Made by a program: the position numbers and the translations under genes | The notes under the pieces: model-generated | What the model saw: the letters and a program-made list of their open reading frames with translations, nothing else | Database searches by the model: none | Told to the model about the DNA's origin: nothing | From: Minisyncoccota bacterium | Lineage (GTDB): Bacteria; Patescibacteriota; Minisyncoccia; Phycocordibacterales; UBA2100 | NCBI GenBank assembly: GCA_022842645.1 | Contig: JALHPE010000001.1 | Coordinates: 71,711-135,710, forward strand | Length of the DNA stretch: 64,000 bases | Reading direction: 5' to 3' | Shown: piece after piece, positions 1 through 64,000 of the stretch | Position numbering within the stretch: the first letter of the stretch is position 1 | Layout of the letters: the number at the start of each line of letters is the position of its first letter

Positions 1-187
1 CAGAATCTTTACGCTCTCCCCCATTGTCGTCCACAACCGCATTCGTACCTATGACGCTTGGTGCAGGGGCGCTGTTTTCCACTGTAGGGGGTGTTGTGCT
101 AACCACTTCATCCGCGCCGTTTTGCCACCATACAAAACTACCCACAACAACAATGAGTATCGCGCCAATAACAGTAGAGACGTTCAT
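1..187 (-). CDS. Hypothetical membrane-anchored or secreted protein, N-terminal fragment (gene runs off the window start)
   Basis: ATG at 185-187 on the minus strand; translation MNVSTVIGAILIVVVGSFVWWQNGADEVVSTTPPTVENSAPAPS gives a hydrophobic N-terminal segment. Not in the ORF track because it is partial. Confidence 0.4.
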   Translation of the reverse strand, partial: MNVSTVIGAILIVVVGSFVWWQNGADEVVSTTPPTVENSAPAPSVIGTNAVVDDNGGERKDS

Positions 188-203
188 GAAAAACACTATA
201 GCA

Positions 204-779
204 CTACCGAAATACCCCACCAAGAGATGCGACAAGGAGAATGCCGAGGAAATTCATGCTGTATGAGATGGGAATGAACACTTTCAAATTCATGTGTGAA
301 AGCCCCATAAGAGCGAGACCGAGTTCATCCGGTAATGGTGACGCGATAATGAGCGCGCCAAAAAGTGGCAAAAGCCAATGTAAGAATGGGTGGCGAAAAA
401 ATGCCCGCAATTGCCGACGTTGTGACTCTTTGAGAAAAAGTGTCGTCCGATCTTTCACCGCCTCGCGCACAAAGAGAAAAAGAAATAGATCTCCTATGAC
501 CGCGCCCGCTGCTCCGACGGCGGCAATGACGAAAGGGTTAAACACTTGGGTAATTTCAAAGAAGACCACTGTTGCCGGAATGACTGACAAGAGGGATGTG
601 AAGAAGACCCCTGCGATAAAACTTGCAGGAAGTGCGCGCGCAAGCGAATCCCCCACCCACGCATTAATTGCTCCTGTTATTAAAAGCTCGTATGCAACAT
701 AGAGGGAAATAACAACCAAGAATGTTGCGCGGGCACGATGCAATCGTGCCCGATGTTCTTCTGCACGAGCGCGACTCAT
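204..779 (-). CDS. Polytopic integral membrane protein of unknown family
   Basis: Several hydrophobic helices. The ATG at 777-779 overlaps the uppP stop as ATGA, suggesting translational coupling. The track's longer GTG-initiated form is probably an over-extension. Confidence 0.5.
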   Translation of the reverse strand: MSRARAEEHRARLHRARATFLVVISLYVAYELLITGAINAWVGDSLARALPASFIAGVFFTSLLSVIPATVVFFEITQVFNPFVIAAVGAAGAVIGDLFLFLFVREAVKDRTTLFLKESQRRQLRAFFRHPFLHWLLPLFGALIIASPLPDELGLALMGLSHMNLKVFIPISYSMNFLGILLVASLGGVFR

Positions 780-1552
780 ATGAGAAAGAAGAATATAAAT
801 GCTGCAAGAACAATCCGATACCACCCAAACCACTCAAACGAATGAGTGCTCACAAAGTGAATCAGTGCACGAGCACTTACATACGCAGCACAGAACGCAG
901 CAACAAATCCAAGCATGAGCACGTGCCAGTCCCCAAACGCAAACGAAGAGCCTGTACGCAGAAGATCGTACCCCGTTGCCGCGAGCATCGTCGGAATTGC
1001 GAGTAAGAATGAAAACCGCGCAATCTCAACTCGCGGAAGTCCAAGCGCAAGTCCGCCAAGAATCGTTGCGCCGGCACGTGATACCCCCGGCACAACCGCG
1101 AGCGATTGTGCGCACCCTATAACCAACGCTTTTCTGAGCGACATATGCTCGGCACGTATGTCCTGCGTGGGTATAAACCCCCTCTTTCGCGCACGCTCGA
1201 AAAGAATAAATACCACACCACCAAGAAAGAGTGCCCACGCGATGATGGTCATACTCTCAAGAAAGACCTCTTTAATAACTGAATAGAGTGCAAAACCAAC
1301 GAGTGCCGCGGGGAGGAATGCAATCAGGACGCGAAGCACGAGGCCGTGATCAGAAATAAGTGTCTTTCTATAAAGAAAAAGCAGGCTTGCAATTGCTCCA
1401 AGCTGAATTGCGATAATAAAGCTGGTCAAAAAAGTGTCTGAAGGTATATCGAGGAGGTGCGCACCAATGACGAGGTGCGCAGTAGAAGAAACAGGAAGAA
1501 ATTCGGTAAATCCTTCAAGAAGACCGAGGATGATTGCGTGGAACGGACTCAC
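776..1552 (-). CDS. uppP: Undecaprenyl-diphosphatase (UppP/BacA)
   Basis: N-terminal motif HAIILGLLEGFTEFLPVSSTAHL matches the UppP signature. The likely start is GTG at 1550-1552, downstream of an AAAGGAGG Shine-Dalgarno. The track's TTG start at 1615 adds a non-conserved basic extension. Confidence 0.85.
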   Translation of the reverse strand: MSPFHAIILGLLEGFTEFLPVSSTAHLVIGAHLLDIPSDTFLTSFIIAIQLGAIASLLFLYRKTLISDHGLVLRVLIAFLPAALVGFALYSVIKEVFLESMTIIAWALFLGGVVFILFERARKRGFIPTQDIRAEHMSLRKALVIGCAQSLAVVPGVSRAGATILGGLALGLPRVEIARFSFLLAIPTMLAATGYDLLRTGSSFAFGDWHVLMLGFVAAFCAAYVSARALIHFVSTHSFEWFGWYRIVLAAFIFFFLI

Positions 1553-1646
1553 AGCGTGTATTGTACCTCCTTTCTGCAAATTTTTATGCTTTTTTCTTTT
1601 ATATATGGAGTGCAAATGTCTCCGAACCTGTTAGTATCAATATATT

Positions 1647-2360
1647 ATGAAAAGCGAGGGCTTTAAAAAAGTGAACTCAACGAGCGATATGCCCAGCTTG
1701 CCCTCTCTTTCAATCGAAGAAATGCTGGAGGTTTCTAAAATCGATCCTTTACTATTTGAAGAGATTTCAAAAAAGGCAGGGCACGAGAAGCCTGAGACGT
1801 TTCTGGAGGTGTTACGGAAAGCTCAAAAACATAAGGAAACCAGTCCGGGCAAGATCACATTTGATTCCTATAGCATAAAGAGATACGCAATGGAACCCGA
1901 TCCGGCCTTTGATCAATACTATATAGATCTTGAAATTCGTATAAACCGGTACATAAACACAGCGAAAGGAAGTACCCCGCGCACGTATGAAAAAATCATT
2001 GCACGCGTCCAAGATGCATATCGTCAACTTTACGACCGTGAAAAACACAAAATGATTTATGAACGAGTGAAGAAAGGAGTCGACTTGGTAACGGCGTATA
2101 ATGAAGTTGAGATGATTTTCAAAAAACGTTCTGAACAGAACATGACACAGTCGGATTTGCCATATGCCTTTCGCGAGGCAGAAAGCAAGGCGATGCTTGG
2201 TATATACGCAAAAGGTATTGGTGAGGTAGATATGGCAAGCGACATACTTGGACCATCATTGAAATTCGGTGAGTTGGGAATACAAAATAAAAGAGGGGGC
2301 CTTTCGGGTGGCAGAACGTATTGGCCTCGCGGAAAACCCGACACAAGCATTGATGAATAA
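1647..2360 (+). CDS. Hypothetical soluble protein
   Basis: 237-aa ORF with ATG start, no transmembrane segment and no recognisable motif. Confidence 0.45.
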   Translation: MKSEGFKKVNSTSDMPSLPSLSIEEMLEVSKIDPLLFEEISKKAGHEKPETFLEVLRKAQKHKETSPGKITFDSYSIKRYAMEPDPAFDQYYIDLEIRINRYINTAKGSTPRTYEKIIARVQDAYRQLYDREKHKMIYERVKKGVDLVTAYNEVEMIFKKRSEQNMTQSDLPYAFREAESKAMLGIYAKGIGEVDMASDILGPSLKFGELGIQNKRGGLSGGRTYWPRGKPDTSIDE

Positions 2361-2464
2361 ATATTTTTCTGTTGGACATTTCCCTGTTCGCGAGACATAA
2401 ACGCTTCACTGGAGCGTTCGTGTCTGTCTAAGAGCGAAACATGATTCGCGCACGAGGCTGGTAC

Positions 2465-2854
2465 CTACCAGAAACCGAAACCTTTGCCTGCAAGATATGC
2501 ACCCATCACAACTGCGAGCATACCGCCCGAGGTGTACCACGCTGGGGTATTGAACTGCTTTACAAGCTTTACCACCTTCGTATACGGCGCTGCGAGATAG
2601 AAAATTGCCTCAACAACAATCCACACGCCAATGAGCGTAATGACGCCACGCCAATCAGGTGTCCATACCCAGTGCGCAAGAACCAAGGAAAGTCCGGCAA
2701 ACAACTGACAGATCGCAACGATCATCAAAAGCCCCTTGTCTCCGAGCACATCCATGATGATGTGCATGTAAGACTTTTGACGCATCATAATGATGCCGCC
2801 TGCAATTAAAAAGTACAAACCGAATAATTGAGCTAAAAATATGGAGAGTTCCAT
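2465..2854 (-). CDS. Small integral membrane protein (4 predicted helices)
   Basis: 129-aa hydrophobic ORF with no recognisable motif. Confidence 0.45.
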   Translation of the reverse strand: MELSIFLAQLFGLYFLIAGGIIMMRQKSYMHIIMDVLGDKGLLMIVAICQLFAGLSLVLAHWVWTPDWRGVITLIGVWIVVEAIFYLAAPYTKVVKLVKQFNTPAWYTSGGMLAVVMGAYLAGKGFGFW

Positions 2855-3110
2855 GGCGCATTGGTGTTCCCTAAATAATAGTTTTATTGTAGCGCCTTTT
2901 TGAGAGGAGCAATCCCGAGAAATGCAACGACGGGGATAACTCCCACAGCAATCGCATCAATCGTACATCAATCAACTTTCGAGAGACATAGAAAGAAAAG
3001 CGAGAAGAGAATAAAAAGAGTACATAGACAACTACCCCATGTGTGCGAGAAAAACTCCGCGCAGAACGAGAAAGCTCAGCACCACTGCGACACTCTAAAG
3101 AATTCCCATA

Positions 3111-4178
3111 TCAACCAAATGTAAATGTAAATGCTTGTAAGCCTTTGCCGCGAACGCGTAGTTCAAGCGTATGCTCTTCCCCGCCCGGATTTCGTATGAG
3201 GTGGTAGAGATCCTCCTCTTGAATACGCACAACTCCCTCTTCGGAAACATCTGCGCCGCGGGCGGTGCGGAGCAGTACTCCATCCTGCCACACCTCAATT
3301 TCCACACCTTTCTGCGCACTTGCGACCATAAATACATCCTTCGCACGATAGCGGAAAATAATGCGCGCATCCTCGGACAGAGATTCCGCGTATTCGGGCT
3401 CTATATTCCATGTGCCCGTCAAATAGAGTGCATTTGCAACCGGCATCGTTGGCTCTTCAAATGATTGTGTTCCCGAGACCAGCCGTTTTGCTCCTGCCAA
3501 ACGCTCATTGCGCGCCGAGCCAAAATAGATCTCAGGACTTTGCGCGAAACGCTCTCCTTCAGGAATACCCTCTGCCGCAAGCGCTCCTGTTTCTGGCGCT
3601 CGCTCACCGAGTTTTTCAGCTCGCTCTCTAAGAGCGGCGCGAATCTTTTCTTCCGTCTCTTCGTACGCCCCTTCACCAATGTGATCATAAATAATATTCC
3701 CCTCGATATCGATGAGGTATTTGCGTGGCCAGTAGTTATTGCCGTAGGCACGCCAGGTTGCATAGTCGTTGTCCAAAACGACCGGAAACTCAATGTCGTA
3801 TTTTTTGAGGGCAGCGCGCACATTCTCGATATCTTTCTCAAACGCAAACTCGGGCGTGTGAATACCCACAATCTCGAGTCCTTCTCCTTGGTATTTTTCA
3901 TACCACGCATTGAGATATGGAAACGTGCGAATGCAATTGATGCAAGAATACGTCACGAAATCGACAAGGATAACCTTCTTCCCCACCAGCTCTCCAAGAG
4001 TAAAAGGTTCGGCATTAAGAAAGCCTGCAGGGCTCGCAATTTCTGCATACCGTTTTTCAGAGAATCCGAACGTTGGACGCGCAGTCTCGGGCATCTCCGG
4101 ATTCTGCAGAATGATGAACGCCGATGCGAGCACGCCCGTTGTTATGATGCCGCCTAAAAGCACGATCGGATTCTTCAT
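3111..4178 (-). CDS. Membrane-anchored TlpA/ResA-like thioredoxin-fold redoxin with a DipZ-type C-terminal domain
   Basis: N-terminal anchor, then CxxC motif (YSCINC) in a redoxin/AhpC-TSA-like fold, then a C-terminal beta-rich domain resembling the C-terminus of mycobacterial DipZ. The ATG at 4176-4178 overlaps the CcdA stop as ATGA. Confidence 0.75.
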   Translation of the reverse strand: MKNPIVLLGGIITTGVLASAFIILQNPEMPETARPTFGFSEKRYAEIASPAGFLNAEPFTLGELVGKKVILVDFVTYSCINCIRTFPYLNAWYEKYQGEGLEIVGIHTPEFAFEKDIENVRAALKKYDIEFPVVLDNDYATWRAYGNNYWPRKYLIDIEGNIIYDHIGEGAYEETEEKIRAALRERAEKLGERAPETGALAAEGIPEGERFAQSPEIYFGSARNERLAGAKRLVSGTQSFEEPTMPVANALYLTGTWNIEPEYAESLSEDARIIFRYRAKDVFMVASAQKGVEIEVWQDGVLLRTARGADVSEEGVVRIQEEDLYHLIRNPGGEEHTLELRVRGKGLQAFTFTFG

Positions 4179-4900
4179 AGCACGCGCTCGAGAATGCTTT
4201 GTTCAAACTTCACCACATCCACAAATCCGCTCTCGAGAAGCCACACTTCAAAGCGTTTTTCATACCCGCTCACAATAAGAAGCCCGAGCACAAGGAAAAG
4301 AATACCGATTGTGCGCTTGAACCATCCATGAGAATCAGCAACGCGCGTGAGACGATCTGCAAACCGCTGCCCTAAAAGTGCGATGAGGAGTAACACCAAT
4401 GAAAGACCCCCAGCATACGCAACAAGGTAGAGTGTGCCAAGCGCAAAACTTGCCGGAAGCACCGAGGCAAGGATTACGAAGTAGGTGGGTGAGCATGAAG
4501 AAAACACGGGGCCAAGCGCCGCGCCGATAAGTACATCACCCCAGAAACTTTTCTTTTGGTATCCAGAACCCACGAGTTTATTCGAATCGCGCGAGAGACG
4601 GTTTATTCCTGGAATACGCTCCCACAATCCTGGGAACATAAGGACGAGGCCAAAAAGAATGAGAATACCCCCTGAAAGCCCTGTCCAGAATGCTTGCGGC
4701 ACCATGATGAGCGCCGTTGAGAATTTGAGGAGAAAGGTGAAGAGAATGATTGAGAGTGCAAGCGACCCAACTACAATGTAGGGTGTTGCCCGACTCCTTC
4801 CCGTCGCCGAAGAGCCAAGAACAACGGGAAGAAGTGGGAGTATGCAGGGCGCCAAGACCGTGAGCACGCCCGCGAGGAACGAGACCGCAAGAAGCGTCAT
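4175..4900 (-). CDS. ccdA: Cytochrome c-type biogenesis and thiol-disulfide transfer membrane protein CcdA (DsbD transmembrane domain family)
   Basis: Conserved Cys in LAPCILPLLP and a second Cys in FSSCSPTY, with 6 predicted helices. ATG at 4898-4900. The track's longer form begins at GTG 4942. Confidence 0.8.
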   Translation of the reverse strand: MTLLAVSFLAGVLTVLAPCILPLLPVVLGSSATGRSRATPYIVVGSLALSIILFTFLLKFSTALIMVPQAFWTGLSGGILILFGLVLMFPGLWERIPGINRLSRDSNKLVGSGYQKKSFWGDVLIGAALGPVFSSCSPTYFVILASVLPASFALGTLYLVAYAGGLSLVLLLIALLGQRFADRLTRVADSHGWFKRTIGILFLVLGLLIVSGYEKRFEVWLLESGFVDVVKFEQSILERVL

Positions 4901-5020
4901 CCCGTTAGAAATAGGACGCGGGCAATTGAAAAATGATCGCACCCTAAGACACTATTGCGAGTAAATTCAACCAAAGGGCTAAGCATATATACGTCCGCGA
5001 TTTCTAACGGGATCATGTGG

Positions 5021-5602
5021 TTATTGTACCTTGCTTAAAAGATCAGAGAGCGCAAGGCCGCCGCTCCACTTAGTGATGAGATTTCCCGAGGCGTCAACCT
5101 GCACAAGCGTGTGCTGATACGTCACACCATATTTCTGCTTGAGCGCAGTTTCAGTGTCATAGTTCACATCAAGAATGGTGACACCTCTCGGAATCTTTGA
5201 CGCATTTGCCTTGATGTCACTGTCGAGCGCACGGCATGTCGGGCACCACGAGGCGCGGAAGAAAAGAATAACATCGCCTTCACTTGCCTTTGCAAGCTTC
5301 GACGCGGCGTATGATTCATACGAACCCTTTTCCATCGCACCCCCTCCATCGACTGGCGGATCCATCATCGCATCATCCTTCATCATCGCGTCTTTTTTCA
5401 TAGCCTCTTGCGTCATTGCATCTTTCTCCATTGCGCCCTCATCTTTCATCATTACCAGATCCTTCTGCATCATCTCGCCTTGTCCCACCTCTTCACCTAT
5501 CACTTCTTTCTGCATCGCATCTTCGTTACCCTGACCTGTAATCAAAACTCCGCCCACAATAAGCGTTAAAACCACAACCCCTCCAATAAGCCACTGCATC
5601 AT
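5021..5602 (-). CDS. Membrane-anchored thioredoxin-like protein with an N-terminal Met/Asp/Lys-rich repeat region
   Basis: N-terminal helix, then repeats of AM-KDAM and MMKDDAMM type, then a thioredoxin fold with WCPTC. ATG verified at 5600-5602. Confidence 0.75.
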   Translation of the reverse strand: MMQWLIGGVVVLTLIVGGVLITGQGNEDAMQKEVIGEEVGQGEMMQKDLVMMKDEGAMEKDAMTQEAMKKDAMMKDDAMMDPPVDGGGAMEKGSYESYAASKLAKASEGDVILFFRASWCPTCRALDSDIKANASKIPRGVTILDVNYDTETALKQKYGVTYQHTLVQVDASGNLITKWSGGLALSDLLSKVQ

Positions 5603-5689
5603 AAAAAATATAGTGATATATACTCGTAATGTATCTAGTGTACTGATGTGCGGGAGAATGTAAAGTAGGCTTTACATTTCTTCTGTGGA

Positions 5690-6049
5690 TTAACGATTCG
5701 TGTCTCCGTACACGCGCGCACCGAGCTTTGCGACCATCATGACAATGAGTGTGAGTGGGATCCAGGGATCAATTGTGTGCTGAAATCCCTGAACAAGAAG
5801 TGCAAGTGTGAGTATGGTAACGCCGGAGAGATATGCGGCACGCCCTGCGAATGCTCGGAGTTGTATTTCACGCTCATCACCTTCCCCCTCTCGCATAACG
5901 AAGGCAACCCACACGAGGAGCAAGGCGGCCGCTATGGTGAGCGACGCCACCTGCACCATGCTCGGCATCCAGTACATAAAAGGATCCACAAGCGTAAAAA
6001 GCACAATCGCAAGAAGCCCGAGGATGATGAACGAGAGTATGTTGGTCAT
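5690..6049 (-). CDS. Small membrane protein cotranscribed with an XRE regulator
   Basis: 119 aa with 3-4 predicted helices. The ATG at 6047-6049 overlaps the upstream HTH gene stop (ATGA). Confidence 0.55.
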   Translation of the reverse strand: MTNILSFIILGLLAIVLFTLVDPFMYWMPSMVQVASLTIAAALLLVWVAFVMREGEGDEREIQLRAFAGRAAYLSGVTILTLALLVQGFQHTIDPWIPLTLIVMMVAKLGARVYGDTNR

Positions 6050-6243
6050 AGTGAAAAAATGTCTTCGACTGGCACCTTAAAGATGCGCGCTATTTTTAAA
6101 GCAAGCAAGACCGAAGGTGTGTAATTCCCCTTCTCGATGGCGATAATCGTCTGGCGAGAGACACCCGCTTTCTCCGCAAGCTCCTCCTGTGTGAGAGCGC
6201 GATTGAGTCGCAATTTTTGGACAGTGTTTCTAATGATTTCCAT
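6046..6243 (-). CDS. XRE-family helix-turn-helix transcriptional regulator
   Basis: LTQEELAEKAGVSRQTIIAIEKGNYTPSVLLALKIARIF is a classic HTH_XRE. The start was moved to ATG 6241-6243 because the track begins at TTG. Confidence 0.75.
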   Translation of the reverse strand: MEIIRNTVQKLRLNRALTQEELAEKAGVSRQTIIAIEKGNYTPSVLLALKIARIFKVPVEDIFSL

Positions 6244-6275
6244 GTACCAAGAGACTACGCGTACAGCGCTGTATG

Positions 6276-7496
6276 TCAACCCTGCTTTACCTCCCCCAGA
6301 GACCGTAGCGCAACAACATACGCCGCATCACGAAGTGTAATGTTTTTCTCGATTGATTCGTTCCACACTTTTGCTGCAGCCATCTCCATTTTTTCTTTGA
6401 GTCGCGCCAGGACGTCGTCTTTTGCCCATCGCTCACCCGCACGGTTCTGTTCCCATTCGAAATATGAAACAGCAACACCACCTGCGTTTGCGAGAATGTC
6501 GGGGATGACAACAATGCCCCTTTCTTTGAGAACGTCATCGGCTTCGATTGTTGTGGGGCCATTGGCGAGTTCGAGAATAACTTTTGCCTGCACGTGCGAT
6601 GCATTTTCCTTCGTGATCGCGTTTTCGAGCGCGGCGGGAACAAGAATATCAACCGGAAGCGCGAGAATTTCCTCGTTTGAAATATCTGTGCCCGCACAGC
6701 CCAATAGCGTGCCTGTTCCTTTTTTATATGTTTCTGCCGCAGAAACATCAATGCCCTCTGGTGCATAGATACCGCCCTTCGAATCAGAAAGCGCAACAAT
6801 CTTGAATCCGCGACTTGCCGCATAATGCGCAAAATATAGACCGACATTTCCAAAACCCTGAATCGCTACTGTTCCTGTTTCTTTTCCCAGCTTCACAAGA
6901 ATCGCCTCGAGTGCATAGCCGCCGCCGTAGCCTGTCGCTTCTGTGCGTCCTTCGGAACCACCGTGTTCGACTGGCTTTCCTGTCACAACGGCAGGCGCGT
7001 CTTCGCCAACATGTTTTGAATATTCGTCCGCGATCCAGTGCATCATTTGTGCAGTGGAGCCGACATCGGGCGCCGGCACGTCTTTCTCGGGTCCGATCAC
7101 ATGTGCGAGCTCCCGTGCAAAGTTGCGCGTAAGGCGTTCGAGCTCCCCTCCAGAGAGTTCCTTCGGATCAACCTCAATGCCGCCTTTTCCCCCGCCAAAT
7201 GGCACGCCAATGACGGCATTCTTCATGGTCATCCAAAATGCGAGTGCTTTTGCTTCGTCGAGATCAACTTGTGGATGAAATCGTAAGCCCCCTTTGTAGG
7301 GACCGCGCATGTTGTTGTGCTGCACGCGGTAGCCGCGGAAGGTCTTTGTTTCGCCGCTATCCATGGTGACGGGCACGTTTACCTCAACAACGTTGTCAGG
7401 CTCTTTGAGGCGGTGGTGGAGATCCGGGTGAGTATCAGTAAGTTCGAGGGTCTTTTGAAGCTGGGACAATGCGCGTTGCCAGGGATTATTGGACAT
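6276..7496 (-). CDS. gdhA: NAD(P)-specific glutamate dehydrogenase
   Basis: KGGLRFHPQVDLDEAKALAFWMTMKNAVIGVPFGGGKGGI is the Glu/Leu/Phe/Val dehydrogenase signature. ATG verified at 7494-7496. Confidence 0.9.
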   Translation of the reverse strand: MSNNPWQRALSQLQKTLELTDTHPDLHHRLKEPDNVVEVNVPVTMDSGETKTFRGYRVQHNNMRGPYKGGLRFHPQVDLDEAKALAFWMTMKNAVIGVPFGGGKGGIEVDPKELSGGELERLTRNFARELAHVIGPEKDVPAPDVGSTAQMMHWIADEYSKHVGEDAPAVVTGKPVEHGGSEGRTEATGYGGGYALEAILVKLGKETGTVAIQGFGNVGLYFAHYAASRGFKIVALSDSKGGIYAPEGIDVSAAETYKKGTGTLLGCAGTDISNEEILALPVDILVPAALENAITKENASHVQAKVILELANGPTTIEADDVLKERGIVVIPDILANAGGVAVSYFEWEQNRAGERWAKDDVLARLKEKMEMAAAKVWNESIEKNITLRDAAYVVALRSLGEVKQG

Positions 7497-7505
7497 TCGA
7501 CCATT

Positions 7506-8678
7506 CTACTCCTCACGCGGAATTATGCGAAAGACACGGTCGTCGTTTCGAGCGGCGGAGCCGCGGCCGTCGCGGTTCGAGGTGGTGAAGTATATGAAGC
7601 CGTCTCGGCCTTCTGTTACTTCGCGGATGCGACCATATTCTCCATCAAAAAGTTTTTCTTGTCCGCGCACACTATCTGGATTACTCGGATCAAACTGCAC
7701 ACGCCACAATCCCTCTCCCCGCAATGCGCCGAAAAAAAGATTGTTTTTGAATTGCGGGAATACTTTCCCAGAATACACGAGTGCCGAAGCCGGTGCTTCT
7801 GCAGGAGTATAGAGTGCTATTGACGCGATGGTACCCTCGCGTGTTTTTTCGTGCGAAACCAAGGGCCAGCCGTAATTCCCTCCTTTCACAATGCGATTCA
7901 CTTCATCTCCGCCACCTGCCCCGTCGAATCCGGAGGGACCATGTTCAGTTGAATAAAGGTTCCCTTCTCCATCCCACGAAATACCTTGTGGATTACGATG
8001 GCCATAACTCCAGATTGGCGAACCGGAAAATGGATTATCGCTCGGAACAGAACCGTCGTCGTTTATGCGGAGAATCTTTCCGGCGAGCGAATCCATATCC
8101 TGCGCAAGATCGCGATCAATCGCGTCACCTGTTGTGATATAGAGCTTCCCATCAGGACCAAATGAAAGCTCGCACCCGGCGTGATACTGCGCAGCGGGAA
8201 TGTTGTCGATGATCGTCGTTATATTTTCCGCACTTTCGCCCGCGTCGGTAAAGCGCACAATTTTTACAAACATATCTCCCGAGCGTTCGTATGCATAGGA
8301 GGCATAGACAAATTTGTTCTGTGCGTAGTTCGGGTGGAGCGCGAGTGACATTAAACCCTCTTCCCCGCCAGTCGAGACTTCAGGAAAAATGTGGAGCGGC
8401 TTAGCCGCAATCCGCCAGCCGGCGGAGCCATTTTCAACCATGCGAATACGCCCCGGTCGTTCGCTCACAAGCATGCGCGAATCCGAGGTAAACACAATCC
8501 CCCACGGCACTTCAAGTCCGCCCACCACTTCTTCAACTGTGTATGCAACTTCACGTTCTCCCATTGGCTCTATCGTAGCAGTTTTGTTTTGATAGAAAGG
8601 TGGAAGTTTTAACCAGTACACACTCGCCGAGAAAAGAATCGCAGCGGCAAACATCAAAACGAGTAGTGCGCGAATCAT
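7506..8678 (-). CDS. PQQ-dependent soluble sugar (aldose/sorbosone) dehydrogenase with N-terminal anchor
   Basis: Beta-propeller GSDH-family motifs including GGNYGWP. ATG at 8676-8678 precedes a hydrophobic anchor MIRALLVLMFAAAILF. The track's 467-aa form starts upstream at an alternative codon. Confidence 0.8.
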   Translation of the reverse strand: MIRALLVLMFAAAILFSASVYWLKLPPFYQNKTATIEPMGEREVAYTVEEVVGGLEVPWGIVFTSDSRMLVSERPGRIRMVENGSAGWRIAAKPLHIFPEVSTGGEEGLMSLALHPNYAQNKFVYASYAYERSGDMFVKIVRFTDAGESAENITTIIDNIPAAQYHAGCELSFGPDGKLYITTGDAIDRDLAQDMDSLAGKILRINDDGSVPSDNPFSGSPIWSYGHRNPQGISWDGEGNLYSTEHGPSGFDGAGGGDEVNRIVKGGNYGWPLVSHEKTREGTIASIALYTPAEAPASALVYSGKVFPQFKNNLFFGALRGEGLWRVQFDPSNPDSVRGQEKLFDGEYGRIREVTEGRDGFIYFTTSNRDGRGSAARNDDRVFRIIPREE

Positions 8679-9199
8679 TGAAACGTTGCGGAAGCAACGA
8701 CCTGCGCAAAATGCGTACGAATTGGGTCTTCGGGTGAGAGATGAGTGACTGAGAACGCATATATCTTGTCGCCGCGCGCCTGTGCAATCGTAGTGCCGGG
8801 ATAGAGGCCGTCCCACGCGAACGCGAGTGCTGACTCTGTTCCCACGAGCACCTCGGCTGGCGTACCGCCAGAAAGGCGAAAATTCGAGAGCGGCGACGAA
8901 CGGATCCATTCTTCCGTCGTTTGGTTCTGAGGATTGGGAATGACCTCCACGGTAATTGAGGTTGGTCCCTCACCCGCCTCGGGGAGTGGTAAATCTTTTT
9001 TGTTGATTAACGTGATGGTGTGGGTGCCCGCTTCGTCTCGCTCGCTCAACTCGTAGCCATCGGGATAGGAAAAAGAAATGCCGTGCACGTCCGAAGAATA
9101 CGTGTTCCCCGTTTGCACCGGTGCCTCAGCCGAACCCCACAAAAACCACCAGAGACCGAGCGCAGCCGCGACTACAAGAATGACCGCGGAATACTTCAT
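8675..9199 (-). CDS. Hypothetical secreted or anchored protein
   Basis: ATG at 9197-9199, signal-anchor MKYSAVILVVAAALGLWWFLWG, and a 4-nt ATGA overlap with the downstream dehydrogenase gene. Confidence 0.55.
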   Translation of the reverse strand: MKYSAVILVVAAALGLWWFLWGSAEAPVQTGNTYSSDVHGISFSYPDGYELSERDEAGTHTITLINKKDLPLPEAGEGPTSITVEVIPNPQNQTTEEWIRSSPLSNFRLSGGTPAEVLVGTESALAFAWDGLYPGTTIAQARGDKIYAFSVTHLSPEDPIRTHFAQVVASATFQ

Positions 9200-9861
9200 A
9201 CACTTACTTGTTCCTCCGCACTCACCTCTGGACGCATCCTGCGATACACGATGAGAAGAATGATGACCGACGCAAGAAGAAGAAGTGTGGTGACCACTGG
9301 CCAAAGAAGGAGTGGTGTTGTGTACGCCTCAAGCGCAGATTTCCCGAAAAATTCTGATTTGATGGTTGGGAGCGCACCAAAACGACTTATCACCTGCCCA
9401 AGTAAGAATCCGTCCTCGCCTTCAAAGACCAGTACATACGCCCCCTGATTGTCTGGGCTTGAAACCTGAATACGATATGAACCTGTGGTTACGGTGTTCT
9501 CTAACACCGGCCCTGCAAGGTAACTGTCGCGTCCGGAGGTATCGAAAAAACGCTGCCACTCGATCATGCCGCCATCCACACGCGCAAATGATTCTCCAGG
9601 ATTTTTATCTGAGATCATTTCTGCAACAATATCGGTGGAAACGTCCTCTGTATCTGGTGCAAGTACGACCGCCTTCACAGTGTAGCCGTCGCTGGGCACA
9701 TTAAAGGTAAATACGTGCGGCGAACCCGTGAGTTCACCGTAATACGCGCGATATACCTGTGGGTTGGAAACGCGCGTCTCGGCATTTTCAACAATAATAA
9801 GTTCCTGAGCACTGAGCGAAAGTGGCAGGACGAGCAAAAGTGCAAGAAAAATATGCTTCAT
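9196..9861 (-). CDS. Hypothetical secreted protein with a C-terminal transmembrane anchor
   Basis: ATG at 9859-9861. Signal peptide MKHIFLALLLVLPLSLSAQ and a C-terminal hydrophobic helix followed by YRRMRPE. ATGA overlap with the next gene. Confidence 0.55.
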   Translation of the reverse strand: MKHIFLALLLVLPLSLSAQELIIVENAETRVSNPQVYRAYYGELTGSPHVFTFNVPSDGYTVKAVVLAPDTEDVSTDIVAEMISDKNPGESFARVDGGMIEWQRFFDTSGRDSYLAGPVLENTVTTGSYRIQVSSPDNQGAYVLVFEGEDGFLLGQVISRFGALPTIKSEFFGKSALEAYTTPLLLWPVVTTLLLLASVIILLIVYRRMRPEVSAEEQVSV

Positions 9862-9932
9862 AAGAGCATGATACCAAGCTTCCCACAGGAGGGCTAGCGT
9901 GCTACTCTCGGAGGAAGGAAACCAGCCATACA

Positions 9933-10883
9933 ATGGCTCAAAATATACTTATTACCGGCGTCGGCGGGTTTATTGGCTCCAATCTTGCACAGATGCTCCT
10001 CGATGAGGGGCACGAGGTTTTTGGTGTTGATAATTTTTCGACAGGTACAGAAGAAAATGTTGCACATCTCTCTGCTCACTCACGCTTTGCTTTTCATGAA
10101 ATAGACATTGCGAGCGTCGGATTTCGCGACATCTTTCAAGGGGTGCGCTTTGATGAGATCTATCATCTTGCGTGTCCTACCGGCGTCCCTAACCTCGTCA
10201 CTCTTGCCGAGGAAATGCTGCACGCCTGTTCATTTGGTACGTACAACGTACTCGACCGCGCTCGCAACGACGGCGCAAAGGTGCTCTTTACTTCAACCGC
10301 AGAAATGTATGGTCAGCCAGAAAAATTTCCTCAAGACGAAACCTACAATGGAAACGTTGACCCACTTGGGAAGCGTAGCCCCTACGAAGAAGGCAAACGA
10401 TTTTCAGAAAGTATTCTTGCGACCTACGTGCGCAAATATGGCCTTAATGCACGCGTGGTACGCGTGTTTAACACCTATGGTCCGGGAATGTCGCTAAACG
10501 ATGAGCGTGTCATTCCTCACTTTTTGAAATGCATTCTTGAGGGACGCCCTTTGCGCATCTACGGCGACGGATCACAAACGCGCTCGCACCTTTTTGTGAG
10601 TGATTTGTTAGCAGGGCTTCGTATTGCCATGGAGAAAGGTACACCGGGTGAGGCATACAACTGCGGCGGCGGGAATCCGATTCCTATTCGTGAGCTGGGA
10701 GAACTTTTGCTCGAGCTCTCAAGCCATCCGCATGGCATTGAACACCATGAACACTTCATCGAAGATCATCGCGGACGCCTTCCGGGTGTTGAAAAAATTG
10801 AGACGCTCGGATGGAAGCAAACCATTTCACTTGAAGAAGGATTGCAAAAAATGATCGCGCACTACCTCCCTGCCCGCACCTGA
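9933..10883 (+). CDS. NAD-dependent nucleotide-sugar epimerase/dehydratase (UDP-glucuronate decarboxylase / UXS-like)
   Basis: N-terminal Rossmann motif ILITGVGGFIGSNLAQML, the YxxxK catalytic region and overall SDR-extended layout. Confidence 0.8.
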   Translation: MAQNILITGVGGFIGSNLAQMLLDEGHEVFGVDNFSTGTEENVAHLSAHSRFAFHEIDIASVGFRDIFQGVRFDEIYHLACPTGVPNLVTLAEEMLHACSFGTYNVLDRARNDGAKVLFTSTAEMYGQPEKFPQDETYNGNVDPLGKRSPYEEGKRFSESILATYVRKYGLNARVVRVFNTYGPGMSLNDERVIPHFLKCILEGRPLRIYGDGSQTRSHLFVSDLLAGLRIAMEKGTPGEAYNCGGGNPIPIRELGELLLELSSHPHGIEHHEHFIEDHRGRLPGVEKIETLGWKQTISLEEGLQKMIAHYLPART

Positions 10884-10884
10884 T

Positions 10885-12537
10885 ATGGTCGGCATCTTCC
10901 AACTGCTCGGCGTAAGTTTTCTCTTCTGGACAGTCGTCGGATGCATACGATTTATATTTGAGCGTATTGAAGCACTTCGAAAACTTTCGGGTGAGGGTTC
11001 GACAGTTGCACTCCTTCTTGCCGCACTTTGCGGTGTCGGAGTTTCGCTCGGCATCTTCGTAGTCATCCTTTCGCTCTTCAATATTACCCGTGTTACTGAG
11101 CCCGGCGTGGGACTTGCGGTCTTTGTGCTCTGGGTTGGGTGCGCAGGGCTCGGCGCGTATGCAAGTGGACGCATTGATGCACGCCTCCCCAAAATCGCGG
11201 GCTTACTCTCAGGGCTCATAAGTTTTGTAGTTTTGGTACTCTCTCTTGGCAGAGCGCTTGGCGTCCCCGCGCTCGCAACCGATACACCACTTTCATTTGC
11301 AATCGGGCTTGGCTTATCACTCTGTATAGGGTTTTTTGCAGCAGTAATCGCTCGACACGTGAATGCGCGCGAAGAGAAACAACTCCTTGCACTGCGCGCA
11401 CATGTTGATGCAGCACGCATCACGAAAGACGAGATCGCAGTTCTTATTGCCGCACACAATGAAGAGGTGTCCATCTCCGCAACTATCGAATCACTCCTGC
11501 AATCCGTGCGTCCAGATCAGATCTACATCGGAAGCGATGGCTCGAAAGACAAAACGGTGGAGATCGCACGCTCATACGGCGTGCATGCGGATGACATCCA
11601 GCCCAATCGCGGGAAAGCGAGCGCACTCACGTATGTCATCGAAGAAAACGAACTTCTTACGAAGTACAAGGGAGTATTCCTCATTGACGCCGACATTAAG
11701 GTCGATCCTCTCTTTATTGAACGTGCTGCAAAACATTTTGATGACCCAGAAGTTGCGGCGGTCTCGGGTTATTTCGTCGCCATTTGGCCAGCGCACATCA
11801 TTCCTCGCTTGGAACTCCTCGTGACCGCCTATCGTGTGCGCCTCTGGAGAATACTCCAATTCTTTGTGCGCTACGGACAAACATGGAAATATCTCAATGT
11901 CTCCCCCATTATCCCTGGTGGCGGCTCAATCTATCGCACGAGTGTTTTAAAACATATTCAAATCAACACTCCGGGATTGGTGATTGAAGATTTCAACATG
12001 ACGTTCGAAGTGCGACATAAAAATCTCGGAAGAGTGTCATTCGAGCCGCGCGCCTATCTTTACGACCAAGAACCGTATTCTGTCAAAGATTTTGTTCACC
12101 AGATAAAAAGATGGTACCTGGGTTATTTTCAAACAATGCGTCGACACGGGTTCTGGTTTAGTTGGTTTTGTTTTTTCACCTACCTTTTCACGTTTGAGAT
12201 GCTTGTGAGCGCTATTGTGTTCCTCCTCACACCATTGATGGTACTTGAGCTTATTCTGAGCGGACGAGATTCTATCGTCGTTGATTTCGTGGTCTGGGGC
12301 TACCCCATCACACTCCTCACCATCGTGCTTGCAATATTTGTCGTTGATTACATCGTGACGATTGGCGTTGCGATTGTCGAAAAGAAACCACTCATGCTCG
12401 TGTATGGTGTCCTCTTTTACCCCTTAAGATTCATCGAATCCGCCGTGTTTCTCTGGATGCTCCCGCAGGCGTTTCGCGCAAAAAGCACCGGCAGTTGGGT
12501 CTCGCCAAAGCGTGTGATGTTTGAGGATAAAAAATGA
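10885..12537 (+). CDS. Polytopic family-2 glycosyltransferase (processive synthase-like, with N- and C-terminal transmembrane bundles)
   Basis: About 5 N-terminal helices, then a GT2 core (AVLIAAHNEE, GSDGSKD, DAD-like FLIDADI, QxxRW-like KRWYLGY), then C-terminal helices. Confidence 0.75.
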   Translation: MVGIFQLLGVSFLFWTVVGCIRFIFERIEALRKLSGEGSTVALLLAALCGVGVSLGIFVVILSLFNITRVTEPGVGLAVFVLWVGCAGLGAYASGRIDARLPKIAGLLSGLISFVVLVLSLGRALGVPALATDTPLSFAIGLGLSLCIGFFAAVIARHVNAREEKQLLALRAHVDAARITKDEIAVLIAAHNEEVSISATIESLLQSVRPDQIYIGSDGSKDKTVEIARSYGVHADDIQPNRGKASALTYVIEENELLTKYKGVFLIDADIKVDPLFIERAAKHFDDPEVAAVSGYFVAIWPAHIIPRLELLVTAYRVRLWRILQFFVRYGQTWKYLNVSPIIPGGGSIYRTSVLKHIQINTPGLVIEDFNMTFEVRHKNLGRVSFEPRAYLYDQEPYSVKDFVHQIKRWYLGYFQTMRRHGFWFSWFCFFTYLFTFEMLVSAIVFLLTPLMVLELILSGRDSIVVDFVVWGYPITLLTIVLAIFVVDYIVTIGVAIVEKKPLMLVYGVLFYPLRFIESAVFLWMLPQAFRAKSTGSWVSPKRVMFEDKK

Positions 12538-13443
12538 GTGGACATTTTAATTACAAAGCGTAAAGTTTCTTTGAAGAATATGGAAAATACCATCGATATA
12601 GATACGATCTACCCGAGAAACCTTCTTTATTGGGATCGCATGAGCTCGGCCGAAATTTCGGACTATCTTGTGCGCGTCCCTGCGGAGAAACGCCTCATCC
12701 TCATCGTCTGGGGTGTTATCGAGTCGCACGGACCCGCCTTGGGTCTTGGAAGCGACAGCATGCTCGCCGGGCTTGCTGCGGACGAAGCGGCGAGGCGCCT
12801 CTACGAAGAGAAAGGGCTTGAGCCAATCATTTTCGACGCGTGGAAAAATGTCGGGAGTCTCTCGGCAACGAGAAACTTTCCCGGCGCAATTGGATTCCAT
12901 TCCTCAGTACCTGTAATTCGAGAGATCTGGGAACAGACGCTTTCGCGCATGTTTAAGGAAGGGTTCTCAAAGTTCTTTTTGGTGAATGGCGACGGCGGCA
13001 ACTGGATGAATCACTGGTACGGCCTCAAGTGGGACTCTCCGGTGATTGATGCACTCTTGAAACAAGGCATGCAGCTTGAAGGTGGCAACTGGGATCAAGA
13101 AGGGGGTGCGCCGTACTTGCATGGCGGACACCACGAACACGCGCTCACAACGTGGGCGTGCTATCACGCTCCCGAGCACATCCGACTCTCGGCAATTCGC
13201 AATCGATTGCGAGCGCCAGATACGGAAATACTCAAGAAGATTGACGGGGCGAACTATGCCTACCTCGAAGATGTATCCCACCGCGAACACGACTGGAGCA
13301 CCTATCCCGATCAGGATCGCCTCCGCTCGGTGACCGAATTTTCGCTCGCTGAGTATCAGAAACTTCTTGATTCGGGCGACATTGGGAAAGACTTCGACGC
13401 AAAAATCGCGTGTCTCATGAAAAAAATCGAGGCGATGTTTTAA
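12538..13443 (+). CDS. Creatininase-family amidohydrolase-like protein
   Basis: VWGVIESHGPALGLGSD resembles the creatininase-family metal-binding motif GSxEQHGPHLPLxTD. The start is uncertain; an alternative Met lies at 12583. Confidence 0.55.
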   Translation: MDILITKRKVSLKNMENTIDIDTIYPRNLLYWDRMSSAEISDYLVRVPAEKRLILIVWGVIESHGPALGLGSDSMLAGLAADEAARRLYEEKGLEPIIFDAWKNVGSLSATRNFPGAIGFHSSVPVIREIWEQTLSRMFKEGFSKFFLVNGDGGNWMNHWYGLKWDSPVIDALLKQGMQLEGGNWDQEGGAPYLHGGHHEHALTTWACYHAPEHIRLSAIRNRLRAPDTEILKKIDGANYAYLEDVSHREHDWSTYPDQDRLRSVTEFSLAEYQKLLDSGDIGKDFDAKIACLMKKIEAMF

Positions 13444-13749
13444 GTACAAAACTGAACGAAGCCTTCTCAGGCTCCGTTTTTTATTGTTTCCTACTCTAGC
13501 CCAAGGAATGCACGCCTCGTAATGCGATCCTGTTCTCTAAGCCTCTTTTCCTTCGAGCGCTGCTTTGGGGTCCAGAGTCCGGCTAAAAGACCAAGAAAGA
13601 ACATGCTGATTGATTTCATTGACTTCCCTTTCTTCTAGAATGATTAGAACATAGTACTTGCTCCCGCACCGAGAAGCAAGGCTCATTTGCCTTGAGGGGC
13701 TGGTTGTGATTAAGTACCCTCCGGCTACAACAACAGAAAGAACTGAAAA

Positions 13750-14043
13750 ATGACACAGGCTGAATTTGTTGCAAACTACTGGCCATGGATCATCGGGACG
13801 CTTGGCGTCCTCAATCCCTGCTTCATGTTGCCCCAGCTCTACAAAATCTGGAGCAGCCGAAAAGCAGACGACGTGTCTCTAGCCATGCTTGGACTCCTCA
13901 TGTTGATTCAGTACGCGTTCTCATTGCACGGCTACTTCATCGGCGACAACCTGCTCCTCATGAGCAATCTCGCCGCTGGAACAGTGACCGTGATCACGGC
14001 GCTTTCTGTTTTGCATTTTGCTAAACGGACAGCAAGTACATGA
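13750..14043 (+). CDS. PQ-loop / SemiSWEET-like small transporter (3 transmembrane helices)
   Basis: 97 aa with three predicted helices and a PQ motif in helix 1 (FMLPQLYKIWSS). A terminator hairpin plus T-run lies immediately downstream. Confidence 0.6.
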   Translation: MTQAEFVANYWPWIIGTLGVLNPCFMLPQLYKIWSSRKADDVSLAMLGLLMLIQYAFSLHGYFIGDNLLLMSNLAAGTVTVITALSVLHFAKRTAST

Positions 14044-14048
14044 CCTTA

Positions 14049-14079
14049 CGGAGCCCCTCTCGGGCTCCGTTTGTTTTTT
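14049..14079 (+). terminator. Rho-independent terminator (8-bp GC stem cggagccc/gggctccg, loop ctctc, then TTTGTTTTTT)
   Basis: Read directly from the sequence, downstream of the SemiSWEET-like gene. Confidence 0.6.
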
Positions 14080-14153
14080 CCTGGGTGCATGATAGGTTGT
14101 TTGCAGTCCCCATAGGGGGCTTTTTTGTTGCAACAAAAAAGAAAGGACGTGTG

Positions 14154-14963
14154 ATGCAAAAACTACGCATCCTTGCAATTACTGGTCACGATGATGATCT
14201 CACTCTTCATTGCGGCGGGTTAATTATCGAGCTACTTGAGCGGGGCCACGAGATTACGCCGATCATCATGACACTCGGTCAACGTGGCCAGCGCTTTCCG
14301 CAGTTCGGAAATGGACTTGCATGGGAAGTACGAAAAGCAGAAACTCGCGCCGCGTACGCCACGATGGGCATGACGCCGAACTTCGTGCACACGAGGTATG
14401 AACAAGAATGTGACATCGACGCACGTAGCCGCGATGAGATGAAGCGACTCGTTGCAGATCTTGAACCGCACATGTTCCTCGCTCATTGGCCAGTCGACGT
14501 GAATCCAGATCATCGAGCAGGCGCAGTGCTTGCGATGGAACCTGCGTTCCAGCGCAATGTAAACACGGAGCTCATCTTCTTCAAGCCACACTCGGCTGGA
14601 CGGGAAACCGCGATGACGAGACCTCAGGTGACATGCTTCATCCCGACACACTATCTTCCACTACGAGAAGAGGTTATCGAGATAAAGCGCCGATCGGTTA
14701 TTCATCACGTGTCGCAAGACCCGGAGGCAATGCTGATTGGTCAGCAAAAAGTCCAAGAAGAAGACGCAGAAGAATTACGCGCACACTTTCCGAACTTCTT
14801 GCCGGGCGTTACGGAAGTCGAGGCGTACATTAGAGGAAATCGTGCCGGGGCACTGCTCCCAGAACTTGCCGATATTCTTTATCCGACGCCATATCTGTTA
14901 CCGAGAAGCGTTGTGCGACACGACCCCAAAGTCTATGGTGTCGATGCGCCTTCAACGCTGTGA
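14154..14963 (+). CDS. PIG-L/LmbE-family N-acetylglucosaminyl deacetylase
   Basis: ILAITGHDDDLTLHCGG corresponds to the PIG-L HPDDE zinc-binding motif region. ATG at 14154 is preferred over the track's upstream start. Confidence 0.7.
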   Translation: MQKLRILAITGHDDDLTLHCGGLIIELLERGHEITPIIMTLGQRGQRFPQFGNGLAWEVRKAETRAAYATMGMTPNFVHTRYEQECDIDARSRDEMKRLVADLEPHMFLAHWPVDVNPDHRAGAVLAMEPAFQRNVNTELIFFKPHSAGRETAMTRPQVTCFIPTHYLPLREEVIEIKRRSVIHHVSQDPEAMLIGQQKVQEEDAEELRAHFPNFLPGVTEVEAYIRGNRAGALLPELADILYPTPYLLPRSVVRHDPKVYGVDAPSTL

Positions 14964-15018
14964 CCGCACACAAGAATACGAGCGACGGGTTTCTTCGGAA
15001 ACCCGTCGCTTTCTTTTT

Positions 15019-16173
15019 CTACTCTCCGAGCACCTCGTAAATGCGCTCGTCTTCTCTGCCCTGGCGCCAGAACATGACACCCGCGACGCCAAATTCTTCG
15101 GCGAGAGAGAGGCGGGGCGTAAAGCTTTCTACGTTTTCAAACCAGACTTCCCGATTGACATCGTCTTTTCTATAGAAGAAATAGGGCGTTTGCGCCACTT
15201 CGTCAAAGAGCACATCGGCATCGTAGGTGTTCGCAATCTTTACAATATCCTCATACTCACGCCCTGTCGCCCGACCCCAACCATCACCTTCTTTGGGCCA
15301 ATCGTAGCCATAAAGCGGAATGCCCATAAAGATTTTTTGCATGTCGACGCCGAGAGAGCGAGCGTGCTCCAACACTTTGCGCACCCATGGGAGTGATGCA
15401 GGAGGCCCCGGCTCGCCGGTTTCCCAATGTTCGTCGTAGGTCATAAAGGAGAGAATATCGACATGCTTCTGGAGTGCTGGAATGTCTTGACCGCGTGTCT
15501 CTCCCCCTTCTGTTTGTGCATGGATAGCAACGGCAAGAAGCTTTCCTTCCGCACGAAGTGCTGTGCCTAATTCCTCGATGAAGAGTGTAAAGTCGTCCTT
15601 CTGGCGGTCGCGCAGAAATTCGTAGTCGATATTCACGCCGTCGAAATTTCCCTTTTCTATGAGCATGAGAATGTCGTTAATGTGTGCAGTACGACTCACC
15701 TCACTTTGGATGACGCGTTCCACAAGGTCAGGATCCCAATCATCATCTTCAGGAAGGTTCGCAATGAGTGCGAGCACTTTCACATCATTCTCATGTGCGA
15801 ACGTAATCAATGATGCATCTTCTTTTGCGTAATCATATTTCACGATGTTTCCTTGTGCATCGAGACGATACCAAAACACGGAAATGAAATCGAAAAGTTC
15901 GACGTGCTTTTTAAACATCGCAACCGCGCGCGGCTGATCCCAATACGGAATGGAGCCAAATATCTTTAATTCGGTAGCACGGATTACCTCATTCTTCGAG
16001 GACGGTTGAGCTATAATTGTACTCGCTGAAAGCTCAGGTGTAGACGTCGCTATGGTACGGCCTCCATGCGACGTGGGGGTTGGAGCCGGATCAGGGCGCA
16101 TGGCGAAAACAAACCATCCGGCATATATAAGCGCGATACCCGTTATCGCTAGGAGATAGTAGTCGCCACGCAT
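15019..16173 (-). CDS. GH18-family glycoside hydrolase (chitinase-like) with N-terminal membrane anchor
   Basis: The catalytic motif FDGVNIDYEF (DxxDxDxE) of family 18, plus an N-terminal hydrophobic helix. Confidence 0.7.
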   Translation of the reverse strand: MRGDYYLLAITGIALIYAGWFVFAMRPDPAPTPTSHGGRTIATSTPELSASTIIAQPSSKNEVIRATELKIFGSIPYWDQPRAVAMFKKHVELFDFISVFWYRLDAQGNIVKYDYAKEDASLITFAHENDVKVLALIANLPEDDDWDPDLVERVIQSEVSRTAHINDILMLIEKGNFDGVNIDYEFLRDRQKDDFTLFIEELGTALRAEGKLLAVAIHAQTEGGETRGQDIPALQKHVDILSFMTYDEHWETGEPGPPASLPWVRKVLEHARSLGVDMQKIFMGIPLYGYDWPKEGDGWGRATGREYEDIVKIANTYDADVLFDEVAQTPYFFYRKDDVNREVWFENVESFTPRLSLAEEFGVAGVMFWRQGREDERIYEVLGE

Positions 16174-16176
16174 ACT

Positions 16177-16989
16177 CTAATCGGTACTTGCGAGAATAGC
16201 ACGAGCCTCCGCCGGCGTAACGTTCATCAGAAGATCGATGATAGAAAGGTTACCGACAAATTCCCCCCCGAGTTGCGAATACGGGGAGAGCTTCCAGTTT
16301 TGCTCTTTGAGTGCAATGCCTGCCTGTTCAAACTTTGAGAAATCCATGTAGGCACCCGCTCCTGTGCCACCAAAATAGTATTCCTCCGCCTCGTACTTTT
16401 TACAGAGATCGACGAGCCAATCGTTTGCGTCGCGCCCAGATGCTTTGTCGGATGTTGTAACTCCGGATTCAGACGAGAGCACGATCTCACGGAGGCGAAA
16501 ATCTGCATGAGGCAGTGCGTCGTGTAGGTTTTTGAGATCAATGGTTGGAAGCTCGAAAAGCTGAGAGAGCGCCCACCCTATACTTGCGAGATCTATGTGT
16601 GCCACAGTCTCATACTCAGTTTCCCAAAAAGATTCAAGCGAAGGAAAAACGCGCGAAAACTGTGGCGCGTTCCGGTAGTGTTCGCGAATGATGCGTAGAT
16701 GCTTCGTGCGTTCTCTTTTATCAGCAAACCCGAGGTATGTTTCGTGTATAGCTTCATTTGCTTTGTGTTTTGTTGGAACATCGAGCATGAGAAGTCCTTT
16801 CACGCTTTTTATTGGCATGTGCGCCTGATATGAAGGGCCGATCGGATTCGAGCCGTCGGGCTTGTGGTAGGCGTGCTTGCGTACAAATTGCACATTGTCG
16901 GCAACGCTGAAGATGTCGGCATTCAAAATGCGCGCGAAATAATGGAGGCGCGGAAAATACTGCGGCTGGTATGAGACAAGGCGCTTCAT
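16177..16989 (-). CDS. WbqC-like family protein (polysaccharide biosynthesis associated)
   Basis: The N-terminal SYQPQYFPRLHYF resembles the WbqC-like signature. The start was moved to ATG 16987-16989. Confidence 0.6.
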   Translation of the reverse strand: MKRLVSYQPQYFPRLHYFARILNADIFSVADNVQFVRKHAYHKPDGSNPIGPSYQAHMPIKSVKGLLMLDVPTKHKANEAIHETYLGFADKRERTKHLRIIREHYRNAPQFSRVFPSLESFWETEYETVAHIDLASIGWALSQLFELPTIDLKNLHDALPHADFRLREIVLSSESGVTTSDKASGRDANDWLVDLCKKYEAEEYYFGGTGAGAYMDFSKFEQAGIALKEQNWKLSPYSQLGGEFVGNLSIIDLLMNVTPAEARAILASTD

Positions 16990-16990
16990 G

Positions 16991-17704
16991 CTAAATAAAC
17001 ATACGACGCAGGAGAAACGCTTCTGCCGCATCGCACCCCGCATGAATACCCCGCATGTGCGCAAGCGTGCGCGCTCCCTCAACAGAAATCGGACCGTTCT
17101 TCACTTTCATTTGGCTTTTGTAGATCGAAAGTGCTTTTAATTTAAGCGCGAGCGTTTTGTGATCCATGGATACAAAAATATTCGGCGTTGGCTTATCTGC
17201 CTCACTTGTCCATGTAAAATAAGGAAATTCATATTCCAAAACCGTCGGCACAAAATGTTTATAGTGCCCCGGCACCGGGCGCGTTGCAGTGATTGCTGCA
17301 CGATTTGCAGCACGGTGATCTTGGTTGTAATCGTGCGCAGAAGGAATTGCGAGGGTGGTCGGCTTTATCGCCTCAAGCGAAATGCCTTCACCTCGCTCAA
17401 TTTCATTAATGAGCACTTTTTGAGGCACAGCATCAAGTTGCAAGTGGTAATCATTTCCTGGAAACGCGACTTTGTAGCCATCGAAGCGCATAAGCTTTGC
17501 AACACGCGCTATTTCTTTCATCCGCTCCTCGATTGTGGATTGCCCTTTCTTTGAAAAGTCCTTAGTGGTGCCGACGGTAAGATAGAGCACAAACACCTTG
17601 CCGCCTGCTTCTTTAACACGACGAATAAGACCCCCACAGCCAAAAATTTCATCGTCGGGATGGGGTGCAACAACCAAGAGTGTACGATCTTTGGGGAACG
17701 ACAT
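16991..17704 (-). CDS. PIG-L/LmbE-family deacetylase
   Basis: LLVVAPHPDDEIFGCGG is the canonical PIG-L motif. Confidence 0.8.
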   Translation of the reverse strand: MSFPKDRTLLVVAPHPDDEIFGCGGLIRRVKEAGGKVFVLYLTVGTTKDFSKKGQSTIEERMKEIARVAKLMRFDGYKVAFPGNDYHLQLDAVPQKVLINEIERGEGISLEAIKPTTLAIPSAHDYNQDHRAANRAAITATRPVPGHYKHFVPTVLEYEFPYFTWTSEADKPTPNIFVSMDHKTLALKLKALSIYKSQMKVKNGPISVEGARTLAHMRGIHAGCDAAEAFLLRRMFI

Positions 17705-17846
17705 ACCGGAGGGCGCTCAAAGCGCGCCAGCCTGTGTTCCCCTCACAGTGGTGGCAGTATAGCCATCTATCCACAACTCGACAAGGATTGGAATATGTGG
17801 GAAATGGTGGTACTGTGCCCCTTAAGGGGAAACCGGCGAAATCGCC

Positions 17847-19178
17847 GTGGTGCAAATTCAGGAAAAAGACATTCAGACTGACGCCGTCGGACTTCCGGTT
17901 CCGACCGCTGTTTTTAATGTTGCAGTGATTGGCCTTGGTTACGTTGGACTTCCGCTTGCACTTCTTGCAAGCAGAAAGGGTCATCGGGTTATTGGCATTG
18001 ACATCAGCGAGCGAAAAATCGCGAGCATCAGGGGCGGTGTATCACCTTTTTACGACGAAAAAATACAAAAACACTTGGACGCAAAACCACTCGACGTGGA
18101 CACAAATTTTGCCCGCCTACGCGAGAGTGAGATTATCGTTGTCTGCGTGCCCACACCAGTACATGAAGATCATCTTCCCGACCTCACCCCTCTCTCGGGT
18201 GCGTGCGAATCAATTGCGCCACATTTAAAGAAGGGTTCGCTTGTCGTAATTGAATCAACGGTGAATCCGGGTGTATGCGATACGATCGTGATACCTGCGC
18301 TTGAAAAGCATTCGGGACTCAGGGCGGGCGTGGATTTCCTTGTCTCCCACTGCCCGGAGCGCGTGAACCCTGGAGACGAACGCTGGAGTGTCGAGAACAT
18401 CAATCGTGTGGTGGGGTCACTTACGCCCGAGGGATTAGAAAAAACACTTTTTTTCTACCGCTCTATCGTGCGCGGTGAGGTTCGCCCCATGGGATCCCTT
18501 AAAGAAGCCGAGGCGGTGAAGATTGTTGAGAACACGTTTCGTGACGTGAATATTGCATTCGTGAACGAACTCGCACTTTCGTTCGATAAGCTCGGGATTG
18601 ATGTCGTCAATGTTATTGAAGCAGCTTCCACAAAGCCATTCGCCTTTATGCCACACTTTCCCTCGTGTGGCGTCGGCGGTCACTGCATTCCGGTTGATCC
18701 GTACTACCTGATCGAAGAAGGGCGGCGCAATGGCTTCGAACACGAATTCCTTTCACTCGCGCGCTCAATCAACAATCGCATGCCAGTGCACACCGTAAAT
18801 CTCCTTGCGCGCACTCTTGAAGAGCACAACGAAGAACTTCGAGGCGCACGCATCGCGGTGCTTGGCCTTGCATATAAATCTGACATCGACGACACGCGCG
18901 AGAGCCCTGCGCGCATCATACTCAAAGAACTCACCGTGCGTGGCGCAGAACCTGTTCCCTACGACCCGTTCGTAAAAGGCGAGGGCGCTGCATCTCTCGA
19001 AGAAGCACTCAAAGGCGCACGCGGGGCGATTGTCGCTACATCACATCGCGCCTTCCGCTCACTTTCACCTGAAGATTTCCTAAAACACAACGTGCGCGTC
19101 GTGATTGATGGTAAAAACTGTCTCCCTAAGCAGGTCTTTCTCGACGCAGGTATCCACTATCGCGGGATTGGGCGCTAA
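17847..19178 (+). CDS. Nucleotide-sugar dehydrogenase (UDP-glucose / UDP-N-acetyl-mannosamine 6-dehydrogenase family)
   Basis: AVIGLGYVGLPLALLA N-terminal Rossmann fold and a central catalytic Cys region. The true start may be an internal GTG near 17925. Confidence 0.85.
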   Translation: MVQIQEKDIQTDAVGLPVPTAVFNVAVIGLGYVGLPLALLASRKGHRVIGIDISERKIASIRGGVSPFYDEKIQKHLDAKPLDVDTNFARLRESEIIVVCVPTPVHEDHLPDLTPLSGACESIAPHLKKGSLVVIESTVNPGVCDTIVIPALEKHSGLRAGVDFLVSHCPERVNPGDERWSVENINRVVGSLTPEGLEKTLFFYRSIVRGEVRPMGSLKEAEAVKIVENTFRDVNIAFVNELALSFDKLGIDVVNVIEAASTKPFAFMPHFPSCGVGGHCIPVDPYYLIEEGRRNGFEHEFLSLARSINNRMPVHTVNLLARTLEEHNEELRGARIAVLGLAYKSDIDDTRESPARIILKELTVRGAEPVPYDPFVKGEGAASLEEALKGARGAIVATSHRAFRSLSPEDFLKHNVRVVIDGKNCLPKQVFLDAGIHYRGIGR

Positions 19179-19182
19179 CCCA

Positions 19183-19211
19183 TATGTGGGACTTACGAAG
19201 TCCCACATATA
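19183..19211. repeat. REP-like palindrome, family A copy 1 (stem atatgtgggact/agtcccacatat, loop tacga)
   Basis: 12-bp perfect stem read from the sequence. The same core recurs inverted at 41801-41825. Confidence 0.7.
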
Positions 19212-19253
19212 GAAATCGTGCGGAAAACACGTTTTTAAGGTAGTCTTGCGAGA

Positions 19254-20399
19254 ATGTTTTCCTTCAAAATACTCAAACGCTCAAAAAAGAGCCGGGCGCG
19301 GCTTGGGGTGATTTCCACGCCGCACGGCGAAGTGGAGACTCCCTCGTTCATTCCTGTTGCAACGCGCGCCACCGTGCGCACACTTGATAGCGATGAAATC
19401 GCGGAAGTGGGTTCGCAGATGCTCATTGCAAACACGTATCACCTTATGGTGGCTCCGGGAGAAAAGACAGTCCAAAAAGGCGGCGGTGTTCACGGTTACA
19501 TGCACTGGAAAAAGCCGCTCATGACTGATTCGGGTGGTTTTCAAGTGTTTAGCTTAGGGTTCGGACGCGATCACGGTGTTGGAAAAATTCTGAAAGACGA
19601 GAAAGATCGTCATATTGAGGGTGGTGCCCAACCGGTTTCAGTGAAGATCACGGAAGAAGGTGCACACTTCCGCTCCCCCATCGACGGTAAAGAACATTTT
19701 CTTTCCCCCAAAGTATCTGTAGGTATTCAGGAAAAACTTGGTGCAGACATTATCTTCGCGTTCGACGAATGCCCTTCCCCACTAGCAAACGAGGAGTACA
19801 TGCGCCGCTCGCTGGAAAAGACGCATCGCTGGGCGCAGGAATCGCTTGACGCACGAAAGAACGCGAAAAAGCAGGCAATGTATGGCATTGCGCAAGGTGG
19901 TGCTTTTAGACATCTGCGCAAAGAAAGTGCGCGCGCAATCGGAAGCATGGAGGGATTTGAAGGATTTGGTTTTGGTGGTGAATTTGGTTACGACAAGAAA
20001 CAGCTTGGGCGAGGTATTGCTGAAGTGGTGGATGAACTGCCGGAAGGAAAGCCCCGCCACGTGCTCGGCATTGGTCACCCCGAAGATTTCCCTATCATCG
20101 CAAAAAGTGGCGGCGACACGTTCGACTGCATTGCGCCGACACACTATGCGCGTCGCGGTGTCATATTTACGTCGAAAGGCAGGATTGACTTGCGCAAGCC
20201 TCGTTTTCTCAAAGATTGGAAGCCCTTGGATAGCGCGTGTAAATGCATGATCTGCAAAAACTATTCGCGCTCGTACGTTTCGCATCTTCTGCGCGGCCAT
20301 GAGATCACCGGCCTCAAACTCGCCACCTATCACAACCTCTTTTTCTTTAATGCTCTTGCGGCAACAATGCGCAAACGTATAAAAAATGGTGATATTTGA
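19254..20399 (+). CDS. tgt: Queuine tRNA-ribosyltransferase
   Basis: Conserved Tgt N-terminal region and a C-terminal zinc site CxCxxC...H (CKCMICKNYSRSYVSHL). ATG verified. Confidence 0.9.
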   Translation: MFSFKILKRSKKSRARLGVISTPHGEVETPSFIPVATRATVRTLDSDEIAEVGSQMLIANTYHLMVAPGEKTVQKGGGVHGYMHWKKPLMTDSGGFQVFSLGFGRDHGVGKILKDEKDRHIEGGAQPVSVKITEEGAHFRSPIDGKEHFLSPKVSVGIQEKLGADIIFAFDECPSPLANEEYMRRSLEKTHRWAQESLDARKNAKKQAMYGIAQGGAFRHLRKESARAIGSMEGFEGFGFGGEFGYDKKQLGRGIAEVVDELPEGKPRHVLGIGHPEDFPIIAKSGGDTFDCIAPTHYARRGVIFTSKGRIDLRKPRFLKDWKPLDSACKCMICKNYSRSYVSHLLRGHEITGLKLATYHNLFFFNALAATMRKRIKNGDI

Positions 20400-20473
20400 T
20401 GTTGCGAATAACTTGCTTTTTGTTTTAATGGTTGTATAATAAATGCAGTCTCCACCAGCAGAAAGGATCGCCA

Positions 20474-20776
20474 ATGGCGAAACGAAGCAAGTCCAAAAAT
20501 CCAAAACCTTCCAAAGACCCCCGCATGGACAATGCGTACATGGCGTGGGTCGACGATGTGCGGCGAGCGGTAAAAACGCTCCTTGAAAAGAGCGGGAAAA
20601 CGCCACGCGAGGTCGCAACCGATGCGAAAGTATGCTTCACAACGTTGAAGAACTTCGTGAACGGTAAGACCATGGCACCGCGTGCGGATACCCTTTTCGG
20701 GCTCACGCATGCGCTCGGGATCCCGTTCGGGGTTCCAGAATCGTTTAAGAGAAGACACAAGATCGGAGGACGGTGA
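20474..20776 (+). CDS. Small basic protein with a possible XRE-like HTH
   Basis: ATG at 20474 preceded by GAAAGGA. Lys-rich N-terminus, then a helix-turn-helix-like segment. Confidence 0.4.
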   Translation: MAKRSKSKNPKPSKDPRMDNAYMAWVDDVRRAVKTLLEKSGKTPREVATDAKVCFTTLKNFVNGKTMAPRADTLFGLTHALGIPFGVPESFKRRHKIGGR

Positions 20777-20831
20777 GACAACAGCGACAGCTGTTTTACT
20801 TCGGCGCGAAGCGTAAGCTTCGCGCCGATCT

Positions 20832-22322
20832 TTATTCAGCTGATCCCATTTCAAATCCCACAATCACCTGCATACCGGGCTTCAAGCGGTCATCTGGCTT
20901 CGGAAAACTAATTGTTGCTTCGAAAACAACGATGCCATCCTCGTCTTTCTTCCCTACTGCGTCCATTTCCTTCACTACACCGGGAACTGAAATGTCGGTT
21001 CCTTCTACTGACACAAGCACGCGGGTACCCACATTCACGCGCGCAGCTTCCCCTTGCATGAGGGTGATGTGCACGTTCTCTTCGCTTGCAACAAGGAGCG
21101 CAACAGTCTCGCCGTCATCAACATACTGCGCCGCGCGTTTGTCGAGACGTGCAATCGTGCCCGCAAATGGTGCATGCAATTCATAGTATGCAAGACGCGC
21201 CTGTGCTTCTTCAAGAGCGAGTTCGGCGCGCTGTATTTCAAGCGCAGCGCTCTCGGGGGATGAGACTTCGATCGACGCTTCACCGCTCAAAACTGCACGC
21301 GCCGCCTCCACCAAAGAACGCGTACCGCCTACGATACTTTCTTGATCGCGCACCTGGGCACTATAATTTGCCAAAGACTCTTCGTAGATTTCAAACACTG
21401 ACGGGGCGGCATACCCGAACGACCCACGGTGTTTTTTTATAAATGAAAATAATTCTTCGGTCGCATCGAAAGCATTTCCCAGCGTTTGAAGCATCTCATG
21501 AGTCGTGATGATAAGACGTTCTCGCTCAGAATCGCTTGGATTTGGTTCTCTATGAAATAATGCGAATGCGGACTCGTACGCACGCTTTGCTTTAATATAT
21601 TCGTCTCCGGCACGCGCAATGAGGGGACTAATCGCTTCATTGTCAGCCTCAATAGTGCCCGCGTGTGCCATCAGATAATCACTTTCGTCTCCAAATCCTC
21701 CTCCGCCGTAGAGCATGCCCGAGAGTCCCGAAACCACGTCGGGAAGAAGAGGGAGTATGCCGGTAATTTCTTGGTGTCCTTCAATGAGCGCAATCCCAAG
21801 TTGCGCAGATGCCTCGTTGCGTGTCGCAGAATCAAGAGAAAGTGCAGAAACAGCGGCACTTGCATTCAAGCGCGCAGAAAGTCGCGCGGCTGCAAGAGAT
21901 ATCTCTGCAGAACGCACCAAACGACGCATATCGGTATCATCAAGACGCAGAATGACGCCATCCGCGTCGACAGAATCACCAACGCGCAGCGTTTCTTCTA
22001 TAACTCCGCCAGTATGCACTGAAAGCGCAAGCTCGCGCGCCGACACAACCTCCCCTTCCACAGAAATACCGGAAAGGACGATGGGGTTTTCTTGAATAAC
22101 TACCGACCCACTCACTGCCGCAAGGAGTGCCGAACGGAGCGCGCCAAGATTTTCAGCCCCGGCGAATGCATATACCGTCCCCACTCCAAAAACGCCAATC
22201 CCAAGAGCCACTGCCACACGAGCGGCGTAGGTGATATGCGCATAGCGATCTAAAAGGTTCTTTGCCCTGATACCGAATGCACGCCCTTGTTTCTGAAGCG
22301 CTTTAATGTGTGGGAGCCGCAT
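20832..22322 (-). CDS. HlyD-family membrane-fusion (periplasmic adaptor) protein, orphan
   Basis: N-terminal helix, a long coiled-coil, and a C-terminal beta-barrel-like region. No ABC or RND partner is adjacent. Confidence 0.6.
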   Translation of the reverse strand: MRLPHIKALQKQGRAFGIRAKNLLDRYAHITYAARVAVALGIGVFGVGTVYAFAGAENLGALRSALLAAVSGSVVIQENPIVLSGISVEGEVVSARELALSVHTGGVIEETLRVGDSVDADGVILRLDDTDMRRLVRSAEISLAAARLSARLNASAAVSALSLDSATRNEASAQLGIALIEGHQEITGILPLLPDVVSGLSGMLYGGGGFGDESDYLMAHAGTIEADNEAISPLIARAGDEYIKAKRAYESAFALFHREPNPSDSERERLIITTHEMLQTLGNAFDATEELFSFIKKHRGSFGYAAPSVFEIYEESLANYSAQVRDQESIVGGTRSLVEAARAVLSGEASIEVSSPESAALEIQRAELALEEAQARLAYYELHAPFAGTIARLDKRAAQYVDDGETVALLVASEENVHITLMQGEAARVNVGTRVLVSVEGTDISVPGVVKEMDAVGKKDEDGIVVFEATISFPKPDDRLKPGMQVIVGFEMGSAE

Positions 22323-22426
22323 AAAAGGGGCTCTGCGCTTTGGTTTCCTTCAGCCTATTCTCTCCTTTAATAGACTCGGGCGATATGCGAAACCTGTGGA
22401 TAGCGTGGGGATTATATTTATAAAGA

Positions 22427-22458
22427 AGTACCCGGACTACCTAGTCCGGGTACTTTTT
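22427..22458. terminator. Bidirectional intrinsic terminator (12-bp stem agtacccggact/agtccgggtact, loop acct, T-runs on both sides)
   Basis: Read from the sequence. It overlaps the stop codon of the 96-aa minus-strand gene. Confidence 0.65.
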
Positions 22459-22747
22459 AGACGCCACATTCGCCATTCCCCTCGCGTCCTATTCGGGAAA
22501 AAAGTTCGAGGAGCTCGAGTGTAGGCGAACGACCGCATTCCCTGTTCGGAAACACCCGGCTTCGGAACGGGAAATACTGCTCTATGTTTTTCAACGTAGA
22601 AACTATTTTGAGTACCTCCAACACAGACAGAATATCGTTCTCATCATCAACGGGCGTGTTTTCGATGAGCGTAATCCAACGCCCATGTATCTCTCGGCTG
22701 ATTGCCCATCTTCCGCCCACAATGGGTGGCAAGTATCTCTCGTCCAT
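22457..22747 (-). CDS. Hypothetical small protein (96 aa)
   Basis: ATG verified, with an AAAGGAG Shine-Dalgarno 7 nt upstream and a terminator immediately downstream. Confidence 0.5.
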   Translation of the reverse strand: MDERYLPPIVGGRWAISREIHGRWITLIENTPVDDENDILSVLEVLKIVSTLKNIEQYFPFRSRVFPNRECGRSPTLELLELFSRIGREGNGECGV

Positions 22748-22902
22748 TCTGTACTCCTTTCAAAGAACGAAAAGAGCCCGCTTGAAGGCGGGCTCTGGTC
22801 TGGATTTTTGTGTTAGTGTCCAAACCGCAACCCACCTTCCGGGGCTTCGACGAGGACGAGTACAGTTGCACATGTCATAGAATGTTTATATCACAAAACA
22901 GA

Positions 22903-23139
22903 TTATGCACCAGGGTGGTGCTGAGGACCCTCATGCTTCACTTCCACACGTGGCGCGAGTGGGACAATGAAAAGCGCGAGGATGTAGGCGATAACCCCAG
23001 GGAAAACGCCGGTGAAGATAACAATGAGAAGCCACGCGAGGCGAATTGCAGTTGCGTCCACGGAGAAATACTCAGCAATCCCGCCGCAGAGTCCCGCGAT
23101 CATCTTGTTAGTCTCTGAGCGATAGAGCTTTTTCTGCAT
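22903..23139 (-). CDS. PspC-domain membrane protein
   Basis: [25 protein letters not shown] is the PspC domain signature. A terminator hairpin lies downstream at about 22765-22790. Confidence 0.75.
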
Positions 23140-23143
23140 ATAC

Positions 23144-23578
23144 TTATTCTATGCCAAATACTATCTTTGTACACTCGGCCTGATCGTGCACAAGCGGCAT
23201 CGCTAATGACTCTTCAGGAGTGACCCACTGAAACGCCTGATGCTCAGTAGGGCTTAGTGCGATCGCAGGCTCTTCTGCGGCGGAAAGTGTGAACATGTGG
23301 TACTCAAAGTCCTTCCCTGCATGCCGCACAAAAATCGAATCACAAAGCGTAAGGTCGCGCTCATTCACCTCCAGACCTGTTTCCTCACGCAACTCGCGCA
23401 TCATTGCATGCACAATACTCTCCTGCGATTCTTTTTTTCCTGCAGGAAGTCCCCACAAGCCACCGTTTGGCTTGTGTTCATGGCGATGCAGAAGTAAGAA
23501 ACGACCGTCCCATACTACAAAACAACCAACAACATCAACTTCTTTATTGAAATCACTTGGAGGTGCCCGAAAAAGCAT
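23144..23578 (-). CDS. NUDIX hydrolase
   Basis: Nudix box [27 protein letters not shown]. Confidence 0.8.
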
Positions 23579-23580
23579 AT

Positions 23581-24633
23581 TTAGCCGAGCACTTGCGAGA
23601 GTGAGTGCGGGTGATTTTCTCGGAGAGATGTCGCTGAAATCCGAATGAACTCTGCGCGCTTCTGGAATTCCGTAACCGTTTTTGCACCGACGTACCCAAA
23701 TGAAACTTGGATGCCACCGACGAGCTGTTCGACCGCCGACGTAAGCGTACCCGTGTATGGCACGAGCCCAGCAACACCTTCGGGAATAATCTTCTTTGAT
23801 TTGCCGAGATAACGATCGTTGGAAACTCCTTTTTCAAGCACCGCACGCGAGCCCATCCCGCGGTATTCTTTAAATCGCCTCCCACCGTGCGTTACTAACT
23901 TCCCTGGCGCAGCATCGGTGCCCGCAAGGAGATTCCCAAGCATCACAGCAGAGGCACCTGCGGCAAGCGCTTTTGCAATATCACCCGATGTTCGGATGCC
24001 GCCATCAGCTATGACTGGAACGCCGTGCTTTTTTGCAACGCGCACGACATCCATGATGGCTGAAAGTTGCGGGACGCCGACGCCGGAGACAATTCGCGTC
24101 GTACAAATAGAGCCGGGGCCGATGCCCACTTTTATACCATCGGCAAACTTCACTAATTCACGCGCGGCCTCCGCGGTCGCAATATTCCCCACAAGGAGTG
24201 GCACATTCCCGATCGCGTTTTTAATCTTTTTTGACCCTTCGATCACATTTCTGTTGTGGCCATGTGCAGAGTCGACCGCGATAACATCCGCCCCCGCCGC
24301 AACGAGGAGCCTCGCGCGCTCGATATCAAATGGTGAACAGGCCGCGCCCACGCGGACACCTGCTTTCTTTGCCCTCTTCACCATACTCTCTTCTTCCGCG
24401 GCAGTATTTGAACGATGAAGAATGCAGAGCCCACCGAGTTTTCCGAGCGCAATTGCCATGCGCTCCCCACTCACCGTATCCATCGCGGCCGAGAGTATGG
24501 GAATATCAACAAAAAATCCGCATGCAATCGCGGTTTTCGTTTCTGCTTCGCGCGGCTCGATAGAACTCGCCGCGGGCTTAATGAGAACATCATCAAACGT
24601 TAATGCTTCACTATGAAAAATCCGTATACCCAT
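23581..24633 (-). CDS. IMP dehydrogenase / GMP reductase family protein lacking the CBS subdomain
   Basis: [12 protein letters not shown]-terminus and the catalytic loop [11 protein letters not shown] in a TIM barrel of about 350 aa. Start is ATG 24631-24633. Confidence 0.8.
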
Positions 24634-24662
24634 GTGCAAGTGTAGCATGGGCACATACATGG

Positions 24663-25460
24663 TCAACTCACGGTTTCGGCGCTGTAGCGAGCGAGGAGGC
24701 CGGTGCGCACCGCGCGGCGGTACGTGCGGTAAAGCACGAGGTACGCAAGTGTGCAGTAGAAAAACGCGAGCAATATTCCTGGGATGAAATATGAGAATGA
24801 GACACCTCCCCCAGCTAACACGGTACGGAGTCCTTCAAACACATACGTCGAAGGTAATGCTGTTGCAACTACTTGCATCCACTCGGGCAACACAGTGATT
24901 GGATAAAACACACCCGCAAACGGCGCAATAATCGCGGGAAGCGGCCAAATAAACCACTCTGCGGATGGGCCAAAACGTAACACAATGGCAACGCCGAGAA
25001 TGCCGAGTGCGATACCCAAGAGAAACAGAGTGATAAGAAATGGAAACGCTGCGGCACCGTAGGAAAGAATGGAGAAATCAAATACGACACTCGCAAACAA
25101 GATAACCGCAGCAAAACTGATCGTCGTCGTAGCAATCGATGATGTGATCATGCCGAGCACATATTCAAATAGTGAAAGTGGTGAGGCAAAAATATTCAAG
25201 AAATTACGCGACCATACATCTTCGAAAAACGTGATGGTGACACCGTACATCGCGCGCACCAAAAACTCCCAGAGAATAATGCCCCCGAGAAACGCCACCG
25301 CAAATTGCGCCTCCGCAACATCGGCAAGATAGACGCTGATGAATCCCCAGAGCGTAATTTCAAGGAGCGACCATACGAAAAGCTGCGACAGTCGTGTGGG
25401 ATTGTGTCGAATAAGGTAATACTGCCTGAGGAGGATTCCTGAGATACGGGAGAGAGGCAT
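24663..25460 (-). CDS. ABC-2 type transporter permease
   Basis: Six hydrophobic helices. ATG at 25458-25460 lies 1 nt after the ATPase stop. Confidence 0.7.
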   Translation of the reverse strand: MPLSRISGILLRQYYLIRHNPTRLSQLFVWSLLEITLWGFISVYLADVAEAQFAVAFLGGIILWEFLVRAMYGVTITFFEDVWSRNFLNIFASPLSLFEYVLGMITSSIATTTISFAAVILFASVVFDFSILSYGAAAFPFLITLFLLGIALGILGVAIVLRFGPSAEWFIWPLPAIIAPFAGVFYPITVLPEWMQVVATALPSTYVFEGLRTVLAGGGVSFSYFIPGILLAFFYCTLAYLVLYRTYRRAVRTGLLARYSAETVS

Positions 25461-25461
25461 A

Positions 25462-26196
25462 TTATTCAGAGAGCGAAAGTGGCTCGCGGGCGACGGTGAT
25501 AAAGAGTTCTTCAAGGTCTTTTTTAGCATACTCACCTGGAAGCGTACGCGGATCGCCCTCAAGGAGCACTGCGCCGTGAGAAACGAAGAGCACGCGGTGA
25601 CAAACCTCCGTCACCTCGTGCATATTGTGAGATGTCCATAACACAGCTCCCCCATTCTTTGCATACGTACGGATTTTTTCTCGCACAAGCTGCGCAGACG
25701 ACGGATCGAGTGACGCAGTGGGCTCGTCAAGAAGAAGAAGTTTTGGTTCATTGAGAAAAGCTTTTGCGAGTGCGACGCGCGTTTGTTCTCCGGAAGAGAG
25801 AACTCCCGCTTTTGTGTTTCGAAAACGCACAAGATCCATTTCTTTCAGCACGTGTTCGATACGATCTCTCAGATTGCGCACGGAGTAGATTCTTCCAAAC
25901 ACATTCATATTTTGCTCGACGGTGAGGTTCCCCGGAAGCTGCGCATAGACCGCCGCAAAGTTGGTAGCGTTTAGTGCCGCGGTGCGCTCAGTCTGAACAT
26001 TATGTCCATCAATGGTGATCGAACCTGCGCTCGGCTCGAGAATGCCGAGAATCATGCTGATCGTCGTTGTCTTTCCTGCACCATTTGGTCCCAGGAGACC
26101 AATGATTTCCCCTTTCGCAACGGTAAAAGATACCCCCCGAACCGCTTCGGTCTCGCCGTAACGTTTCTTGAGATCCGTAACTGCGAGAACAGACAT
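25462..26196 (-). CDS. ABC transporter ATP-binding protein
   Basis: Walker A GPNGAGKTT, signature LSSGEQ, Walker B LLLLDEP. Confidence 0.85.
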   Translation of the reverse strand: MSVLAVTDLKKRYGETEAVRGVSFTVAKGEIIGLLGPNGAGKTTTISMILGILEPSAGSITIDGHNVQTERTAALNATNFAAVYAQLPGNLTVEQNMNVFGRIYSVRNLRDRIEHVLKEMDLVRFRNTKAGVLSSGEQTRVALAKAFLNEPKLLLLDEPTASLDPSSAQLVREKIRTYAKNGGAVLWTSHNMHEVTEVCHRVLFVSHGAVLLEGDPRTLPGEYAKKDLEELFITVAREPLSLSE

Positions 26197-26205
26197 CGAT
26201 ACATT

Positions 26206-27195
26206 CTATCTCAAACGCTTCGTTCGAACGAGTTTCCAGTGTTCACCTGCACCAAAAAGAAGGAGGAGCACGACTGCCGCAAAGTGCGGCACATGCCCTG
26301 CAAGCTCAATTGGACCGAGCAAGAAGAGCGGTATGCTGAAGAACACCGCAACGACAAGTGCGTTTAAGCGGGTAACAATCCCGAGTATGAAGATGAGTCC
26401 GAAAAGCGCTTCAACGGAACCCGCAGAAAGTACGAAGAGGTAATCGCTATATCCAGTAAATCCGAGGTGCTGCATGAAATTCCAATCATATTGTTGAAGA
26501 AAATTGGCACCAAATTCAGGAGCGAGAATTTTTTCAGTAAATCCTAGAACGAGGAGTGTTGCGCCCGTGCCAAGCCGAAGAAGCGGAAGAGCATAGGAGT
26601 GATAGGGTTTTGCGAGATGTGCAAGAATACGTACTTTTACAATACTGAAATAGTCGTTCCCCATGATAAAAATGAATGCGGCACTTCCAAGTACCCAGAT
26701 GTCTTCGAGCATAGGCACGAGCCCAACCGCAAAAACACACAAGAGCCACAATCCCCCGAGAAGCAACGCACTCACGCGCGCGAAGATGCCGAGAAGAAAT
26801 GAGAGTCCGAGCACAAACTGAAAAATAATAAGAACTGGCGGGATGCCGTCTTGATGAGAGAGATTGGGCGAAAAAAGATAGTCGTGTGTCGCAGCGATCA
26901 TGAGGAATGAACCAACAACCATGGAGAAGGTTGAGGCCGCGCGCTCAAAAGCATGCGACGCCTTCGGTCGTAGGAAATTAAACTGAAATACCTGCTTGTG
27001 CTCGAGCCACACACCCACGGCGACAATGAATGCCGCTATAAGCGCCCACACGGTAAGATAGAGCGCGGTGGGTTCTGTTGTTGTAAGCGGCGCAAGCGAT
27101 CCGTGCGCAAACCAACGCGTGTGTGCGAACGCAAATCCTGGCAGTATAAGGACCGAGAGCGCGAACAAAAGACGCATGTGCCCATTCTCGCGCAT
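26206..27195 (-). CDS. Polytopic membrane protein of unknown function
   Basis: About 9 hydrophobic helices. ATG at 27193-27195, with an alternative at 27177. Confidence 0.5.
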   Translation of the reverse strand: MRENGHMRLLFALSVLILPGFAFAHTRWFAHGSLAPLTTTEPTALYLTVWALIAAFIVAVGVWLEHKQVFQFNFLRPKASHAFERAASTFSMVVGSFLMIAATHDYLFSPNLSHQDGIPPVLIIFQFVLGLSFLLGIFARVSALLLGGLWLLCVFAVGLVPMLEDIWVLGSAAFIFIMGNDYFSIVKVRILAHLAKPYHSYALPLLRLGTGATLLVLGFTEKILAPEFGANFLQQYDWNFMQHLGFTGYSDYLFVLSAGSVEALFGLIFILGIVTRLNALVVAVFFSIPLFLLGPIELAGHVPHFAAVVLLLLFGAGEHWKLVRTKRLR

Positions 27196-27228
27196 TTTAG
27201 GCTTTGGTGCTTGTGGTATGTGTGGAAA

Positions 27229-28626
27229 TCATTTCGTGAGCCCATACGCCCTGAGAGCGCGATCGCGCGCTTCGGCGTGAATGACGATGCGTTCCGGGTA
27301 TCCCGCAGGAAGTCCTTCCGGAGATTCCCAGGGTTCGTGGATGTATTTTGTAGGCACACTGTGGAGCTCCGGTATCCATTTTTTGACATATGCACCATCG
27401 GAGTCAAATTTCTTTCCTTGGAGTGTCGGGTTAAAGATGCGGAAATAAGGCGCCGCATCCGCGCCGCATCCCGCGACCCACTGCCAACTCGCGGAATTAT
27501 TGCCAATATCCGCGTCTACAAGTGCGTCCCAAAACCATTTCTCACCCTCAGTCCAGTTGATAAGAAGGTCTTTGATAAGAAATGAGGCGGTGATCATGCG
27601 CACGCGGTTGTGCATGTAGCCTGTCGCCCAAAGCTCGCGCATCCCAGCATCCACTATCGGATATCCGGTCATCCCCTTTTGCCAAGCACGAAGGTTTTTT
27701 GGATCATGCGCCCAGGTGAATTTTGTAAATTGCTTTTGGAGCGGCACACGCGGCATGTCGGGGTGTTCATTGAGAAGGTGATAGGAAAATTCGCGCCAGA
27801 GTATTTCTTTCAGGAACGTGGTGCCGCCCTCGTGCGCGCCCGCGGAGCGGGCGCGCGCTTCCCCCTCCTTCCACACCGTGCGCACACTCACTTCACCGCA
27901 ATGAAGATGCGGCGAGAGTCGGGAGGTTGCCCCCAGACTCGGCACGTCGCGTCCGGTTTTGTATTCATGCACACGCGTATCGAGAAAGTGGGCGAGTCGT
28001 TTATGTGCACCCACTTCGCCCGGCTCCCAGAGATCCCAAAATCCGACATCCCACTTCGGCTTCGTGGGAATCAACTGCCACTCGCTCAATGTTTCTGAAG
28101 ATGGAAATGAGTGGGGTGCAGGAATCCCTTGAGGTTTTGGAAGTGGCTCTTCAATATCCTTCGCCGCGTCAAAACATGCGCGCGAAAACGGCGTGTACAC
28201 ATGAAAGGTCTTCCCTGCCCCCGTGCGAATACGCTCGGGTTCAAAGAGAAGCTGCCCGGGATGCTCAATGAGCGCAACGTCGGGAAGCATTTCCCGAATA
28301 CGCTCACTCCTTGCGTGCGCCCACGGCGCATACTCCTTCTGCGCATGAATCTCGATCGCGCCCGTTTCGTCGGCAAGCGCGCGCAGCACCTCCTCCGCCT
28401 TCCCGCGCCGGAGAATAAGCTGCGAGCCGTTTGCCTTGAGCGCCGCATCGAGGGAAAGAAGCGAATGGTGGAGCCACGCACGTGAGGCGCTTCCCATTTT
28501 CCACTCCGCCGGCGTTTCGTCGTCCAGAATATAGAGCGGAATCACGGCGCCGCCTTTGCAGGCGGCGCGGAGTGCCTCGTTATCCGCGAGGCGGAGATTG
28601 TGTTCGAGCCAGAGAATTGAAGTCAT
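27229..28626 (-). CDS. phrB: Deoxyribodipyrimidine photolyase / cryptochrome-family protein
   Basis: N-terminal ILWLEHNLRLADNEALRAA and a C-terminal FAD-binding region (TGYPIVDAGMRELWATGYMHNRVRM). The start is an ATG at 28626 or 28659. Confidence 0.85.
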   Translation of the reverse strand: MTSILWLEHNLRLADNEALRAACKGGAVIPLYILDDETPAEWKMGSASRAWLHHSLLSLDAALKANGSQLILRRGKAEEVLRALADETGAIEIHAQKEYAPWAHARSERIREMLPDVALIEHPGQLLFEPERIRTGAGKTFHVYTPFSRACFDAAKDIEEPLPKPQGIPAPHSFPSSETLSEWQLIPTKPKWDVGFWDLWEPGEVGAHKRLAHFLDTRVHEYKTGRDVPSLGATSRLSPHLHCGEVSVRTVWKEGEARARSAGAHEGGTTFLKEILWREFSYHLLNEHPDMPRVPLQKQFTKFTWAHDPKNLRAWQKGMTGYPIVDAGMRELWATGYMHNRVRMITASFLIKDLLINWTEGEKWFWDALVDADIGNNSASWQWVAGCGADAAPYFRIFNPTLQGKKFDSDGAYVKKWIPELHSVPTKYIHEPWESPEGLPAGYPERIVIHAEARDRALRAYGLTK

Positions 28627-28685
28627 CCCGCACAGTGTACGTGCGATGAGCGTCTTCATGCAACTTTATATGCTACAGTGCCGCG

Positions 28686-29213
28686 ATGCTTGCGCGCTAC
28701 AAATTCTCTCTCCTCTACCTTCTCGCGGTATTGGTCGTGATGGTGGGCTTCAATAATTATCCCCTACTCATCCCGATACCATTTAGTGAGGAAACGTTCT
28801 CGTTCTGGGCAATTGTCGTTGGCGCGTGGTTTATCTTGCGCGATTTCGCACAGCGAGAGATCGGGCACAAAGTGCTTTTTCTCATGTCACTCGTCGTGCT
28901 TCTCGGTCTCTATTTCGCTTCGCCGGGATATGTTATCGCAAGCGTCGGAGCCATGTTTTTGAGCGAGATTCTCGACTATCTCATTTTTACACTCCAGCGC
29001 GGCTCGTTTGCGCAGAGGGTCATACGCAGTAGCGTCGCTGCATCGTTCGTTGATACCCTCGCGTTTTTTTACCTTGCCGACATCTTTTTGCCAGAGAAAG
29101 GTTTTTTACTCTTCACGCCAGCAACCATCATTGCGGAGACGATCGCGAAGATTACCGCTATTGCCATTTGGTACTACTGGCTCGGCGGTAAGGAGAGAGC
29201 CGGCGGGCGCTAA
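28686..29213 (+). CDS. YhhQ/VUT-family putative queuosine-precursor transporter
   Basis: The conserved motif SFVDTLAFFYLA matches the YhhQ SDTLAFF core. The N-terminal YK...NY...FSF pattern also resembles YhhQ. Confidence 0.55.
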   Translation: MLARYKFSLLYLLAVLVVMVGFNNYPLLIPIPFSEETFSFWAIVVGAWFILRDFAQREIGHKVLFLMSLVVLLGLYFASPGYVIASVGAMFLSEILDYLIFTLQRGSFAQRVIRSSVAASFVDTLAFFYLADIFLPEKGFLLFTPATIIAETIAKITAIAIWYYWLGGKERAGGR

Positions 29214-29223
29214 CGTGCGCTAC

Positions 29224-30552
29224 TTAAATCTTCCACTGCACGTGCACCTTCTTTGGCGGACGGCGGCGCTGGGCGTGAATCGGGCGCTTGCGGAAACCAG
29301 TGCGTGGGGAGCGAGAATCGCGGGAATCATGAGGGCGTGCGGTGTGCCCAAAGCTTCTGCCGCGACCATATGAAGGACGCGGAGCATCCGAGTGCATAGC
29401 GGCGCGTGGCCCCGGAAGGTCTTGTGGAAGTGGAGAAACGGGCACTGTTTTGCGGATCAGCTTCTCGATGTCGCGCACACCGCCGCGCTCTTGTGGCATG
29501 GCAAATGAAATTGCGTGGCCTTCGGCGCCTGCGCGTGCAGTGCGTCCGATGCGGTGCACATAGTCCGCACTGTCGCTCGGAAGATCGAAGTTCACGACAA
29601 GCTCGATACCTTTCACGTCAATGCCGCGTGAAGCGATGTCGGTTGCGACAAGTACGCGATACGTTCCCTTCTTAAAGCCTTCGAGTGCCGCTTTTCGCTG
29701 AGAGAGTGAGCGATCGCCGTGCAGTTCTGCCACCTGGTGGCCGATGTCTTTAAGGTGCTTCACAATCTTTGATGCACCGTGCTTGGTGCGCGCAAAAACG
29801 AGTGTGGAACCTTTGTACTTTTGGAGCGTTGCCTCAAGAAGTGGCATTTTTTGTTCGCGATGCACGATGAAGAATTCCTGAGAAACTTTTTCTGCTGTCG
29901 TTCCCTGCGGCGCAACTTCAATAGAAACCGGTGTCTTCATGTGCTTCGTCGCAATTTCTGCGATATCGCGCGAGAGTGTTGCAGAGAAGAGCATCGTCTG
30001 GCGCTCATGCGGCACGGTTTCAAGAATGCGCTTAATCTGCGGCTGGAAGCCCATGTCGAGCATGCGATCAGCTTCGTCGAGGACGAGGATCTGCACTTTG
30101 CCGAGGCGAAGTGTGTCTTGCTGGAGGTGATCGATCAGGCGGCCAGGAGTTGCGATCACGATGTCGGGATTGCGACGAACCGCAGCGACTTGCTGGCGCA
30201 TGTTGGCGCCGCCGATAAGCACGGCGGTGCGCATGCCGAGCGCAAAGCCCACTTTTGCAATCGTCTCATCTACTTGAAGTGCGAGCTCGCGCGTGGGAAC
30301 GAGGATGAGTCCTTTCCCCTCTCCGCGATGCAAACGCTCAAGCATCGGAATGCCGAAGGCGAGCGTCTTTCCTGTGCCTGTCTGCGCAATGCCGATCACG
30401 TCGTCGCCTTTTTGCGCGAGCGGAATCGCCTTGTGCTGAATAGGCGTTGGCTCGGTGATGCCGAGCTTTGCTAAAACTGCGAGAATCTCAGGCTTAACGC
30501 CGAGCGTCTCAAATGTCTGTTGTTCTGAATTCACAAATAATCTGCCCAGCAC
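29224..30552 (-). CDS. DEAD-box ATP-dependent RNA helicase
   Basis: Q-motif, AQTGTGKT, DEAD (VLDEADRMLDMGF), SAT and HRIGRTAR motifs, plus a basic C-terminal tail. The start is uncertain (GTG at 30552 or at 30534). Confidence 0.85.
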   Translation of the reverse strand: MLGRLFVNSEQQTFETLGVKPEILAVLAKLGITEPTPIQHKAIPLAQKGDDVIGIAQTGTGKTLAFGIPMLERLHRGEGKGLILVPTRELALQVDETIAKVGFALGMRTAVLIGGANMRQQVAAVRRNPDIVIATPGRLIDHLQQDTLRLGKVQILVLDEADRMLDMGFQPQIKRILETVPHERQTMLFSATLSRDIAEIATKHMKTPVSIEVAPQGTTAEKVSQEFFIVHREQKMPLLEATLQKYKGSTLVFARTKHGASKIVKHLKDIGHQVAELHGDRSLSQRKAALEGFKKGTYRVLVATDIASRGIDVKGIELVVNFDLPSDSADYVHRIGRTARAGAEGHAISFAMPQERGGVRDIEKLIRKTVPVSPLPQDLPGPRAAMHSDAPRPSYGRGRSFGHTARPHDSRDSRSPRTGFRKRPIHAQRRRPPKKVHVQWKI

Positions 30553-30760
30553 TTAGGTAGGTAATTCCGCGATCATGCACCAACAAAACTTCGGTGCATC
30601 TCTCGACGGGTATGAATGCGTGCTGGGAAGCCGCTTCTAGCAAATACGAGAGCGATTTGGTAGTTGCAGGCATCATACCTCATTTTGCTTTGACTTGCAA
30701 GGGTTTGTGGTTTAGAGTCCTGGTAGACAACTCTTTTCAACCGACATAGGAGAGAAAGCC

Positions 30761-31168
30761 GTGCGTCGATTTTTGTCGGACACTTTCGCGATGATCACCT
30801 TTTCGACAGTGGTCGGAATGGCGATAGAAATACTTATCTCGGGAATGACGTTTGGTCAATCAGTTCAGGCTCGCATCACTGCGATTCCTATAAATCTGTT
30901 TACAGCACGACCATACGGAATGTTTCGAGATTGGATGTTCCACAAAACAGGAGCTGAAACGGGATCGGCATTACAAAAAGGAATCGCCGACATTCTGACA
31001 TTTGTCCTTTTTCAGGTTCCAATATATGCCACGGTGCTGTGGTCAACTGGTGCAACTTTGCATCAAATCATGGTCTCATGTGGCACTGTTGCCGTCCTAT
31101 CAGCCTTCACGGGAAGGCCGTACGGACTCTTTCTAGAATTTTCTAGAGAGCTGTTCGATGCAAAGTAA
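30761..31168 (+). CDS. alaE: L-alanine exporter AlaE homolog
   Basis: Alignable by eye to E. coli AlaE (DTFAM...GM.F.QS...AIP.N...PYGM.RD...ADIL..V.FQ.P.Y...HQIM). GTG start with an AGGAGAG Shine-Dalgarno. Confidence 0.7.
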   Translation: MRRFLSDTFAMITFSTVVGMAIEILISGMTFGQSVQARITAIPINLFTARPYGMFRDWMFHKTGAETGSALQKGIADILTFVLFQVPIYATVLWSTGATLHQIMVSCGTVAVLSAFTGRPYGLFLEFSRELFDAK

Positions 31169-31208
31169 AAAGAGCCGCTTCCTTCGGGCAAGCGGCTCTT
31201 TCGTTTTC

Positions 31209-32999
31209 TTAATTCCCCTCCCTGCGTGCTTTTGCGGCGGCGCTTTCGGTGAGGTGAATCTTTCGGAGGCGGACGTTTTGTGGCGTCACTTCCAAATATT
31301 CATCCTTCTGCATGAGCTCGAGACCGCGTTCGATGGTGAGTTCGTAGGCTGGGACAAGATTAATCGCTTCGTCGGAAGACGATGCGCGGACGTTCGTGAG
31401 GTTCTTCCCCTTTGTCGGGTTCACATACATTTCTTCACCTTTTGAGGTGTCGCCGATTACCTGCCCCTCATACACTTCTGTTGCGGGCGTGATGTAGATA
31501 CGGCCACGATCCTGCAAGTTCCAGAGCGAGAAGCCGAGGGACTTTCCGGTTGCCATGGAAACCATCGAGCCTTGTGCGCGACGTTTGATCTCGCCTGCAA
31601 ATGGCTTGAAGCCAATGACGCGTGCCGCGATGATGCCTTCGCCTTTGGTGTCGATCACAAACTGGTTGCGGTAGCCGAGGAGTCCACGCGTCGGGCCTTC
31701 GAAAACAAGGCGTACTGTCGCTTCATGCACGAGCATGTTGGTCATCTGGAATCCGCGCGTACCAAGCTTTTCAATAACGGCACCTTGATACTCGCTCGGA
31801 ATATCGACGACGACTTCCTCAAACGGCTCTTTTTTCACACCATCTTCCTCGCGCACGATAACCTGCGGCTGGGAAACCTGCATTTCAAAACCTTCGCGAC
31901 GCATGTTTTCAAGAAGAATAGCAACGTGGAGCTCACCACGGCCGGAGACTTGGAAGTTGTCTGGTGATTGAAAATCAACTTTGAGGCCGACGTTGATCTC
32001 GAGCTCTTTCTCAAGGCGCTCACGAAGCTGGCGCGAGGTGACGTACTTCCCTTCGCGGCCGCCAAACGGTGAATTATTCACGAGGAAACTGAGTGTGATC
32101 GTTGGTTCATCGACGGCGATTGCAGGAAGTGCCTCCACATCAGCTGTGGTAGAAACTGTCTCGCCGATTTCGATATCAGGAATGCCGGCAATGATGCAGA
32201 TATCCCCTGGGCCGACTTCAGTTGCTTCGACGCGCTTCAGCCCCGAAAAGGTGAACATCTTGGTTATTTTTCCGCTCCGAGTTTCGCCTGTTGGCTTTTT
32301 TACAAAAACACTTGCGTTGGTCTTGAGCGTTCCTTCGTAGACACGGCACACTGCGAGGCGCCCCAAGAAGTTGTCGTACGCGAGGTTGAAGGGCTGTGCG
32401 CGAAGCGCGACTGAGGCATCGGCATTCGATGCAACAGGCACTTTCTCAAGAATCATGTCGAGAAGTGGAGTTAAATCTTTCCGCTCGTCGTCGAGCTTCT
32501 TCATCGCAACGCCCTCGCGGCCGATTGAATAGATGACGGGAAATTCTGCCTGTTCGTCGGAAGCACCAAGTTCCAAAAAGAGTTCCAAGACCTGATCTTC
32601 CGCACGCGCCGGATCCGCCGCCGGCTTATCTATCTTATTGATGACGACAATCGGCTTGAGGCCTAGCTCGAGCGATTTCTTAAGCACGAAACGCGTCTGC
32701 GGCATTGGGCCTTCTTGTGCGTCGACGACAAGAAGCACGCTATCAATAGAGCGAAGCACGCGCTCCACCTCCGAGCCGAAATCGGCGTGTCCTGGGGTGT
32801 CCACGATATTGATCTTCGTGCCCTTATATTCCACCGCCGCGTTCTTGGCATAGATAGTAATCCCGCGCTCCTGCTCAAGCTTGTTGGAATCCATCGAGAC
32901 CCCCTCCTCCGCAGCACCCGTCTGGCGCAGAAGTGCGTCAGTAAGCGTGGTTTTTCCATGATCCACGTGGGCTATGATTGCAATATTTCGTATTTCCAT
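31209..32999 (-). CDS. typA: Translational GTPase TypA/BipA
   Basis: [18 protein letters not shown]1 motif, the EF-G-like domain order, and a 596-aa length. Confidence 0.9.
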
Positions 33000-33064
33000 A
33001 AAATAAAGGCCTCGCGGCCTAAGTTGGACAATAGTAACCCAAATGCGTCAAAAATCAAACCTTG

Positions 33065-33697
33065 TTACTTCTTTCTCGCAATAAAATCAAAAATGTGCCA
33101 ATACTTCTCTCCCCCTCCTGCCAGACGATCTCGTCCCTTCACTTCATTAAAAATTATAATCTCGCATTCTTTCAGCAAATCCTGCGCGTGCTCCCGCGTA
33201 AGAAACGTCATAGTGCCTGAACCGTCATTCCATTCATCACTCATGCCGAAAAACTGACCTGTTATGATGCCGTCTTTCTTGAGAGAGCCTATGATTTTTG
33301 TGAATGTGGAGTCGAATGTTTCAGGTCGATTAAACGGAAGTGAGTACTGAGCATTCACGAGATCGTATGTATCTGGCTCAAAATCGAAATCTTCAAAATT
33401 ACTCACGCGATATGTAAATCTATCTTGCGGGAACGAAGTTGCCCGCTCGCGTACCACTGGATCGCTCTCCAAAGAATCTTTATTGACCGCAGTTACTGAG
33501 GCAAATCCCTGCTCGAGCAAGAACTTAGATTCGTTGAGTGCGCCAGGTCCGAGATCAAGAGCTGCACCTCTTTCTTCGACGTATTTCAACGCCTCAACCA
33601 AAAGTTCCCGTGGCGGTCGTTCTTTTGTCCGCTCGGAGTATCGTTTCCAAAGATTCTCCATCGCCCAAGCATACCCCTCACCCAGCACATAATCCAC
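33065..33697 (-). CDS. Class I SAM-dependent methyltransferase (TehB-like)
   Basis: Motif I-like ALDLGPGALNES. The start is GTG at 33697 or ATG at 33661. Confidence 0.55.
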   Translation of the reverse strand: MDYVLGEGYAWAMENLWKRYSERTKERPPRELLVEALKYVEERGAALDLGPGALNESKFLLEQGFASVTAVNKDSLESDPVVRERATSFPQDRFTYRVSNFEDFDFEPDTYDLVNAQYSLPFNRPETFDSTFTKIIGSLKKDGIITGQFFGMSDEWNDGSGTMTFLTREHAQDLLKECEIIIFNEVKGRDRLAGGGEKYWHIFDFIARKK

Positions 33698-33707
33698 CCC
33701 AAACCCC

Positions 33708-33739
33708 GAACGGCTAAAATAGCGCTATTTTAGCCGTTC
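33708..33739. promoter_or_regulatory. 32-nt perfect palindrome gaacggctaaaatagc|gctattttagccgttc, upstream of the methyltransferase gene
   Basis: Exact reverse-complement symmetry verified base by base. No flanking T-run, so it looks like an operator rather than a terminator. Confidence 0.5.
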
Positions 33740-33852
33740 TCCCAAGCCCCCCTCAGGTCAAACGGCGTTGTTTGACCCGACCCTTACCAAGAACCGATCT
33801 TGGGGAAATGGAAAAAGAATCGACCCCCGGCACATAACCGGAGGTCGAAGAT

Positions 33853-34047
33853 TTAAGGCTTGTCCCAGATATATGCGGCAATTCCCGATAGCACGGCAAC
33901 AACCGCAATGAGTCCGCCCACACCTTCAGCCACTGCCTCACCCGAGTAAATCAAGAGCATACTCAGGGGCAGAACAAGTGCGAGGGCCGCACATGCGAGC
34001 GCCCAAAGACCATATTTAAGTATTGGATCTTGTGTCTGGTTTTGCAT
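33853..34047 (-). CDS. Small membrane protein (2 transmembrane helices)
   Basis: 64-aa hydrophobic ORF. Confidence 0.3.
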   Translation of the reverse strand: MQNQTQDPILKYGLWALACAALALVLPLSMLLIYSGEAVAEGVGGLIAVVAVLSGIAAYIWDKP

Positions 34048-34104
34048 GTTGCACCTACCTTTCTTTGTGCAGGACTTTCTCGATGGTACACGAACACGAC
34101 TTCA

Positions 34105-34632
34105 TCACCAAGCACCAGCACCTCGGAGATACGAACCTGCAATAATTGACACAAGGAATATAAACCCCCAAATGCCAATCATGCAGGTGCTTAGCGTTTG
34201 TATACCCTGTCTGAAGCGTAAGCCACGTACAAGTGGTTCGGTACTTTGTTTTGCGAGGTAATTGTCATCCGCAAATACAAAGACACCGCTTTCAGTGCCA
34301 TACGCCCGCTCTATACTCTCGATGCGTTCAGTGAAGTAATCGATCCACTGATTCGCACGGGAGACAAGTCCCTTGAAAAGTAGATTGGCACCAAACATTA
34401 CAAGCGCAATGAAGGCGATTCCAAAAAGAGTGTTTGCTTTCCCATATTCAAACACCTGGAAGCACCACCCTCCAATCGCGCCGTTCAGAGCCATAAACAC
34501 AATCGCCTTCTGCCAACGCAGGTTTGCCGATTGTGCTCGTGTCGTGCAGAGTCCGATGTACATTGCTCCCGAAGGAACCGGACTACCCTTAGGCGAATCC
34601 GTCTTTTCTGGAACGTTACTTTCTTTAGTCAT
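34105..34632 (-). CDS. Hypothetical membrane protein
   Basis: 175 aa with 3-4 helices. Confidence 0.45.
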   Translation of the reverse strand: MTKESNVPEKTDSPKGSPVPSGAMYIGLCTTRAQSANLRWQKAIVFMALNGAIGGWCFQVFEYGKANTLFGIAFIALVMFGANLLFKGLVSRANQWIDYFTERIESIERAYGTESGVFVFADDNYLAKQSTEPLVRGLRFRQGIQTLSTCMIGIWGFIFLVSIIAGSYLRGAGAW

Positions 34633-34757
34633 CGCAGGAATTCCTTTCCCTTATTGAGACTAAGGCCACCCTATCACTTCGTGAACAGGAGAACAATTAC
34701 CAAAGATCGACCCCAGAAAAGCAAAACCCGGAGCACTTAGCCCCGGGTTTCATTGAT

Positions 34758-35312
34758 TTAAGACAGGTCTGGTACTCTGAATTCGTAAATCCAGTCGTGA
34801 GCCAGATAGTTAATGGCGCACCCCATGCGAGTGAGGTATTCATGCTCCGACGACGCGCCTGTCGATCGCTCCCAGCCCGGCAAAAACCACGCGCGAGCAA
34901 AGAGGCGCGACTCGAAGAGTGGTTGGTAGAATTCTGTGAGAATCGGGTGACAATAGCCGTTGCCGTTCACACCCTTCCACTCTGATTCCAAACGAGCTAG
35001 TTGAAACTCATACGGAATCTGATTGAACATCGGTCGCCCTTCTATGAGCAAGAGCTCGATTGCATGATTAAAGAGCAGCGTGTTGTAACCCGGGTGGCCG
35101 AATCCGCCGGTCGTGATGGGGCCGCACACGATTTCAGCCTTACCCTGCATGCCTCGAATTTGATCTTTCGCATGCAGAACTAAATCTTCGTACGTCATGT
35201 CTTTCCCGGCGAGGCCATGTTTCTCAGCCATCCGCCGCACGAAAATGGGTATTACTTTCGTATCCATGATGTTCTCCTTATCAACCACGGACAAGCATAC
35301 CCCTCCCCGCAC
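34758..35312 (-). CDS. Hypothetical protein
   Basis: 184-aa ORF. A Gly-rich CGPITTGGFG loop hints at a nucleotide-binding fold. Confidence 0.45.
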   Translation of the reverse strand: MRGGVCLSVVDKENIMDTKVIPIFVRRMAEKHGLAGKDMTYEDLVLHAKDQIRGMQGKAEIVCGPITTGGFGHPGYNTLLFNHAIELLLIEGRPMFNQIPYEFQLARLESEWKGVNGNGYCHPILTEFYQPLFESRLFARAWFLPGWERSTGASSEHEYLTRMGCAINYLAHDWIYEFRVPDLS

Positions 35313-35378
35313 ACATAATCCACTACGGCCTCTGCCATGTGAGCAAGGGTTCCCCTTACTGATTTCACCCAGCCGGCA

Positions 35379-36005
35379 CTACACAAGATAAATCGCAACT
35401 AAGGCGAGAGCCGCCATGCCGAAGTCCTCGATAAGCGTCACATAGGTGAGCGGAACTTTGAGGAATGTACCGAGGCACGCACACTGGAATTCTTCCCCTG
35501 TGGCGATTTTCAATGCGACGCCAACACCACTGAACGTCATGACAACAAACTCAGCCCAGAGAATCCCTACGCTATGGAATCCCGCAAGCATCACGAGCCC
35601 GAACGTAAGTTCAATAAAGGGATAGACGTACCCATACCCAAACCACCGCTGCGCCAGGAGATCGTACGTCGAGTATCCTTCTGCAAAACCCTTTAGATCC
35701 ATCAGCTTGAATCCGGCGAATATAAGAAAGAAGCCGGTCATGAAATAGAAGATGGTGTTCTCGATGAGAAACGTTCCGTGAGAAGCGTCGCGCCATGAGA
35801 GTGTCAGTGTGGCGATAAGAATAAGACCCACAACTACAATGAGCGGTGTGTAGTTGCGCCAGGTGATAGCACCAAGTCCGCGATCGGGCATGTGCGGTCG
35901 CGGCTTCGCCGCGACCGCCCCCTCCGCAACAAGCGCCATGCCGCACTTTGGACATCTCCCCAGCTCTTCTTGGCGTACTTCCGGATGCATCGGACACACG
36001 TACAT
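35379..36005 (-). CDS. Heavy-metal-binding domain (HMBD) fused to a MauE/DoxX-like membrane domain
   Basis: N-terminal YVCPMHPEV...GRCPKCGM, the metal-binding module found at CopA N-termini. It is followed by 4 helices and a CxC (FQCACLG). Confidence 0.65.
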   Translation of the reverse strand: MYVCPMHPEVRQEELGRCPKCGMALVAEGAVAAKPRPHMPDRGLGAITWRNYTPLIVVVGLILIATLTLSWRDASHGTFLIENTIFYFMTGFFLIFAGFKLMDLKGFAEGYSTYDLLAQRWFGYGYVYPFIELTFGLVMLAGFHSVGILWAEFVVMTFSGVGVALKIATGEEFQCACLGTFLKVPLTYVTLIEDFGMAALALVAIYLV

Positions 36006-36071
36006 GAAAAAAGTCTACCACGTACAAACGGCGGCTAGCGCCGCCGTTTGTCGCCCCTTTGTGCGCCCTCT

Positions 36072-36728
36072 CTAGTACCACGCTACGAGCCAGCTACGCA
36101 TCATCTCGATCTCGCGAGATTGCGAGGTAATGATGTTGTCGGCGAGCGTTTTCATCTCGTCGCGCTCCGTGGAAGCCGCGAGCATCGAGGCCATCATGAC
36201 CGCCATCTCGTGATGCGGAATCATTTGCTGGATGAAGACGCGATCGAATTCCGCGTCGGACGTCGCCTTGAGGTCGTCGAGGTCGCCTGTCATGCCGCCC
36301 ATATGCATCATGCCGCCTCCGCGACCACCCATCCCCATTCCCCCTTCGGGCGGCGCAGAACCGAACCACTCCTTATACCAGCTGGTCATGTCGTTGATCT
36401 CACGCGTCTGTGCTTCGATGATGTCGTTTGCAAGCGATAGCATCTCCGGACGCTTCGAACGCTCGAGTGCCATTTTCGCCATCTCGATTGCACCTTCATG
36501 ATGCGGAATCATCTGCACGATGAAATGCTGGTCAATGCTTTGACCCATCATGGTGCCGTCCGCCATCATGTGCCCGCGCTCTGCGCTACGCGGCTTCGAG
36601 CCATATGTGCTCTCTTCATTGGATTTGAGCGCATACCCGCCACCGAGACCAACGAGGAGCATAACGAGACCGACGATAAGTGTTTTCTGTTCCATAGTGA
36701 TGTACGTTACGTTGAATAAAAGAAACAT
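36072..36728 (-). CDS. Tandem DUF305-domain protein with a Gly/Met-rich linker
   Basis: Two copies of the IPHHEGAIEMA / IPHHEMAVMMA motif separated by GGMGMGGRGGGMMHMGGM. Confidence 0.75.
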   Translation of the reverse strand: MFLLFNVTYITMEQKTLIVGLVMLLVGLGGGYALKSNEESTYGSKPRSAERGHMMADGTMMGQSIDQHFIVQMIPHHEGAIEMAKMALERSKRPEMLSLANDIIEAQTREINDMTSWYKEWFGSAPPEGGMGMGGRGGGMMHMGGMTGDLDDLKATSDAEFDRVFIQQMIPHHEMAVMMASMLAASTERDEMKTLADNIITSQSREIEMMRSWLVAWY

Positions 36729-36734
36729 CAGTAC

Positions 36735-37115
36735 CTACGGATCTTTTCTATTATGAATACCGCGCGCGAATAACTCTTGAAAGAGCGTGGGGCGAAGTCG
36801 AAACACTGTATAGAGCCGGTACCGCACCTGCTCGTGCGCAAAAAGCGGAAGCGGTGCGCGAACAACAAAGAATACAAAACCAAGAAGGAGGATGACGCTG
36901 CTGAACGTCGACGCGAGCATCGTGTTCCAGAATGACGCATGTTCAACGACGGTGCTCGTGCACATCGTTTCGAAAACCATAAGGGGGCAGCCATGGTGAT
37001 GCGCAGGATGCAGCATGAGGAAATACAAACCGAGAAGGGCGACCATGAGAATCACAAACACCATCCCGAGCGCAACGATTCTTTGAGCCATAGAGCCAGC
37101 ATACTCCTCGCACAT
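36735..37115 (-). CDS. Small membrane protein with a His/Cys-rich segment (HPAHHHGCPLM)
   Basis: ORF with 2-3 helices. Its cluster context suggests metal binding. Confidence 0.4.
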   Translation of the reverse strand: MCEEYAGSMAQRIVALGMVFVILMVALLGLYFLMLHPAHHHGCPLMVFETMCTSTVVEHASFWNTMLASTFSSVILLLGFVFFVVRAPLPLFAHEQVRYRLYTVFRLRPTLFQELFARGIHNRKDP

Positions 37116-37172
37116 CCACGCGCAAGAAAAGCTCCACTGGCCACAATGGCGCCGATTTGGCCAGTCGGCTTT

Positions 37173-37574
37173 CTAGCGATAGCACGCAAGGAGCGAGGCA
37201 CCTTCGGTGAAGGTTGGTGTTGCGCCGCCTTGAATTTCTGCGAAACGGGCGGCGCCAAGTTTCTCTTGTGCACACGCGATCATAGCTGTAGTAATGGTTA
37301 TCGCATCTGCGTTAATCCCGAGCTTTGTGAGGAGTTCGCGCTGCCCTGCCGAGAGCTGTGTCGTAGGAACAGTGACTGGTTTTTCTTGTGCAGAAGCTGG
37401 TGTGTTAGTCATTTCTTCTTGACCAGCGTCACTGGCTTGCATCGGCACAAAGGATTCTTGAGCGGGAGTTGTCACGCGACTACCGAGCGCAAGATCGGCT
37501 AGAGGAAGGCGCCCCACATACACGCCAGCAGCGAAAGCGGCAAACATGAGAATAAGTATGAGAAATTTTTTCAC
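37173..37574 (-). CDS. Hypothetical secreted protein
   Basis: Signal peptide MKKFLILILMFAAFAAGVYVG. Confidence 0.45.
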   Translation of the reverse strand: MKKFLILILMFAAFAAGVYVGRLPLADLALGSRVTTPAQESFVPMQASDAGQEEMTNTPASAQEKPVTVPTTQLSAGQRELLTKLGINADAITITTAMIACAQEKLGAARFAEIQGGATPTFTEGASLLACYR

Positions 37575-37602
37575 AGTGTGTGCTTATTGAATAACGGCAC
37601 TC

Positions 37603-38346
37603 TTAGCGGAGCGAGAAGTCGGCACGCACCGTCACCATCACATCTTTCATGCGGCTTTGTGTGTCGTAGGAGCCGTAATCAGAGACATCAATACCACCTT
37701 GGGAGAGTACTTGTACGACTCCCGATGATGCGACACGCAATTCTCCCACCGATCGCCCACTCTCTTTTGCAATCGCTTCAGCGCGTTCGCGCGCGTCCTT
37801 GATAGCACCCGCGAGGAGCTTCACGCGGAGCTCAGGAAGTTTTTGATACGTAAGTTCAAGAGGACCAGATGAGAGTGTGTATCCCGTCCCCGTAAGCGAA
37901 CCCATGTCGTTCGCAAGCGCAGTGAGTTTTTCAATGTCGGCACTATGAATCATTATGGCGCGTGATGCGGAAACACCTGTCTGCACCGGCTCGCCTCCCT
38001 GCGGATAGTAATACGTAGCATTGACTGATGCGATTGGTGTTTCGATCTCGGTAAAGCCCTTGCCTCCGAGCGTGTCGCGGATGGTGGAAACCGCTTTCTC
38101 AAGACGATCGATGGCAATCTGTTCCTCTCCAATACCCGCCCTCGTATCGAGATTCAGACTCCAACGCCCAAAATCTGCTGTAACTGTTTCTTTTGCTGAA
38201 CCAGTCACGGTGATGGTGTCGTCGGCAACTTTAATTCCATATGCGACATATCCGGCAAGCAGCGCGCAGATAATGAATGCGCCGCCAAGGATGGTTGATC
38301 CTGCAACAAGTGGTTCTGTGTAATTGATGAGTCCCCGCATGTTCAT
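37603..38346 (-). CDS. SIMPL-domain (DUF541) periplasmic protein
   Basis: N-terminal anchor and SIMPL-family length and pattern (about 240 aa). Confidence 0.7.
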   Translation of the reverse strand: MNMRGLINYTEPLVAGSTILGGAFIICALLAGYVAYGIKVADDTITVTGSAKETVTADFGRWSLNLDTRAGIGEEQIAIDRLEKAVSTIRDTLGGKGFTEIETPIASVNATYYYPQGGEPVQTGVSASRAIMIHSADIEKLTALANDMGSLTGTGYTLSSGPLELTYQKLPELRVKLLAGAIKDARERAEAIAKESGRSVGELRVASSGVVQVLSQGGIDVSDYGSYDTQSRMKDVMVTVRADFSLR

Positions 38347-38473
38347 ACAACTAGTCTACTACCACATGAAAATGTCGCAAACCACCACACTTTGTGAAGA
38401 ACGTTCAACGTCCCTCGCTCCCTATAAAAGACCGCCTGGCATTTAACCGGCGGTCTTTGTCATTTCCACTACC

Positions 38474-38719
38474 TCAAACGTGCGCGCCTGCACGTGCAAT
38501 CCGCGCACGCGCACACGAAACCCAGAACTGCCGCTTATCGGGCGGACGTTCACTCCACAAACGAGGCGGTCTTTTTTCCCATCGCGCGACGACAGCTTCG
38601 CGAGCCTCGTACAGCCGCATCGCGAACACTTCAATACGTTTATTTTTGGGGACAGGAACTCGTGCGAGTGCCAACTGAATCTCGCATATTGCTTTTGGAT
38701 TGTGTAAGCACTTTATCAT
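38474..38719 (-). CDS. Hypothetical small Arg-rich protein (81 aa)
   Basis: ATG with an AAAGGG Shine-Dalgarno, and a hairpin (aagaccgcc/ggcggtctt) plus T-run immediately downstream. Confidence 0.35.
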   Translation of the reverse strand: MIKCLHNPKAICEIQLALARVPVPKNKRIEVFAMRLYEAREAVVARWEKRPPRLWSERPPDKRQFWVSCARARIARAGAHV

Positions 38720-38805
38720 CGTACACCCTTTCTGTTATGCCTACCGACAGCATACGACAACGACACCTGTTTCCAAAGTGAGACACTCGAGCATGTGTTC
38801 ACGAC

Positions 38806-39174
38806 TTAGAACCACGCCTCTAACCACCCACGCATAATCTCCACCTCGCCTGTCTGTGCAGAGATAATATTTTCTCCTAGCATCTTAAGTTCCGGACGCT
38901 GTGTGTTTGCAAGAAGTATCTCTGCCATCTCAATCGCACCTTCGTGATGCACAATCATGTCTTCAAGAAATACTTTATCGAGAGCATCGCCCGTCTTCCC
39001 TTGCATATTTGCTGTCATGCCCTGCATTGCGCCGTGCATAGTTGCATTTTGCATCACCGTGCCATCTGGCATCGTATGTATGCCCGTTTCGGGTGCAGGT
39101 GACGGGACAAAAGATGCGCCGAAGAAGCCAAGTGCGACCGAGACGAGTGCGATTCCAATCATTTTTATATCCAT
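38806..39174 (-). CDS. DUF305-domain secreted protein
   Basis: Signal peptide plus the MIVHHEGAIEMAEIL motif. Confidence 0.7.
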   Translation of the reverse strand: MDIKMIGIALVSVALGFFGASFVPSPAPETGIHTMPDGTVMQNATMHGAMQGMTANMQGKTGDALDKVFLEDMIVHHEGAIEMAEILLANTQRPELKMLGENIISAQTGEVEIMRGWLEAWF

Positions 39175-39177
39175 AAA

Positions 39178-39630
39178 TTAGTTAGTCCCAGCAGGAAGTG
39201 ATTCACACACGCGACCGTCTTTATCGCCGTCGAGCCGGAAGACGTCCATGTTTTTGCCAAGCTCGGAGCAGCGGCTGTAAACACTCATTGCTTCTGCTTG
39301 TGTTTTAAAATCAGAACAGTTGTAATCAATTTCTGCGGAATTACAGAATGAATCAACGTTAATAAGGTTTCCCCCTGCATCGCGCTGAATCTTGGCCGCG
39401 CTCATCGAGCCAGTCTCCCAGGCCTTTCCAAGATCGTAATCAGTATTCGCTACTTCCATGCCGAACGCGCCAAGAAGAAGCGCCATAGCAACGCCAAGCG
39501 CTGCTTTTGCCCAAGTTCCTTTGACGAAGAAGAAAAGAATGGCGACAAGTACGATAAGCCCACCAATAATCCACAGGCGCACCTTCTTGGATTCACGCCA
39601 CGAAGGTTGCTTTATAGAGTCGTTTTCCAT
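39178..39630 (-). CDS. Excalibur calcium-binding domain membrane-anchored protein
   Basis: The C-terminal DGDKDGRVCESLP matches the Excalibur DxDxDGxxCE motif. N-terminal helix. Confidence 0.7.
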   Translation of the reverse strand: MENDSIKQPSWRESKKVRLWIIGGLIVLVAILFFFVKGTWAKAALGVAMALLLGAFGMEVANTDYDLGKAWETGSMSAAKIQRDAGGNLINVDSFCNSAEIDYNCSDFKTQAEAMSVYSRCSELGKNMDVFRLDGDKDGRVCESLPAGTN

Positions 39631-39694
39631 ACCAGGATTTTAGCATGGGGCTGGAGGGGCGCTAGCGCCCCTCCAGCCTCCCTGTATACTTATT

Positions 39695-40171
39695 ATGTAC
39701 ATTATTAATACTATCAATAACGCATACATCTACATGAATATGCTGAATTGCAATTGTGGAAGCGGCTGGAGCGAATACGCACACCTCTTTCTCCGCGTCG
39801 TTTTGGGTCTCGTCTTCTTTATGCACGGCTGGCAGAAAGTGTTTGAAACCGGCATTCCTGGAGTCACTGGCTTTCTTGGAAGCCTGGGCTTCCCTGCACC
39901 AACCTTATTCGCCTACATCCTCGCCTACGGCGAACTCGTCTTTGGCGCGATGATGATCATCGGCCTTCTCACGCACTGGGCAGCGAAGTACCACATCATC
40001 GTTGCACTCGTGGCACTCTTAGCAGTACATGCAGGAAATGGCTTCTTCGTCTCAACCGGCGGTTATGAGTTCATTCTGCTCATCCTCGCGGTTTCCATCG
40101 CAATCTTCGCTATGGGTCCTGGCAAGTATTCAGTGGACGCAAAGTGGGGCAAGGGTCAAGGCGCAATGTAG
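39695..40171 (+). CDS. DoxX-family membrane protein
   Basis: LFLRVVLGLVFFMHGWQK resembles the DoxX signature, with 4 helices. The start may be an internal Met at about 39734. Confidence 0.7.
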   Translation: MYIINTINNAYIYMNMLNCNCGSGWSEYAHLFLRVVLGLVFFMHGWQKVFETGIPGVTGFLGSLGFPAPTLFAYILAYGELVFGAMMIIGLLTHWAAKYHIIVALVALLAVHAGNGFFVSTGGYEFILLILAVSIAIFAMGPGKYSVDAKWGKGQGAM

Positions 40172-40174
40172 TCT

Positions 40175-40723
40175 ATGCAGAATTTCCTCGTTGCGCTCGT
40201 TCTTGTACTTCTCGCTGGTGGTGGGTATTACTTATATACGGCACCGGAACCAACGCCGTCCAACACTGAGAGGGATCGTTCCTCAAATAGCATGCCAACA
40301 GGCATGATGGAGGACGGTACAGAACCCGTAGCACCGACCAATCCTTCGCCGACACCACGTGGTGTTGTTGAAATCGAAACGGATGCGAGCGCTTCTGCAG
40401 GAACGGGCGTTCCGAGCACAGGCGCAAGTGCAACAGCAGAAGCGACACTCAAAGAGATTACCGTCACATCTACTGGTATGGCGTTTAATCAGAAAACACT
40501 CGCCGTAAAGAAGGGCGACCGTGTGCGCATTACCTACACCAACGGTGGTGGCACACACGACCTCCGCATCGAAGGCTACAATGTTGGCACGAAGGTCATG
40601 CAAGGTGGCGTTTCGGAAACATTCGAATTCGTCGCGGACAAAGCGGGTACCTTTGAGTACTACTGCTCAGTAGGAAGTCATCGCCAGGCTGGCATGAAAG
40701 GGACCTTAACGGTCACAGAGTAA
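40175..40723 (+). CDS. Cupredoxin (plastocyanin/amicyanin-like blue copper protein), membrane anchored
   Basis: Type-1 copper ligands: His in GGTHD, then Cys, His and Met in YYCSVGSHRQAGMKG. Located 3 nt after the DoxX gene. Confidence 0.75.
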   Translation: MQNFLVALVLVLLAGGGYYLYTAPEPTPSNTERDRSSNSMPTGMMEDGTEPVAPTNPSPTPRGVVEIETDASASAGTGVPSTGASATAEATLKEITVTSTGMAFNQKTLAVKKGDRVRITYTNGGGTHDLRIEGYNVGTKVMQGGVSETFEFVADKAGTFEYYCSVGSHRQAGMKGTLTVTE

Positions 40724-40775
40724 AATAACTCACGCATAAAGATTGAAGCACCGAGTGATCGGTGCTTCTTTCTTT

Positions 40776-41096
40776 TTAGTGGAGCGGGACTATCTCCAAC
40801 TCCCCATCCATAGCGTGGCTAAGAACTGCTTTCCGCGTGTCAGTGACTGCAATGAGCGTACCATCCGCAGCATGAAGTGAGAAAAGATTCCCTGTCTTAG
40901 GAAGACCCTCCACCATGGGAAACATAGTTTGCGCCTGCTTCGGGGTAAGCACTTTGACGTAACCCACTTCCCCCCTACCCAAGCGCGATAGTTCCAATTC
41001 ACTTATACCAGGACTACTCATGTTCGCCTCCTTGGCTCGAGCTAATCCTTGTATCAGACTAGCAACCCCCATAAAACGCGCAAGCATGTTGTGCAA
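40776..41096 (-). CDS. Hypothetical small protein
   Basis: ORF only. The start may be the internal Met MSSPGISELE. Confidence 0.35.
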   Translation of the reverse strand: MHNMLARFMGVASLIQGLARAKEANMSSPGISELELSRLGRGEVGYVKVLTPKQAQTMFPMVEGLPKTGNLFSLHAADGTLIAVTDTRKAVLSHAMDGELEIVPLH

Positions 41097-41134
41097 GATG
41101 TGCCTCCCCTCCCCGTCTGTCTATACTAATAAGT

Positions 41135-41797
41135 ATGCACCCCCTCATTCTGATCCTCACACTCATTCTACTTGCCACACCATTCGTATTTCCCCAGACA
41201 CCACTTGAGCCAAGTACGTCAGTGCAAGAGATTGCCGTGGTACAGGAAGAAAAACCCGCCGAACTACCGCAAGGAGCGATTGCTGACGAACCAAAACCGA
41301 TTGCAAAAACAGCACGTCCTTTGCCTCCCCCACCGCCGAAGAAAGAGTCGGTGCAAACCAAACCCACATTCCCTCCAGGTGACTCGCTCTCATTCCTACT
41401 TGAAGAAAAGATTCTTGTTTTCACAAACACCGAACGCTCACGCCGCAATCTCCAAACACTCGAACCAAATACCGTTCTTGCCAGTACCGCGCGAATGCAT
41501 AGCGCGGACATGCTCGCACGCGATTATTTTGAGCATGAAAACCCTGATGGCTGCTCATCTTCTTGTCGCGCAACAAACGCAGGATATGCATGGCGCATGA
41601 TTGGAGAAAATCTCTATATGCTCGAAGGCTTTGATTTCTCCACAGACGAAACCGCAGCGATGATAGTTTCCGGCTGGATGGAATCTCCCGGGCATCGCGC
41701 AAATATTTTAAAAGAAGGCTACACGGAAACCGGCGTTGGGGTGATTGTGAAAGGAAGTGCAATCTACGCCACCGTCCTCTACGCCACCCCACGCTAA
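41135..41797 (+). CDS. CAP/SCP/PR1-like domain secreted protein
   Basis: Signal peptide, a Pro-rich linker, and a CAP domain (TNTERS...HSADML..DYFEH...GEN...GHRANIL). Confidence 0.75.
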   Translation: MHPLILILTLILLATPFVFPQTPLEPSTSVQEIAVVQEEKPAELPQGAIADEPKPIAKTARPLPPPPPKKESVQTKPTFPPGDSLSFLLEEKILVFTNTERSRRNLQTLEPNTVLASTARMHSADMLARDYFEHENPDGCSSSCRATNAGYAWRMIGENLYMLEGFDFSTDETAAMIVSGWMESPGHRANILKEGYTETGVGVIVKGSAIYATVLYATPR

Positions 41798-41800
41798 CCC

Positions 41801-41825
41801 ATGTGGGACTTCGTAAGTCCCACAT
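41801..41825. repeat. REP-like palindrome, family A copy 2 (atgtgggact tcgta agtcccacat), inverted relative to copy 1
   Basis: Read from the sequence. It sits between two convergent genes. Confidence 0.7.
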
Positions 41826-42736
41826 CAAGAACCACGGAGTATAGTGTCGCTGATGGTGCCTACTTTTTTGCGGAGGAAGTCTGTCGCGGCCTCGAAGGTG
41901 ACGGTTGCAAGATCATCGTTCGGATCTGCTGCCTTGTAGGCTGTTTGGATCGCTTCATCAATTTCCTCTGCAAGGTTTGCGCGGGAGAAAAACGTACGAA
42001 GGAACCAGCGATACCACGGAAGCTTCACCGAGACACGCTCTTCGAGAGTTGGCGCGGCGGGAATGATGGAGACGCGCACTGGGAACGACCACGGGAGAAA
42101 GCCCAGTAGATAACCACGCGAACGATACACAATATCGACGCGCGTTGCGGAAAGTGTTGCTTCTTCAAAGTTGGAATCGCGCACAGCTGTTGAAGCGGCG
42201 ATGAGTCCGCGCTCGCGCGCCGAGGCGCCATTTCCTCTCTTCCAAAACGTCAGAAACTCTGAGAATGTGCTATTTTCCCTGAAGATATCGCGCACACGAG
42301 ACGCAACAATGCGCACGAATCCTCCCTCGAAATCAATACCGCCGGAACCGAGGACACCTCCCTCTCCAAACGAACCAAAGAGCGCGCCGCCAGTCAGAAG
42401 CGCGTTCCACACCGTCTCTTCGCTGGCAGCACCTGAGCCTGAATTAGAACCTGCGCCTGAACCGCTTCCGGTTCCCTGCGAGCTACCTGGATTCGTACCC
42501 GGCGTAGTCGTTGGCGTTGATGTGGGTGTCGAAGCGCCACTACCTACACCCGTGCCAGAACCTCCAGAAGAACCTGAGCCACCTCCGCCAGTATTCACTC
42601 CCCCCACCCATCCCGGTGGTTCCGGCGGCTCGCCATCTCCCACTTCAATCGTTTCGGTGTTGTTATAAAAAATCGCATGCGCGGAGAGTGGCAGGATGCA
42701 CAGTACAAAAAGAAACGCGAATATCCCCTTTCGCAT
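41825..42736 (-). CDS. Secreted protein with a Gly/Ser/Thr-rich low-complexity region
   Basis: Signal peptide MRKGIFAFLFVLCILPLSAHA, about 100 aa of G/S/T/P repeats, and a C-terminal globular part. Confidence 0.5.
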   Translation of the reverse strand: MRKGIFAFLFVLCILPLSAHAIFYNNTETIEVGDGEPPEPPGWVGGVNTGGGGSGSSGGSGTGVGSGASTPTSTPTTTPGTNPGSSQGTGSGSGAGSNSGSGAASEETVWNALLTGGALFGSFGEGGVLGSGGIDFEGGFVRIVASRVRDIFRENSTFSEFLTFWKRGNGASARERGLIAASTAVRDSNFEEATLSATRVDIVYRSRGYLLGFLPWSFPVRVSIIPAAPTLEERVSVKLPWYRWFLRTFFSRANLAEEIDEAIQTAYKAADPNDDLATVTFEAATDFLRKKVGTISDTILRGS

Positions 42737-42777
42737 GTAATAACTGTAGCATGCGGGCGGCGCCGGACGCGCCGCGC

Positions 42778-43407
42778 CTACAGAGCGTGATATAAAAGCA
42801 GTGCAAGAAGTGAATAGGTGGCTATGTTCACCGGATTAGAGCGCGCAAACATCTTAAGGGAACCGCCGAGGACATCGCTGCGCACAAACGGGAGGCCCTC
42901 AAGCGTAACGCCGTCGTACACTTCGTCGAGCATAAGATGTGTGAGGTAGCCAAGCGCCATCGCACCACCAAAAAGAAATGCGTGCGTCTCAGAAAGGCCA
43001 TACTCGCGCGCCAGCACGAACGCTCCTAATCCCGCTATCGCGAGCGCAGGAAGCGAGTGGAACATGCCGCGGTGGTGCGTGAGCCTCTTTATGATAGCGC
43101 CCACTACGAACCACGTGAACGCAACTGCTCCCACAGGCACACCCACAAGAAAACGCCAATCGGTTGTAAGCGGAAGCGCGTAGAGAAGTGCAACTCCTCC
43201 CACACTTACCGTCATCGCCCCAAACACAAGATAAAAAGGCATGCTCGAATCGCTATCAACGTCTGGCAAAAATGACCCGATCACTGCCGTAAGAAACAAG
43301 AGTCCGAGAAGTGCCACATCTGTCGCAAATGCATAGACATACACAACCACGACAAAAAGTACCGCGGTCACGGCCCCCCAGCCGATATGCTCGCGGAACA
43401 TCGCCAT
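42778..43407 (-). CDS. YdjM-family membrane-bound metal-dependent hydrolase
   Basis: Polytopic with conserved His residues (HHRGMFHSLP, THLMLDE). Confidence 0.55.
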   Translation of the reverse strand: MAMFREHIGWGAVTAVLFVVVVYVYAFATDVALLGLLFLTAVIGSFLPDVDSDSSMPFYLVFGAMTVSVGGVALLYALPLTTDWRFLVGVPVGAVAFTWFVVGAIIKRLTHHRGMFHSLPALAIAGLGAFVLAREYGLSETHAFLFGGAMALGYLTHLMLDEVYDGVTLEGLPFVRSDVLGGSLKMFARSNPVNIATYSLLALLLYHAL

Positions 43408-43408
43408 G

Positions 43409-44551
43409 CTACACCTCGCGGAAAGTAGTGATTGTCATCGTCTGATTATGCAAAAGACATTGACGCTCACCTTCAGGGCCTGGGCAGAGCTCTCCGTAAG
43501 AATAGAAACCTGCAACATACGCTTGTGCACCGAGAGTGGTACGCACAGCATTCACCTCTTCTGGGATACGTTCACCAAACACGAGTTTGCGCCCGACACA
43601 ACTCACGAGAATCGCAAGCTCGGGGGTAGCGAGACCCATCTGTCGCATACTTAACGACGCTGCAGTGGAAGCGCCGGCAATAAGTTTATCAAGTGTTGCT
43701 TTCATAAATTCAACTTCGGTTCCCTCGGGCATGTCCCCCGCAAATGTCATACTCTGATCCGCTTCATTGACGCCTAGAATCGTACGAACGAAATCCGCTT
43801 GCGATGCAGTGTGGAGCTTGAGTGGAAATAAAAGTGCCGAACTCGGAAGTCCAGAAACTTTTTCGCCCAAATATTCTTTGTAGATTGCGAGCGCTGGTTT
43901 TCCATCCATCTCATAGAGTACGTTCCCTTTTGATTTAGTGATGGTGTGCTTCCCGCCACCACCCTCCCACCCTCCCATTGAGCCATATCCAACCTTCAAA
44001 GAATCACCATAAAATCCAAGAAGTACGACCTTGCGCGCTTCACCTGGACTGTCCCGTCCCACTGCAGTTTCTTTAAAGTCTGTACCGTCACCCACGAGCC
44101 CACCCGTCACAGTAACGGAAACAGGTAGGTTGTCGTTAATCCCCTTTACTAAAAGTGAACCGTTCACGTTGAGGCCATCAGAAAAGACCATCGCGTGCAC
44201 CAAGCCCTCCACAGGAAGAAACTCCGCGAGTCGCTTACCCACACCCAAACTTTCTTCTACTGTAGGAATGGTTGTTTCGGTAAAACGCACGAGTGATTTT
44301 TCAAAATGCACCGCCGTAAGCGCAATAGAACCTTCGCGCACTTCGGTTCCCAGAATTTCTCCCGCCGTGGAACACATGACGATATAGGCACCCGGATAAA
44401 AATTGCGGATCTGTTGGTACACGGTACCCTGCGTAACTAGTGCACGAGCACCAAAGACAAACACCACTTGCGGCGCGCCGCCGCTAGGAACGTGCGTTGT
44501 CGTCTCCCACCCCTTTTCACTTGTCCAAAGTTTTTGTTCTACGTGGATCAT
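43409..44551 (-). CDS. FIST-domain (FIST N + FIST C) sensory protein
   Basis: Two-lobed layout and a C-terminal GFYSYGEL motif typical of FIST_C. Confidence 0.65.
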   Translation of the reverse strand: MIHVEQKLWTSEKGWETTTHVPSGGAPQVVFVFGARALVTQGTVYQQIRNFYPGAYIVMCSTAGEILGTEVREGSIALTAVHFEKSLVRFTETTIPTVEESLGVGKRLAEFLPVEGLVHAMVFSDGLNVNGSLLVKGINDNLPVSVTVTGGLVGDGTDFKETAVGRDSPGEARKVVLLGFYGDSLKVGYGSMGGWEGGGGKHTITKSKGNVLYEMDGKPALAIYKEYLGEKVSGLPSSALLFPLKLHTASQADFVRTILGVNEADQSMTFAGDMPEGTEVEFMKATLDKLIAGASTAASLSMRQMGLATPELAILVSCVGRKLVFGERIPEEVNAVRTTLGAQAYVAGFYSYGELCPGPEGERQCLLHNQTMTITTFREV

Positions 44552-44784
44552 TCGCTAAGTATACCTCTCTTTGGAGGGCGTTTCTCGTCTTCTTTCTTCC
44601 CCCACTGCACAAGTGCGTTTTTAGGGGATTTGTGTCCCACATACCCACCCCCGCGCTGTTTATAGAGAAGCACCGCATGCTGCATCGCGCGTGCGGAAAA
44701 CTTCCCCATTTTTTGCACCGCCTCTTTTTTGCAGAGCTCCCAGAGTGATGGATCAGTGCGTGTTGGTCGTGAATTTTTGACCAT
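44548..44784 (-). CDS. Small basic hypothetical protein (78 aa)
   Basis: ATG verified. A 4-nt overlap with the FIST gene suggests cotranscription. Confidence 0.45.
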   Translation of the reverse strand: MVKNSRPTRTDPSLWELCKKEAVQKMGKFSARAMQHAVLLYKQRGGGYVGHKSPKNALVQWGKKEDEKRPPKRGILSE

Positions 44785-44798
44785 AGTGCAAGTGTATA

Positions 44799-45524
44799 TT
44801 ATCGGCGCACATCAATCCGCATAAAATCGTGTGGTAGCGACGCTTCAAATACTAAAGGCTCACCAAAAAGAGAAAGCTCGATACGAAGCGCGTGGAGCGC
44901 GAGGCGAGTAAACTCCAGAAGCGCGGGTTTCCCCTCACCATAGAGATTATCGGCGATAATCGGATGCCCGATTGAGGAAAGATGTACGCGAATCTGGTGT
45001 GTGCGTCCAGTTTGCGGCTTAACCTCAATAAGAGAAACGGGCTCTCCTCCTTCTGCCGACAGATGTCGCAGAGGCCGCCACGCAGTAATCGCCGCACGCG
45101 GATGTTCTTTTGTGCATGGTTTTGCGAACCAGCGCTTGGGCGCCTCGCTCGTACGTGCGATTTCTGCCACAATCTCCCCCTCGTTCTCCATGTGCCCGTG
45201 TACGTATGCGAGATAGGTTTTCTTCACCCGCCGCGCCCTAAATTCTTCTTTAAGTGCCACAAATGTTTCCTCGTCCTTCGCCACTAAAACCACGCCACTC
45301 GTCTGCTTATCCAAACGATGTACTACACCATTCAAGGGAACCTCCTCTCCCTGCGGCGAAACCCACGCACCGCCAACGCCGCGCAGTTCAGGGTACCGCT
45401 CCCCCACCCACTCAGAAAGCGAGGTCTCTTCATTTCTTCCATCGCGGTGCGTAATAAGCCCCGCAGGCTTTGCGATGGCGAGGAGGTTTGGCGTTTCAGC
45501 GATAATCGCTACGAGATTTTGCAT
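44799..45524 (-). CDS. RluA-family pseudouridine synthase
   Basis: Catalytic HRLDKQTSGVVL motif and C-terminal QIRVHL. ATG at 45522-45524. Confidence 0.8.
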   Translation of the reverse strand: MQNLVAIIAETPNLLAIAKPAGLITHRDGRNEETSLSEWVGERYPELRGVGGAWVSPQGEEVPLNGVVHRLDKQTSGVVLVAKDEETFVALKEEFRARRVKKTYLAYVHGHMENEGEIVAEIARTSEAPKRWFAKPCTKEHPRAAITAWRPLRHLSAEGGEPVSLIEVKPQTGRTHQIRVHLSSIGHPIIADNLYGEGKPALLEFTRLALHALRIELSLFGEPLVFEASLPHDFMRIDVRR

Positions 45525-45534
45525 GTGTATGCTC

Positions 45535-46272
45535 TCAGGGCTGTGCGTGTGTTCGGCGAGACCGCGCGTGAGATGCTTGCGTCGTATCAACTATCTTTCC
45601 ATCATCGATACGCACAATACGCTCGGCAAGTGCACCATATTCATCCTCGTGAGTGACCATAATGATCGTTTGACCATCTGCATGGAGCTCTTGAAAGATA
45701 TCGAGCACTGACGCGGATGATTCTCTGTCAAGATTTGCCGTGGGTTCATCAGCAAAAAGAATACTCGGCGTGTGTGCAACTGCGCGCGCAATAGCCACAC
45801 GCTGCTGCTCACCACCAGAGAGTTTCGAAGGAAGACTCCCGAGACGCTTCTCAAGCCCAACCTTTATAAGCGCGTCTGCAGCACGGGTCTCTGCACTTGC
45901 ACGATCGAGACCTTGCATGAGAAGCGGCACGGCAACATTCTCAATAGCATTGAGCTCTGGAAGCAACGCATATTCCTGAAACACATAGCCGAACGTACGG
46001 AGTCGAAAACGCACCTTTTCACTCTCATTCATGGAGAGTGCATCGACTCCATCTATGAAAATTGACCCGGATGTTGGCACATCGAGCAGGCTCATATGAT
46101 ACATGAGTGTCGATTTGCCTGCGCCAGAGCGTCCCATAATTGCAATAAACTCCCCTGTCTTTACCGTGAGATCGATACCTTTCAAGACAGGGGTGATGAG
46201 TTCCCCAGTGACAAACGTTTTGGTAAGTGCTCGTACTTCAATCATATCAATTCCGTCCCAAGATCGAATCAA
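45535..46272 (-). CDS. ABC transporter ATP-binding protein (MacB/LolD-like)
   Basis: Walker A GRSGAGKST, LSGGEQQR, and Walker B ILFADEPT. Confidence 0.85.
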   Translation of the reverse strand: MIRSWDGIDMIEVRALTKTFVTGELITPVLKGIDLTVKTGEFIAIMGRSGAGKSTLMYHMSLLDVPTSGSIFIDGVDALSMNESEKVRFRLRTFGYVFQEYALLPELNAIENVAVPLLMQGLDRASAETRAADALIKVGLEKRLGSLPSKLSGGEQQRVAIARAVAHTPSILFADEPTANLDRESSASVLDIFQELHADGQTIIMVTHEDEYGALAERIVRIDDGKIVDTTQASHARSRRTHAQP

Positions 46273-47491
46273 GAGTGTTTTTACGAATGATCATCCACGC
46301 TGGAATATACCCCGCGATTACGGTTGCGCACACAAGAAGACCCATGCGAAATACTGTCGCATCGAGTGGCGCTACGAGAATACCGTCACTAAAGGGAAAA
46401 TTGATCGGGTTTGCCGCAAAAAAGGGTACGAGGAGCGCATACACAACGGCGATACCAATCGCTGAGCCAATGACAGCGTAAAAAATAGATTGAAACACAT
46501 ACGACCACTCAATGGCGCGGCCATTAATCCCTATGCCCTTCAAGATACCAATATATTTACGACGCGTGAAAGCGTTAATAAAGATGACGATAAAGACAGT
46601 GATTGAAGCCACAACAAGACCAATCGAGCTAAATGCCGCACCGAGCATGCTAAACGTTTTGATCATGTCTTTAAGGAATTTTGGTTGTGCATCCTCAAAG
46701 GTTTGCACCTTCGCGTACCCACCCACCCCCTGACGCACCAGAGCATCACGCACCACGCCAGGATCAACGCCATCACGCACCTTAATAGCAATTTCATCTA
46801 CATTACCGTCACTGCGGCCGATGAGTCCGCGGAGCTGCGCATCAACCATAAACGCCGAAAGAGATATTTCATCCACTTTCGCAAATAGAATGCCTTTCAC
46901 GGTTACTTCTCGCATAACATCACCTACACGAAGACGAATCTTTGTGCCTACTCCCACATTCTCCAATGTTGAAAATGCAGGGGTCTCAATGGGAAGATAT
47001 TGTTTGAGCAGATAGTGACCAAGTACCACCTGATCAAAATCGCCCGGTTCAAGAAACGAGCCCTCGATAATACCGTCAGCAAGCCCTGTTACCTCATGCT
47101 CGAAGCGAGGGTCAATACCTACAACCTGGCCCCCCGCAGTATTGGGTTTGTCGGTCTCTCGACGCGTCTTGTAATTCGCCTCAAGAACGCCGCTCTCACG
47201 GTAGCGAGGCGTAAATGCATCTATCTGCGGAATAGTGGAAACAATTGTGATGATATTTTGACTATTCTCTATGTAATCTTTATCGGGTAGTGCAGAAATA
47301 ATGACATCGCTGGTGTAGCGAGCACGCGTTGCATCCACTGCCCCCTGAATCAATCCAACCAAAATACCCGATACGACTACGAGGTTTAAAAATGTGAGTA
47401 CCATCACAAATACGATGAGGCCGGTGGTCCACAAACTCGCACGCCGTATCTGGCGAAGTGCAAGATAGAAACCAACACGCGCGTTGATCAT
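46247..47491 (-). CDS. ABC transporter permease (FtsX/MacB-type) with a large periplasmic loop
   Basis: N-terminal helix, a periplasmic domain of about 220 aa, and 3 C-terminal helices. Confidence 0.8.
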   Translation of the reverse strand: MINARVGFYLALRQIRRASLWTTGLIVFVMVLTFLNLVVVSGILVGLIQGAVDATRARYTSDVIISALPDKDYIENSQNIITIVSTIPQIDAFTPRYRESGVLEANYKTRRETDKPNTAGGQVVGIDPRFEHEVTGLADGIIEGSFLEPGDFDQVVLGHYLLKQYLPIETPAFSTLENVGVGTKIRLRVGDVMREVTVKGILFAKVDEISLSAFMVDAQLRGLIGRSDGNVDEIAIKVRDGVDPGVVRDALVRQGVGGYAKVQTFEDAQPKFLKDMIKTFSMLGAAFSSIGLVVASITVFIVIFINAFTRRKYIGILKGIGINGRAIEWSYVFQSIFYAVIGSAIGIAVVYALLVPFFAANPINFPFSDGILVAPLDATVFRMGLLVCATVIAGYIPAWMIIRKNTLDSILGRN

Positions 47492-47492
47492 G

Positions 47493-49046
47493 TTAGTCCG
47501 AAATAGGGAGCACCTCCCCCACTTGAAGACCTGACAGTATCTCGATGGTGCCCATTGAAGAAATCATACCTGTTGTGACCGGGCGTTCAGTACGCACACC
47601 ATCCTTTGCGACAATCACAAATGAGACACCATCACGCACGCGCACTAATCCCTGAGGAATACTGATAACGCTATCGCGACGATCGGTTGTCATCACAACA
47701 TTTGCGGTCATGCCAGATCGAATGCGCTCATCAGCTGCATCGAACGCGATAAGAATACGATATGTTGACACACCATCTCTCACCGTCTCTGCAGGATCAA
47801 TAGCCGCTACGCGCGCAGGAAACGAAATACTCGGCCCATAGGCATCAAGAGTGACACGCACAGGATCCCCTACGGAAATAAGAGCGATGTTGATTTCTGG
47901 AATATAGCTCTCAACTTCAAAACCTCCACTACCTATCATAGAAACGGCTGTTTCACTCCCAGTAAGAATTGCCCCAATTTTTGCATCAATTGCGGTAATA
48001 GTGCCATCAAAAGGAGCTCGTATTTCTGTCTTCTCAATGAGTGCTGCCGCCGCCGCGACATCTGCTTCCGCGGCGCGCACTTGCGCACGCTGTGCTGCAA
48101 TGCTCGTCGCGGTGGTACCAGCTTGTTTGAGTACAAGATTCTTCTGCGCACTGATGAGCCCTGTTTCTGCGTTGCGATACGCGGTCTCAGCGGATGTTAA
48201 GTCAGCAATGGTATTTTGCACATTATTTCGTCCTGTAGCGACATCAGATGCGTATCCAAGTATCGTTGCGGTGGGATATGCAACGGTCGGCACTGCACGA
48301 CTGAGCGCGGTCGCAGCAATGGAAAGAAGATTCGCAAGCTCTGAAAGATTTGTTCGAGCGACTACAAGTCCTTCGAGAAGAGCATCGGGTGATGACGCGC
48401 CGGAAAGCGGCTTCCACAGAGCAAAACGTTCCTGAATTGCTACGCGCGCATCAGTAAAATCCGCAAGAAAATCGCTATTGTCAATTGATACAATTATCTC
48501 GGGAAATGCGCTCCGTGGATTGACCACAAACTGATCAATGCGATTGAAAAGCGCATCCTGTGCAACCACATAACTTTCTTGCACGGCCTCAAAGAGTGAC
48601 TGACGCGCTTGCGCGAGTACGGATTTTTTTTGTGCAACATCAGCTTCAGCAATGGCGATCTCTTCTGGTCGTACCCCCTGCTCTAGCTCAGCGAGTTGCG
48701 CCCGCTCGGATGCGAGTATTGCTTCTTTTTGTAAACGCGAGGCACGAAGCTCGCTCTGTTCCAACCGCACGAGAATATCGCCAGCATTCACACGATCCCC
48801 AACGTTTACCGCCACGCTCGCAACTCTCCCTCCCTGTGAAAAACCCAAATCAACAGACTGTGTAGACTCTACTTTTCCAGACGCAGACACTTCTTGGACA
48901 AATTCACCAGAGGTTACTACTACCACCTCCATCTCTTCTCGAGGTGAGAGATACCAATATCCAACCGCAACGGAACATACAATTGCGAGCACCCCATACG
49001 CGAGGAACGTACGCGATGCAAACGAGAACATACCATTCATCGTCAT
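47493..49046 (-). CDS. HlyD-family periplasmic adaptor (membrane fusion protein) of the ABC exporter
   Basis: N-terminal anchor, a biotinyl/lipoyl-like hairpin, a long coiled-coil, and a beta-barrel C-terminus. ATG at 49044-49046. Confidence 0.75.
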   Translation of the reverse strand: MTMNGMFSFASRTFLAYGVLAIVCSVAVGYWYLSPREEMEVVVVTSGEFVQEVSASGKVESTQSVDLGFSQGGRVASVAVNVGDRVNAGDILVRLEQSELRASRLQKEAILASERAQLAELEQGVRPEEIAIAEADVAQKKSVLAQARQSLFEAVQESYVVAQDALFNRIDQFVVNPRSAFPEIIVSIDNSDFLADFTDARVAIQERFALWKPLSGASSPDALLEGLVVARTNLSELANLLSIAATALSRAVPTVAYPTATILGYASDVATGRNNVQNTIADLTSAETAYRNAETGLISAQKNLVLKQAGTTATSIAAQRAQVRAAEADVAAAAALIEKTEIRAPFDGTITAIDAKIGAILTGSETAVSMIGSGGFEVESYIPEINIALISVGDPVRVTLDAYGPSISFPARVAAIDPAETVRDGVSTYRILIAFDAADERIRSGMTANVVMTTDRRDSVISIPQGLVRVRDGVSFVIVAKDGVRTERPVTTGMISSMGTIEILSGLQVGEVLPISD

Positions 49047-49093
49047 GAGTGTAGCATGCGCTACGCATCGCACTGCGGCACACTACGTATATA

Positions 49094-50920
49094 TCACTCA
49101 ACAGTCACCGACTTTGCTAAGTTGCGTGGGCGATCAGGGTTCAATCCTTTCTGAATCGCAACATAATATGCAAAAAGTTGGAGCGGGATGAGGTTTAAAA
49201 TCGGCTGGAGCATCTCAAGTGTTTTCGGCACATAAACTACATCGTCAGCCAGCTTTGCAATACTCTTGTCACCCTCGGTTGCAAGTGCAATCACCAGACC
49301 TTTACGCGCCTTCAGCTCATGCACGTTGGACACATTTTTTTCATACACACTGTCGCGCGGAGTGAGTGCAAAAGTCGGGAATTCTTGATCTATCATCGCA
49401 ATCGGTCCATGCTTCATCTCCCCCGCCCCATAGCCTTCGGCGTGAACATACGAAACTTCCTTAAGCTTCAAGGCTCCCTCAAGCGCAACAGGATAGTTGT
49501 ATTTCCGCCCAATGAAGAGAAAGTCGCGCATGTGCGCATATTTCTTCGCGAGCTTCGCCATTTCTTTTTCTTTTTTGAGCACTGTTTCAAGCTTCTTTGG
49601 AAGTGCAGCGAGTTCGCGTGCAATCTCCGCACCCTTTTTCGGCGAGAGCTTGCGTGCACGACCAAAGAAGAGTGTGAAGAGCGCAAGTGTCGTAAGCTGC
49701 GAGACAAGTGCCTTGGTCGAAGCAACACCCACTTCTGGTCCCGCATGATTGTAGACTCCCGCATCAGTCTCGCGCGCAATTGTAGAGCCAACGGTGTTTA
49801 CGATGCCGAGCGTAAGCGCACCCTTTCGCTTCCCCTCACGGACTGCCTCTAATGTATCTATGGTCTCCCCTGACTGTGAGACGGCAATGAGTGCCGTGCG
49901 CTGGTTTAAAACCGGCGAGCGATAGCGAAATTCGGACGCGAGCTCCACTTCCACAGGAATCCCCGCGAATTCTTCGAGCATGTATTCGCCAATCAAGCCC
50001 GCGTAATATGCCGTGCCGCACCCGACGATAATAATGCGTTCAATGTGCGAGAGCTTTTTGGCGACCGATTCAAGCCCACCAAGCTTTGCCATGCCTTTCT
50101 TCTGGATAAGACGTCCACGCAGGGTATTTGAAACCACATCGGGCGCTTCCATGATTTCTTTCAACATGAAATGCTCGTAGCCGCCCTTCTGTGCCTCTTC
50201 CGCGCCCCAACTCAGTTCTTCGGGATTGCGGCGCACGCGCTTCTGCGAGAGTTTGTAGACTGCGTGCGATGTTGGCGTGAGAACCGCCACCTCGCCATCA
50301 TTCAAAAACAGTACTTTCTTCGTGTGCTTCAAAATTGGCGAAGCATCCGATGCGATGAAATGCTCGCCATTCCCCACGCCAAGCACGATGGGAGAACCCA
50401 TCCGCGCAGCAATAAGTTTCTCCGGTTCTTTTGCGTATTGAATGGCTAGGCCGTACGTGCCGCGCACTTCGCCGAGTGCCTTAAACACTGCTTTTTCAAA
50501 ATTCTTCTCACTCCTCAAGTATTCTTCAATAAGATGTGCCAAAACTTCTGTGTCTGATTCAGAAAAAAATGTGTGCCCTTTCTTGGTAAGTCTTTCTTTT
50601 AGTTCACGAAAGTTCTCAACAATACCGTTGTGTACAAGCCAAATATCCTCCTTTCCGCCATGGTGCGGATGTGCGTTTTTCTCCGTTGGCGCACCGTGTG
50701 TTGCCCAGCGCAAATGTGAGATGCCGCTTTTGCCGGTGAAGCTTTTGGGCACTTTCCCACGAAGCGCACCCACTGCCCCGGGTGTCTTCACCACTCCACT
50801 CTCCGGCGTGTAAATACCAGCGGAATCATAGCCACGATATTCGAGAGACGAGAGCCCCTCAAGTAACACCTCCACGGCGTCTTTGTTTTTCGAACCAGTG
50901 TACGCAAAAATGCCACACAT
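49094..50920 (-). CDS. glmS: Glutamine--fructose-6-phosphate aminotransferase
   Basis: MCGIFAY N-terminal nucleophile, two SIS domains, and 608 aa. ATG at 50918-50920. Confidence 0.9.
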   Translation of the reverse strand: MCGIFAYTGSKNKDAVEVLLEGLSSLEYRGYDSAGIYTPESGVVKTPGAVGALRGKVPKSFTGKSGISHLRWATHGAPTEKNAHPHHGGKEDIWLVHNGIVENFRELKERLTKKGHTFFSESDTEVLAHLIEEYLRSEKNFEKAVFKALGEVRGTYGLAIQYAKEPEKLIAARMGSPIVLGVGNGEHFIASDASPILKHTKKVLFLNDGEVAVLTPTSHAVYKLSQKRVRRNPEELSWGAEEAQKGGYEHFMLKEIMEAPDVVSNTLRGRLIQKKGMAKLGGLESVAKKLSHIERIIIVGCGTAYYAGLIGEYMLEEFAGIPVEVELASEFRYRSPVLNQRTALIAVSQSGETIDTLEAVREGKRKGALTLGIVNTVGSTIARETDAGVYNHAGPEVGVASTKALVSQLTTLALFTLFFGRARKLSPKKGAEIARELAALPKKLETVLKKEKEMAKLAKKYAHMRDFLFIGRKYNYPVALEGALKLKEVSYVHAEGYGAGEMKHGPIAMIDQEFPTFALTPRDSVYEKNVSNVHELKARKGLVIALATEGDKSIAKLADDVVYVPKTLEMLQPILNLIPLQLFAYYVAIQKGLNPDRPRNLAKSVTVE

Positions 50921-50946
50921 AGCGCGGAAACTATAGCACAACTATG

Positions 50947-50975
50947 AAATTCTCAAGGTTCGACCTTGAGAATTT
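50947..50975. repeat. Palindromic element family B copy 1 (aattctcaagg ttcga ccttgagaatt)
   Basis: 11-13 bp perfect stem, read from the sequence. It lies between the S41 peptidase stop and the glmS start. Confidence 0.7.
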
Positions 50976-50985
50976 TGGACTGTGG

Positions 50986-52305
50986 TTATGCCTCGAGCAA
51001 CTTGATTACAGCATCCTCAAAATCACGTATATGGAAACGCTCTCGCACCTGCTCTTTCCAATTAGATGCACCAAGGTCAACATCAGGAACGACACCAAAC
51101 CCCTCGATAGCTTCGCCATCATCGCGCACCATCAAGGAATGCACGAGAAGCACTGAGTATTTCTCAGTCTCGTCAAACTGCGTCTTCAAAGGAAAAGTGT
51201 TTTCAACCGTGCCCCAGCCCTTGGTAGTCTTCCCTACAACAACGCCGAGGTTGAAACGCTTAAACATGGAAGTTGTTAGTTCCGCCGTCGAGCGGGTCTC
51301 GCCATCAACGAGAATTGCTACATCCTTCAGCTCTGCAAGACCTGGTATACGCCCTATTTGCGGCGTGCGCTCAATCTGTGCATCGCCTTGATGGAACAAG
51401 TCATACGCATACTGATTGGGTCCCACAAAAAGTGCGAGCATATATTTTGCAAAATCTAATGTGCCGCCCATATTACCCCGCATATCAATGATCAAGCTGT
51501 CGAGAGCAGGATTCTCCCCTGTCGATGTAAGTGCAGTAATAAATTCTTGGAATGTTGCGGGAGTTACCTGAGCCAAATCGACGTACAAAATGTGCCCCGC
51601 TATCGTGCGCGAGACAAGTGAAGGTTCTATTTTTGCCTCGTCGTAGACCGCCTTTGATGCCTCTTCTGAGAGCACATCCTTCGCGCGCTCCACTTCCGCA
51701 AGTTGTATCGCGGCTTCGGGCGTCGCCTCCGCTTCAAGTTCGGTTTTCTTCTCTACATATGCTGTCGCGACATCATCGGTACTCGCGCCGTCAGGAAGAC
51801 CAAGGCTCTCATAGAGATTTGTATCGCGGTCGACATTGTTTACCACATCTCTAAACGCGATCTCCTGCTTTTCAGAGAGAAGTCCGCTGCGCCCTTGTGG
51901 CGCAAGGTTCACGAGCGCAACAAGGGATGTATCGTGTGCAAGCGCTTTCCGCTTGTCCTCGAGAATAGCGTCAAATTCTTTTGCGAGCACGCGCGCAAGC
52001 TCGGTGCGCGTTAGTTCAAAGGCATCTACCGGTACATCTCCTTTAGCCTTTTGTAGCGAAAGACGAAAGAGCTCAACAAGCTCGTTTTCAGGAAGCTTCT
52101 TCCAGTACTCTTCTGAAATGACGTCGAACACTTCCATCGTGAAGCGAACGAACACGCTTTCAGCTTCCTCGGGGGTTTTGTATGTTTCAGTCGGTATAAC
52201 AACCTCAGCATTCAGTGTTGTGTGTTCATACCACTGATACCCACCACCCAGAAGAACAAGCAAGACGATCAGAGATGCGGGAAATACAAAACGAGAACGT
52301 GACAT
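50986..52305 (-). CDS. S41-family peptidase (C-terminal processing protease-like)
   Basis: IIDMRGNMGG and ILVDGETRSTAE motifs typical of S41 tail-specific proteases. N-terminal anchor. Confidence 0.7.
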   Translation of the reverse strand: MSRSRFVFPASLIVLLVLLGGGYQWYEHTTLNAEVVIPTETYKTPEEAESVFVRFTMEVFDVISEEYWKKLPENELVELFRLSLQKAKGDVPVDAFELTRTELARVLAKEFDAILEDKRKALAHDTSLVALVNLAPQGRSGLLSEKQEIAFRDVVNNVDRDTNLYESLGLPDGASTDDVATAYVEKKTELEAEATPEAAIQLAEVERAKDVLSEEASKAVYDEAKIEPSLVSRTIAGHILYVDLAQVTPATFQEFITALTSTGENPALDSLIIDMRGNMGGTLDFAKYMLALFVGPNQYAYDLFHQGDAQIERTPQIGRIPGLAELKDVAILVDGETRSTAELTTSMFKRFNLGVVVGKTTKGWGTVENTFPLKTQFDETEKYSVLLVHSLMVRDDGEAIEGFGVVPDVDLGASNWKEQVRERFHIRDFEDAVIKLLEA

Positions 52306-52370
52306 TGTAATAGGATATCACGACACATCTGGTGCTCTATATTGATTTTGAGGGGGTTTATGTATCAGGC

Positions 52371-52397
52371 AATTCTCAAGGTTCGACCTTGAGAATT
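52371..52397. repeat. Palindromic element family B copy 2 (identical 27-nt core)
   Basis: Identical sequence to copy 1, located between the phosphatase gene stop and the S41 peptidase start. Confidence 0.7.
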
Positions 52398-52407
52398 TAA
52401 AACATGA

Positions 52408-52956
52408 TTATTCGACCACATACACCCAGCCCGGTTGCCACGACTTCGTCTTACGCCAATCTTCGGCAAGCGCCTCTTTCCAAGTCTTGCCCTTAAGAAT
52501 CACATCAAGCGAAAGCTGAGGTGCCTTATGCCCGACAATAGCTATATGCTTCCCGTCATAGTTCTGTTTGAGAAATGCGATGAAGTCGGCAATACGCGTT
52601 TTCACATCTTCATAGCTCTCCCCGTTCGGGAATGGCTTTTCAATGCACTCGTCTTCTTGCATTGGCTCAACGATATCTGAAGAGGCACCATTCAGATCTC
52701 CATAATTACATTCGCGAAGTCGCGCATCCGGGATGATTTCGTAGAGTCCGTCCCACGCAAGTTTTGCCGGATCGTGAGCGCGCTTGAGGTCGGAGCAAAA
52801 GACGACATCGAACCTCATATCCTTTGTTTGCTCTTTCAATGCGACTGACTGTTGGTGGCCGAGCTCTGACAGTTCAACATCTTTCCACCCGGAAGAAATA
52901 TGCTGTTCGTTGTCGGTGGTAGTGCCGTGAACGAAGTAAGTAATTTGTATTGACAT
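52408..52956 (-). CDS. Histidine phosphatase superfamily protein (phosphoglycerate-mutase-like branch)
   Basis: YFVHGTTTDNE corresponds to the RHG catalytic-His motif region, with a downstream LGHQQ motif. Confidence 0.6.
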   Translation of the reverse strand: MSIQITYFVHGTTTDNEQHISSGWKDVELSELGHQQSVALKEQTKDMRFDVVFCSDLKRAHDPAKLAWDGLYEIIPDARLRECNYGDLNGASSDIVEPMQEDECIEKPFPNGESYEDVKTRIADFIAFLKQNYDGKHIAIVGHKAPQLSLDVILKGKTWKEALAEDWRKTKSWQPGWVYVVE

Positions 52957-53071
52957 ATTGATATTTTAACAGAAAAGACCGCTCTCAGCAGGTATGCAAT
53001 TACGGAATAGATATTCTTTCCAGTATCTAACCCCTTTGGTTCTTTCGATACTTAACTACGCTGTTGCCAGA

Positions 53072-53181
53072 CTTGGATTCGCTCCCCGAATATTTCTTGC
53101 GCCGCGGCGCAAGAAATTTCTAGAGCCGCGGCTCGCGGTCTCGCCTTCTAGCGAGACATCGCTCCGCCGTTCGAATCCAAG
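53072..53181. other. Cloverleaf-like composite palindrome: outer 10-bp inverted repeat (cttggattcg/cgaatccaag) enclosing three internal hairpins
   Basis: Palindromes at 53092-53117 (26 nt perfect), 53123-53134 (gagccgcggctc) and 53138-53157 (gtctcg...cgagac), followed by more hairpins to about 53300. Confidence 0.5.
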
Positions 53182-53696
53182 CCGGAGTGTGCGCAGGCAC
53201 ACTCCTTCCGGCAATAAAATTGCTACGCTATTTTATTGGCTTGGCGGGACTATCTACGAACTGTTAGTTGGGAAGAAATGTTCCCGTATCCCAGTGTTTC
53301 CCTCCAGCAAATGCAGCAATTACTGGCGCTGGCTCACTAGAACAGTATCCGTATATCCGTATCAGACCCGTAATGTACCAAGTATAACAGTTACGTACTG
53401 GTGCATATAGACTCGCCATTCCAGATTCTCAAAATGGGTGGTGGGTGTTTTCTTTTTGACCTTTCAGTTCGGCGGGCGGTCACCCTATCCAAGTTGGAGC
53501 ATTTCGGGGCAAAACCCTTACCAGGTGCGCTGTCGTACCATTGTCCTCATTTGTCGTTGATGGTAGTTGAGGACATATCCAAAACCATTGTCCTGTTTGC
53601 TATGCGTATAACCGTATATGCCAAGTTATGGATAAACATAGAAAATGGGTGTACTCTCGTTTTACCTCACCCGAAGTTGGGTAAAAACCACCCACT

Positions 53697-53903
53697 CTAT
53701 AGGGTGTCTTTTTTAGCTCCCTTTTCCTCTTTGGCACGAGCATCGTATTCATCAGCCCATTCTTTCTTGATTGGTCGGTAAATCACATTGAAAAGATTGA
53801 GCAGATTGATTGCCTCCTCGGTAGCCTTCTCATCAGAAATGTCCTCACTAAATTGTTTGCGCCAGATGGTCTTGAAATCTGAAAGCGCCTTTTTGGATAG
53901 CAT
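53697..53903 (-). CDS. Small hypothetical protein downstream of rloC
   Basis: 68-aa charged ORF, 4 nt from the rloC stop, followed by a bidirectional hairpin plus T-run at about 53688-53714. Confidence 0.35.
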   Translation of the reverse strand: MLSKKALSDFKTIWRKQFSEDISDEKATEEAINLLNLFNVIYRPIKKEWADEYDARAKEEKGAKKDTL

Positions 53904-53907
53904 TGTG

Positions 53908-56358
53908 TTATTTCTTTGCTTTCTCCAGCTTTAACTTCCCACATTGGCACTCTATGGACTCTTTGCTTCTGTGATACTCAACAAATTGGTGGCAGTCTTT
54001 GCACCATAATTCGTTCTCCAATTTGAACCATTCTTCTGCCGCTCGCTTTATTTCCGCTGGAGCAATTGAGGTGCCGCTGTTAGTTCTTGCGTGGGATACA
54101 AAGTTACGCATAATCGGCTCATACTTTTTTGCTTCTTGAATCTGTTGAACAGCTGCGTGTCCTTTTGCTTTATCGTTGAGTCGTGCGTACAGCGCATCAA
54201 AAAGCTCCTCCATCGAAGGCGGGTCATTCTTTGTGTAACGATAACGAACTGCCGCCCAAAGCCCCTCGCAGAGTTCGTTTAGAGTGCTCTCTACATAACG
54301 CCCCAGTTTCCACCCTGCATCCTCAATCCTAGTAGAGTCTTTCAGACACTCTTCAATCTCTTCTTGAGTGGTAGCAGCGACATCAATCACAGCGCCTGTC
54401 TCATAGCCCCAGCTTTTAATTTTCTTAGGTATCCACTTCGGGAATCGGCGAACAATTTTCTGGAACCAATAATAATCGTGTGTGAAAAGTATTATCTGAT
54501 AATCGCTAAACTCCTGCTCAATCAAATCGAGCAGAGTGTCTCGCTTGTCTATATCGAGACTGTTCATTATGTCGTCAAGAACTATGAACTTGCAGCTATC
54601 GTTGAACTGTTTGATGCAGGTGAAGTAAACCGCCAAGCCCAGGCTGTTGAGTAGTGATTCACTCAAGACCTTGTACGCAGGTTTAACTGTTACATCGTAG
54701 TAATGCAGCTGTATTTCTGCGGAACGCCCAGCTGCTCGTCCTTTCTCTTCGTTGAGAACAATCTCAATGTTCTTAATGTCTTTATCATTTCTCAAAATGG
54801 AAAAGTATTTGCCAATCCTTTCTGAAATTTCATTGAAGCGCGACTTTATATTTTCTTGAATGAGAGTGATGAGCTTGTTGCTTACCGCAGCAAAAGCAGT
54901 GATTTCTTTTTCCGTGAATTGAGATTCAGCTTCCGTATCCCGTATTTCAATTAGCTTCACCCTAATTTGGGTAAGTTTTTCTATATCCTCTGCCAACTTC
55001 AAGTCCCTCTCTGAAGGCTGAATCTTCGTCTTTTCGGAAGTGATGGTTTTTAGAACTTCTTTCTGTTCCGCTTCTACCTGTTCGATGAGTTCCTTTGTGA
55101 GAGCAATTTCGGTTGTAGCACCAAGTGGCTTAGCAAGCCAGCCGCTTTCAAGTCCAGAGAGAATTTCCTTGTAGGCTTTGGTCTTTTCGTAAGTGAGAGC
55201 AGGTATTATTTTTTGCACATCGTCATACTTTGATAGCAACCTCTCTATGGTGCCCGCTTCCTGTCTCACAACTGATTTCAAAGTGTTAATTACTTTCTCT
55301 ATGGCTTCTTTGTCCTCCTTAACTTTCGTGAGTAAGTTCAATTCGTCTTGAATATGCTTGACCAGCTCATCTCTTTCCCAAGATGTGCCGCAAACGGGAC
55401 AGGTAGTGCTGGTTTCCGTCTGTTTATTCAAAACCTCTAGCGCTTGGTCATACAGACCAATGACATCAATCTGTTCTATTCGTTTTAGCTCTTTGTTGAA
55501 GTCGTCTAATTGCTTCTTTGCGTCAACGAGCGAACCAAGCAGCGTATTGCTTACAGTAAATAATCCGATACTGGTTTCAGCTTGAGTAAGCTTGTCTATG
55601 GTGATGCCCACAGATGATGTGGCACGCAATTTTGCGAACTCTGGAATGTAGGCGAGAAGACCCTCGATACTTTTCTGTTCAGCAATCTTGTGAGCGGTCA
55701 GTACGCCGTTACAGATACGTAGGATTTCTATGTCGGATGTATCTTGGCTACCCGTAAGCTTGAATAGATGCTGTTCAAGCGCCTTTACAGTGGCAGCAAG
55801 CTCATCCTTCTTTCGCTTTAACTCTGGGAGAATTTTAAGGGCAAGTTTTTCCTGGAACGACAGCTCACTTTCAAAACCCATCCAGTTTGCAAGTCGTTGG
55901 TATTTTTTCAGTCCCGTCTGATTGTAAACAAAGTCTATTACCTCCAAGTAACGAAGGTATGGCTTAATTACGAATGCTTTGTAAACATTCTCAAAGTCAT
56001 CATCAGAAGACAGAGATGGCTGCGTAATCTTTTTGTGATTGTAGGTTTTGCGCAGCGTATCAAGTTTCTTTTCAGAATCGTCGAACTGCAACTCAACAAA
56101 ACTTTCGTCTTTGTCTGGGTCAACTGCCAAGTGTGGGTACGCTTTTTCTTCAGCATCCTCTCTTGTGAGCCATTCAACTTTGTTATCTTCAGACAAGAAC
56201 CATTCGACACCATCAACAAAAGAAGTTTTGCCAGAACTATTTAACCCATAGAGAACGAGTGAGCGCGGTTTTTTATCATCCTTTGCTGTAAGGAGTAAGT
56301 CCTGTGGCTTGAGAATGCCCCTGAAACCGCTAAGCGTTATTTTTCTTACTTTCAGCAT
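53908..56358 (-). CDS. rloC: RloC-like anticodon nuclease: Rad50/SbcC-like ABC ATPase with a coiled-coil zinc hook and a C-terminal PrrC-like tRNase domain
   Basis: Walker A GLNSSGKTS, a long coiled-coil with CPVC at its centre, Walker B FIVLDD, and H-loop LFTHD. The C-terminal roughly 200 aa carry KLGRYVESTLNEL and NFVSHARTNSG, matching the PrrC/RloC nuclease motifs. It sits next to the restriction-modification genes. Confidence 0.7.
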   Translation of the reverse strand: MLKVRKITLSGFRGILKPQDLLLTAKDDKKPRSLVLYGLNSSGKTSFVDGVEWFLSEDNKVEWLTREDAEEKAYPHLAVDPDKDESFVELQFDDSEKKLDTLRKTYNHKKITQPSLSSDDDFENVYKAFVIKPYLRYLEVIDFVYNQTGLKKYQRLANWMGFESELSFQEKLALKILPELKRKKDELAATVKALEQHLFKLTGSQDTSDIEILRICNGVLTAHKIAEQKSIEGLLAYIPEFAKLRATSSVGITIDKLTQAETSIGLFTVSNTLLGSLVDAKKQLDDFNKELKRIEQIDVIGLYDQALEVLNKQTETSTTCPVCGTSWERDELVKHIQDELNLLTKVKEDKEAIEKVINTLKSVVRQEAGTIERLLSKYDDVQKIIPALTYEKTKAYKEILSGLESGWLAKPLGATTEIALTKELIEQVEAEQKEVLKTITSEKTKIQPSERDLKLAEDIEKLTQIRVKLIEIRDTEAESQFTEKEITAFAAVSNKLITLIQENIKSRFNEISERIGKYFSILRNDKDIKNIEIVLNEEKGRAAGRSAEIQLHYYDVTVKPAYKVLSESLLNSLGLAVYFTCIKQFNDSCKFIVLDDIMNSLDIDKRDTLLDLIEQEFSDYQIILFTHDYYWFQKIVRRFPKWIPKKIKSWGYETGAVIDVAATTQEEIEECLKDSTRIEDAGWKLGRYVESTLNELCEGLWAAVRYRYTKNDPPSMEELFDALYARLNDKAKGHAAVQQIQEAKKYEPIMRNFVSHARTNSGTSIAPAEIKRAAEEWFKLENELWCKDCHQFVEYHRSKESIECQCGKLKLEKAKK

Positions 56359-56512
56359 ATCGTTTTTTTATGAGATTCAGTATCTTACCAGCGGTGTCTT
56401 TGCCATCTTCATTTGTCGCATTGGAATCAGACAACAACTGAATGAACGCTGCATCCAGTTCTTTGTCTTTCTTCATTTCCTCAAGATGAGTTTTTATGAT
56501 GTCGCTGCTCAT
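56330..56512 (-). CDS. Small hypothetical ORF between hsdMS and rloC
   Basis: 60-aa ORF from ATG 56512 that overlaps the rloC start by 29 nt. Coding status is uncertain. Confidence 0.25.
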   Translation of the reverse strand: MSSDIIKTHLEEMKKDKELDAAFIQLLSDSNATNEDGKDTAGKILNLIKKRYAESKKNNA

Positions 56513-56516
56513 ATAT

Positions 56517-59015
56517 TTATTCGCCCCAAACCTCGGCGATTTTGGATTTAATCTTTTCCTCAAACAACGCCACAATTGCTTTCGTAGCTTCAATTTGTTG
56601 CTGCTCTTCTTTGAGCTTCGCTATTACCTCGCGCTGGACTTCCAACGACGGTAACGGGATTTTGAAGCCCTTTACCTGGTCAGTGGTGAGATTCTTGAAC
56701 ACTGCGCCGATTGATAGCGAGTGGTTGACTACTTTCTGGTAGAACAGCACATAGTAGAAAAACTCTGGCAATATATCTTTTGAAAGTTCTCTGAACCCAA
56801 CCCAACCGTCGTGAATACACGCATCAACTTTTAGTATTGATGGTAAGCCAGGATTGCCGCTCACTGCCATTACCACTTCTCCTTTCTTCATTGGTCTACT
56901 CAACTTTGCGCCCTCTTCGGTGAGAAAATCTGTCTCTGGCATAACATACATTCCGTCTCTGGTTACATCGGAAATCATTAGGCGGGGAACTTTACCGCCA
57001 TAGTAACGAGAGTCTCCCTGGGGTCGTGGCGAACTACCGCGAACCAATTTACAGATACTATCTACATCAACGGTTTTCCAGCTCGCGTCAATCTTTATGA
57101 GGGGTTTGTAGTTGGTAACAATTTGCTTTGCACCATCAATAACTTTCTGATAATTACCCAGCTCTGTAACAAATTGCTCTTGTATCTCCAGGGGCGGGAG
57201 AGGAATGGAGAAAGAATAGAAACCATCAACTTTCAAATGCTTAACATTCGCTCCATTAGAAAAATTAACAATATAGTCTCGGTATTTCTTAGACCTTAAG
57301 AGATAGTAAAGGTAGGTCGTATTCAAACGGGAATCCTTTAAGACAATTCTTCCGAGGTCGGCGGAATGTGCTGCGCGTATGGATTCAGTAATAATTTTAG
57401 GTGCACCAATAATTTCCGAAGTTGGTGTTAGGTCAGTGAGAGCTATCAGAACATCTCCCGTCTTAACAAGAAATTTCTCTTTAACACCGCCAGTAAAATA
57501 CTTGAATCCGTGGTCAAATAAATCGCCATTTCTCTTAATAGATTTTAAGTTATAGAGAGGAACTCCCGCCTCTGTTTCGCTTATTTCTTTACTGGAGTAT
57601 GAAATACCGCGCTGAACCTCACATAACTCACCCAGCTTTACAACATCCCATCGTTGATTGCTTTGCAACGCGGCAACTTTATAGCTTTCTCCAGAGAGAT
57701 TGTAGTCTCCACTTGCTTCAATCTTCGACTTGGGCACTGCCCAGGCAAACAAGCTACCTTTCTTAACGAGAGAGTTTTTAGTACCTGCTTTAACGGCGGC
57801 GCGTTGTTCGTGCAAAACTTCTACGGCGTGAGGAAGGTCGTTTCTATCTACTGGTCTTCGCTGTGCTCCAAGTTCAAACCCATCATTGAGGACTTTCACA
57901 AATAATATTTCCTTTGATTGTTTTGCAATCTGATTATCAAAAAAGAGAATACTGGTTTTTACACCAGAGTAAGGACTAAAGACTCCAGCGGGTAAAGAAA
58001 CAACTGCATAAAGTCCGTCTTCAACAAGAATTTTACGAAGTTGTTTGTAGGCGTTTGATGCGGTGAAAATAATTCCCTCGGGCACGATGATACCCGCACG
58101 CCCCTTGTTGTTAAGATGCTCGGTAATGTAATCAACGAAAAGAACCTCGGAGCGGTTAGCATCTACTGTAAAACGCTTGTGTGGACGGATACCGCCCTTC
58201 GGGGTCATAAAAGGCGGATTCGCCATCATTACATCAAAGCGCTCATCCCATTTCTCTTCGCTCGTCAGGGTGTCATATTCGTGGATGTTTGGGCTTGGAA
58301 AGCCGTGCAGATACATATTCACCAGGGAGAGCTTCACCATATCTGGAGAAATGTCGTACCCCGAAAGGTTGCCCATTAAGCGCTTCTTTTCGTCGGGAGT
58401 TAGCGGCTTATTCTTGTTCGATTTGAGAATGTGTTTATAGGCTGAAATAAGAAAGCCTGCTGTGCCACACGCGGGGTCGAGTATCGTTTCGTCTTTCTTT
58501 GGGTCAACAACCTCAACAATAAAATCAATGATGTGTCGGGGTGTTCTAAATTGTCCCGCATCACCTTGAGAGCCGAGCACAGAAAGCAGATACTCAAACG
58601 CATCACCAAGATTCTCGCTATGGTCGTATGCAAAACTGTTTATCTCTTTCAAAAAGAGATTGAGTGTTTCGGGGTCGCGGTATGGCAAAAAAGCATCTTT
58701 GAAAATGTCGCGGAAGAGTTGCGGAAGATGCGGATTCTTCGACATCTTTGCAATGGCTTCAACATAGAGATTTAGACGCTCCTGTCCACCAAGCTTTGCA
58801 TCCATCATCTTGCCCCACGCATACTTTTCAAAACCATTCGTGAAAAACTGCGCCTTACCCTTTGGCAAAGAAGCCGCCTGCTTATCCATATCGTCCATAA
58901 ACTTGTAGATAAGAGCGGTGGTAATTTGCTCTACCTGCGCTTTTGGGTCAGGAACTTTACCAACCAAAATGTCCCGCGCCGAGTCAATCTTCTTTTTTAT
59001 TTCGGGGGTAAGCAT
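56517..59015 (-). CDS. hsdMS: Type I restriction-modification fused methyltransferase-specificity subunit (HsdM N-terminal and N6-adenine methylase domains plus two HsdS target-recognition domains)
   Basis: HsdM_N region, motif I DPACGTAGFL, and motif IV NPPF in the first roughly 430 aa. These are followed by two target-recognition repeats with the conserved PLPPLEIQ / PLPSLEVQ motifs. Confidence 0.85.
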   Translation of the reverse strand: MLTPEIKKKIDSARDILVGKVPDPKAQVEQITTALIYKFMDDMDKQAASLPKGKAQFFTNGFEKYAWGKMMDAKLGGQERLNLYVEAIAKMSKNPHLPQLFRDIFKDAFLPYRDPETLNLFLKEINSFAYDHSENLGDAFEYLLSVLGSQGDAGQFRTPRHIIDFIVEVVDPKKDETILDPACGTAGFLISAYKHILKSNKNKPLTPDEKKRLMGNLSGYDISPDMVKLSLVNMYLHGFPSPNIHEYDTLTSEEKWDERFDVMMANPPFMTPKGGIRPHKRFTVDANRSEVLFVDYITEHLNNKGRAGIIVPEGIIFTASNAYKQLRKILVEDGLYAVVSLPAGVFSPYSGVKTSILFFDNQIAKQSKEILFVKVLNDGFELGAQRRPVDRNDLPHAVEVLHEQRAAVKAGTKNSLVKKGSLFAWAVPKSKIEASGDYNLSGESYKVAALQSNQRWDVVKLGELCEVQRGISYSSKEISETEAGVPLYNLKSIKRNGDLFDHGFKYFTGGVKEKFLVKTGDVLIALTDLTPTSEIIGAPKIITESIRAAHSADLGRIVLKDSRLNTTYLYYLLRSKKYRDYIVNFSNGANVKHLKVDGFYSFSIPLPPLEIQEQFVTELGNYQKVIDGAKQIVTNYKPLIKIDASWKTVDVDSICKLVRGSSPRPQGDSRYYGGKVPRLMISDVTRDGMYVMPETDFLTEEGAKLSRPMKKGEVVMAVSGNPGLPSILKVDACIHDGWVGFRELSKDILPEFFYYVLFYQKVVNHSLSIGAVFKNLTTDQVKGFKIPLPSLEVQREVIAKLKEEQQQIEATKAIVALFEEKIKSKIAEVWGE

Positions 59016-59018
59016 AGA

Positions 59019-61535
59019 TTACATATAGGCGTTAAGAGACACATAGTCCTTCACATATTCAGGCACTTTCTCGACCCATCCGTTCACTGCTTCCAAGTCA
59101 GCCATATTGAGCTTTGGATTTGTTGCGAGACGGGTATATTCACCCTTTTCGATGATGTCTCGAATCTCGTTGTCGGTAATGTATGCCTTGAGGTAGTTCT
59201 TGATTGGCATTGCATACTGGCTTTCTGGCTTGTTGATGGCGACAAACTTTTCAAACTCGTCCTCAAGAAGTTCGTCTTTTGATTTGAAATTGGTTATGCC
59301 GCCGAAAGCTTTTTCAACAAACTCACGTAAGCTGATACGACGGTCAGCTTTTACAGACCTGCGCAATTTATCAAGACTGAAGAACTCATCTGGCTTGTCA
59401 AAAATCTCGTCCTTCACATAGTCTTCAATGGTTGCCAAATCACCCTCGGCATATTTCTGCTTGATGAATGGATTTTCTGTAATGGTCGTCTCAAACTTCT
59501 CAAAAAGCTTGCGGTCAATTTTCATACCCTCAACACCAACAGCTTTTTCTGAAAAGGTTTTGAGTGGGTCTGGCTGGGTAATTACGATTTCATCAATGTT
59601 GATACCGCCTCCATCCTCTCCGCCACCCGTGCCAGTTTTAGGCGGTAAGTGCAGAACCTCGTCGTAGTCATACTTTTCCTCGAAGTATTCGCAGTTAGCG
59701 AAGAAATCGAAGAGCTTGAATTTATCCTTTGGGATTCTAGCTTCTTGAACTTCACCTGCATCTTTTTCTTTATGCGCAAAAGTGAACTTGCGTGTGCCGC
59801 GCCCCTTTATCTGGATGAAGTCAGTTGGTGAGAAAATTGGACGCATCAAACACACATTGAGTATGTCTTCGCAGTCGTAACCAGTAGTCATCATCCCTAC
59901 CGTTACGCATACGCGAGTTTTGCTTGAGCGGTATCCCTCCAAGAACTTGGTGTGCCCGTTTAGATTGTTGTTTGCAAAATTTACAGTAAAGCTCTGTGCG
60001 TCAGGAATGTTTGAGCTAACCTGTACTGCAAAATCTGAATTGTATTTGCCTGGGTAGAGTTGGTCAGCAAACTGGTTGAGAATCTGCGTAACTTTTGAGG
60101 CGTGCTTCTGGCTCACGCAGAAAATTAAGCTCTTCCCAATTTCTCCAGTGATAGGGTCTTTAACGGCATTCTCAATAAATGTCTTGCAGAAAATCTGGTT
60201 GGTCTTATCGGAAAAGAACTTCCTCTCAAAGTCAGTGTGAAAGAATGACTGCTCTTCTTCTTTGCCGTTCTCATCCTCAATCATCATCGCGTAACCCTTC
60301 TCTGAAAGAAGCTCCGTAGTAATTTCAGTCCGAGCATCGGCAACGACTGGGTTCACTAAGTACCCATCTTTTACGCCATCAAGCAAGGTGTAGCGGAAGG
60401 TAGGCTCGCCAGTCTCACAGCCGAATGTTTTGTATGTGTCAAAAAGCTGGCGGCGTTCCCACGCACGAGGGTCTTTTGAGTTCAACTTTTCTGGGTCAAT
60501 GCCTTTGAGATAATTTCTCGGTGTTGCAGTGAGTCCAAGTTTGTAGCTCACGAAGTATTCAAAGACCGCTCGGCTGTTTCCACCGATTGAGCGGTGGGCT
60601 TCGTCAGAAATAATCAGGTCAAAGTCAGTTGGAGAAAAGAGCTTCTGATACTTGTTATTGAATGAGAGGCTTTGCACTGTTGAAACAACAATTTCTGCCT
60701 TGCGCCAATCATCCTTATTTTCCTTGTAGATGACTGTCGTGTAGTCCTTCGAGAGCCACTTCTTAAAGTTCTTATTCGCCTGGTCTTCAAGCTCCAAACG
60801 GTCAACAAGAAACAGCACACGCTTTGCGTTGCCTGTTTTCAGGAAAAGCTTGATAACTGCTGCGGATACGAGCGTCTTACCTGTGCCCGTAGCCATCTCA
60901 AACAGATAACGGTCATTGCCCTTACCTCCAGAGTCTTGCAGTGCTTTTATCGCTCGGAGCTGATACGGACGAAGGAATTTCAATGCCTCGGTATCAATAA
61001 GACCCTGGCGTTCTTTCTCATCAGCCCAGCGTGGGTCGCTGCGATAATCAGACTTTTGCGTAAGAACGATGTAGTCCTCATCAACCTGCTCATCCGCCAA
61101 TCGCTTTGGGTTAGGCTTGAATGCCTCAAAGTGCTGAAGAGAGGTCGGTGTAGGAAATTGGATAATGACAGTCGGATTGCCACGCTCTAAATCCCAGAAG
61201 TAGTGTAAGTTGCCGTTTGAGAGGATAATGAAGCGCACATTGAGCGATTGGGCGTACTTACGTGCCTGCTCTTTGCCATCGAGGGGGTCTTTGTCTTCTG
61301 ACTTGGCTTCGAGCACGACATACGGAAATCCCTTTTCATCGAGAAGAAGAAAATCTATGTAGCCGTTCTTTGTTTTTTCAAAGTCACTACCGAGCGCATC
61401 AACTTCTTTTTGGGTGAGTTTCGCATTCGTCTCAAGTGTGATGTTGGCTTTACCGTTGGCGTCATCAAAAAAGCGCCAGCCTGATTTCTGGAGTAAGTCG
61501 TTTATCTTTATTCGTGCCTTAGCTTCTTTTTGCAT
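59019..61535 (-). CDS. hsdR: Type I restriction enzyme R subunit (compact, 838 aa)
   Basis: N-terminal PD-(D/E)xK nuclease (DFLLLDE...LEAK), SF2 helicase motifs (GTGKT, DEAH in LIISDEAHRS), and a C-terminal helical domain. Confidence 0.85.
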   Translation of the reverse strand: MQKEAKARIKINDLLQKSGWRFFDDANGKANITLETNAKLTQKEVDALGSDFEKTKNGYIDFLLLDEKGFPYVVLEAKSEDKDPLDGKEQARKYAQSLNVRFIILSNGNLHYFWDLERGNPTVIIQFPTPTSLQHFEAFKPNPKRLADEQVDEDYIVLTQKSDYRSDPRWADEKERQGLIDTEALKFLRPYQLRAIKALQDSGGKGNDRYLFEMATGTGKTLVSAAVIKLFLKTGNAKRVLFLVDRLELEDQANKNFKKWLSKDYTTVIYKENKDDWRKAEIVVSTVQSLSFNNKYQKLFSPTDFDLIISDEAHRSIGGNSRAVFEYFVSYKLGLTATPRNYLKGIDPEKLNSKDPRAWERRQLFDTYKTFGCETGEPTFRYTLLDGVKDGYLVNPVVADARTEITTELLSEKGYAMMIEDENGKEEEQSFFHTDFERKFFSDKTNQIFCKTFIENAVKDPITGEIGKSLIFCVSQKHASKVTQILNQFADQLYPGKYNSDFAVQVSSNIPDAQSFTVNFANNNLNGHTKFLEGYRSSKTRVCVTVGMMTTGYDCEDILNVCLMRPIFSPTDFIQIKGRGTRKFTFAHKEKDAGEVQEARIPKDKFKLFDFFANCEYFEEKYDYDEVLHLPPKTGTGGGEDGGGINIDEIVITQPDPLKTFSEKAVGVEGMKIDRKLFEKFETTITENPFIKQKYAEGDLATIEDYVKDEIFDKPDEFFSLDKLRRSVKADRRISLREFVEKAFGGITNFKSKDELLEDEFEKFVAINKPESQYAMPIKNYLKAYITDNEIRDIIEKGEYTRLATNPKLNMADLEAVNGWVEKVPEYVKDYVSLNAYM

Positions 61536-61566
61536 AGTACATTTTCATATTCATTGGGAGTTGGAC

Positions 61567-61758
61567 TTATCCCTTCTTTTTCTTACCCATCTTGAAACTA
61601 CTCTCAATAAAATTATCGAGGTCTTCCTGTCGGAATCTCCAATAACCTATTTTAGCGGCTTTAATACGCCCGTCGTGAAGGTAGCGAAACAGTGTACGCT
61701 CGCCTACATCCAGGTATTTCGCTGCCTGCTTCAAAGTTAAAAACTTCTCTTTCTGCAT
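61567..61758 (-). CDS. Excisionase / AlpA-type helix-turn-helix DNA-binding protein
   Basis: 63 aa, with LTLKQAAKYLDVGERTLFRYLHDGRIKAAKIGYWRF typical of the excisionase (MerR-like) family. Confidence 0.65.
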   Translation of the reverse strand: MQKEKFLTLKQAAKYLDVGERTLFRYLHDGRIKAAKIGYWRFRQEDLDNFIESSFKMGKKKKG

Positions 61759-61838
61759 AATGTCTAATTTCTAAACTTCTACTCCCACAGTTTATCTCTT
61801 TTATTCGTATCTGGCAAGATTTGGCAACTTCTGCTAAA

Positions 61839-62531
61839 ATGAATTTTATGAGTATGGATATGAAAATGACACTCGAAGAGAAAGATTCCTTATTTGCTCG
61901 CATTATCAGCGAGCATCTTGCGACACAAAAAACTTCTCCAGTATATGTGCCCACGTCACACGTCGAGGCGAAGGGTTTTGATACATCTGATACCAACAAT
62001 GCACTTTGGAGACTCAAAGATAATGGTGCGATAAAGAAATACAGGCGATGCTGGGGCTTTTTTGAAGTTCAAAATGGCAAGAAGAAGTTTGTGATAACAA
62101 GTGCCAACGAGCAACAAACAGATGAGGACGCAGAGGTGTTTGAAGTTGAGGTTGTTCTAGGACGACTTGCACAGATGACTAAAAATAGAGGCGGGGTCTC
62201 AAAGACAAACGATGCGGTTGTTCTTCACCTCAACAAAAATGGTGATTTATTCAAAGAACCAAGAGAAAAGTTTTGTTATGAAATGATGGGTGCAAAAGTC
62301 CCTCTCAAGATTTTGAGATACTTTATTGATAATCCGAATACTGAATACGAGCAGTCCACAGAAGACATAGCATCAAGCATTGGAATGAAAGCTGAACAAC
62401 TCCGAAAAGACATTGGTGAAATGCGAAGAACTATCAAGAATAGGCTTAAGTTGCCACTAGAATTATTTGAAGGACGGCAAGGTAGTGGCTATCGGCTCAA
62501 TCCAAAGGTAGAAATCATACAAGAGAACTAG
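61839..62531 (+). CDS. Hypothetical protein of the island
   Basis: ATG at 61839; the track begins at TTG 61821. No motif recognised. Confidence 0.45.
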   Translation: MNFMSMDMKMTLEEKDSLFARIISEHLATQKTSPVYVPTSHVEAKGFDTSDTNNALWRLKDNGAIKKYRRCWGFFEVQNGKKKFVITSANEQQTDEDAEVFEVEVVLGRLAQMTKNRGGVSKTNDAVVLHLNKNGDLFKEPREKFCYEMMGAKVPLKILRYFIDNPNTEYEQSTEDIASSIGMKAEQLRKDIGEMRRTIKNRLKLPLELFEGRQGSGYRLNPKVEIIQEN

Positions 62532-62660
62532 ATACCTACAGCTACCCTGTAGGTACTGTCCATAACTTGAAGAGCGGCTGTGTAAACAGGCGCTTTTTCC
62601 GTTTCAAAAAGTATCTACCGATTATGTTCAGAGACGGCAGCACATTGCTAATTTTAAGCA

Positions 62661-62906
62661 ATGGAAGATGCAGAGAAAATCGGAGTAAGTGATTTGGGCT
62701 TGGCGTCCCTTTTGGCGACGCTTCAATTTCAGATGGTCGGTCTGGAGCGTGTGAACGAAAAACGCATCAACTTTCTGTTCACGCAAGTGGAGGGCATTGA
62801 GAAAGTAATCAATGATTATTGGGCTGGCGCTGAAATTTCAGTCCCAGTTCAGAGTCTCTTCTTTAACCAGAAGACACTCAAGAATCGTTTGTATGCCTTC
62901 AAATAA
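62661..62906 (+). CDS. Hypothetical small protein
   Basis: 81-aa ORF with ATG start. Confidence 0.4.
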   Translation: MEDAEKIGVSDLGLASLLATLQFQMVGLERVNEKRINFLFTQVEGIEKVINDYWAGAEISVPVQSLFFNQKTLKNRLYAFK

Positions 62907-63062
62907 ATGAAACTTACCGATGAACAACTGCAAGCACTGCGAGCACCATTCGAGGAAGCTGGTGCATTTGTTGATTGTTCAGAAGAGGAGATAAAGAGTT
63001 TGCTGGAAGCGATTGCAGAGATTTACGTGACTCTCGCAAAAGAAAACCTACTCACAAAGTAA
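62907..63062 (+). CDS. Hypothetical small acidic protein (51 aa)
   Basis: ATG 62907 immediately after the previous stop. Translation MKLTDEQLQALRAPFEEAGAFVDCSEEEIKSLLEAIAEIYVTLAKENLLTK. Below the ORF-track cutoff. Confidence 0.3.
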   Translation: MKLTDEQLQALRAPFEEAGAFVDCSEEEIKSLLEAIAEIYVTLAKENLLTK

Positions 63063-63067
63063 TAACT

Positions 63068-64000
63068 ATGCAAAATGAAAATCAAAACTTAATAGACGCG
63101 CTTCGATACTGCCAGTTGGGATTCTCGGTGATACCAGTGAACTTTCAGAGCAAGGTGCCCCTTGTGAACTGGCGGGAATACCAAAGCAAGCGTGCTTCAA
63201 GTGAACAGATTGAATACTGGTTTAAGAATCCAGAGGTCAATGTGGGCATTGTTACAGGCGTCATCTCTGGAATTGTAATTGTAGATATTGATACTAAAGA
63301 GAAAATCGGCAGACCATTACCTCCAACCGCAACAACTCGCACGGGTGGTGGTGGCTCACATTTTGTATATAGACATCCTGGGATTCCAGTAAAGACTGTT
63401 GCTGGACTACTCCCTGGGGTTGATATAAGAGGTGACGGAGGATATGCGGTGTTTCCACCATCAACGCACCAAAACGGTAACAAGTACGAATGGATAATAC
63501 CGCCAGAGGACGGAATTACTGAACTGCCAGAATGGGTACTTGAGGAACTGTCCAAAAAGCCACCTCAAAACACAGGAAAGATACCCGAAGGCGCAAGAAA
63601 CTCTGCTGCAACACAGGTTGCTGGCAGGTTGCTTAGCGGTGCCCTCACAGAAGAACTCTCGGCGCTTGCTTGGGAAACTATGAAGCAGTGGAATGAGGAG
63701 AAGTGTGAGCCACGCCTGCCAGACAAAGAACTACGCGCAACCTTTGAGAGCATCTTTAGGCGTGAATCAACTAAGCGAGCGACAGAAAAATCTCACTACG
63801 AGTTGCAGACCATCACGCTATCGGAATTGGCTGCAATGGAGTTTTCAGCTCCAAGATGGCTGGTAGATAAACTCATACCACACGAGTCTGTGACTATCAT
63901 TTCTGGAGCACCCGCATCGTACAAGACGTTCATTACGCTCGATATTGCACTCAAGGTGTCTCGTGGGGAAAAATTGTTCGGCGAGTTTGAAACGAGCAAA
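63068..64000 (+). CDS. Bifunctional DNA primase-polymerase (Prim-Pol) N-terminal domain fused to a P4/RepA-like AAA ATPase, 5' partial (runs off the window)
   Basis: My own translation from ATG 63068: SVIPVNFQSKVPLVNWREYQ, then IVDIDTKE, then GVDIRGDGGYAVFPPSTH, then NKYEWI. This is the Prim-Pol signature. It is followed by VTIISGAPASYKTFITLDIA, a Walker-A-like AAA_25 motif. Absent from the ORF track because it has no stop in the window. Confidence 0.75.
   Translation, partial: MQNENQNLIDALRYCQLGFSVIPVNFQSKVPLVNWREYQSKRASSEQIEYWFKNPEVNVGIVTGVISGIVIVDIDTKEKIGRPLPPTATTRTGGGGSHFVYRHPGIPVKTVAGLLPGVDIRGDGGYAVFPPSTHQNGNKYEWIIPPEDGITELPEWVLEELSKKPPQNTGKIPEGARNSAATQVAGRLLSGALTEELSALAWETMKQWNEEKCEPRLPDKELRATFESIFRRESTKRATEKSHYELQTITLSELAAMEFSAPRWLVDKLIPHESVTIISGAPASYKTFITLDIALKVSRGEKLFGEFETSK

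Follow-up and report, generated by a model that had tools for sequence, protein, structure and literature searches.

How is the gene that closes a type I restriction-modification (R-M) operon in a Minisyncoccota genome to be understood? It lies within a 64,000-nucleotide stretch of DNA, referred to here as the window, and was initially annotated as an RloC-like zinc-hook anticodon nuclease. The analysis reported here points to a family of zinc-hook ATPases with a predicted HEPN domain that is separate from RloC, large, unnamed and provided with its own small partner gene. The gene would encode the larger component of an abortive-infection module that consists of two genes and is analogous to RloC; to this reading we assign a probability of roughly 60%.

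The annotated open reading frame (ORF) of 816 codons is present, ATG-started and intact; its strand, which had not been given, is minus. A stop-free run of this length has a chance of approximately 6e-22 at 42.9% GC. Genes for HsdR and a fused HsdM-HsdS lie upstream on the same strand, and the ATPase gene forms the 3' end of this hsdR-hsdMS operon (Table 1). The fusion protein was matched by Pfam N6_Mtase (3e-54), by two stretches of Methylase_S and, within PADLOC, by MTase_I (6.6e-100) and Specificity_I. HsdR was recognized by Pfam ResIII (7e-41) and HSDR_N, and by NCBIfam restrict_EcoAI with a value (4.8e-68) that falls below the cutoff of that model.

Table 1. Features of the ATPase gene and its operon in the window, and R-M genes adjoining the gene pair in the window and in homologue loci
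Feature	Position or locus	Strand	Remark
Zinc-hook ABC/SMC-like ATPase with predicted HEPN domain and zinc ribbon, 816 aa	53908..56358	minus	Pfam SMC_N and AAA_21; PADLOC LmuB, E 8.5e-25
ATPase head, N-terminal lobe, residues 1-160	55879..56358	minus	carries Walker A
Walker A GLNSSGKTS, residues 38-46	56221-56247	minus	coordinates checked
Q-loop Q169	55852-55854	minus	just past N-terminal lobe
Antiparallel coiled-coil insert, residues 163-522	54793..55872	minus	zinc hook at apex
Hook hairpin, residues 317-328	55375-55410	minus	AF2 secondary structure
CPVC, residues 320-323	55390-55401	minus	hook apex
ATPase head, C-terminal lobe, residues 530-640	54439..54771	minus	signature, Walker B, H-loop
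Predicted HEPN domain, residues 665-784	54007..54366	minus	E690 and Rx4H
HEPN E690	54289-54291	minus	conserved Glu
HEPN Rx4H motif RNFVSH	54091-54108	minus	R751 to H756
C-terminal C4 zinc ribbon CKDC-x14-CQC, residues 786-810	53929..54003	minus	Cys conservation and model
Conserved 60-aa partner ORF	56330..56512	minus	sequence; same-position ORFs in homologue loci
68-aa ORF	53697..53903	minus	4 nt downstream of ATPase stop
Fused type I HsdM-HsdS, 832 aa	56517..59015	minus	same operon as ATPase
Type I HsdR, EcoAI/FtnUII-like, 838 aa	59019..61535	minus	first gene of operon
R-M type I neighbours	window, L015
R-M type IIS AlwI neighbour	L005
SNF2 and ISP-type methyltransferase neighbours	L007, L008, L023
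PLD-SNF2 and MmeI-type neighbours	L026
Type IIG neighbours	L009, L011, L029
Type III neighbours	L027
Methyltransferase and GmrSD (type IV) neighbours	L025

With respect to the body of the protein, the earlier description was upheld, with AF2 models and fold searches in agreement: an ABC ATPase of the Rad50/SMC type is interrupted by a coiled coil that bears a CxxC hook. In the full-length AF2 model (pLDDT 82), long helices (163-311 and 329-522) flank the beta hairpin, which places the CPVC motif at the tip of the predicted antiparallel coiled coil, and the best Foldseek matches of the protein are the heads of Rad50, SMC, cohesin and condensin. The match of Pfam Rad50_zn_hook is weak (E 0.038). 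Conservation was counted over 107 full-length close homologues, and all of the ATPase motifs are common to them. Residues G38, N40, G43, K44 and S46 of Walker A are invariant and Q169 is kept in 103 of the 107; in the C-terminal lobe, which carries the signature LSESLLNSLG (residues 565-574), Walker B FIVLDD (591-596) and the H-loop THD (626-628), the same holds for L565, S566, E567, S568, D595, D596 and H627. The invariance of C320, P321 and C323 extends beyond the close homologues to 81 distant superfamily sequences.

The C-terminal domain is less readily classified. Searched alone, it gave no match to any PADLOC model and nothing meaningful in Pfam or among PDB sequences, and none of the HEPN sequence families of Pfam match it. 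Its assignment comes from the predicted structure together with a motif, the domain having been identified by fold comparison only: the model is an all-alpha, up-and-down helical bundle of the HEPN fold, and R751-N752-F-V-S-H756 conforms to the Rx4-6H pattern with a polar residue following the Arg. R751 is found in 106, N752 in 105 and H756 in all of the 107 close homologues, while position 690, within helix 675-699 of the model, is Glu in 104 and Asp in three. Such near-invariance of R751, N752, H756 and E690 is the pattern of catalytic HEPNs, and the domain is regarded as a putative HEPN endoribonuclease. The loop bearing H756 has a pLDDT below 50 in the AF2 models, and the sequence following E690 reads E-x3-N as opposed to the Ex3[KR] motif described for HEPN proteins (PMC3710099). 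Distant members of the superfamily retain the N and H of the motif with a variable R (ANLVSH, INKAVH) and, since the Arg is absent there, RNase chemistry may not be universal. Beyond the HEPN domain lies the predicted zinc ribbon, in which residues 794-796 and 801-803 form short beta strands in the AF2 model; its C786, C789 and C804 are invariant and C806 is present in 90 of the 107 homologues.

Both small ORFs previously noted beside the gene, and regarded as being of unknown function, exist on the minus strand, and the two have fared differently. The stretch between hsdMS and the ATPase gene, given earlier as 160 nt and measuring 158 nt from stop to start, had been taken as a gap, but it holds a conserved 60-aa ORF that begins 4 nt past the hsdMS stop and overlaps the start of the ATPase gene by 29 nt; the 60-aa protein appears to be translationally coupled to the ATPase. 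An ORF of 54-82 aa, detected by tblastn or by its same position, precedes nearly every homologue, copies at 22-27% identity included, frequently with the same 29-nt overlap, and one also precedes distant plasmid copies. The aligned small proteins are mostly acidic, many with a pI of 4.3-5.5, and the 60-aa ORF of the window gave no Pfam, PADLOC or NCBIfam match. The downstream 68-aa ORF, likewise without a match in these three collections, figures among the called genes of the contigs to which the window itself belongs. No tblastn match to it was found downstream of any homologue and, as it is not conserved, it was rejected as a member of the module and considered to belong to the window locus only.

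The family comprises 857 clusters at 50% identity, 289 of them at E 1e-10 or better, and, among the matches listed, members that look complete are nearly all of about 800 aa. Most of the close relatives belong to Patescibacteria, and distant ones reside on alphaproteobacterial plasmids; no homologue was found in the phage collection. The linkage to hsdMS stressed in the initial annotation proved to be real and recurrent without being specific to hsdMS: R-M genes stand directly beside the gene pair in 12 of 23 informative loci (within 35 nt in nine), on the same strand wherever gene strands are listed, and they are of type I, IIS, IIG, ISP-like, III or IV, with at least six kinds of R-M system represented. 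A search by tblastn with the HsdR and HsdMS of the window returned nothing near the homologues and had suggested that the linkage was not conserved; this interpretation was dropped because Pfam annotation of the neighbours revealed R-M genes of other types there. A relic of HsdR adjoins the homologue of 81% identity. Approximately half of the loci, including the plasmid copies, have no adjacent R-M genes, and a functional link to restriction is thus not obligatory.

Signs of mobility surround the pair. GC content is below that of the flanks, genes for HTH_17 and Prim-Pol proteins and recombinases occur nearby, and the plasmid copies adjoin repAB, transposases and recombinases; no tRNA gene that might serve as an integration site is present in the window. 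Further neighbours in homologue loci include AbiE, GmrSD, a reverse transcriptase and a pAgo-associated nuclease which, together with the operon fusion to R-M genes, point towards defence islands. At one locus (L025), a RhuM/Fic gene lies nearby; neighbours of this kind have been noted for RloC-like proteins (PMC3710099).

Is the protein nevertheless a true RloC orthologue, an anticodon nuclease that excises the wobble nucleotide and is governed by an internal zinc-hook/ATPase switch? The segments earlier singled out as anticodon-nuclease motifs, KLGRYVESTLNEL (residues 684-696) and NFVSHARTNSG (752-762), are present, as is CKDC...CQC (786-806), and the first two carry the conserved E690 and H756. 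They do not, however, conform to the catalytic triad of RloC, Arg-X3-Glu-X36-52-His (PMC2610378). Four positions ahead of E690, 78 of the 107 homologues have a Gly; R687, three positions ahead, is conserved as Arg in no more than 45; Glu and His are separated by 65 residues; and the conserved Arg is R751 of the Rx4H motif, which had gone unrecognized. Membership in the RloC/PrrC family likewise failed to find support: Pfam AAA_13 (PF13166), the family holding both PrrC and RloC, gave no match to the protein at E values up to 10. Presumably PADLOC contains an RloC model, and no RloC or PrrC model was among its hits to the whole protein or the C-terminal domain. RloC is not annotated on the G. 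kaustophilus plasmid pHTA426; the RloC of that organism, accession YP_146738, is from genomic DNA (PMC2610378). The layout and size of the protein (816 aa, with C320, E690 and H756) do resemble those of GkaRloC (804 aa, with C291, E696 and H737; PMC2610378), the His follows a Ser, as it does in many RloCs, RloC has been placed among the homologues of LmuB (PMC12663957), and one distant superfamily member passes the AAA_13 gathering score with 47.9 bits. Against this, only 19 of the 58 superfamily members match AAA_13 at E 1e-3 or better, and in those examined the match is limited to the ATPase with its coiled coil (profile positions 236-599 of 713) and leaves out the nuclease end. RloC, moreover, is described as a single gene with no terminal zinc ribbon, and true orthology is considered distinctly unlikely. 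Six distant proteins carrying PF13166 (P0115-P0120) were also entertained as real RloCs and rejected, as their AAA_13 matches were below threshold and confined to the signature/Walker B stretch; they belong to another zinc-hook family, one that is extended at the N-terminus. A second unlikely alternative is a compacted Lamassu system, in which an LmuB-like sensor with a fused effector would respond to DNA ends or replication intermediates and the 60-aa protein would replace LmuC. The best PADLOC matches are indeed LmuB models (E 8.5e-25 over residues 32-642, and 2.1e-22), one of which matches all 58 superfamily members scanned, and the long form of LmuB has both the hhhhDD Walker B and the single CxxC hook (PMC12663957). 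Lamassu effectors are modular, and some clades are without LmuC or the effector (PMC12663957). The LmuB scores are nonetheless modest, are confined to the ATPase and coiled coil, and come from PADLOC models that lack curated cut-offs. No LmuA gene, C-terminal domain of LmuA or LmuC was found in the window operon, no LmuA or LmuC was present among the neighbours in 25 other loci, and HEPN is not among the effector domains given for Lamassu (PMC12663957).

The remaining two explanations dispense with a dedicated antiphage role or with RNA cleavage. As a toxin-antitoxin or addiction cassette, the HEPN-ATPase would be a toxin and the small acidic protein its labile antitoxin, stabilizing a mobile element or plasmid. 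This would account for two overlapping genes with the small preceding the large, for the acidity of the small proteins and for the plasmid copies without R-M genes; HEPN toxins with antitoxins are well known, and the fold-search matches include 7ae2 and 5yep. An 800-aa zinc-hook ATPase, however, is far more elaborate than a toxin requires, and fusion to R-M operons in about half of the loci, like the defence-type neighbours, points towards defence islands. Such a role, which we judge very unlikely, would also be compatible with abortive infection, the two not being mutually exclusive. Least probable of all is a non-suicidal accessory of R-M enzymes that tethers DNA or processes its ends in the manner of SMC/Rad50 proteins, with a HEPN-like domain that binds nucleic acid or nucleotides without cleaving. 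Its appeal lies in the tight operon linkage with R-M genes, in closest solved structures that are heads of DNA-end-binding Rad50 and of SMC, in the existence of non-catalytic HEPN domains (PMC3710099) and in the loss of the Arg from distant members. The almost invariant HEPN residues of the close family speak against it, as do the pairs on plasmids and in the other half of loci that have no R-M neighbour. Furthermore, no Mre11/SbcD-type nuclease gene is adjacent in any locus examined. Rad50/SbcC proper, with its paired nuclease gene and long coiled coil, does not fit either, the coiled coil here spanning only about 360 residues.

Under the favoured interpretation, that of a two-gene abortive-infection module, the Rad50/SbcC/LmuB-type ABC ATPase would serve as sensor; it probably dimerises through its CPxC zinc hook and the ATP-driven engagement of two heads. 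The fused effector would be the HEPN endoribonuclease (E690, R751-N752-x3-H756), followed by the C4 zinc ribbon. Dimers are generally the active form of HEPN RNases, and their Rx4-6H motifs are located at the dimer interface; on this basis, the ATPase cycle would set when two HEPN domains meet and cleave cellular RNA, perhaps tRNA. Such cleavage would bring translation to a stop in the infected cell. The 60-aa protein may regulate or inhibit the ATPase. The gene pair would constitute a portable cassette, often at the 3' end of R-M operons, and a second line of defence once restriction fails.

A broader form of this proposal is offered more tentatively, namely that the pair represents a distinct, widespread and unnamed defence system that acts through HEPN-catalysed RNA cleavage as a backup independent of the type of R-M system. 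The Rad50-like sensor might then detect a common outcome of failed or blocked restriction, such as foreign DNA ends left unprocessed or the presence of an anti-restriction protein, and the small, usually acidic partner could be a safety catch, or a decoy that is displaced by phage factors.

To our knowledge, only two suicide RNases that couple an ABC ATPase to a HEPN domain have been studied, PrrC and RloC. The terminal zinc ribbon, the overlapping conserved mini-gene and the attachment, at operon level, to at least six kinds of R-M system go beyond the descriptions of either. If the module works as proposed, it would offer a tractable two-gene system for the switching of an RNase by a Rad50-like protein, and a means of testing whether a single backup device serves many restriction systems that are unrelated to one another. 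The bacteria of the candidate phyla radiation, whose immune repertoire is poorly charted, would gain a further defence system. On the broader proposal, its commonness in Patescibacteria would provide their reduced genomes with a hitherto undescribed layer of abortive infection. Were the RNase to be inactive, the family would instead represent a new SMC-like accessory of R-M enzymes.

The combination of an ABC ATPase with a HEPN domain, together with R-M operons and mobile neighbourhoods, is shared with the PrrC/RloC/APECO1_4465 and ERFG_01251 families (PMC3710099); these were compared by description only, and ERFG_01251 has an N-terminal HEPN/Toprim-NTD1 domain whereas the present protein opens with its ATPase. 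The nuclease domains of both PrrC and RloC have been assigned to the HEPN superfamily (PMC3710099). PrrC of E. coli (EcoprrI), which backs up a type I enzyme (PMC3710099), likewise joins an ABC ATPase to a C-terminal HEPN-type RNase, shares its operon with type I hsd genes and provides the concept of an RNase that is restrained until restriction is disabled. It is, however, a protein of about 400 aa with neither coiled coil nor hook, as opposed to 816 aa with a 360-residue insert, and it is encoded inside the type Ic hsd locus and silenced by that enzyme; the present cassette occupies the 3' end of its operon, is accompanied by a small partner and occurs with many R-M types or alone. Lamassu, whose LmuB senses DNA ends (PMC12663957), shares the abortive-infection logic of an SMC-like sensor that switches on a toxic effector, and its long LmuB is a CxxC ATPase related to SbcC/Rad50 in which Walker B is hhhhDD, the hook single and the coiled coil short. 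In Lamassu, the effector LmuA is a protein apart that bears a C-terminal domain of its own and is usually accompanied by LmuC, whereas here the putative HEPN effector, outside the types listed for Lamassu (PMC12663957), is fused to the ATPase, and the sole partner, of 60 aa, does not match LmuC. Closest in design is RloC, in which DNA acts through the ATPase and zinc hook to switch the HEPN nuclease (PMC3458546). It too is a single polypeptide of about 800 aa in which an ABC ATPase split by a CxxC-hook coiled coil precedes a C-terminal RNase of the HEPN superfamily, with a conserved Glu some 125 residues ahead of the C-terminus and, beyond it, a Ser-His, and it too is occasionally linked to type I/III R-M genes and proposed to disable translation as a backup to restriction. 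The present family differs from it in having E-x60-RNxxxH in place of the RloC triad, a C-terminal C4 zinc ribbon and an overlapping, conserved 60-aa partner gene, and in being linked to R-M systems of many types at about half of its loci, whereas RloC is rarely so linked.

The protein encoded at 53908-56358 is an ABC ATPase with a predicted HEPN domain, from a large and as yet uncharacterised family that has a conserved mini-partner and the striking habit of riding on restriction-modification (R-M) operons. Its reading frame is real and lies on the minus strand; 816 stop-free codons would arise by chance at 42.9% GC with a probability of ~6e-22. All motifs quoted in the initial annotation were found in the translation (Table), and the ABC ATPase set is complete: Walker A (GLNSSGKTS), Q169, signature (LSESLLNSLG), Walker B (FIVLDD) and H-loop (THD). 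Pfam returned only SMC_N (2e-10) and AAA_21, with the Rad50 zinc-hook model at an E of 0.038. When the whole protein was modelled with AlphaFold2 (pLDDT 82), the nearest solved structures were the heads of Rad50, SMC, cohesin, condensin and JetC.

Table. Features of the operon and its flanks (window positions) and of the ATPase (residues; segments from the AlphaFold2 model).
Feature	Position	Strand	Remark
Island	~52000-64000		
HTH_17 (excisionase-like) gene	61567-61758	-	63 aa; precedes hsdR
HsdR, EcoAI-like	59019-61535	-	upstream of ATPase gene
HsdM-HsdS fusion	56517-59015	-	upstream of ATPase gene
60-aa ORF	56330-56512	-	starts 4 nt past hsdMS stop
29-nt overlap	56330-56358	-	60-aa ORF and ATPase start; includes A-run (GAAAAAT)
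ATPase ORF	53908-56358	-	816 codons; ATG start
126-aa ORF	53401-53781	+	overlaps 68-aa ORF downstream of ATPase gene
138-aa ORF	52994-53410	+	
Head N-lobe	residues 1-160		
Long helix pair	residues 163-311 and 329-522		round CPVC-bearing beta hairpin
CPVC	residues 320-323		
Head C-lobe	residues 530-640		
Small beta unit	residues 643-660		
Helical domain	residues 665-784		
KLGRYVESTLNEL	residues 684-696		
NFVSHARTNSG	residues 752-762		
CKDC...CQC	residues 786-806		
Zinc-ribbon-like hairpin	C-terminal end		

Conservation across 107 full-length homologues fits a HEPN assignment of the predicted C-terminal domain. H756 is invariant, R751 is kept in 106, N752 in 105 and E690 in 104, and R751-N-x3-H756 is a canonical HEPN Rx4H motif in which, as usual, a polar residue follows the Arg. 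Of the cysteines in the zinc ribbon, C786, C789 and C804 are likewise invariant, and C806 is present in 90/107.

The five genes of the operon are separated by gaps of 3-4 nt or overlap; the 160-nt gap that the initial annotation had placed between hsdMS and the ATPase gene is in fact occupied by the 60-aa ORF. HsdM and HsdS are joined in a single 832-aa chain that contains N6_Mtase and two target-recognition domains, and HsdR is encoded separately; in classical type I systems, M and S are separate genes. The 138- and 126-aa ORFs, encoded on the other strand where the island meets the housekeeping genes, gave no Pfam matches.

An ORF of 54-82 aa lies directly upstream of nearly every homologue, often with 60 aa and an overlap that is again 29 nt long (including L003, L005, L006, L008 and L026), and a small overlapping upstream gene was also found in a 27%-identity branch and in plasmid copies of 22-24% identity. 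As the 68-aa ORF downstream of the window's ATPase gene is not conserved among homologue loci, the conserved unit is a two-gene cassette. The aligned partner proteins are mostly acidic, with two predicted helices; D-x2-F-I-x2-L and R-Y are among their motifs, and the profile libraries gave no match. The overlap suggests translational coupling of the two genes, and the overlapping ATPase N-terminus may constrain the small protein's conserved C-terminal tail.

Among 26 distinct loci, 23 were informative, and R-M genes directly adjoin the pair in 12 of these (within 35 nt in 9), on the same strand wherever gene strands were listed. They comprise Type I (window, L015), IIS (AlwI with two methyltransferases; L005), SNF2 helicase with ISP-type methyltransferase (L007, L008, L023), PLD-SNF2 with MmeI-type methyltransferase and PD-(D/E)XK (L026), Eco57I-like IIG (L009, L011, L029), Type III Mod-Res (L027), and EcoRI-type methyltransferase with GmrSD (L025); the remaining informative loci had no adjoining R-M genes. 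The pair is thus genuinely associated with restriction, whatever the R-M type, but not obligatorily, so that the linkage to hsdMS first proposed holds as R-M adjacency but not as a tie to one type. Recombinases, Prim-Pol genes, AbiE, and a reverse transcriptase or pAgo-associated nuclease are also frequent neighbours. Beside an 81% homologue (Parcubacteria LiPW_30; L002 9558-9782 = L021), only a 78-aa HsdR relic is left, 73% identical to the window's HsdR; there the R-M system has decayed and the pair is intact. In the window, GC falls from ~0.51 to ~0.43 at ~52-53 kb, and on the contigs of its own metagenome a Prim-Pol/PriCT_1/AAA_25 gene comes after the HTH_17 gene; these features place the R-M and cassette operon on an integrative mobile element extending past the window end. 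No tRNA genes were found within the 64,000 nt.

A search of 5.8 billion proteins yielded ~110 full-length relatives (36-82% identity), almost all, where the source was named, from Patescibacteria metagenomes and bearing generic labels alone, for example "hypothetical protein" or "AAA family ATPase". One (P0010, 60% identical) is labelled as belonging to the metagenome-assembled genome of an Asgard archaeon (Candidatus Hodarchaeales), which points to horizontal transfer or else to an artefact of binning. The ATPases of a second family (P0115-P0120; ~800 aa) carry a CPVC hook and are extended by 60 residues at the N-terminus; they resemble the window's protein in the ATPase core alone and match the PADLOC candidate PDC-S06 and mad3 models. 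The C-terminal domain profile, run against 1.84 billion cluster representatives, matched 857 proteins at E ≤ 1e-3 (289 at E ≤ 1e-10); most of those listed measure ~800 aa and carry the domain C-terminally, and shorter ones may be fragments. Across 81 of these (18-37% identity), N40, G43, K44, C320-P321-x-C323, D595, D596, D602, Q621, T626, H756 and C786 are invariant, and E690, N752 and the remaining ribbon cysteines nearly so; in distant members the HEPN Arg is often swapped (e.g., ANLVSH, INKAVH). Plasmid-borne members, annotated "AAA family ATPase", occur in cultured Brucella, Sphingomonas, Rhizobium, Phaeobacter and haloarchaea; a phage collection contained none. On plasmids of Brucella anthropi, Aliiroseovarius crassostreae and Phaeobacter inhibens (L030-L032; 22-24% identical), the cassettes stand alone near repAB, Tn7-like or IS elements, with the HEPN Arg lost (ANLVSH, INKAVH) and the N, H and zinc ribbon retained.

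The analysis shows domain identity, motif conservation and gene neighbourhood; anything further is inferred. The evidence best supports a model in which the pair is an abortive-infection module that works much as RloC does. The Rad50/LmuB-like ATPase would pair through its zinc hook and detect a DNA-related signal; its ATP cycle would join two HEPN domains into a composite RNase site, and RNA cleavage would stop translation. The small partner may regulate or silence the enzyme, and the cassette at the R-M operon end could serve as a second line of defence. Precedents are the RloC ATPase switch dependent on zinc hook and DNA (PMC3458546), the dependence of PrrC on EcoprrI (PMC3710099), the sensing of DNA ends by Lamassu (PMC12663957), and, more generally, the recurrent use of HEPN effectors to back up R-M-like systems (PMC12839542).

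Among PADLOC models, the ATPase scores best against those for Lamassu LmuB (8.5e-25, covering residues 32-642, and 2.1e-22), and it might accordingly be read as a Lamassu variant with its effector fused, the predicted HEPN domain lying beyond the matched region. The conserved pairing might instead denote a toxin-antitoxin addiction cassette, a reading to be set beside the frequent R-M adjacency, or the ATPase might be a non-catalytic R-M accessory, to be weighed against loci without R-M genes and the conserved HEPN motif. A true but divergent RloC is the remaining rival. RloC and PrrC were absent from the PADLOC matches, and AAA_13 (PF13166), the family of both, gave none at E up to 10; the tie is not nil, because 19/58 members of the wider superfamily alignment reach E 1e-3 against AAA_13, and an Aliiroseovarius plasmid protein exceeds its gathering score (47.9 bits). 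In members examined individually, the match is confined to the coiled coil and the C-lobe of the ATPase (profile positions 236-599 of 713) and does not reach the nuclease end.

By its sequence, then, the protein appears set apart from RloC as currently defined, by the published triad as well as by family profiles; the functional analogy first drawn is reasonable, and the family assignment and triad reading offered with it are unsupported. Three features define RloC: the motifs of an ABC ATPase, a coiled-coil insert with a CXXC zinc hook and, at the C-terminus, an Arg-X3-Glu-X36-52-His triad (Davidov and Kaufmann, PMC2610378), which in the 804-aa Geobacillus protein is R692, E696 and H737 (PMC2610378). 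R687 (in GRYVE), initially taken as the catalytic Arg, is Arg in only 45/107 homologues. The layout of the 816-aa ATPase is collinear with that of Geobacillus RloC (C320, E690, S755-H756), but the residue four before its Glu is Gly where the triad needs Arg, and its Glu-His spacing is 65 residues as compared to X36-52.

Follow-up and report, generated by a model that had tools for sequence, protein, structure and literature searches.

Can the methylase and the recognition subunit of a Type I restriction-modification (R-M) system occur in nature as one protein, and how would its one methylase domain serve two target-recognition domains (TRDs)? These questions are raised by two adjacent ORFs in a 64,000-nucleotide stretch of contig JALHPE010000001.1 from a Minisyncoccota bacterium (hereafter the window, meaning the whole stretch that was analyzed), which encode an 832-aa protein (MS) and an 838-aa protein (R). 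We found that the locus is an intact R-M operon, in which methylase and recognition subunit form one protein that works with a separate motor-nuclease. Judged from its sequence, it is probably a working Type I-family system of two genes that corresponds in nature to the engineered 'Type IMS' layout. The family to which the module belongs is large and conserved yet has hardly been described, so that the module is an under-annotated form of a known defence system rather than a new type.

Composition of the R-MS locus

Both ORFs lie on the minus strand, at the positions and with the sizes given in the preliminary description, and 3 nt separate the R stop codon from the MS start codon (TAA-TCT-ATG). 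The features of the locus are collected in Table 1. The module is located on an integrative element with a serine recombinase and PrimPol. A free hsdM was found neither in the window nor in 80 related loci, a free hsdS likewise was not found nearby, and no stops, repeats or invertible hsdS cassettes, as signs of decay or phase variation, were seen in the locus. Searches of the locus for tRNAs and for Rfam families gave none. Since the promoter and terminator signals in the locus were not above shuffled expectation, the operon boundaries are tentative.

Table 1 Features of the R-MS locus and its neighbours, in positions of the window
Feature	Position	Strand	Basis
SMC/Rad50-like ATPase gene, downstream	53908..56358	-	Pfam SMC_N/AAA_21, PADLOC LmuB E 8.5e-25
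60-aa ORF overlapping the SMC-like gene start	56330..56512	-	homologous small ORFs in L085-L087
Fused hsdM-hsdS gene (MS), 832 aa	56517..59015	-	ORF, Pfam, PADLOC, homologues, AF2 model
CR2, C-terminal conserved region (LPSLEVQ...KIKSKIAEVWGE), helix aa 791-830	56520..56654	-	alignments, AF2, sequence check
TRD2 (aa 647-787)	56655..57077	-	alignments, TRD clustering, profile match to 1YF2
CR1, central conserved region (LPPLEIQ...YQKVIDGA...), helix aa 609-635	57078..57200	-	alignments, AF2, sequence check
TRD1 (aa 455-605), hypervariable	57201..57653	-	Pfam Methylase_S, alignments, TRD clustering
M part (aa 1-452)	57660..59015	-	Pfam N6_Mtase, PADLOC MTase_I, Foldseek
hsdR-like gene (R), 838 aa: nuclease, SF2 motor, family-specific helical C-terminal domain	59019..61535	-	ORF, Pfam, NCBIfam, 3H1T
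R C-terminal domain (aa 600-838), mostly helical	59022..59738	-	profile searches, low-confidence helix prediction
R motor (aa 185-585)	59781..60983	-	Pfam, motifs, 3H1T alignment
R nuclease domain (aa 1-130)	61146..61535	-	Pfam HSDR_N/HSDR_N_2, sequence check
HTH_17 gene directly upstream of R	61567..61758	-	Pfam HTH_17 E 1.9e-14

The proposal that the 832-aa ORF fuses M and S with two TRDs was borne out by Pfam, NCBIfam, PADLOC, AF2 and Foldseek. Pfam placed N6_Mtase at aa 134-447 (E 3e-54) and detected two Methylase_S stretches (E 1e-26), the PADLOC Type I MTase model (MTase_I, 491 positions) aligned aa 1-478, and both TRDs were matched by many PADLOC Type I specificity models. The M part comprises an N-terminal helical domain, a gamma-class N6-adenine methyltransferase (MTase), the junction motif YNLSGESY and a short linker helix, and its catalytic residues are invariant across 61 homologues. 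The motifs quoted in the preliminary description (DPACGTAGFL, NPPF and PLPPLEIQ/PLPSLEVQ) are all present: motif I DPACGTAGFL is at 58449-58478 and NPPF at 58209-58220, and IPLPPLEIQ opens CR1 as IPLPSLEVQ opens CR2. Among the Pfam domains suggested for the two proteins, N6_Mtase, both copies of Methylase_S, HSDR_N and ResIII were recovered; HsdM_N gave no match in MS at E<=0.01, though the N-terminal helical domain aligns with solved HsdM N-terminal regions (profile positions 34-380 to 2OKC residues 36-370). The AF2 model of MS (mean pLDDT 83.9) showed the order M, TRD1, helix, TRD2, helix, with a low-confidence linker at aa 449-453; no long M-tail helix separated MTase domain and TRD1, and the arrangement of these domains is uncertain because the pTM was only 0.54. 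Foldseek with this model matched the HsdM structures 5YBB_A, 2OKC and 2Y7C_B, and fold and profile searches gave the HsdS-type matches 1YF2, 5YBB_D and 3OKG, of which the M. jannaschii S subunit 1YF2 was a profile match for TRD2.

The adjacent R was likewise confirmed as a separate protein with a PD-ExK nuclease and a DEAH helicase. Its Pfam domains are HSDR_N/HSDR_N_2 (aa 46-120), ResIII (188-340) and Helicase_C (529-582). The nuclease residues D61, E76-x-K78 (E76-A-K78) and Q90xxxY94 are located at 61254-61355, and the motor carries Walker A MATGTGKT (60873-60896), DEAH (60594-60605) and motif VI QIKGRGTR (59790-59813); D61, E76, K78, QxxxY and these three motor motifs are invariant across 41 homologues. 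The closest solved structure was 3H1T, an HsdR fragment of V. vulnificus YJ016 (E 1e-33, query residues 7-582), and the best NCBIfam match was the EcoAI/FtnUII R model NF046051 (E 5e-68, aa 12-584), with 230 bits against a cut-off of 550 and an alignment ending at model position 515 of 768. R also stayed below the cut-off of the HsdR subfamily TIGR00348 (55.2 bits, cut-off 284.55), as MS did for the HsdM equivalog TIGR00497 (58.5 bits, cut-off 242.75). The domain and motif matches of both ORFs are far beyond chance, and the two proteins are homologous to the HsdM and HsdR models but belong to a divergent subfamily.

The rest of R is a C-terminal domain with no Pfam match, for which the profile search of solved structures gave nothing beyond the motor. 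It has only 502 relatives among 1.84 billion representatives; those of full length (806-853 aa) carry it at the C-terminus. The AF2 model of R, which predicted helices there at low confidence, was too poor (pLDDT 54, pTM 0.35) and was left out of the fold search. By analogy with the HsdR C-terminal regions as described in PMC2777439, we infer that the methylase core may dock on this domain. The preliminary description noted that R, with 838 aa, is about 200-250 aa shorter than classical HsdR. This holds in relative terms only: the homologues of R among the top 120 clusters are almost all 827-851 aa long, with one 722-aa partial match. R is not unusually compact, because ~840 aa is the fixed length of the family and is near that of type IB-like R models (768 positions for NCBIfam EcoAI/FtnUII, 807 for PADLOC REase_I).

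Taken as a Type I system, the locus has in R a PD-(D/E)xK nuclease joined to an SF2 DEAD/DEAH translocase (Pfam, invariant motifs, PADLOC REase_I), and in MS a gamma-class N6-adenine HsdM-type methyltransferase with an N-terminal helical domain, followed by two TRDs of variable sequence, each with a conserved helical region after it. It departs from Type I in that M and S are not separate polypeptides assembling as M2S1 (R2M2S1) but a single fused 832-aa ORF, which agrees with the definition of 'Type IMS' as HsdM joined to an HsdS of one or two TRDs, with HsdR kept separate (PMC3510504). The MAD2 and MAD5 components of MADS scored 94 and 56.7 bits against NCBIfam equivalog cut-offs of 720 and 400, and MADS, BREX and DISARM identities were dropped because the NCBIfam scores were far under the cut-offs.

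Spread of the family and neighbouring genes

We compared 80 related R-MS loci, which contained 78 complete MS genes; 64 of the loci had room for R. Seventy-two of the 78 complete genes are fused, with 780-900 aa, and an R homologue (median 842 aa) lies just upstream on the same strand in 63 of the 64 loci; the pair is kept as a unit across phyla. The fused full-length layout of ~840 aa recurs in more than 120 protein clusters with a conserved M-S junction, and the identical 832-aa protein is present on contigs from at least four separate sequencing runs. The M-S layout, which the 2012 work on the engineered EcoKI fusion called 'a new type of system' (PMC3510504), is thus widely used in nature: relatives occur in at least 575 species genomes from many bacterial phyla and some archaea, and of 5,426 complete E. 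coli genomes, 78 have a one-TRD form on an IncF plasmid. A nucleotide search of the E. coli genomes with the window DNA gave no match, and these relatives were seen solely in the protein-level plasmid search, where family members are 54-60% identical and the next relatives, unfused HsdM and HsdS, 32% or less. The NCBI pipeline names the E. coli homologues 'N-6 DNA methylase' and 'DEAD/DEAH box helicase family protein', and because these labels are generic, three-gene Type I detection tools could miss the family.

Clustering of TRDs gave 37 types among 61 proteins, with the same type found at both positions; the type of the window TRD2 occurs at position 1 in other members. TRDs are thus shuffled within the family, and its one-TRD members retain the same C-terminal tail. 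Some loci hold cargo between R and MS, including Fic, ORF6N, Bro-N, AlbA_2 and others, inserts of a kind found inside classical Type I operons. In some members MS is fused to HEPN_AbiU2, and a TrlF-type ATPase is associated with the E. coli plasmid members.

Downstream of MS lies the SMC-like gene, whose product has a CPxC hook, a C-terminal RNxxxH (HEPN-type) motif and a zinc ribbon, with G38-K44, C320/C323, D595-D596, H627, N752, H756 and C786/C789/C804 invariant. It had been described as an RloC-like guard of the R-M locus. The likeness to EcoprrI-PrrC/RloC extends to the position immediately downstream of an R-M system, the Rad50/SMC-like ATPase, the CxxC hook and the C-terminal RNxxxH, and homologues of the gene adjoin other R-M modules. 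The window protein differs, however, in lying outside Pfam AAA_13 (the PrrC/RloC family; no match at E<=0.01) and in always being paired with a small overlapping ORF. Its PADLOC matches were limited to the LmuB, mad3, AbiLi, AriA, PbeC and PtuA models, and no similarity to the E. coli TrlF-family ATPase was detectable. The protein is linked to restriction systems and yet is not a member of the RloC family. The idea of an RloC-like guard was not borne out as such, and the gene is absent from all 80 related R-MS loci. In the window it is an accessory gene that may be co-transcribed with R-MS, and a candidate second-line (back-up) effector. The 60-aa ORF is a conserved partner of the SMC-like gene and not of the R-M module. 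The HTH_17 gene may encode a controller or the mobile element's excisionase and may be outside the R-M module; L009 and L015, the closest relatives, were the only loci with a homologue directly upstream of R, and L017 has a third homologue.

Working form and alternative explanations

We propose that the two TRDs, spaced by the CR1/CR2 coiled coil, would read a bipartite asymmetric target, at which the MTase of MS would make N6-methyladenine. At an unmethylated site, R would dock on the M part, hydrolyse ATP, reel in DNA and cut at a distance. A functional system is supported by the intact domains and catalytic motifs, invariant in homologues, and engineered EcoKI and CC398-1 M-S fusions gave restriction and modification in vivo with HsdR alone added (PMC3510504, PMC6158711). 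Because a chain brings a single M domain for its two TRDs, and hsdM does not occur as a free gene nearby, the most likely working form would be an oligomer, at minimum (MS)2 plus R, in which a second MS chain would contribute its M domain but leave its TRDs unused, as happens in TstI and AloI, which are single-chain type IIB enzymes. TstI solves the same one-MTase/two-TRD stoichiometry as a homotetramer, with a 1:1:1 ratio and with both strands methylated in sequential steps (PMC4027205). The one-TRD members of the family would form a symmetric (M1S1/2)2 assembly, as reported for the V. vulnificus enzyme in the work cited by PMC12429846. For the purified engineered EcoKI fusion, free HsdM had to be added for cleavage in vitro, and the authors of that study regarded (MS)2 as the less probable assembly (PMC3510504). 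Our literature search found no biochemical or methylome report on any member of the family.

A bolder and rather unlikely reading is that R and MS represent a distinct, ancient and obligately fused Type I family beyond IA-IE, with a non-canonical assembly and a methylase core that serves as an effector dock. The assembly could be (MS)2R2, with the spare TRD pairs holding a second DNA site, or a monomer methylating one strand, which would follow an ISP-like orientation rule; the methylase core would be a repeated docking platform for HEPN- or SMC-type back-up effectors. The docking part draws on the MS-HEPN_AbiU2 fusion, the SMC-HEPN neighbour in the window and the TrlF-type ATPase on the E. 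coli plasmids.

Apart from such a family status, MS could act as a monomeric R1M1S1 'half' enzyme that methylates one strand of a bipartite site and needs two head-to-head sites for self-protection, with a site-orientation rule after replication like that of type ISP and type III enzymes. We consider this improbable. The single M domain per chain, the lack of a free hsdM in the window and the 80 related loci, and an MS model without a long M-tail helix able to recruit a second M would all fit such a monomer, and type ISP enzymes have been described as 'half-Type I' enzymes requiring head-to-head sites (PMC3874165). However, the engineered MS fusions retained the parental two-strand specificity, the same TRD types occur at both positions, and the one-TRD members would have to dimerise; the shared types and the existence of one-TRD members argue that both TRD positions cooperate with an M domain.

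Cleavage of some MS chains at the flexible M-S linker, or an occasional translation stop there, might instead release free M and restore the canonical R2M2S1 from one MS, one M fragment and two R, an explanation that was favoured for the engineered EcoKI fusion (PMC3510504) and that would suit both the proteolytic fragment co-purified with the CC398-1 MSfus protein (PMC6158711) and the low-confidence linker at aa 449-453. We consider it improbable here too, as the M fragment would be without the C-terminal tail helix that binds HsdS in solved complexes (PMC9159934), and obligate fusion across phyla would be an odd route to free M.

It is very improbable that the locus does not serve restriction, MS being an orphan or regulatory methyltransferase beside an unrelated helicase-nuclease, or a type IIB/IIG-like cutter without translocation. 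The plain NCBI names of the E. coli homologues and a weaker PADLOC match to the Type IIG model could be read in this way, but R and MS are strictly paired (63 of 64 loci; 3-nt spacing in the window), R carries HSDR_N, the nuclease motif QxxxY and every SF2 motif that was examined, and MS has no nuclease domain, its N-terminus being the HsdM helical domain. Finally, the fusion could stem from faulty assembly or sequencing, or from a frameshift that recently joined separate hsdM and hsdS, the outcome by which the preliminary description would have been overturned. Such an origin is conceivable in that the classical hsdM and hsdS genes share a few bases and a 1-nt error can fuse them (PMC3510504), but is hardly credible for a fusion that recurs, with a conserved junction, in the clusters and genome loci counted above and that was found identically in separate runs, the nearest unfused relatives found being at most 32% identical.

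Comparison with known systems

The literature that we found on natural M-S fusions or 'Type IMS' was limited to the two engineering studies of 2012 and 2018 and to a text citing the structure of V. vulnificus M1S1/2; no paper was found on an M-S fusion in nature that has two TRDs and a separately encoded R, and no natural two-TRD example is cited in PMC3510504 or PMC6158711. The name 'hsdMS' was rejected as a sign of fusion, as it denotes two separate genes in P. aeruginosa PAO1 and Zymomonas. The engineered Type IMS enzymes (EcoKI M-S fusion, Roberts et al. 2012, PMC3510504; CC398-1 MSfus, Bower et al. 2018, PMC6158711) have an identical gene layout, but they were man-made from type IA and Sau1-type systems and retain the long M C-terminal tail, whereas the window MS belongs to a natural, anciently fused clade with a short linker helix and an IB-like R of ~840 aa. 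Since its specificity module shares a chain with the methylase, MS may also be of use as a small scaffold on which methylation could be programmed.

The MS model found its best structural match in V. vulnificus YJ016 M1S1/2 (7EEW), itself an M-S fusion that occurs naturally, which covers profile positions 129-614 and is called a 'minimal intact MTase' by Seo et al. 2022, as cited in PMC12429846. One-TRD members of the window family mirror its layout. 7EEW has one TRD and dimerises, whereas the window MS has two TRDs in one chain, and the two are different lineages because their sequence similarity is remote (Foldseek 18% identity, phmmer E 9e-29). Type IB systems (EcoAI/EcoEI/FtnUII) provide the best NCBIfam match for R at a similar R size, and the V. 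vulnificus R has been discussed alongside subtype IB proteins (PMC2777439), but the C-terminal 250 aa of the window R are unmatched, and type IB M and S are separate.

The preliminary description had placed the locus between type I and type ISP. That placement comes down to a likeness of layout, since the next relatives found are unfused HsdM and HsdS. Type ISP enzymes (LlaGI, LlaBIII) do share the fusion of methylase and recognition and the ATP-driven motor plus nuclease (PMC3874165), but they are one chain of nuclease, motor, MTase and a single TRD that reads a continuous half-site and methylates one strand, whereas the window has a separate R ORF and two TRDs. The single-chain type IIB enzymes AloI, CjeI and TstI have, like the window MS, one MTase domain per two TRDs in the chain (PMC3874165), and the family thus offers a simple two-gene system for a puzzle common to all three, how one methylase domain serves two recognition domains. 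These and other IIB/IIG enzymes (BcgI, MmeI) differ from the window pair in carrying an N-terminal nuclease in the same chain and no ATPase motor, and in the single-chain type IIB group cleavage falls at set distances to either side of the site.

Architecture of the two-gene module

The ORF check recovered the HsdR-like nuclease/motor gene (R) and the fused HsdM-HsdS gene (MS) at the positions and on the strand assigned to them in the preliminary description, with 3 nt between the R stop and the MS ATG, and all the MS motifs quoted there were found, their coordinates checked. MS matched Pfam N6_Mtase (aa 134-447, E 3e-54) and carried two Methylase_S stretches. With PADLOC, aa 1-478 aligned to a 491-position Type I methyltransferase model, and both halves of the C-terminal part were covered by dozens of Type I specificity models; LPPLEIQ and LPSLEVQ are the starts of its two conserved helices (sequence check). 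The HsdM_N domain proposed earlier was not matched by Pfam HsdM_N, although the N-terminal helical domain aligns with the N-terminal regions of HsdM in solved structures.

The AF2 model of MS (mean pLDDT 83.9, pTM 0.54) contained no long M-tail helix. Its top PDB match by Foldseek was 7EEW_A, followed by the HsdM/HsdS chains 5YBB, 2OKC, 2Y7C, 1YF2 and 3OKG, and positions 129-614 of the family profile align to 7EEW_A, spanning the M-TRD junction. 7EEW is the V. vulnificus "intact MTase", which according to the summary in a 2025 paper is HsdM joined to half an S subunit and pairs into an M2S1-like assembly (PMC12429846).

[quoted passage not shown]
Feature	Location	Strand	Basis or remark
Low-GC island with R-M module	52000-64000		also locus L001
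Small ORF, island edge	52994-53410	+	no Pfam match
Small ORF, island edge	53401-53781	+	no Pfam match
Small ORF, island edge	53697-53903	-	no Pfam match
Cassette of 60-aa ORF and 816-aa SMC-like gene	53908-56512	-	
MS, 832-aa ORF	56517-59015	-	ORF check
NPPF motif of MS	58209-58220		sequence check
DPACGTAGFL motif of MS	58449-58478		sequence check
R, 838-aa ORF	59019-61535	-	ORF check
HTH_17 gene	61567-61758		directly upstream of R
MS helical N-domain	aa 1-146		AF2
MS Rossmann fold	aa 160-375		AF2
Remainder of MS N6_Mtase domain	to about aa 447		AF2
MS short linker helix	aa 442-452		AF2; low-confidence patch 449-453
TRD1	aa 458-605		AF2
CR1 helix, 27 residues	between TRD1 and TRD2		AF2
TRD2	aa 648-787		AF2
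CR2 helix, 40 residues	after TRD2		AF2

R contains the Pfam domains HSDR_N/HSDR_N_2, ResIII and Helicase_C, and all of 41 homologues retain its D61, E76-x-K78, Q90xxxY94, Walker A, DEAH and motif VI unchanged. Among curated models it matches that of the type IB EcoAI/FtnUII R subunit best (NCBIfam, 230 bits; cut-off 550), as far as aa 584, and the nearest solved structure is 3H1T, a fragment of V. vulnificus YJ016 HsdR that its authors discussed alongside subtype IB proteins (PMC2777439). The last 239 aa had no Pfam match and only 502 relatives among 1.84 billion representatives, the full-length ones being 806-853 aa long with the domain at the C-terminus. The AF2 model of R (pLDDT 54) was unusable. 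R had been called compact, which it is only relative to EcoKI or EcoR124I-type R subunits, because the family length is fixed and near that of the IB-type models (768 and 807 positions): almost all homologues in the best 120 clusters are 827-851 aa long and at least 72% identical (one is a 722-aa partial match), and the size is thus normal for its own lineage. Every part of a Type I enzyme is present and conserved, in two genes rather than three.

Conservation and boundary of the fused family

The preliminary description had named a frameshift as the artefact that might have fused separate hsdM and hsdS genes. Such a frameshift or assembly artefact is ruled out, since the fusion is conserved across clusters and loci and recurs in identical copies of several runs. 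The identical MS protein lies on contigs of at least four sequencing runs with the same neighbours every time, and among 5.8 billion proteins searched there are more than 120 matching clusters, almost all with 100% query coverage, about 800-870 aa and N6_Mtase plus Methylase_S, from Patescibacteria, KSB1, Chloroflexota, Proteobacteria and Methanoperedens archaea. A relative was present in at least 575 genomes scanned at one genome per species, and 72 of the 78 complete MS genes in the best 80 loci encode 780-900 aa. In a Polaromonas metagenome-assembled genome (L010, 8001-10430) the MS frame is broken into ORFs of 533 and 220 aa, as a pseudogene or through an assembly error. On this comparative sequence evidence the M-S fusion is real and old. 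The named closest homologues of R, MS and the SMC-like protein come mostly from Patescibacteria (CPR) genomes, with identities of up to 88% for R, and such an organism is the probable source of the window.

In the MS alignment the M part, the YNLSGERY junction motif, the IPLPPLEVQ..YQKVIDGA central helix and the KIKxKIAEVWGE C-terminal tail are conserved, and both TRDs are hypervariable. We distinguished 37 TRD types among 61 MS proteins, and the same type occupies position 1 in some proteins and position 2 in others; the type of the window's TRD2 was found 9 times at position 1 and 36 times at position 2.

Five members of 623-649 aa have one TRD (P0079, P0113, P0118, L015 at 8001-9917 and L050 at 8001-9947). 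Four of them end in the family KIAEVWGE tail, that of L050 being divergent, and in alignments inspected by eye the TRD of P0079, P0113 and P0118 each resembles TRD1 of a two-TRD relative. The retained tail and TRD1-like domain suggest that the one-TRD members may be deletions through recombination between CR1 and CR2. At the other extreme, proteins of 1041-1071 aa carry a C-terminal HEPN_AbiU2 domain, which Pfam placed beyond the second conserved helix in P0008 and P0022, making an M-S-HEPN fusion, and precomputed Pfam assignments gave the same family in P0009 and P0011; these fit the idea that HEPN effectors were repeatedly attached to this methylase core. L012 (8001-11123) has a similarly long MS of 1040 aa.

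Members on plasmids show 54-60% identity over the M part. Paracoccus pPZ02 encodes an 848-aa R and an 858-aa MS, and E. coli IncF plasmids encode an 849-aa R, 60% identical to that of the window, with a 677-aa one-TRD M-S protein. This module occurs in 78 of 5,426 complete E. coli genomes, plasmid-borne in every case. Its annotations go no further than "DEAD/DEAH box helicase family protein" and "N-6 DNA methylase", and it offers an accessible model for experiments. Besides R and the one-TRD M-S gene these plasmids carry a 951-aa TrlF-family AAA-like ATPase, all three between finO and repA (L088, NZ_CP116482.1, 3406-10954). The next matches beyond the family are unfused HsdM (about 516 aa) and HsdS pairs from Priestia and Chryseobacterium, at most 32% identical in the listed sample of matches examined.

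Genomic setting and the SMC-like cassette

Of the 64 loci whose upstream sequence extends to 2.7 kb or more, 63 have an R homologue (median 842 aa) ahead of MS on the same strand. The two genes abut in 34 loci, and in 24 of the 63 they are separated by 0.4-2.4 kb of additional genes, including ORF6N, 23S_rRNA_IVP, Bro-N, Fic, DUF4062/HATPase_c_4 and AlbA_2/Schlafen genes and several without a Pfam match. Cargo of this kind is typical of Type I operons. Loci with such unrelated insertions include L005, L019, L020, L025, L028, L037, L053, L070 and L072.

The module is on an integrative element, as its low-GC stretch (0.42-0.46 against about 0.50 elsewhere) lies between housekeeping genes (glmS, S41 peptidase, histidine phosphatase) on one side and, past the window end, a PrimPol/PriCT_1/AAA_25 gene, a large serine recombinase and the adjoining pyrG on the other. 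The HTH_17 gene has a homologue directly upstream of R in the closest relatives, L009 and L015, and a third is present in L017. Scans for promoters and terminators gave no more matches than shuffled sequence did, and the proposed operon limits are therefore tentative.

Downstream of MS, the 60-aa ORF overlaps the start of the SMC-like gene, whose product matches SMC_N/AAA_21 (Pfam) and LmuB (PADLOC). Its family (about 115 clusters, roughly 800-830 aa, named members mostly Patescibacteria) has retained Walker A and B as well as a zinc ribbon at the C-terminus; a coiled-coil CPxC and N752/H756 within an RNxxxH (HEPN-type) motif are invariant. The architecture resembles that of RloC, as had been proposed, but the protein does not match Pfam AAA_13, does not belong to the RloC family and is not a fixed partner of R-MS. 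A homologue with a homologous small ORF lies directly downstream of other R-M genes in all three loci examined, L085-L087 (an N6_N4 MTase; an EcoRI-type methylase with a GmrSD_N/HNH protein; a type III-like Mod and Res), and none of the 80 related R-MS loci has the gene, so that it and its small ORF form a conserved, movable restriction-linked cassette. The SMC-like protein is 81% identical to a homologue from a Parcubacteria genome; the 68-aa member of the three island-edge ORFs follows its gene in every copy of the element and has a homologue in L009.

Stoichiometry and relation to known systems

The two TRDs would read a bipartite asymmetric target, at which MS would methylate N6-adenine, and R would dock on the M part of MS for ATP-driven translocation and then distal cleavage. 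One mechanistic question is genuinely raised by R-MS, namely the stoichiometry of M domain and TRDs: each MS chain has a single M domain for its two TRDs, and neither the window nor 80 related loci contained a free hsdM. The same 1:2 ratio in AloI and CjeI was called "a mystery" in a review (PMC3874165), and single-chain type IIB TstI, which shares it, forms a homotetramer and methylates one strand after the other (PMC4027205). We favour an MS oligomer, the M domain of a second chain being made available to the first, because the same TRD types serve at either position, members with one TRD have to dimerise, and obligate fusion is ill suited to supplying free M. The engineered fusion CC398-1 MSfus needed only HsdR for activity and behaved in part as a dimer (PMC6158711). 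A monomer methylating one strand in ISP-like fashion would accommodate the single M domain and is unlikely given the one-TRD members. Release of M from MS chains by proteolysis, a quite improbable route for an obligate fusion, would recall the engineered EcoKI fusion, which restricted in vivo with HsdR as sole addition and required extra HsdM in vitro, its authors preferring trace free M over (MS)2 (PMC3510504).

Type ISP, type IIB/IIG and MADS were rejected as the identity of R-MS. R-MS falls below the NCBIfam equivalog cut-offs for HsdM, HsdR and EcoAI-type R, and the fused MS departs from classical Type I enzymes, which have separate M and S subunits; the family is a real, widespread and under-annotated variant of Type I. 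Our search of the literature turned up no description of a natural M-S fusion that has two TRDs and is paired with a separate R; REBASE probably lists such genes as predictions. In layout R-MS agrees with "Type IMS", a term introduced for the engineered EcoKI fusion and defined as HsdM fused to HsdS, with one TRD or two, and HsdR kept separate (PMC3510504); among natural enzymes described so far, V. vulnificus M1S1/2 comes closest to this layout.
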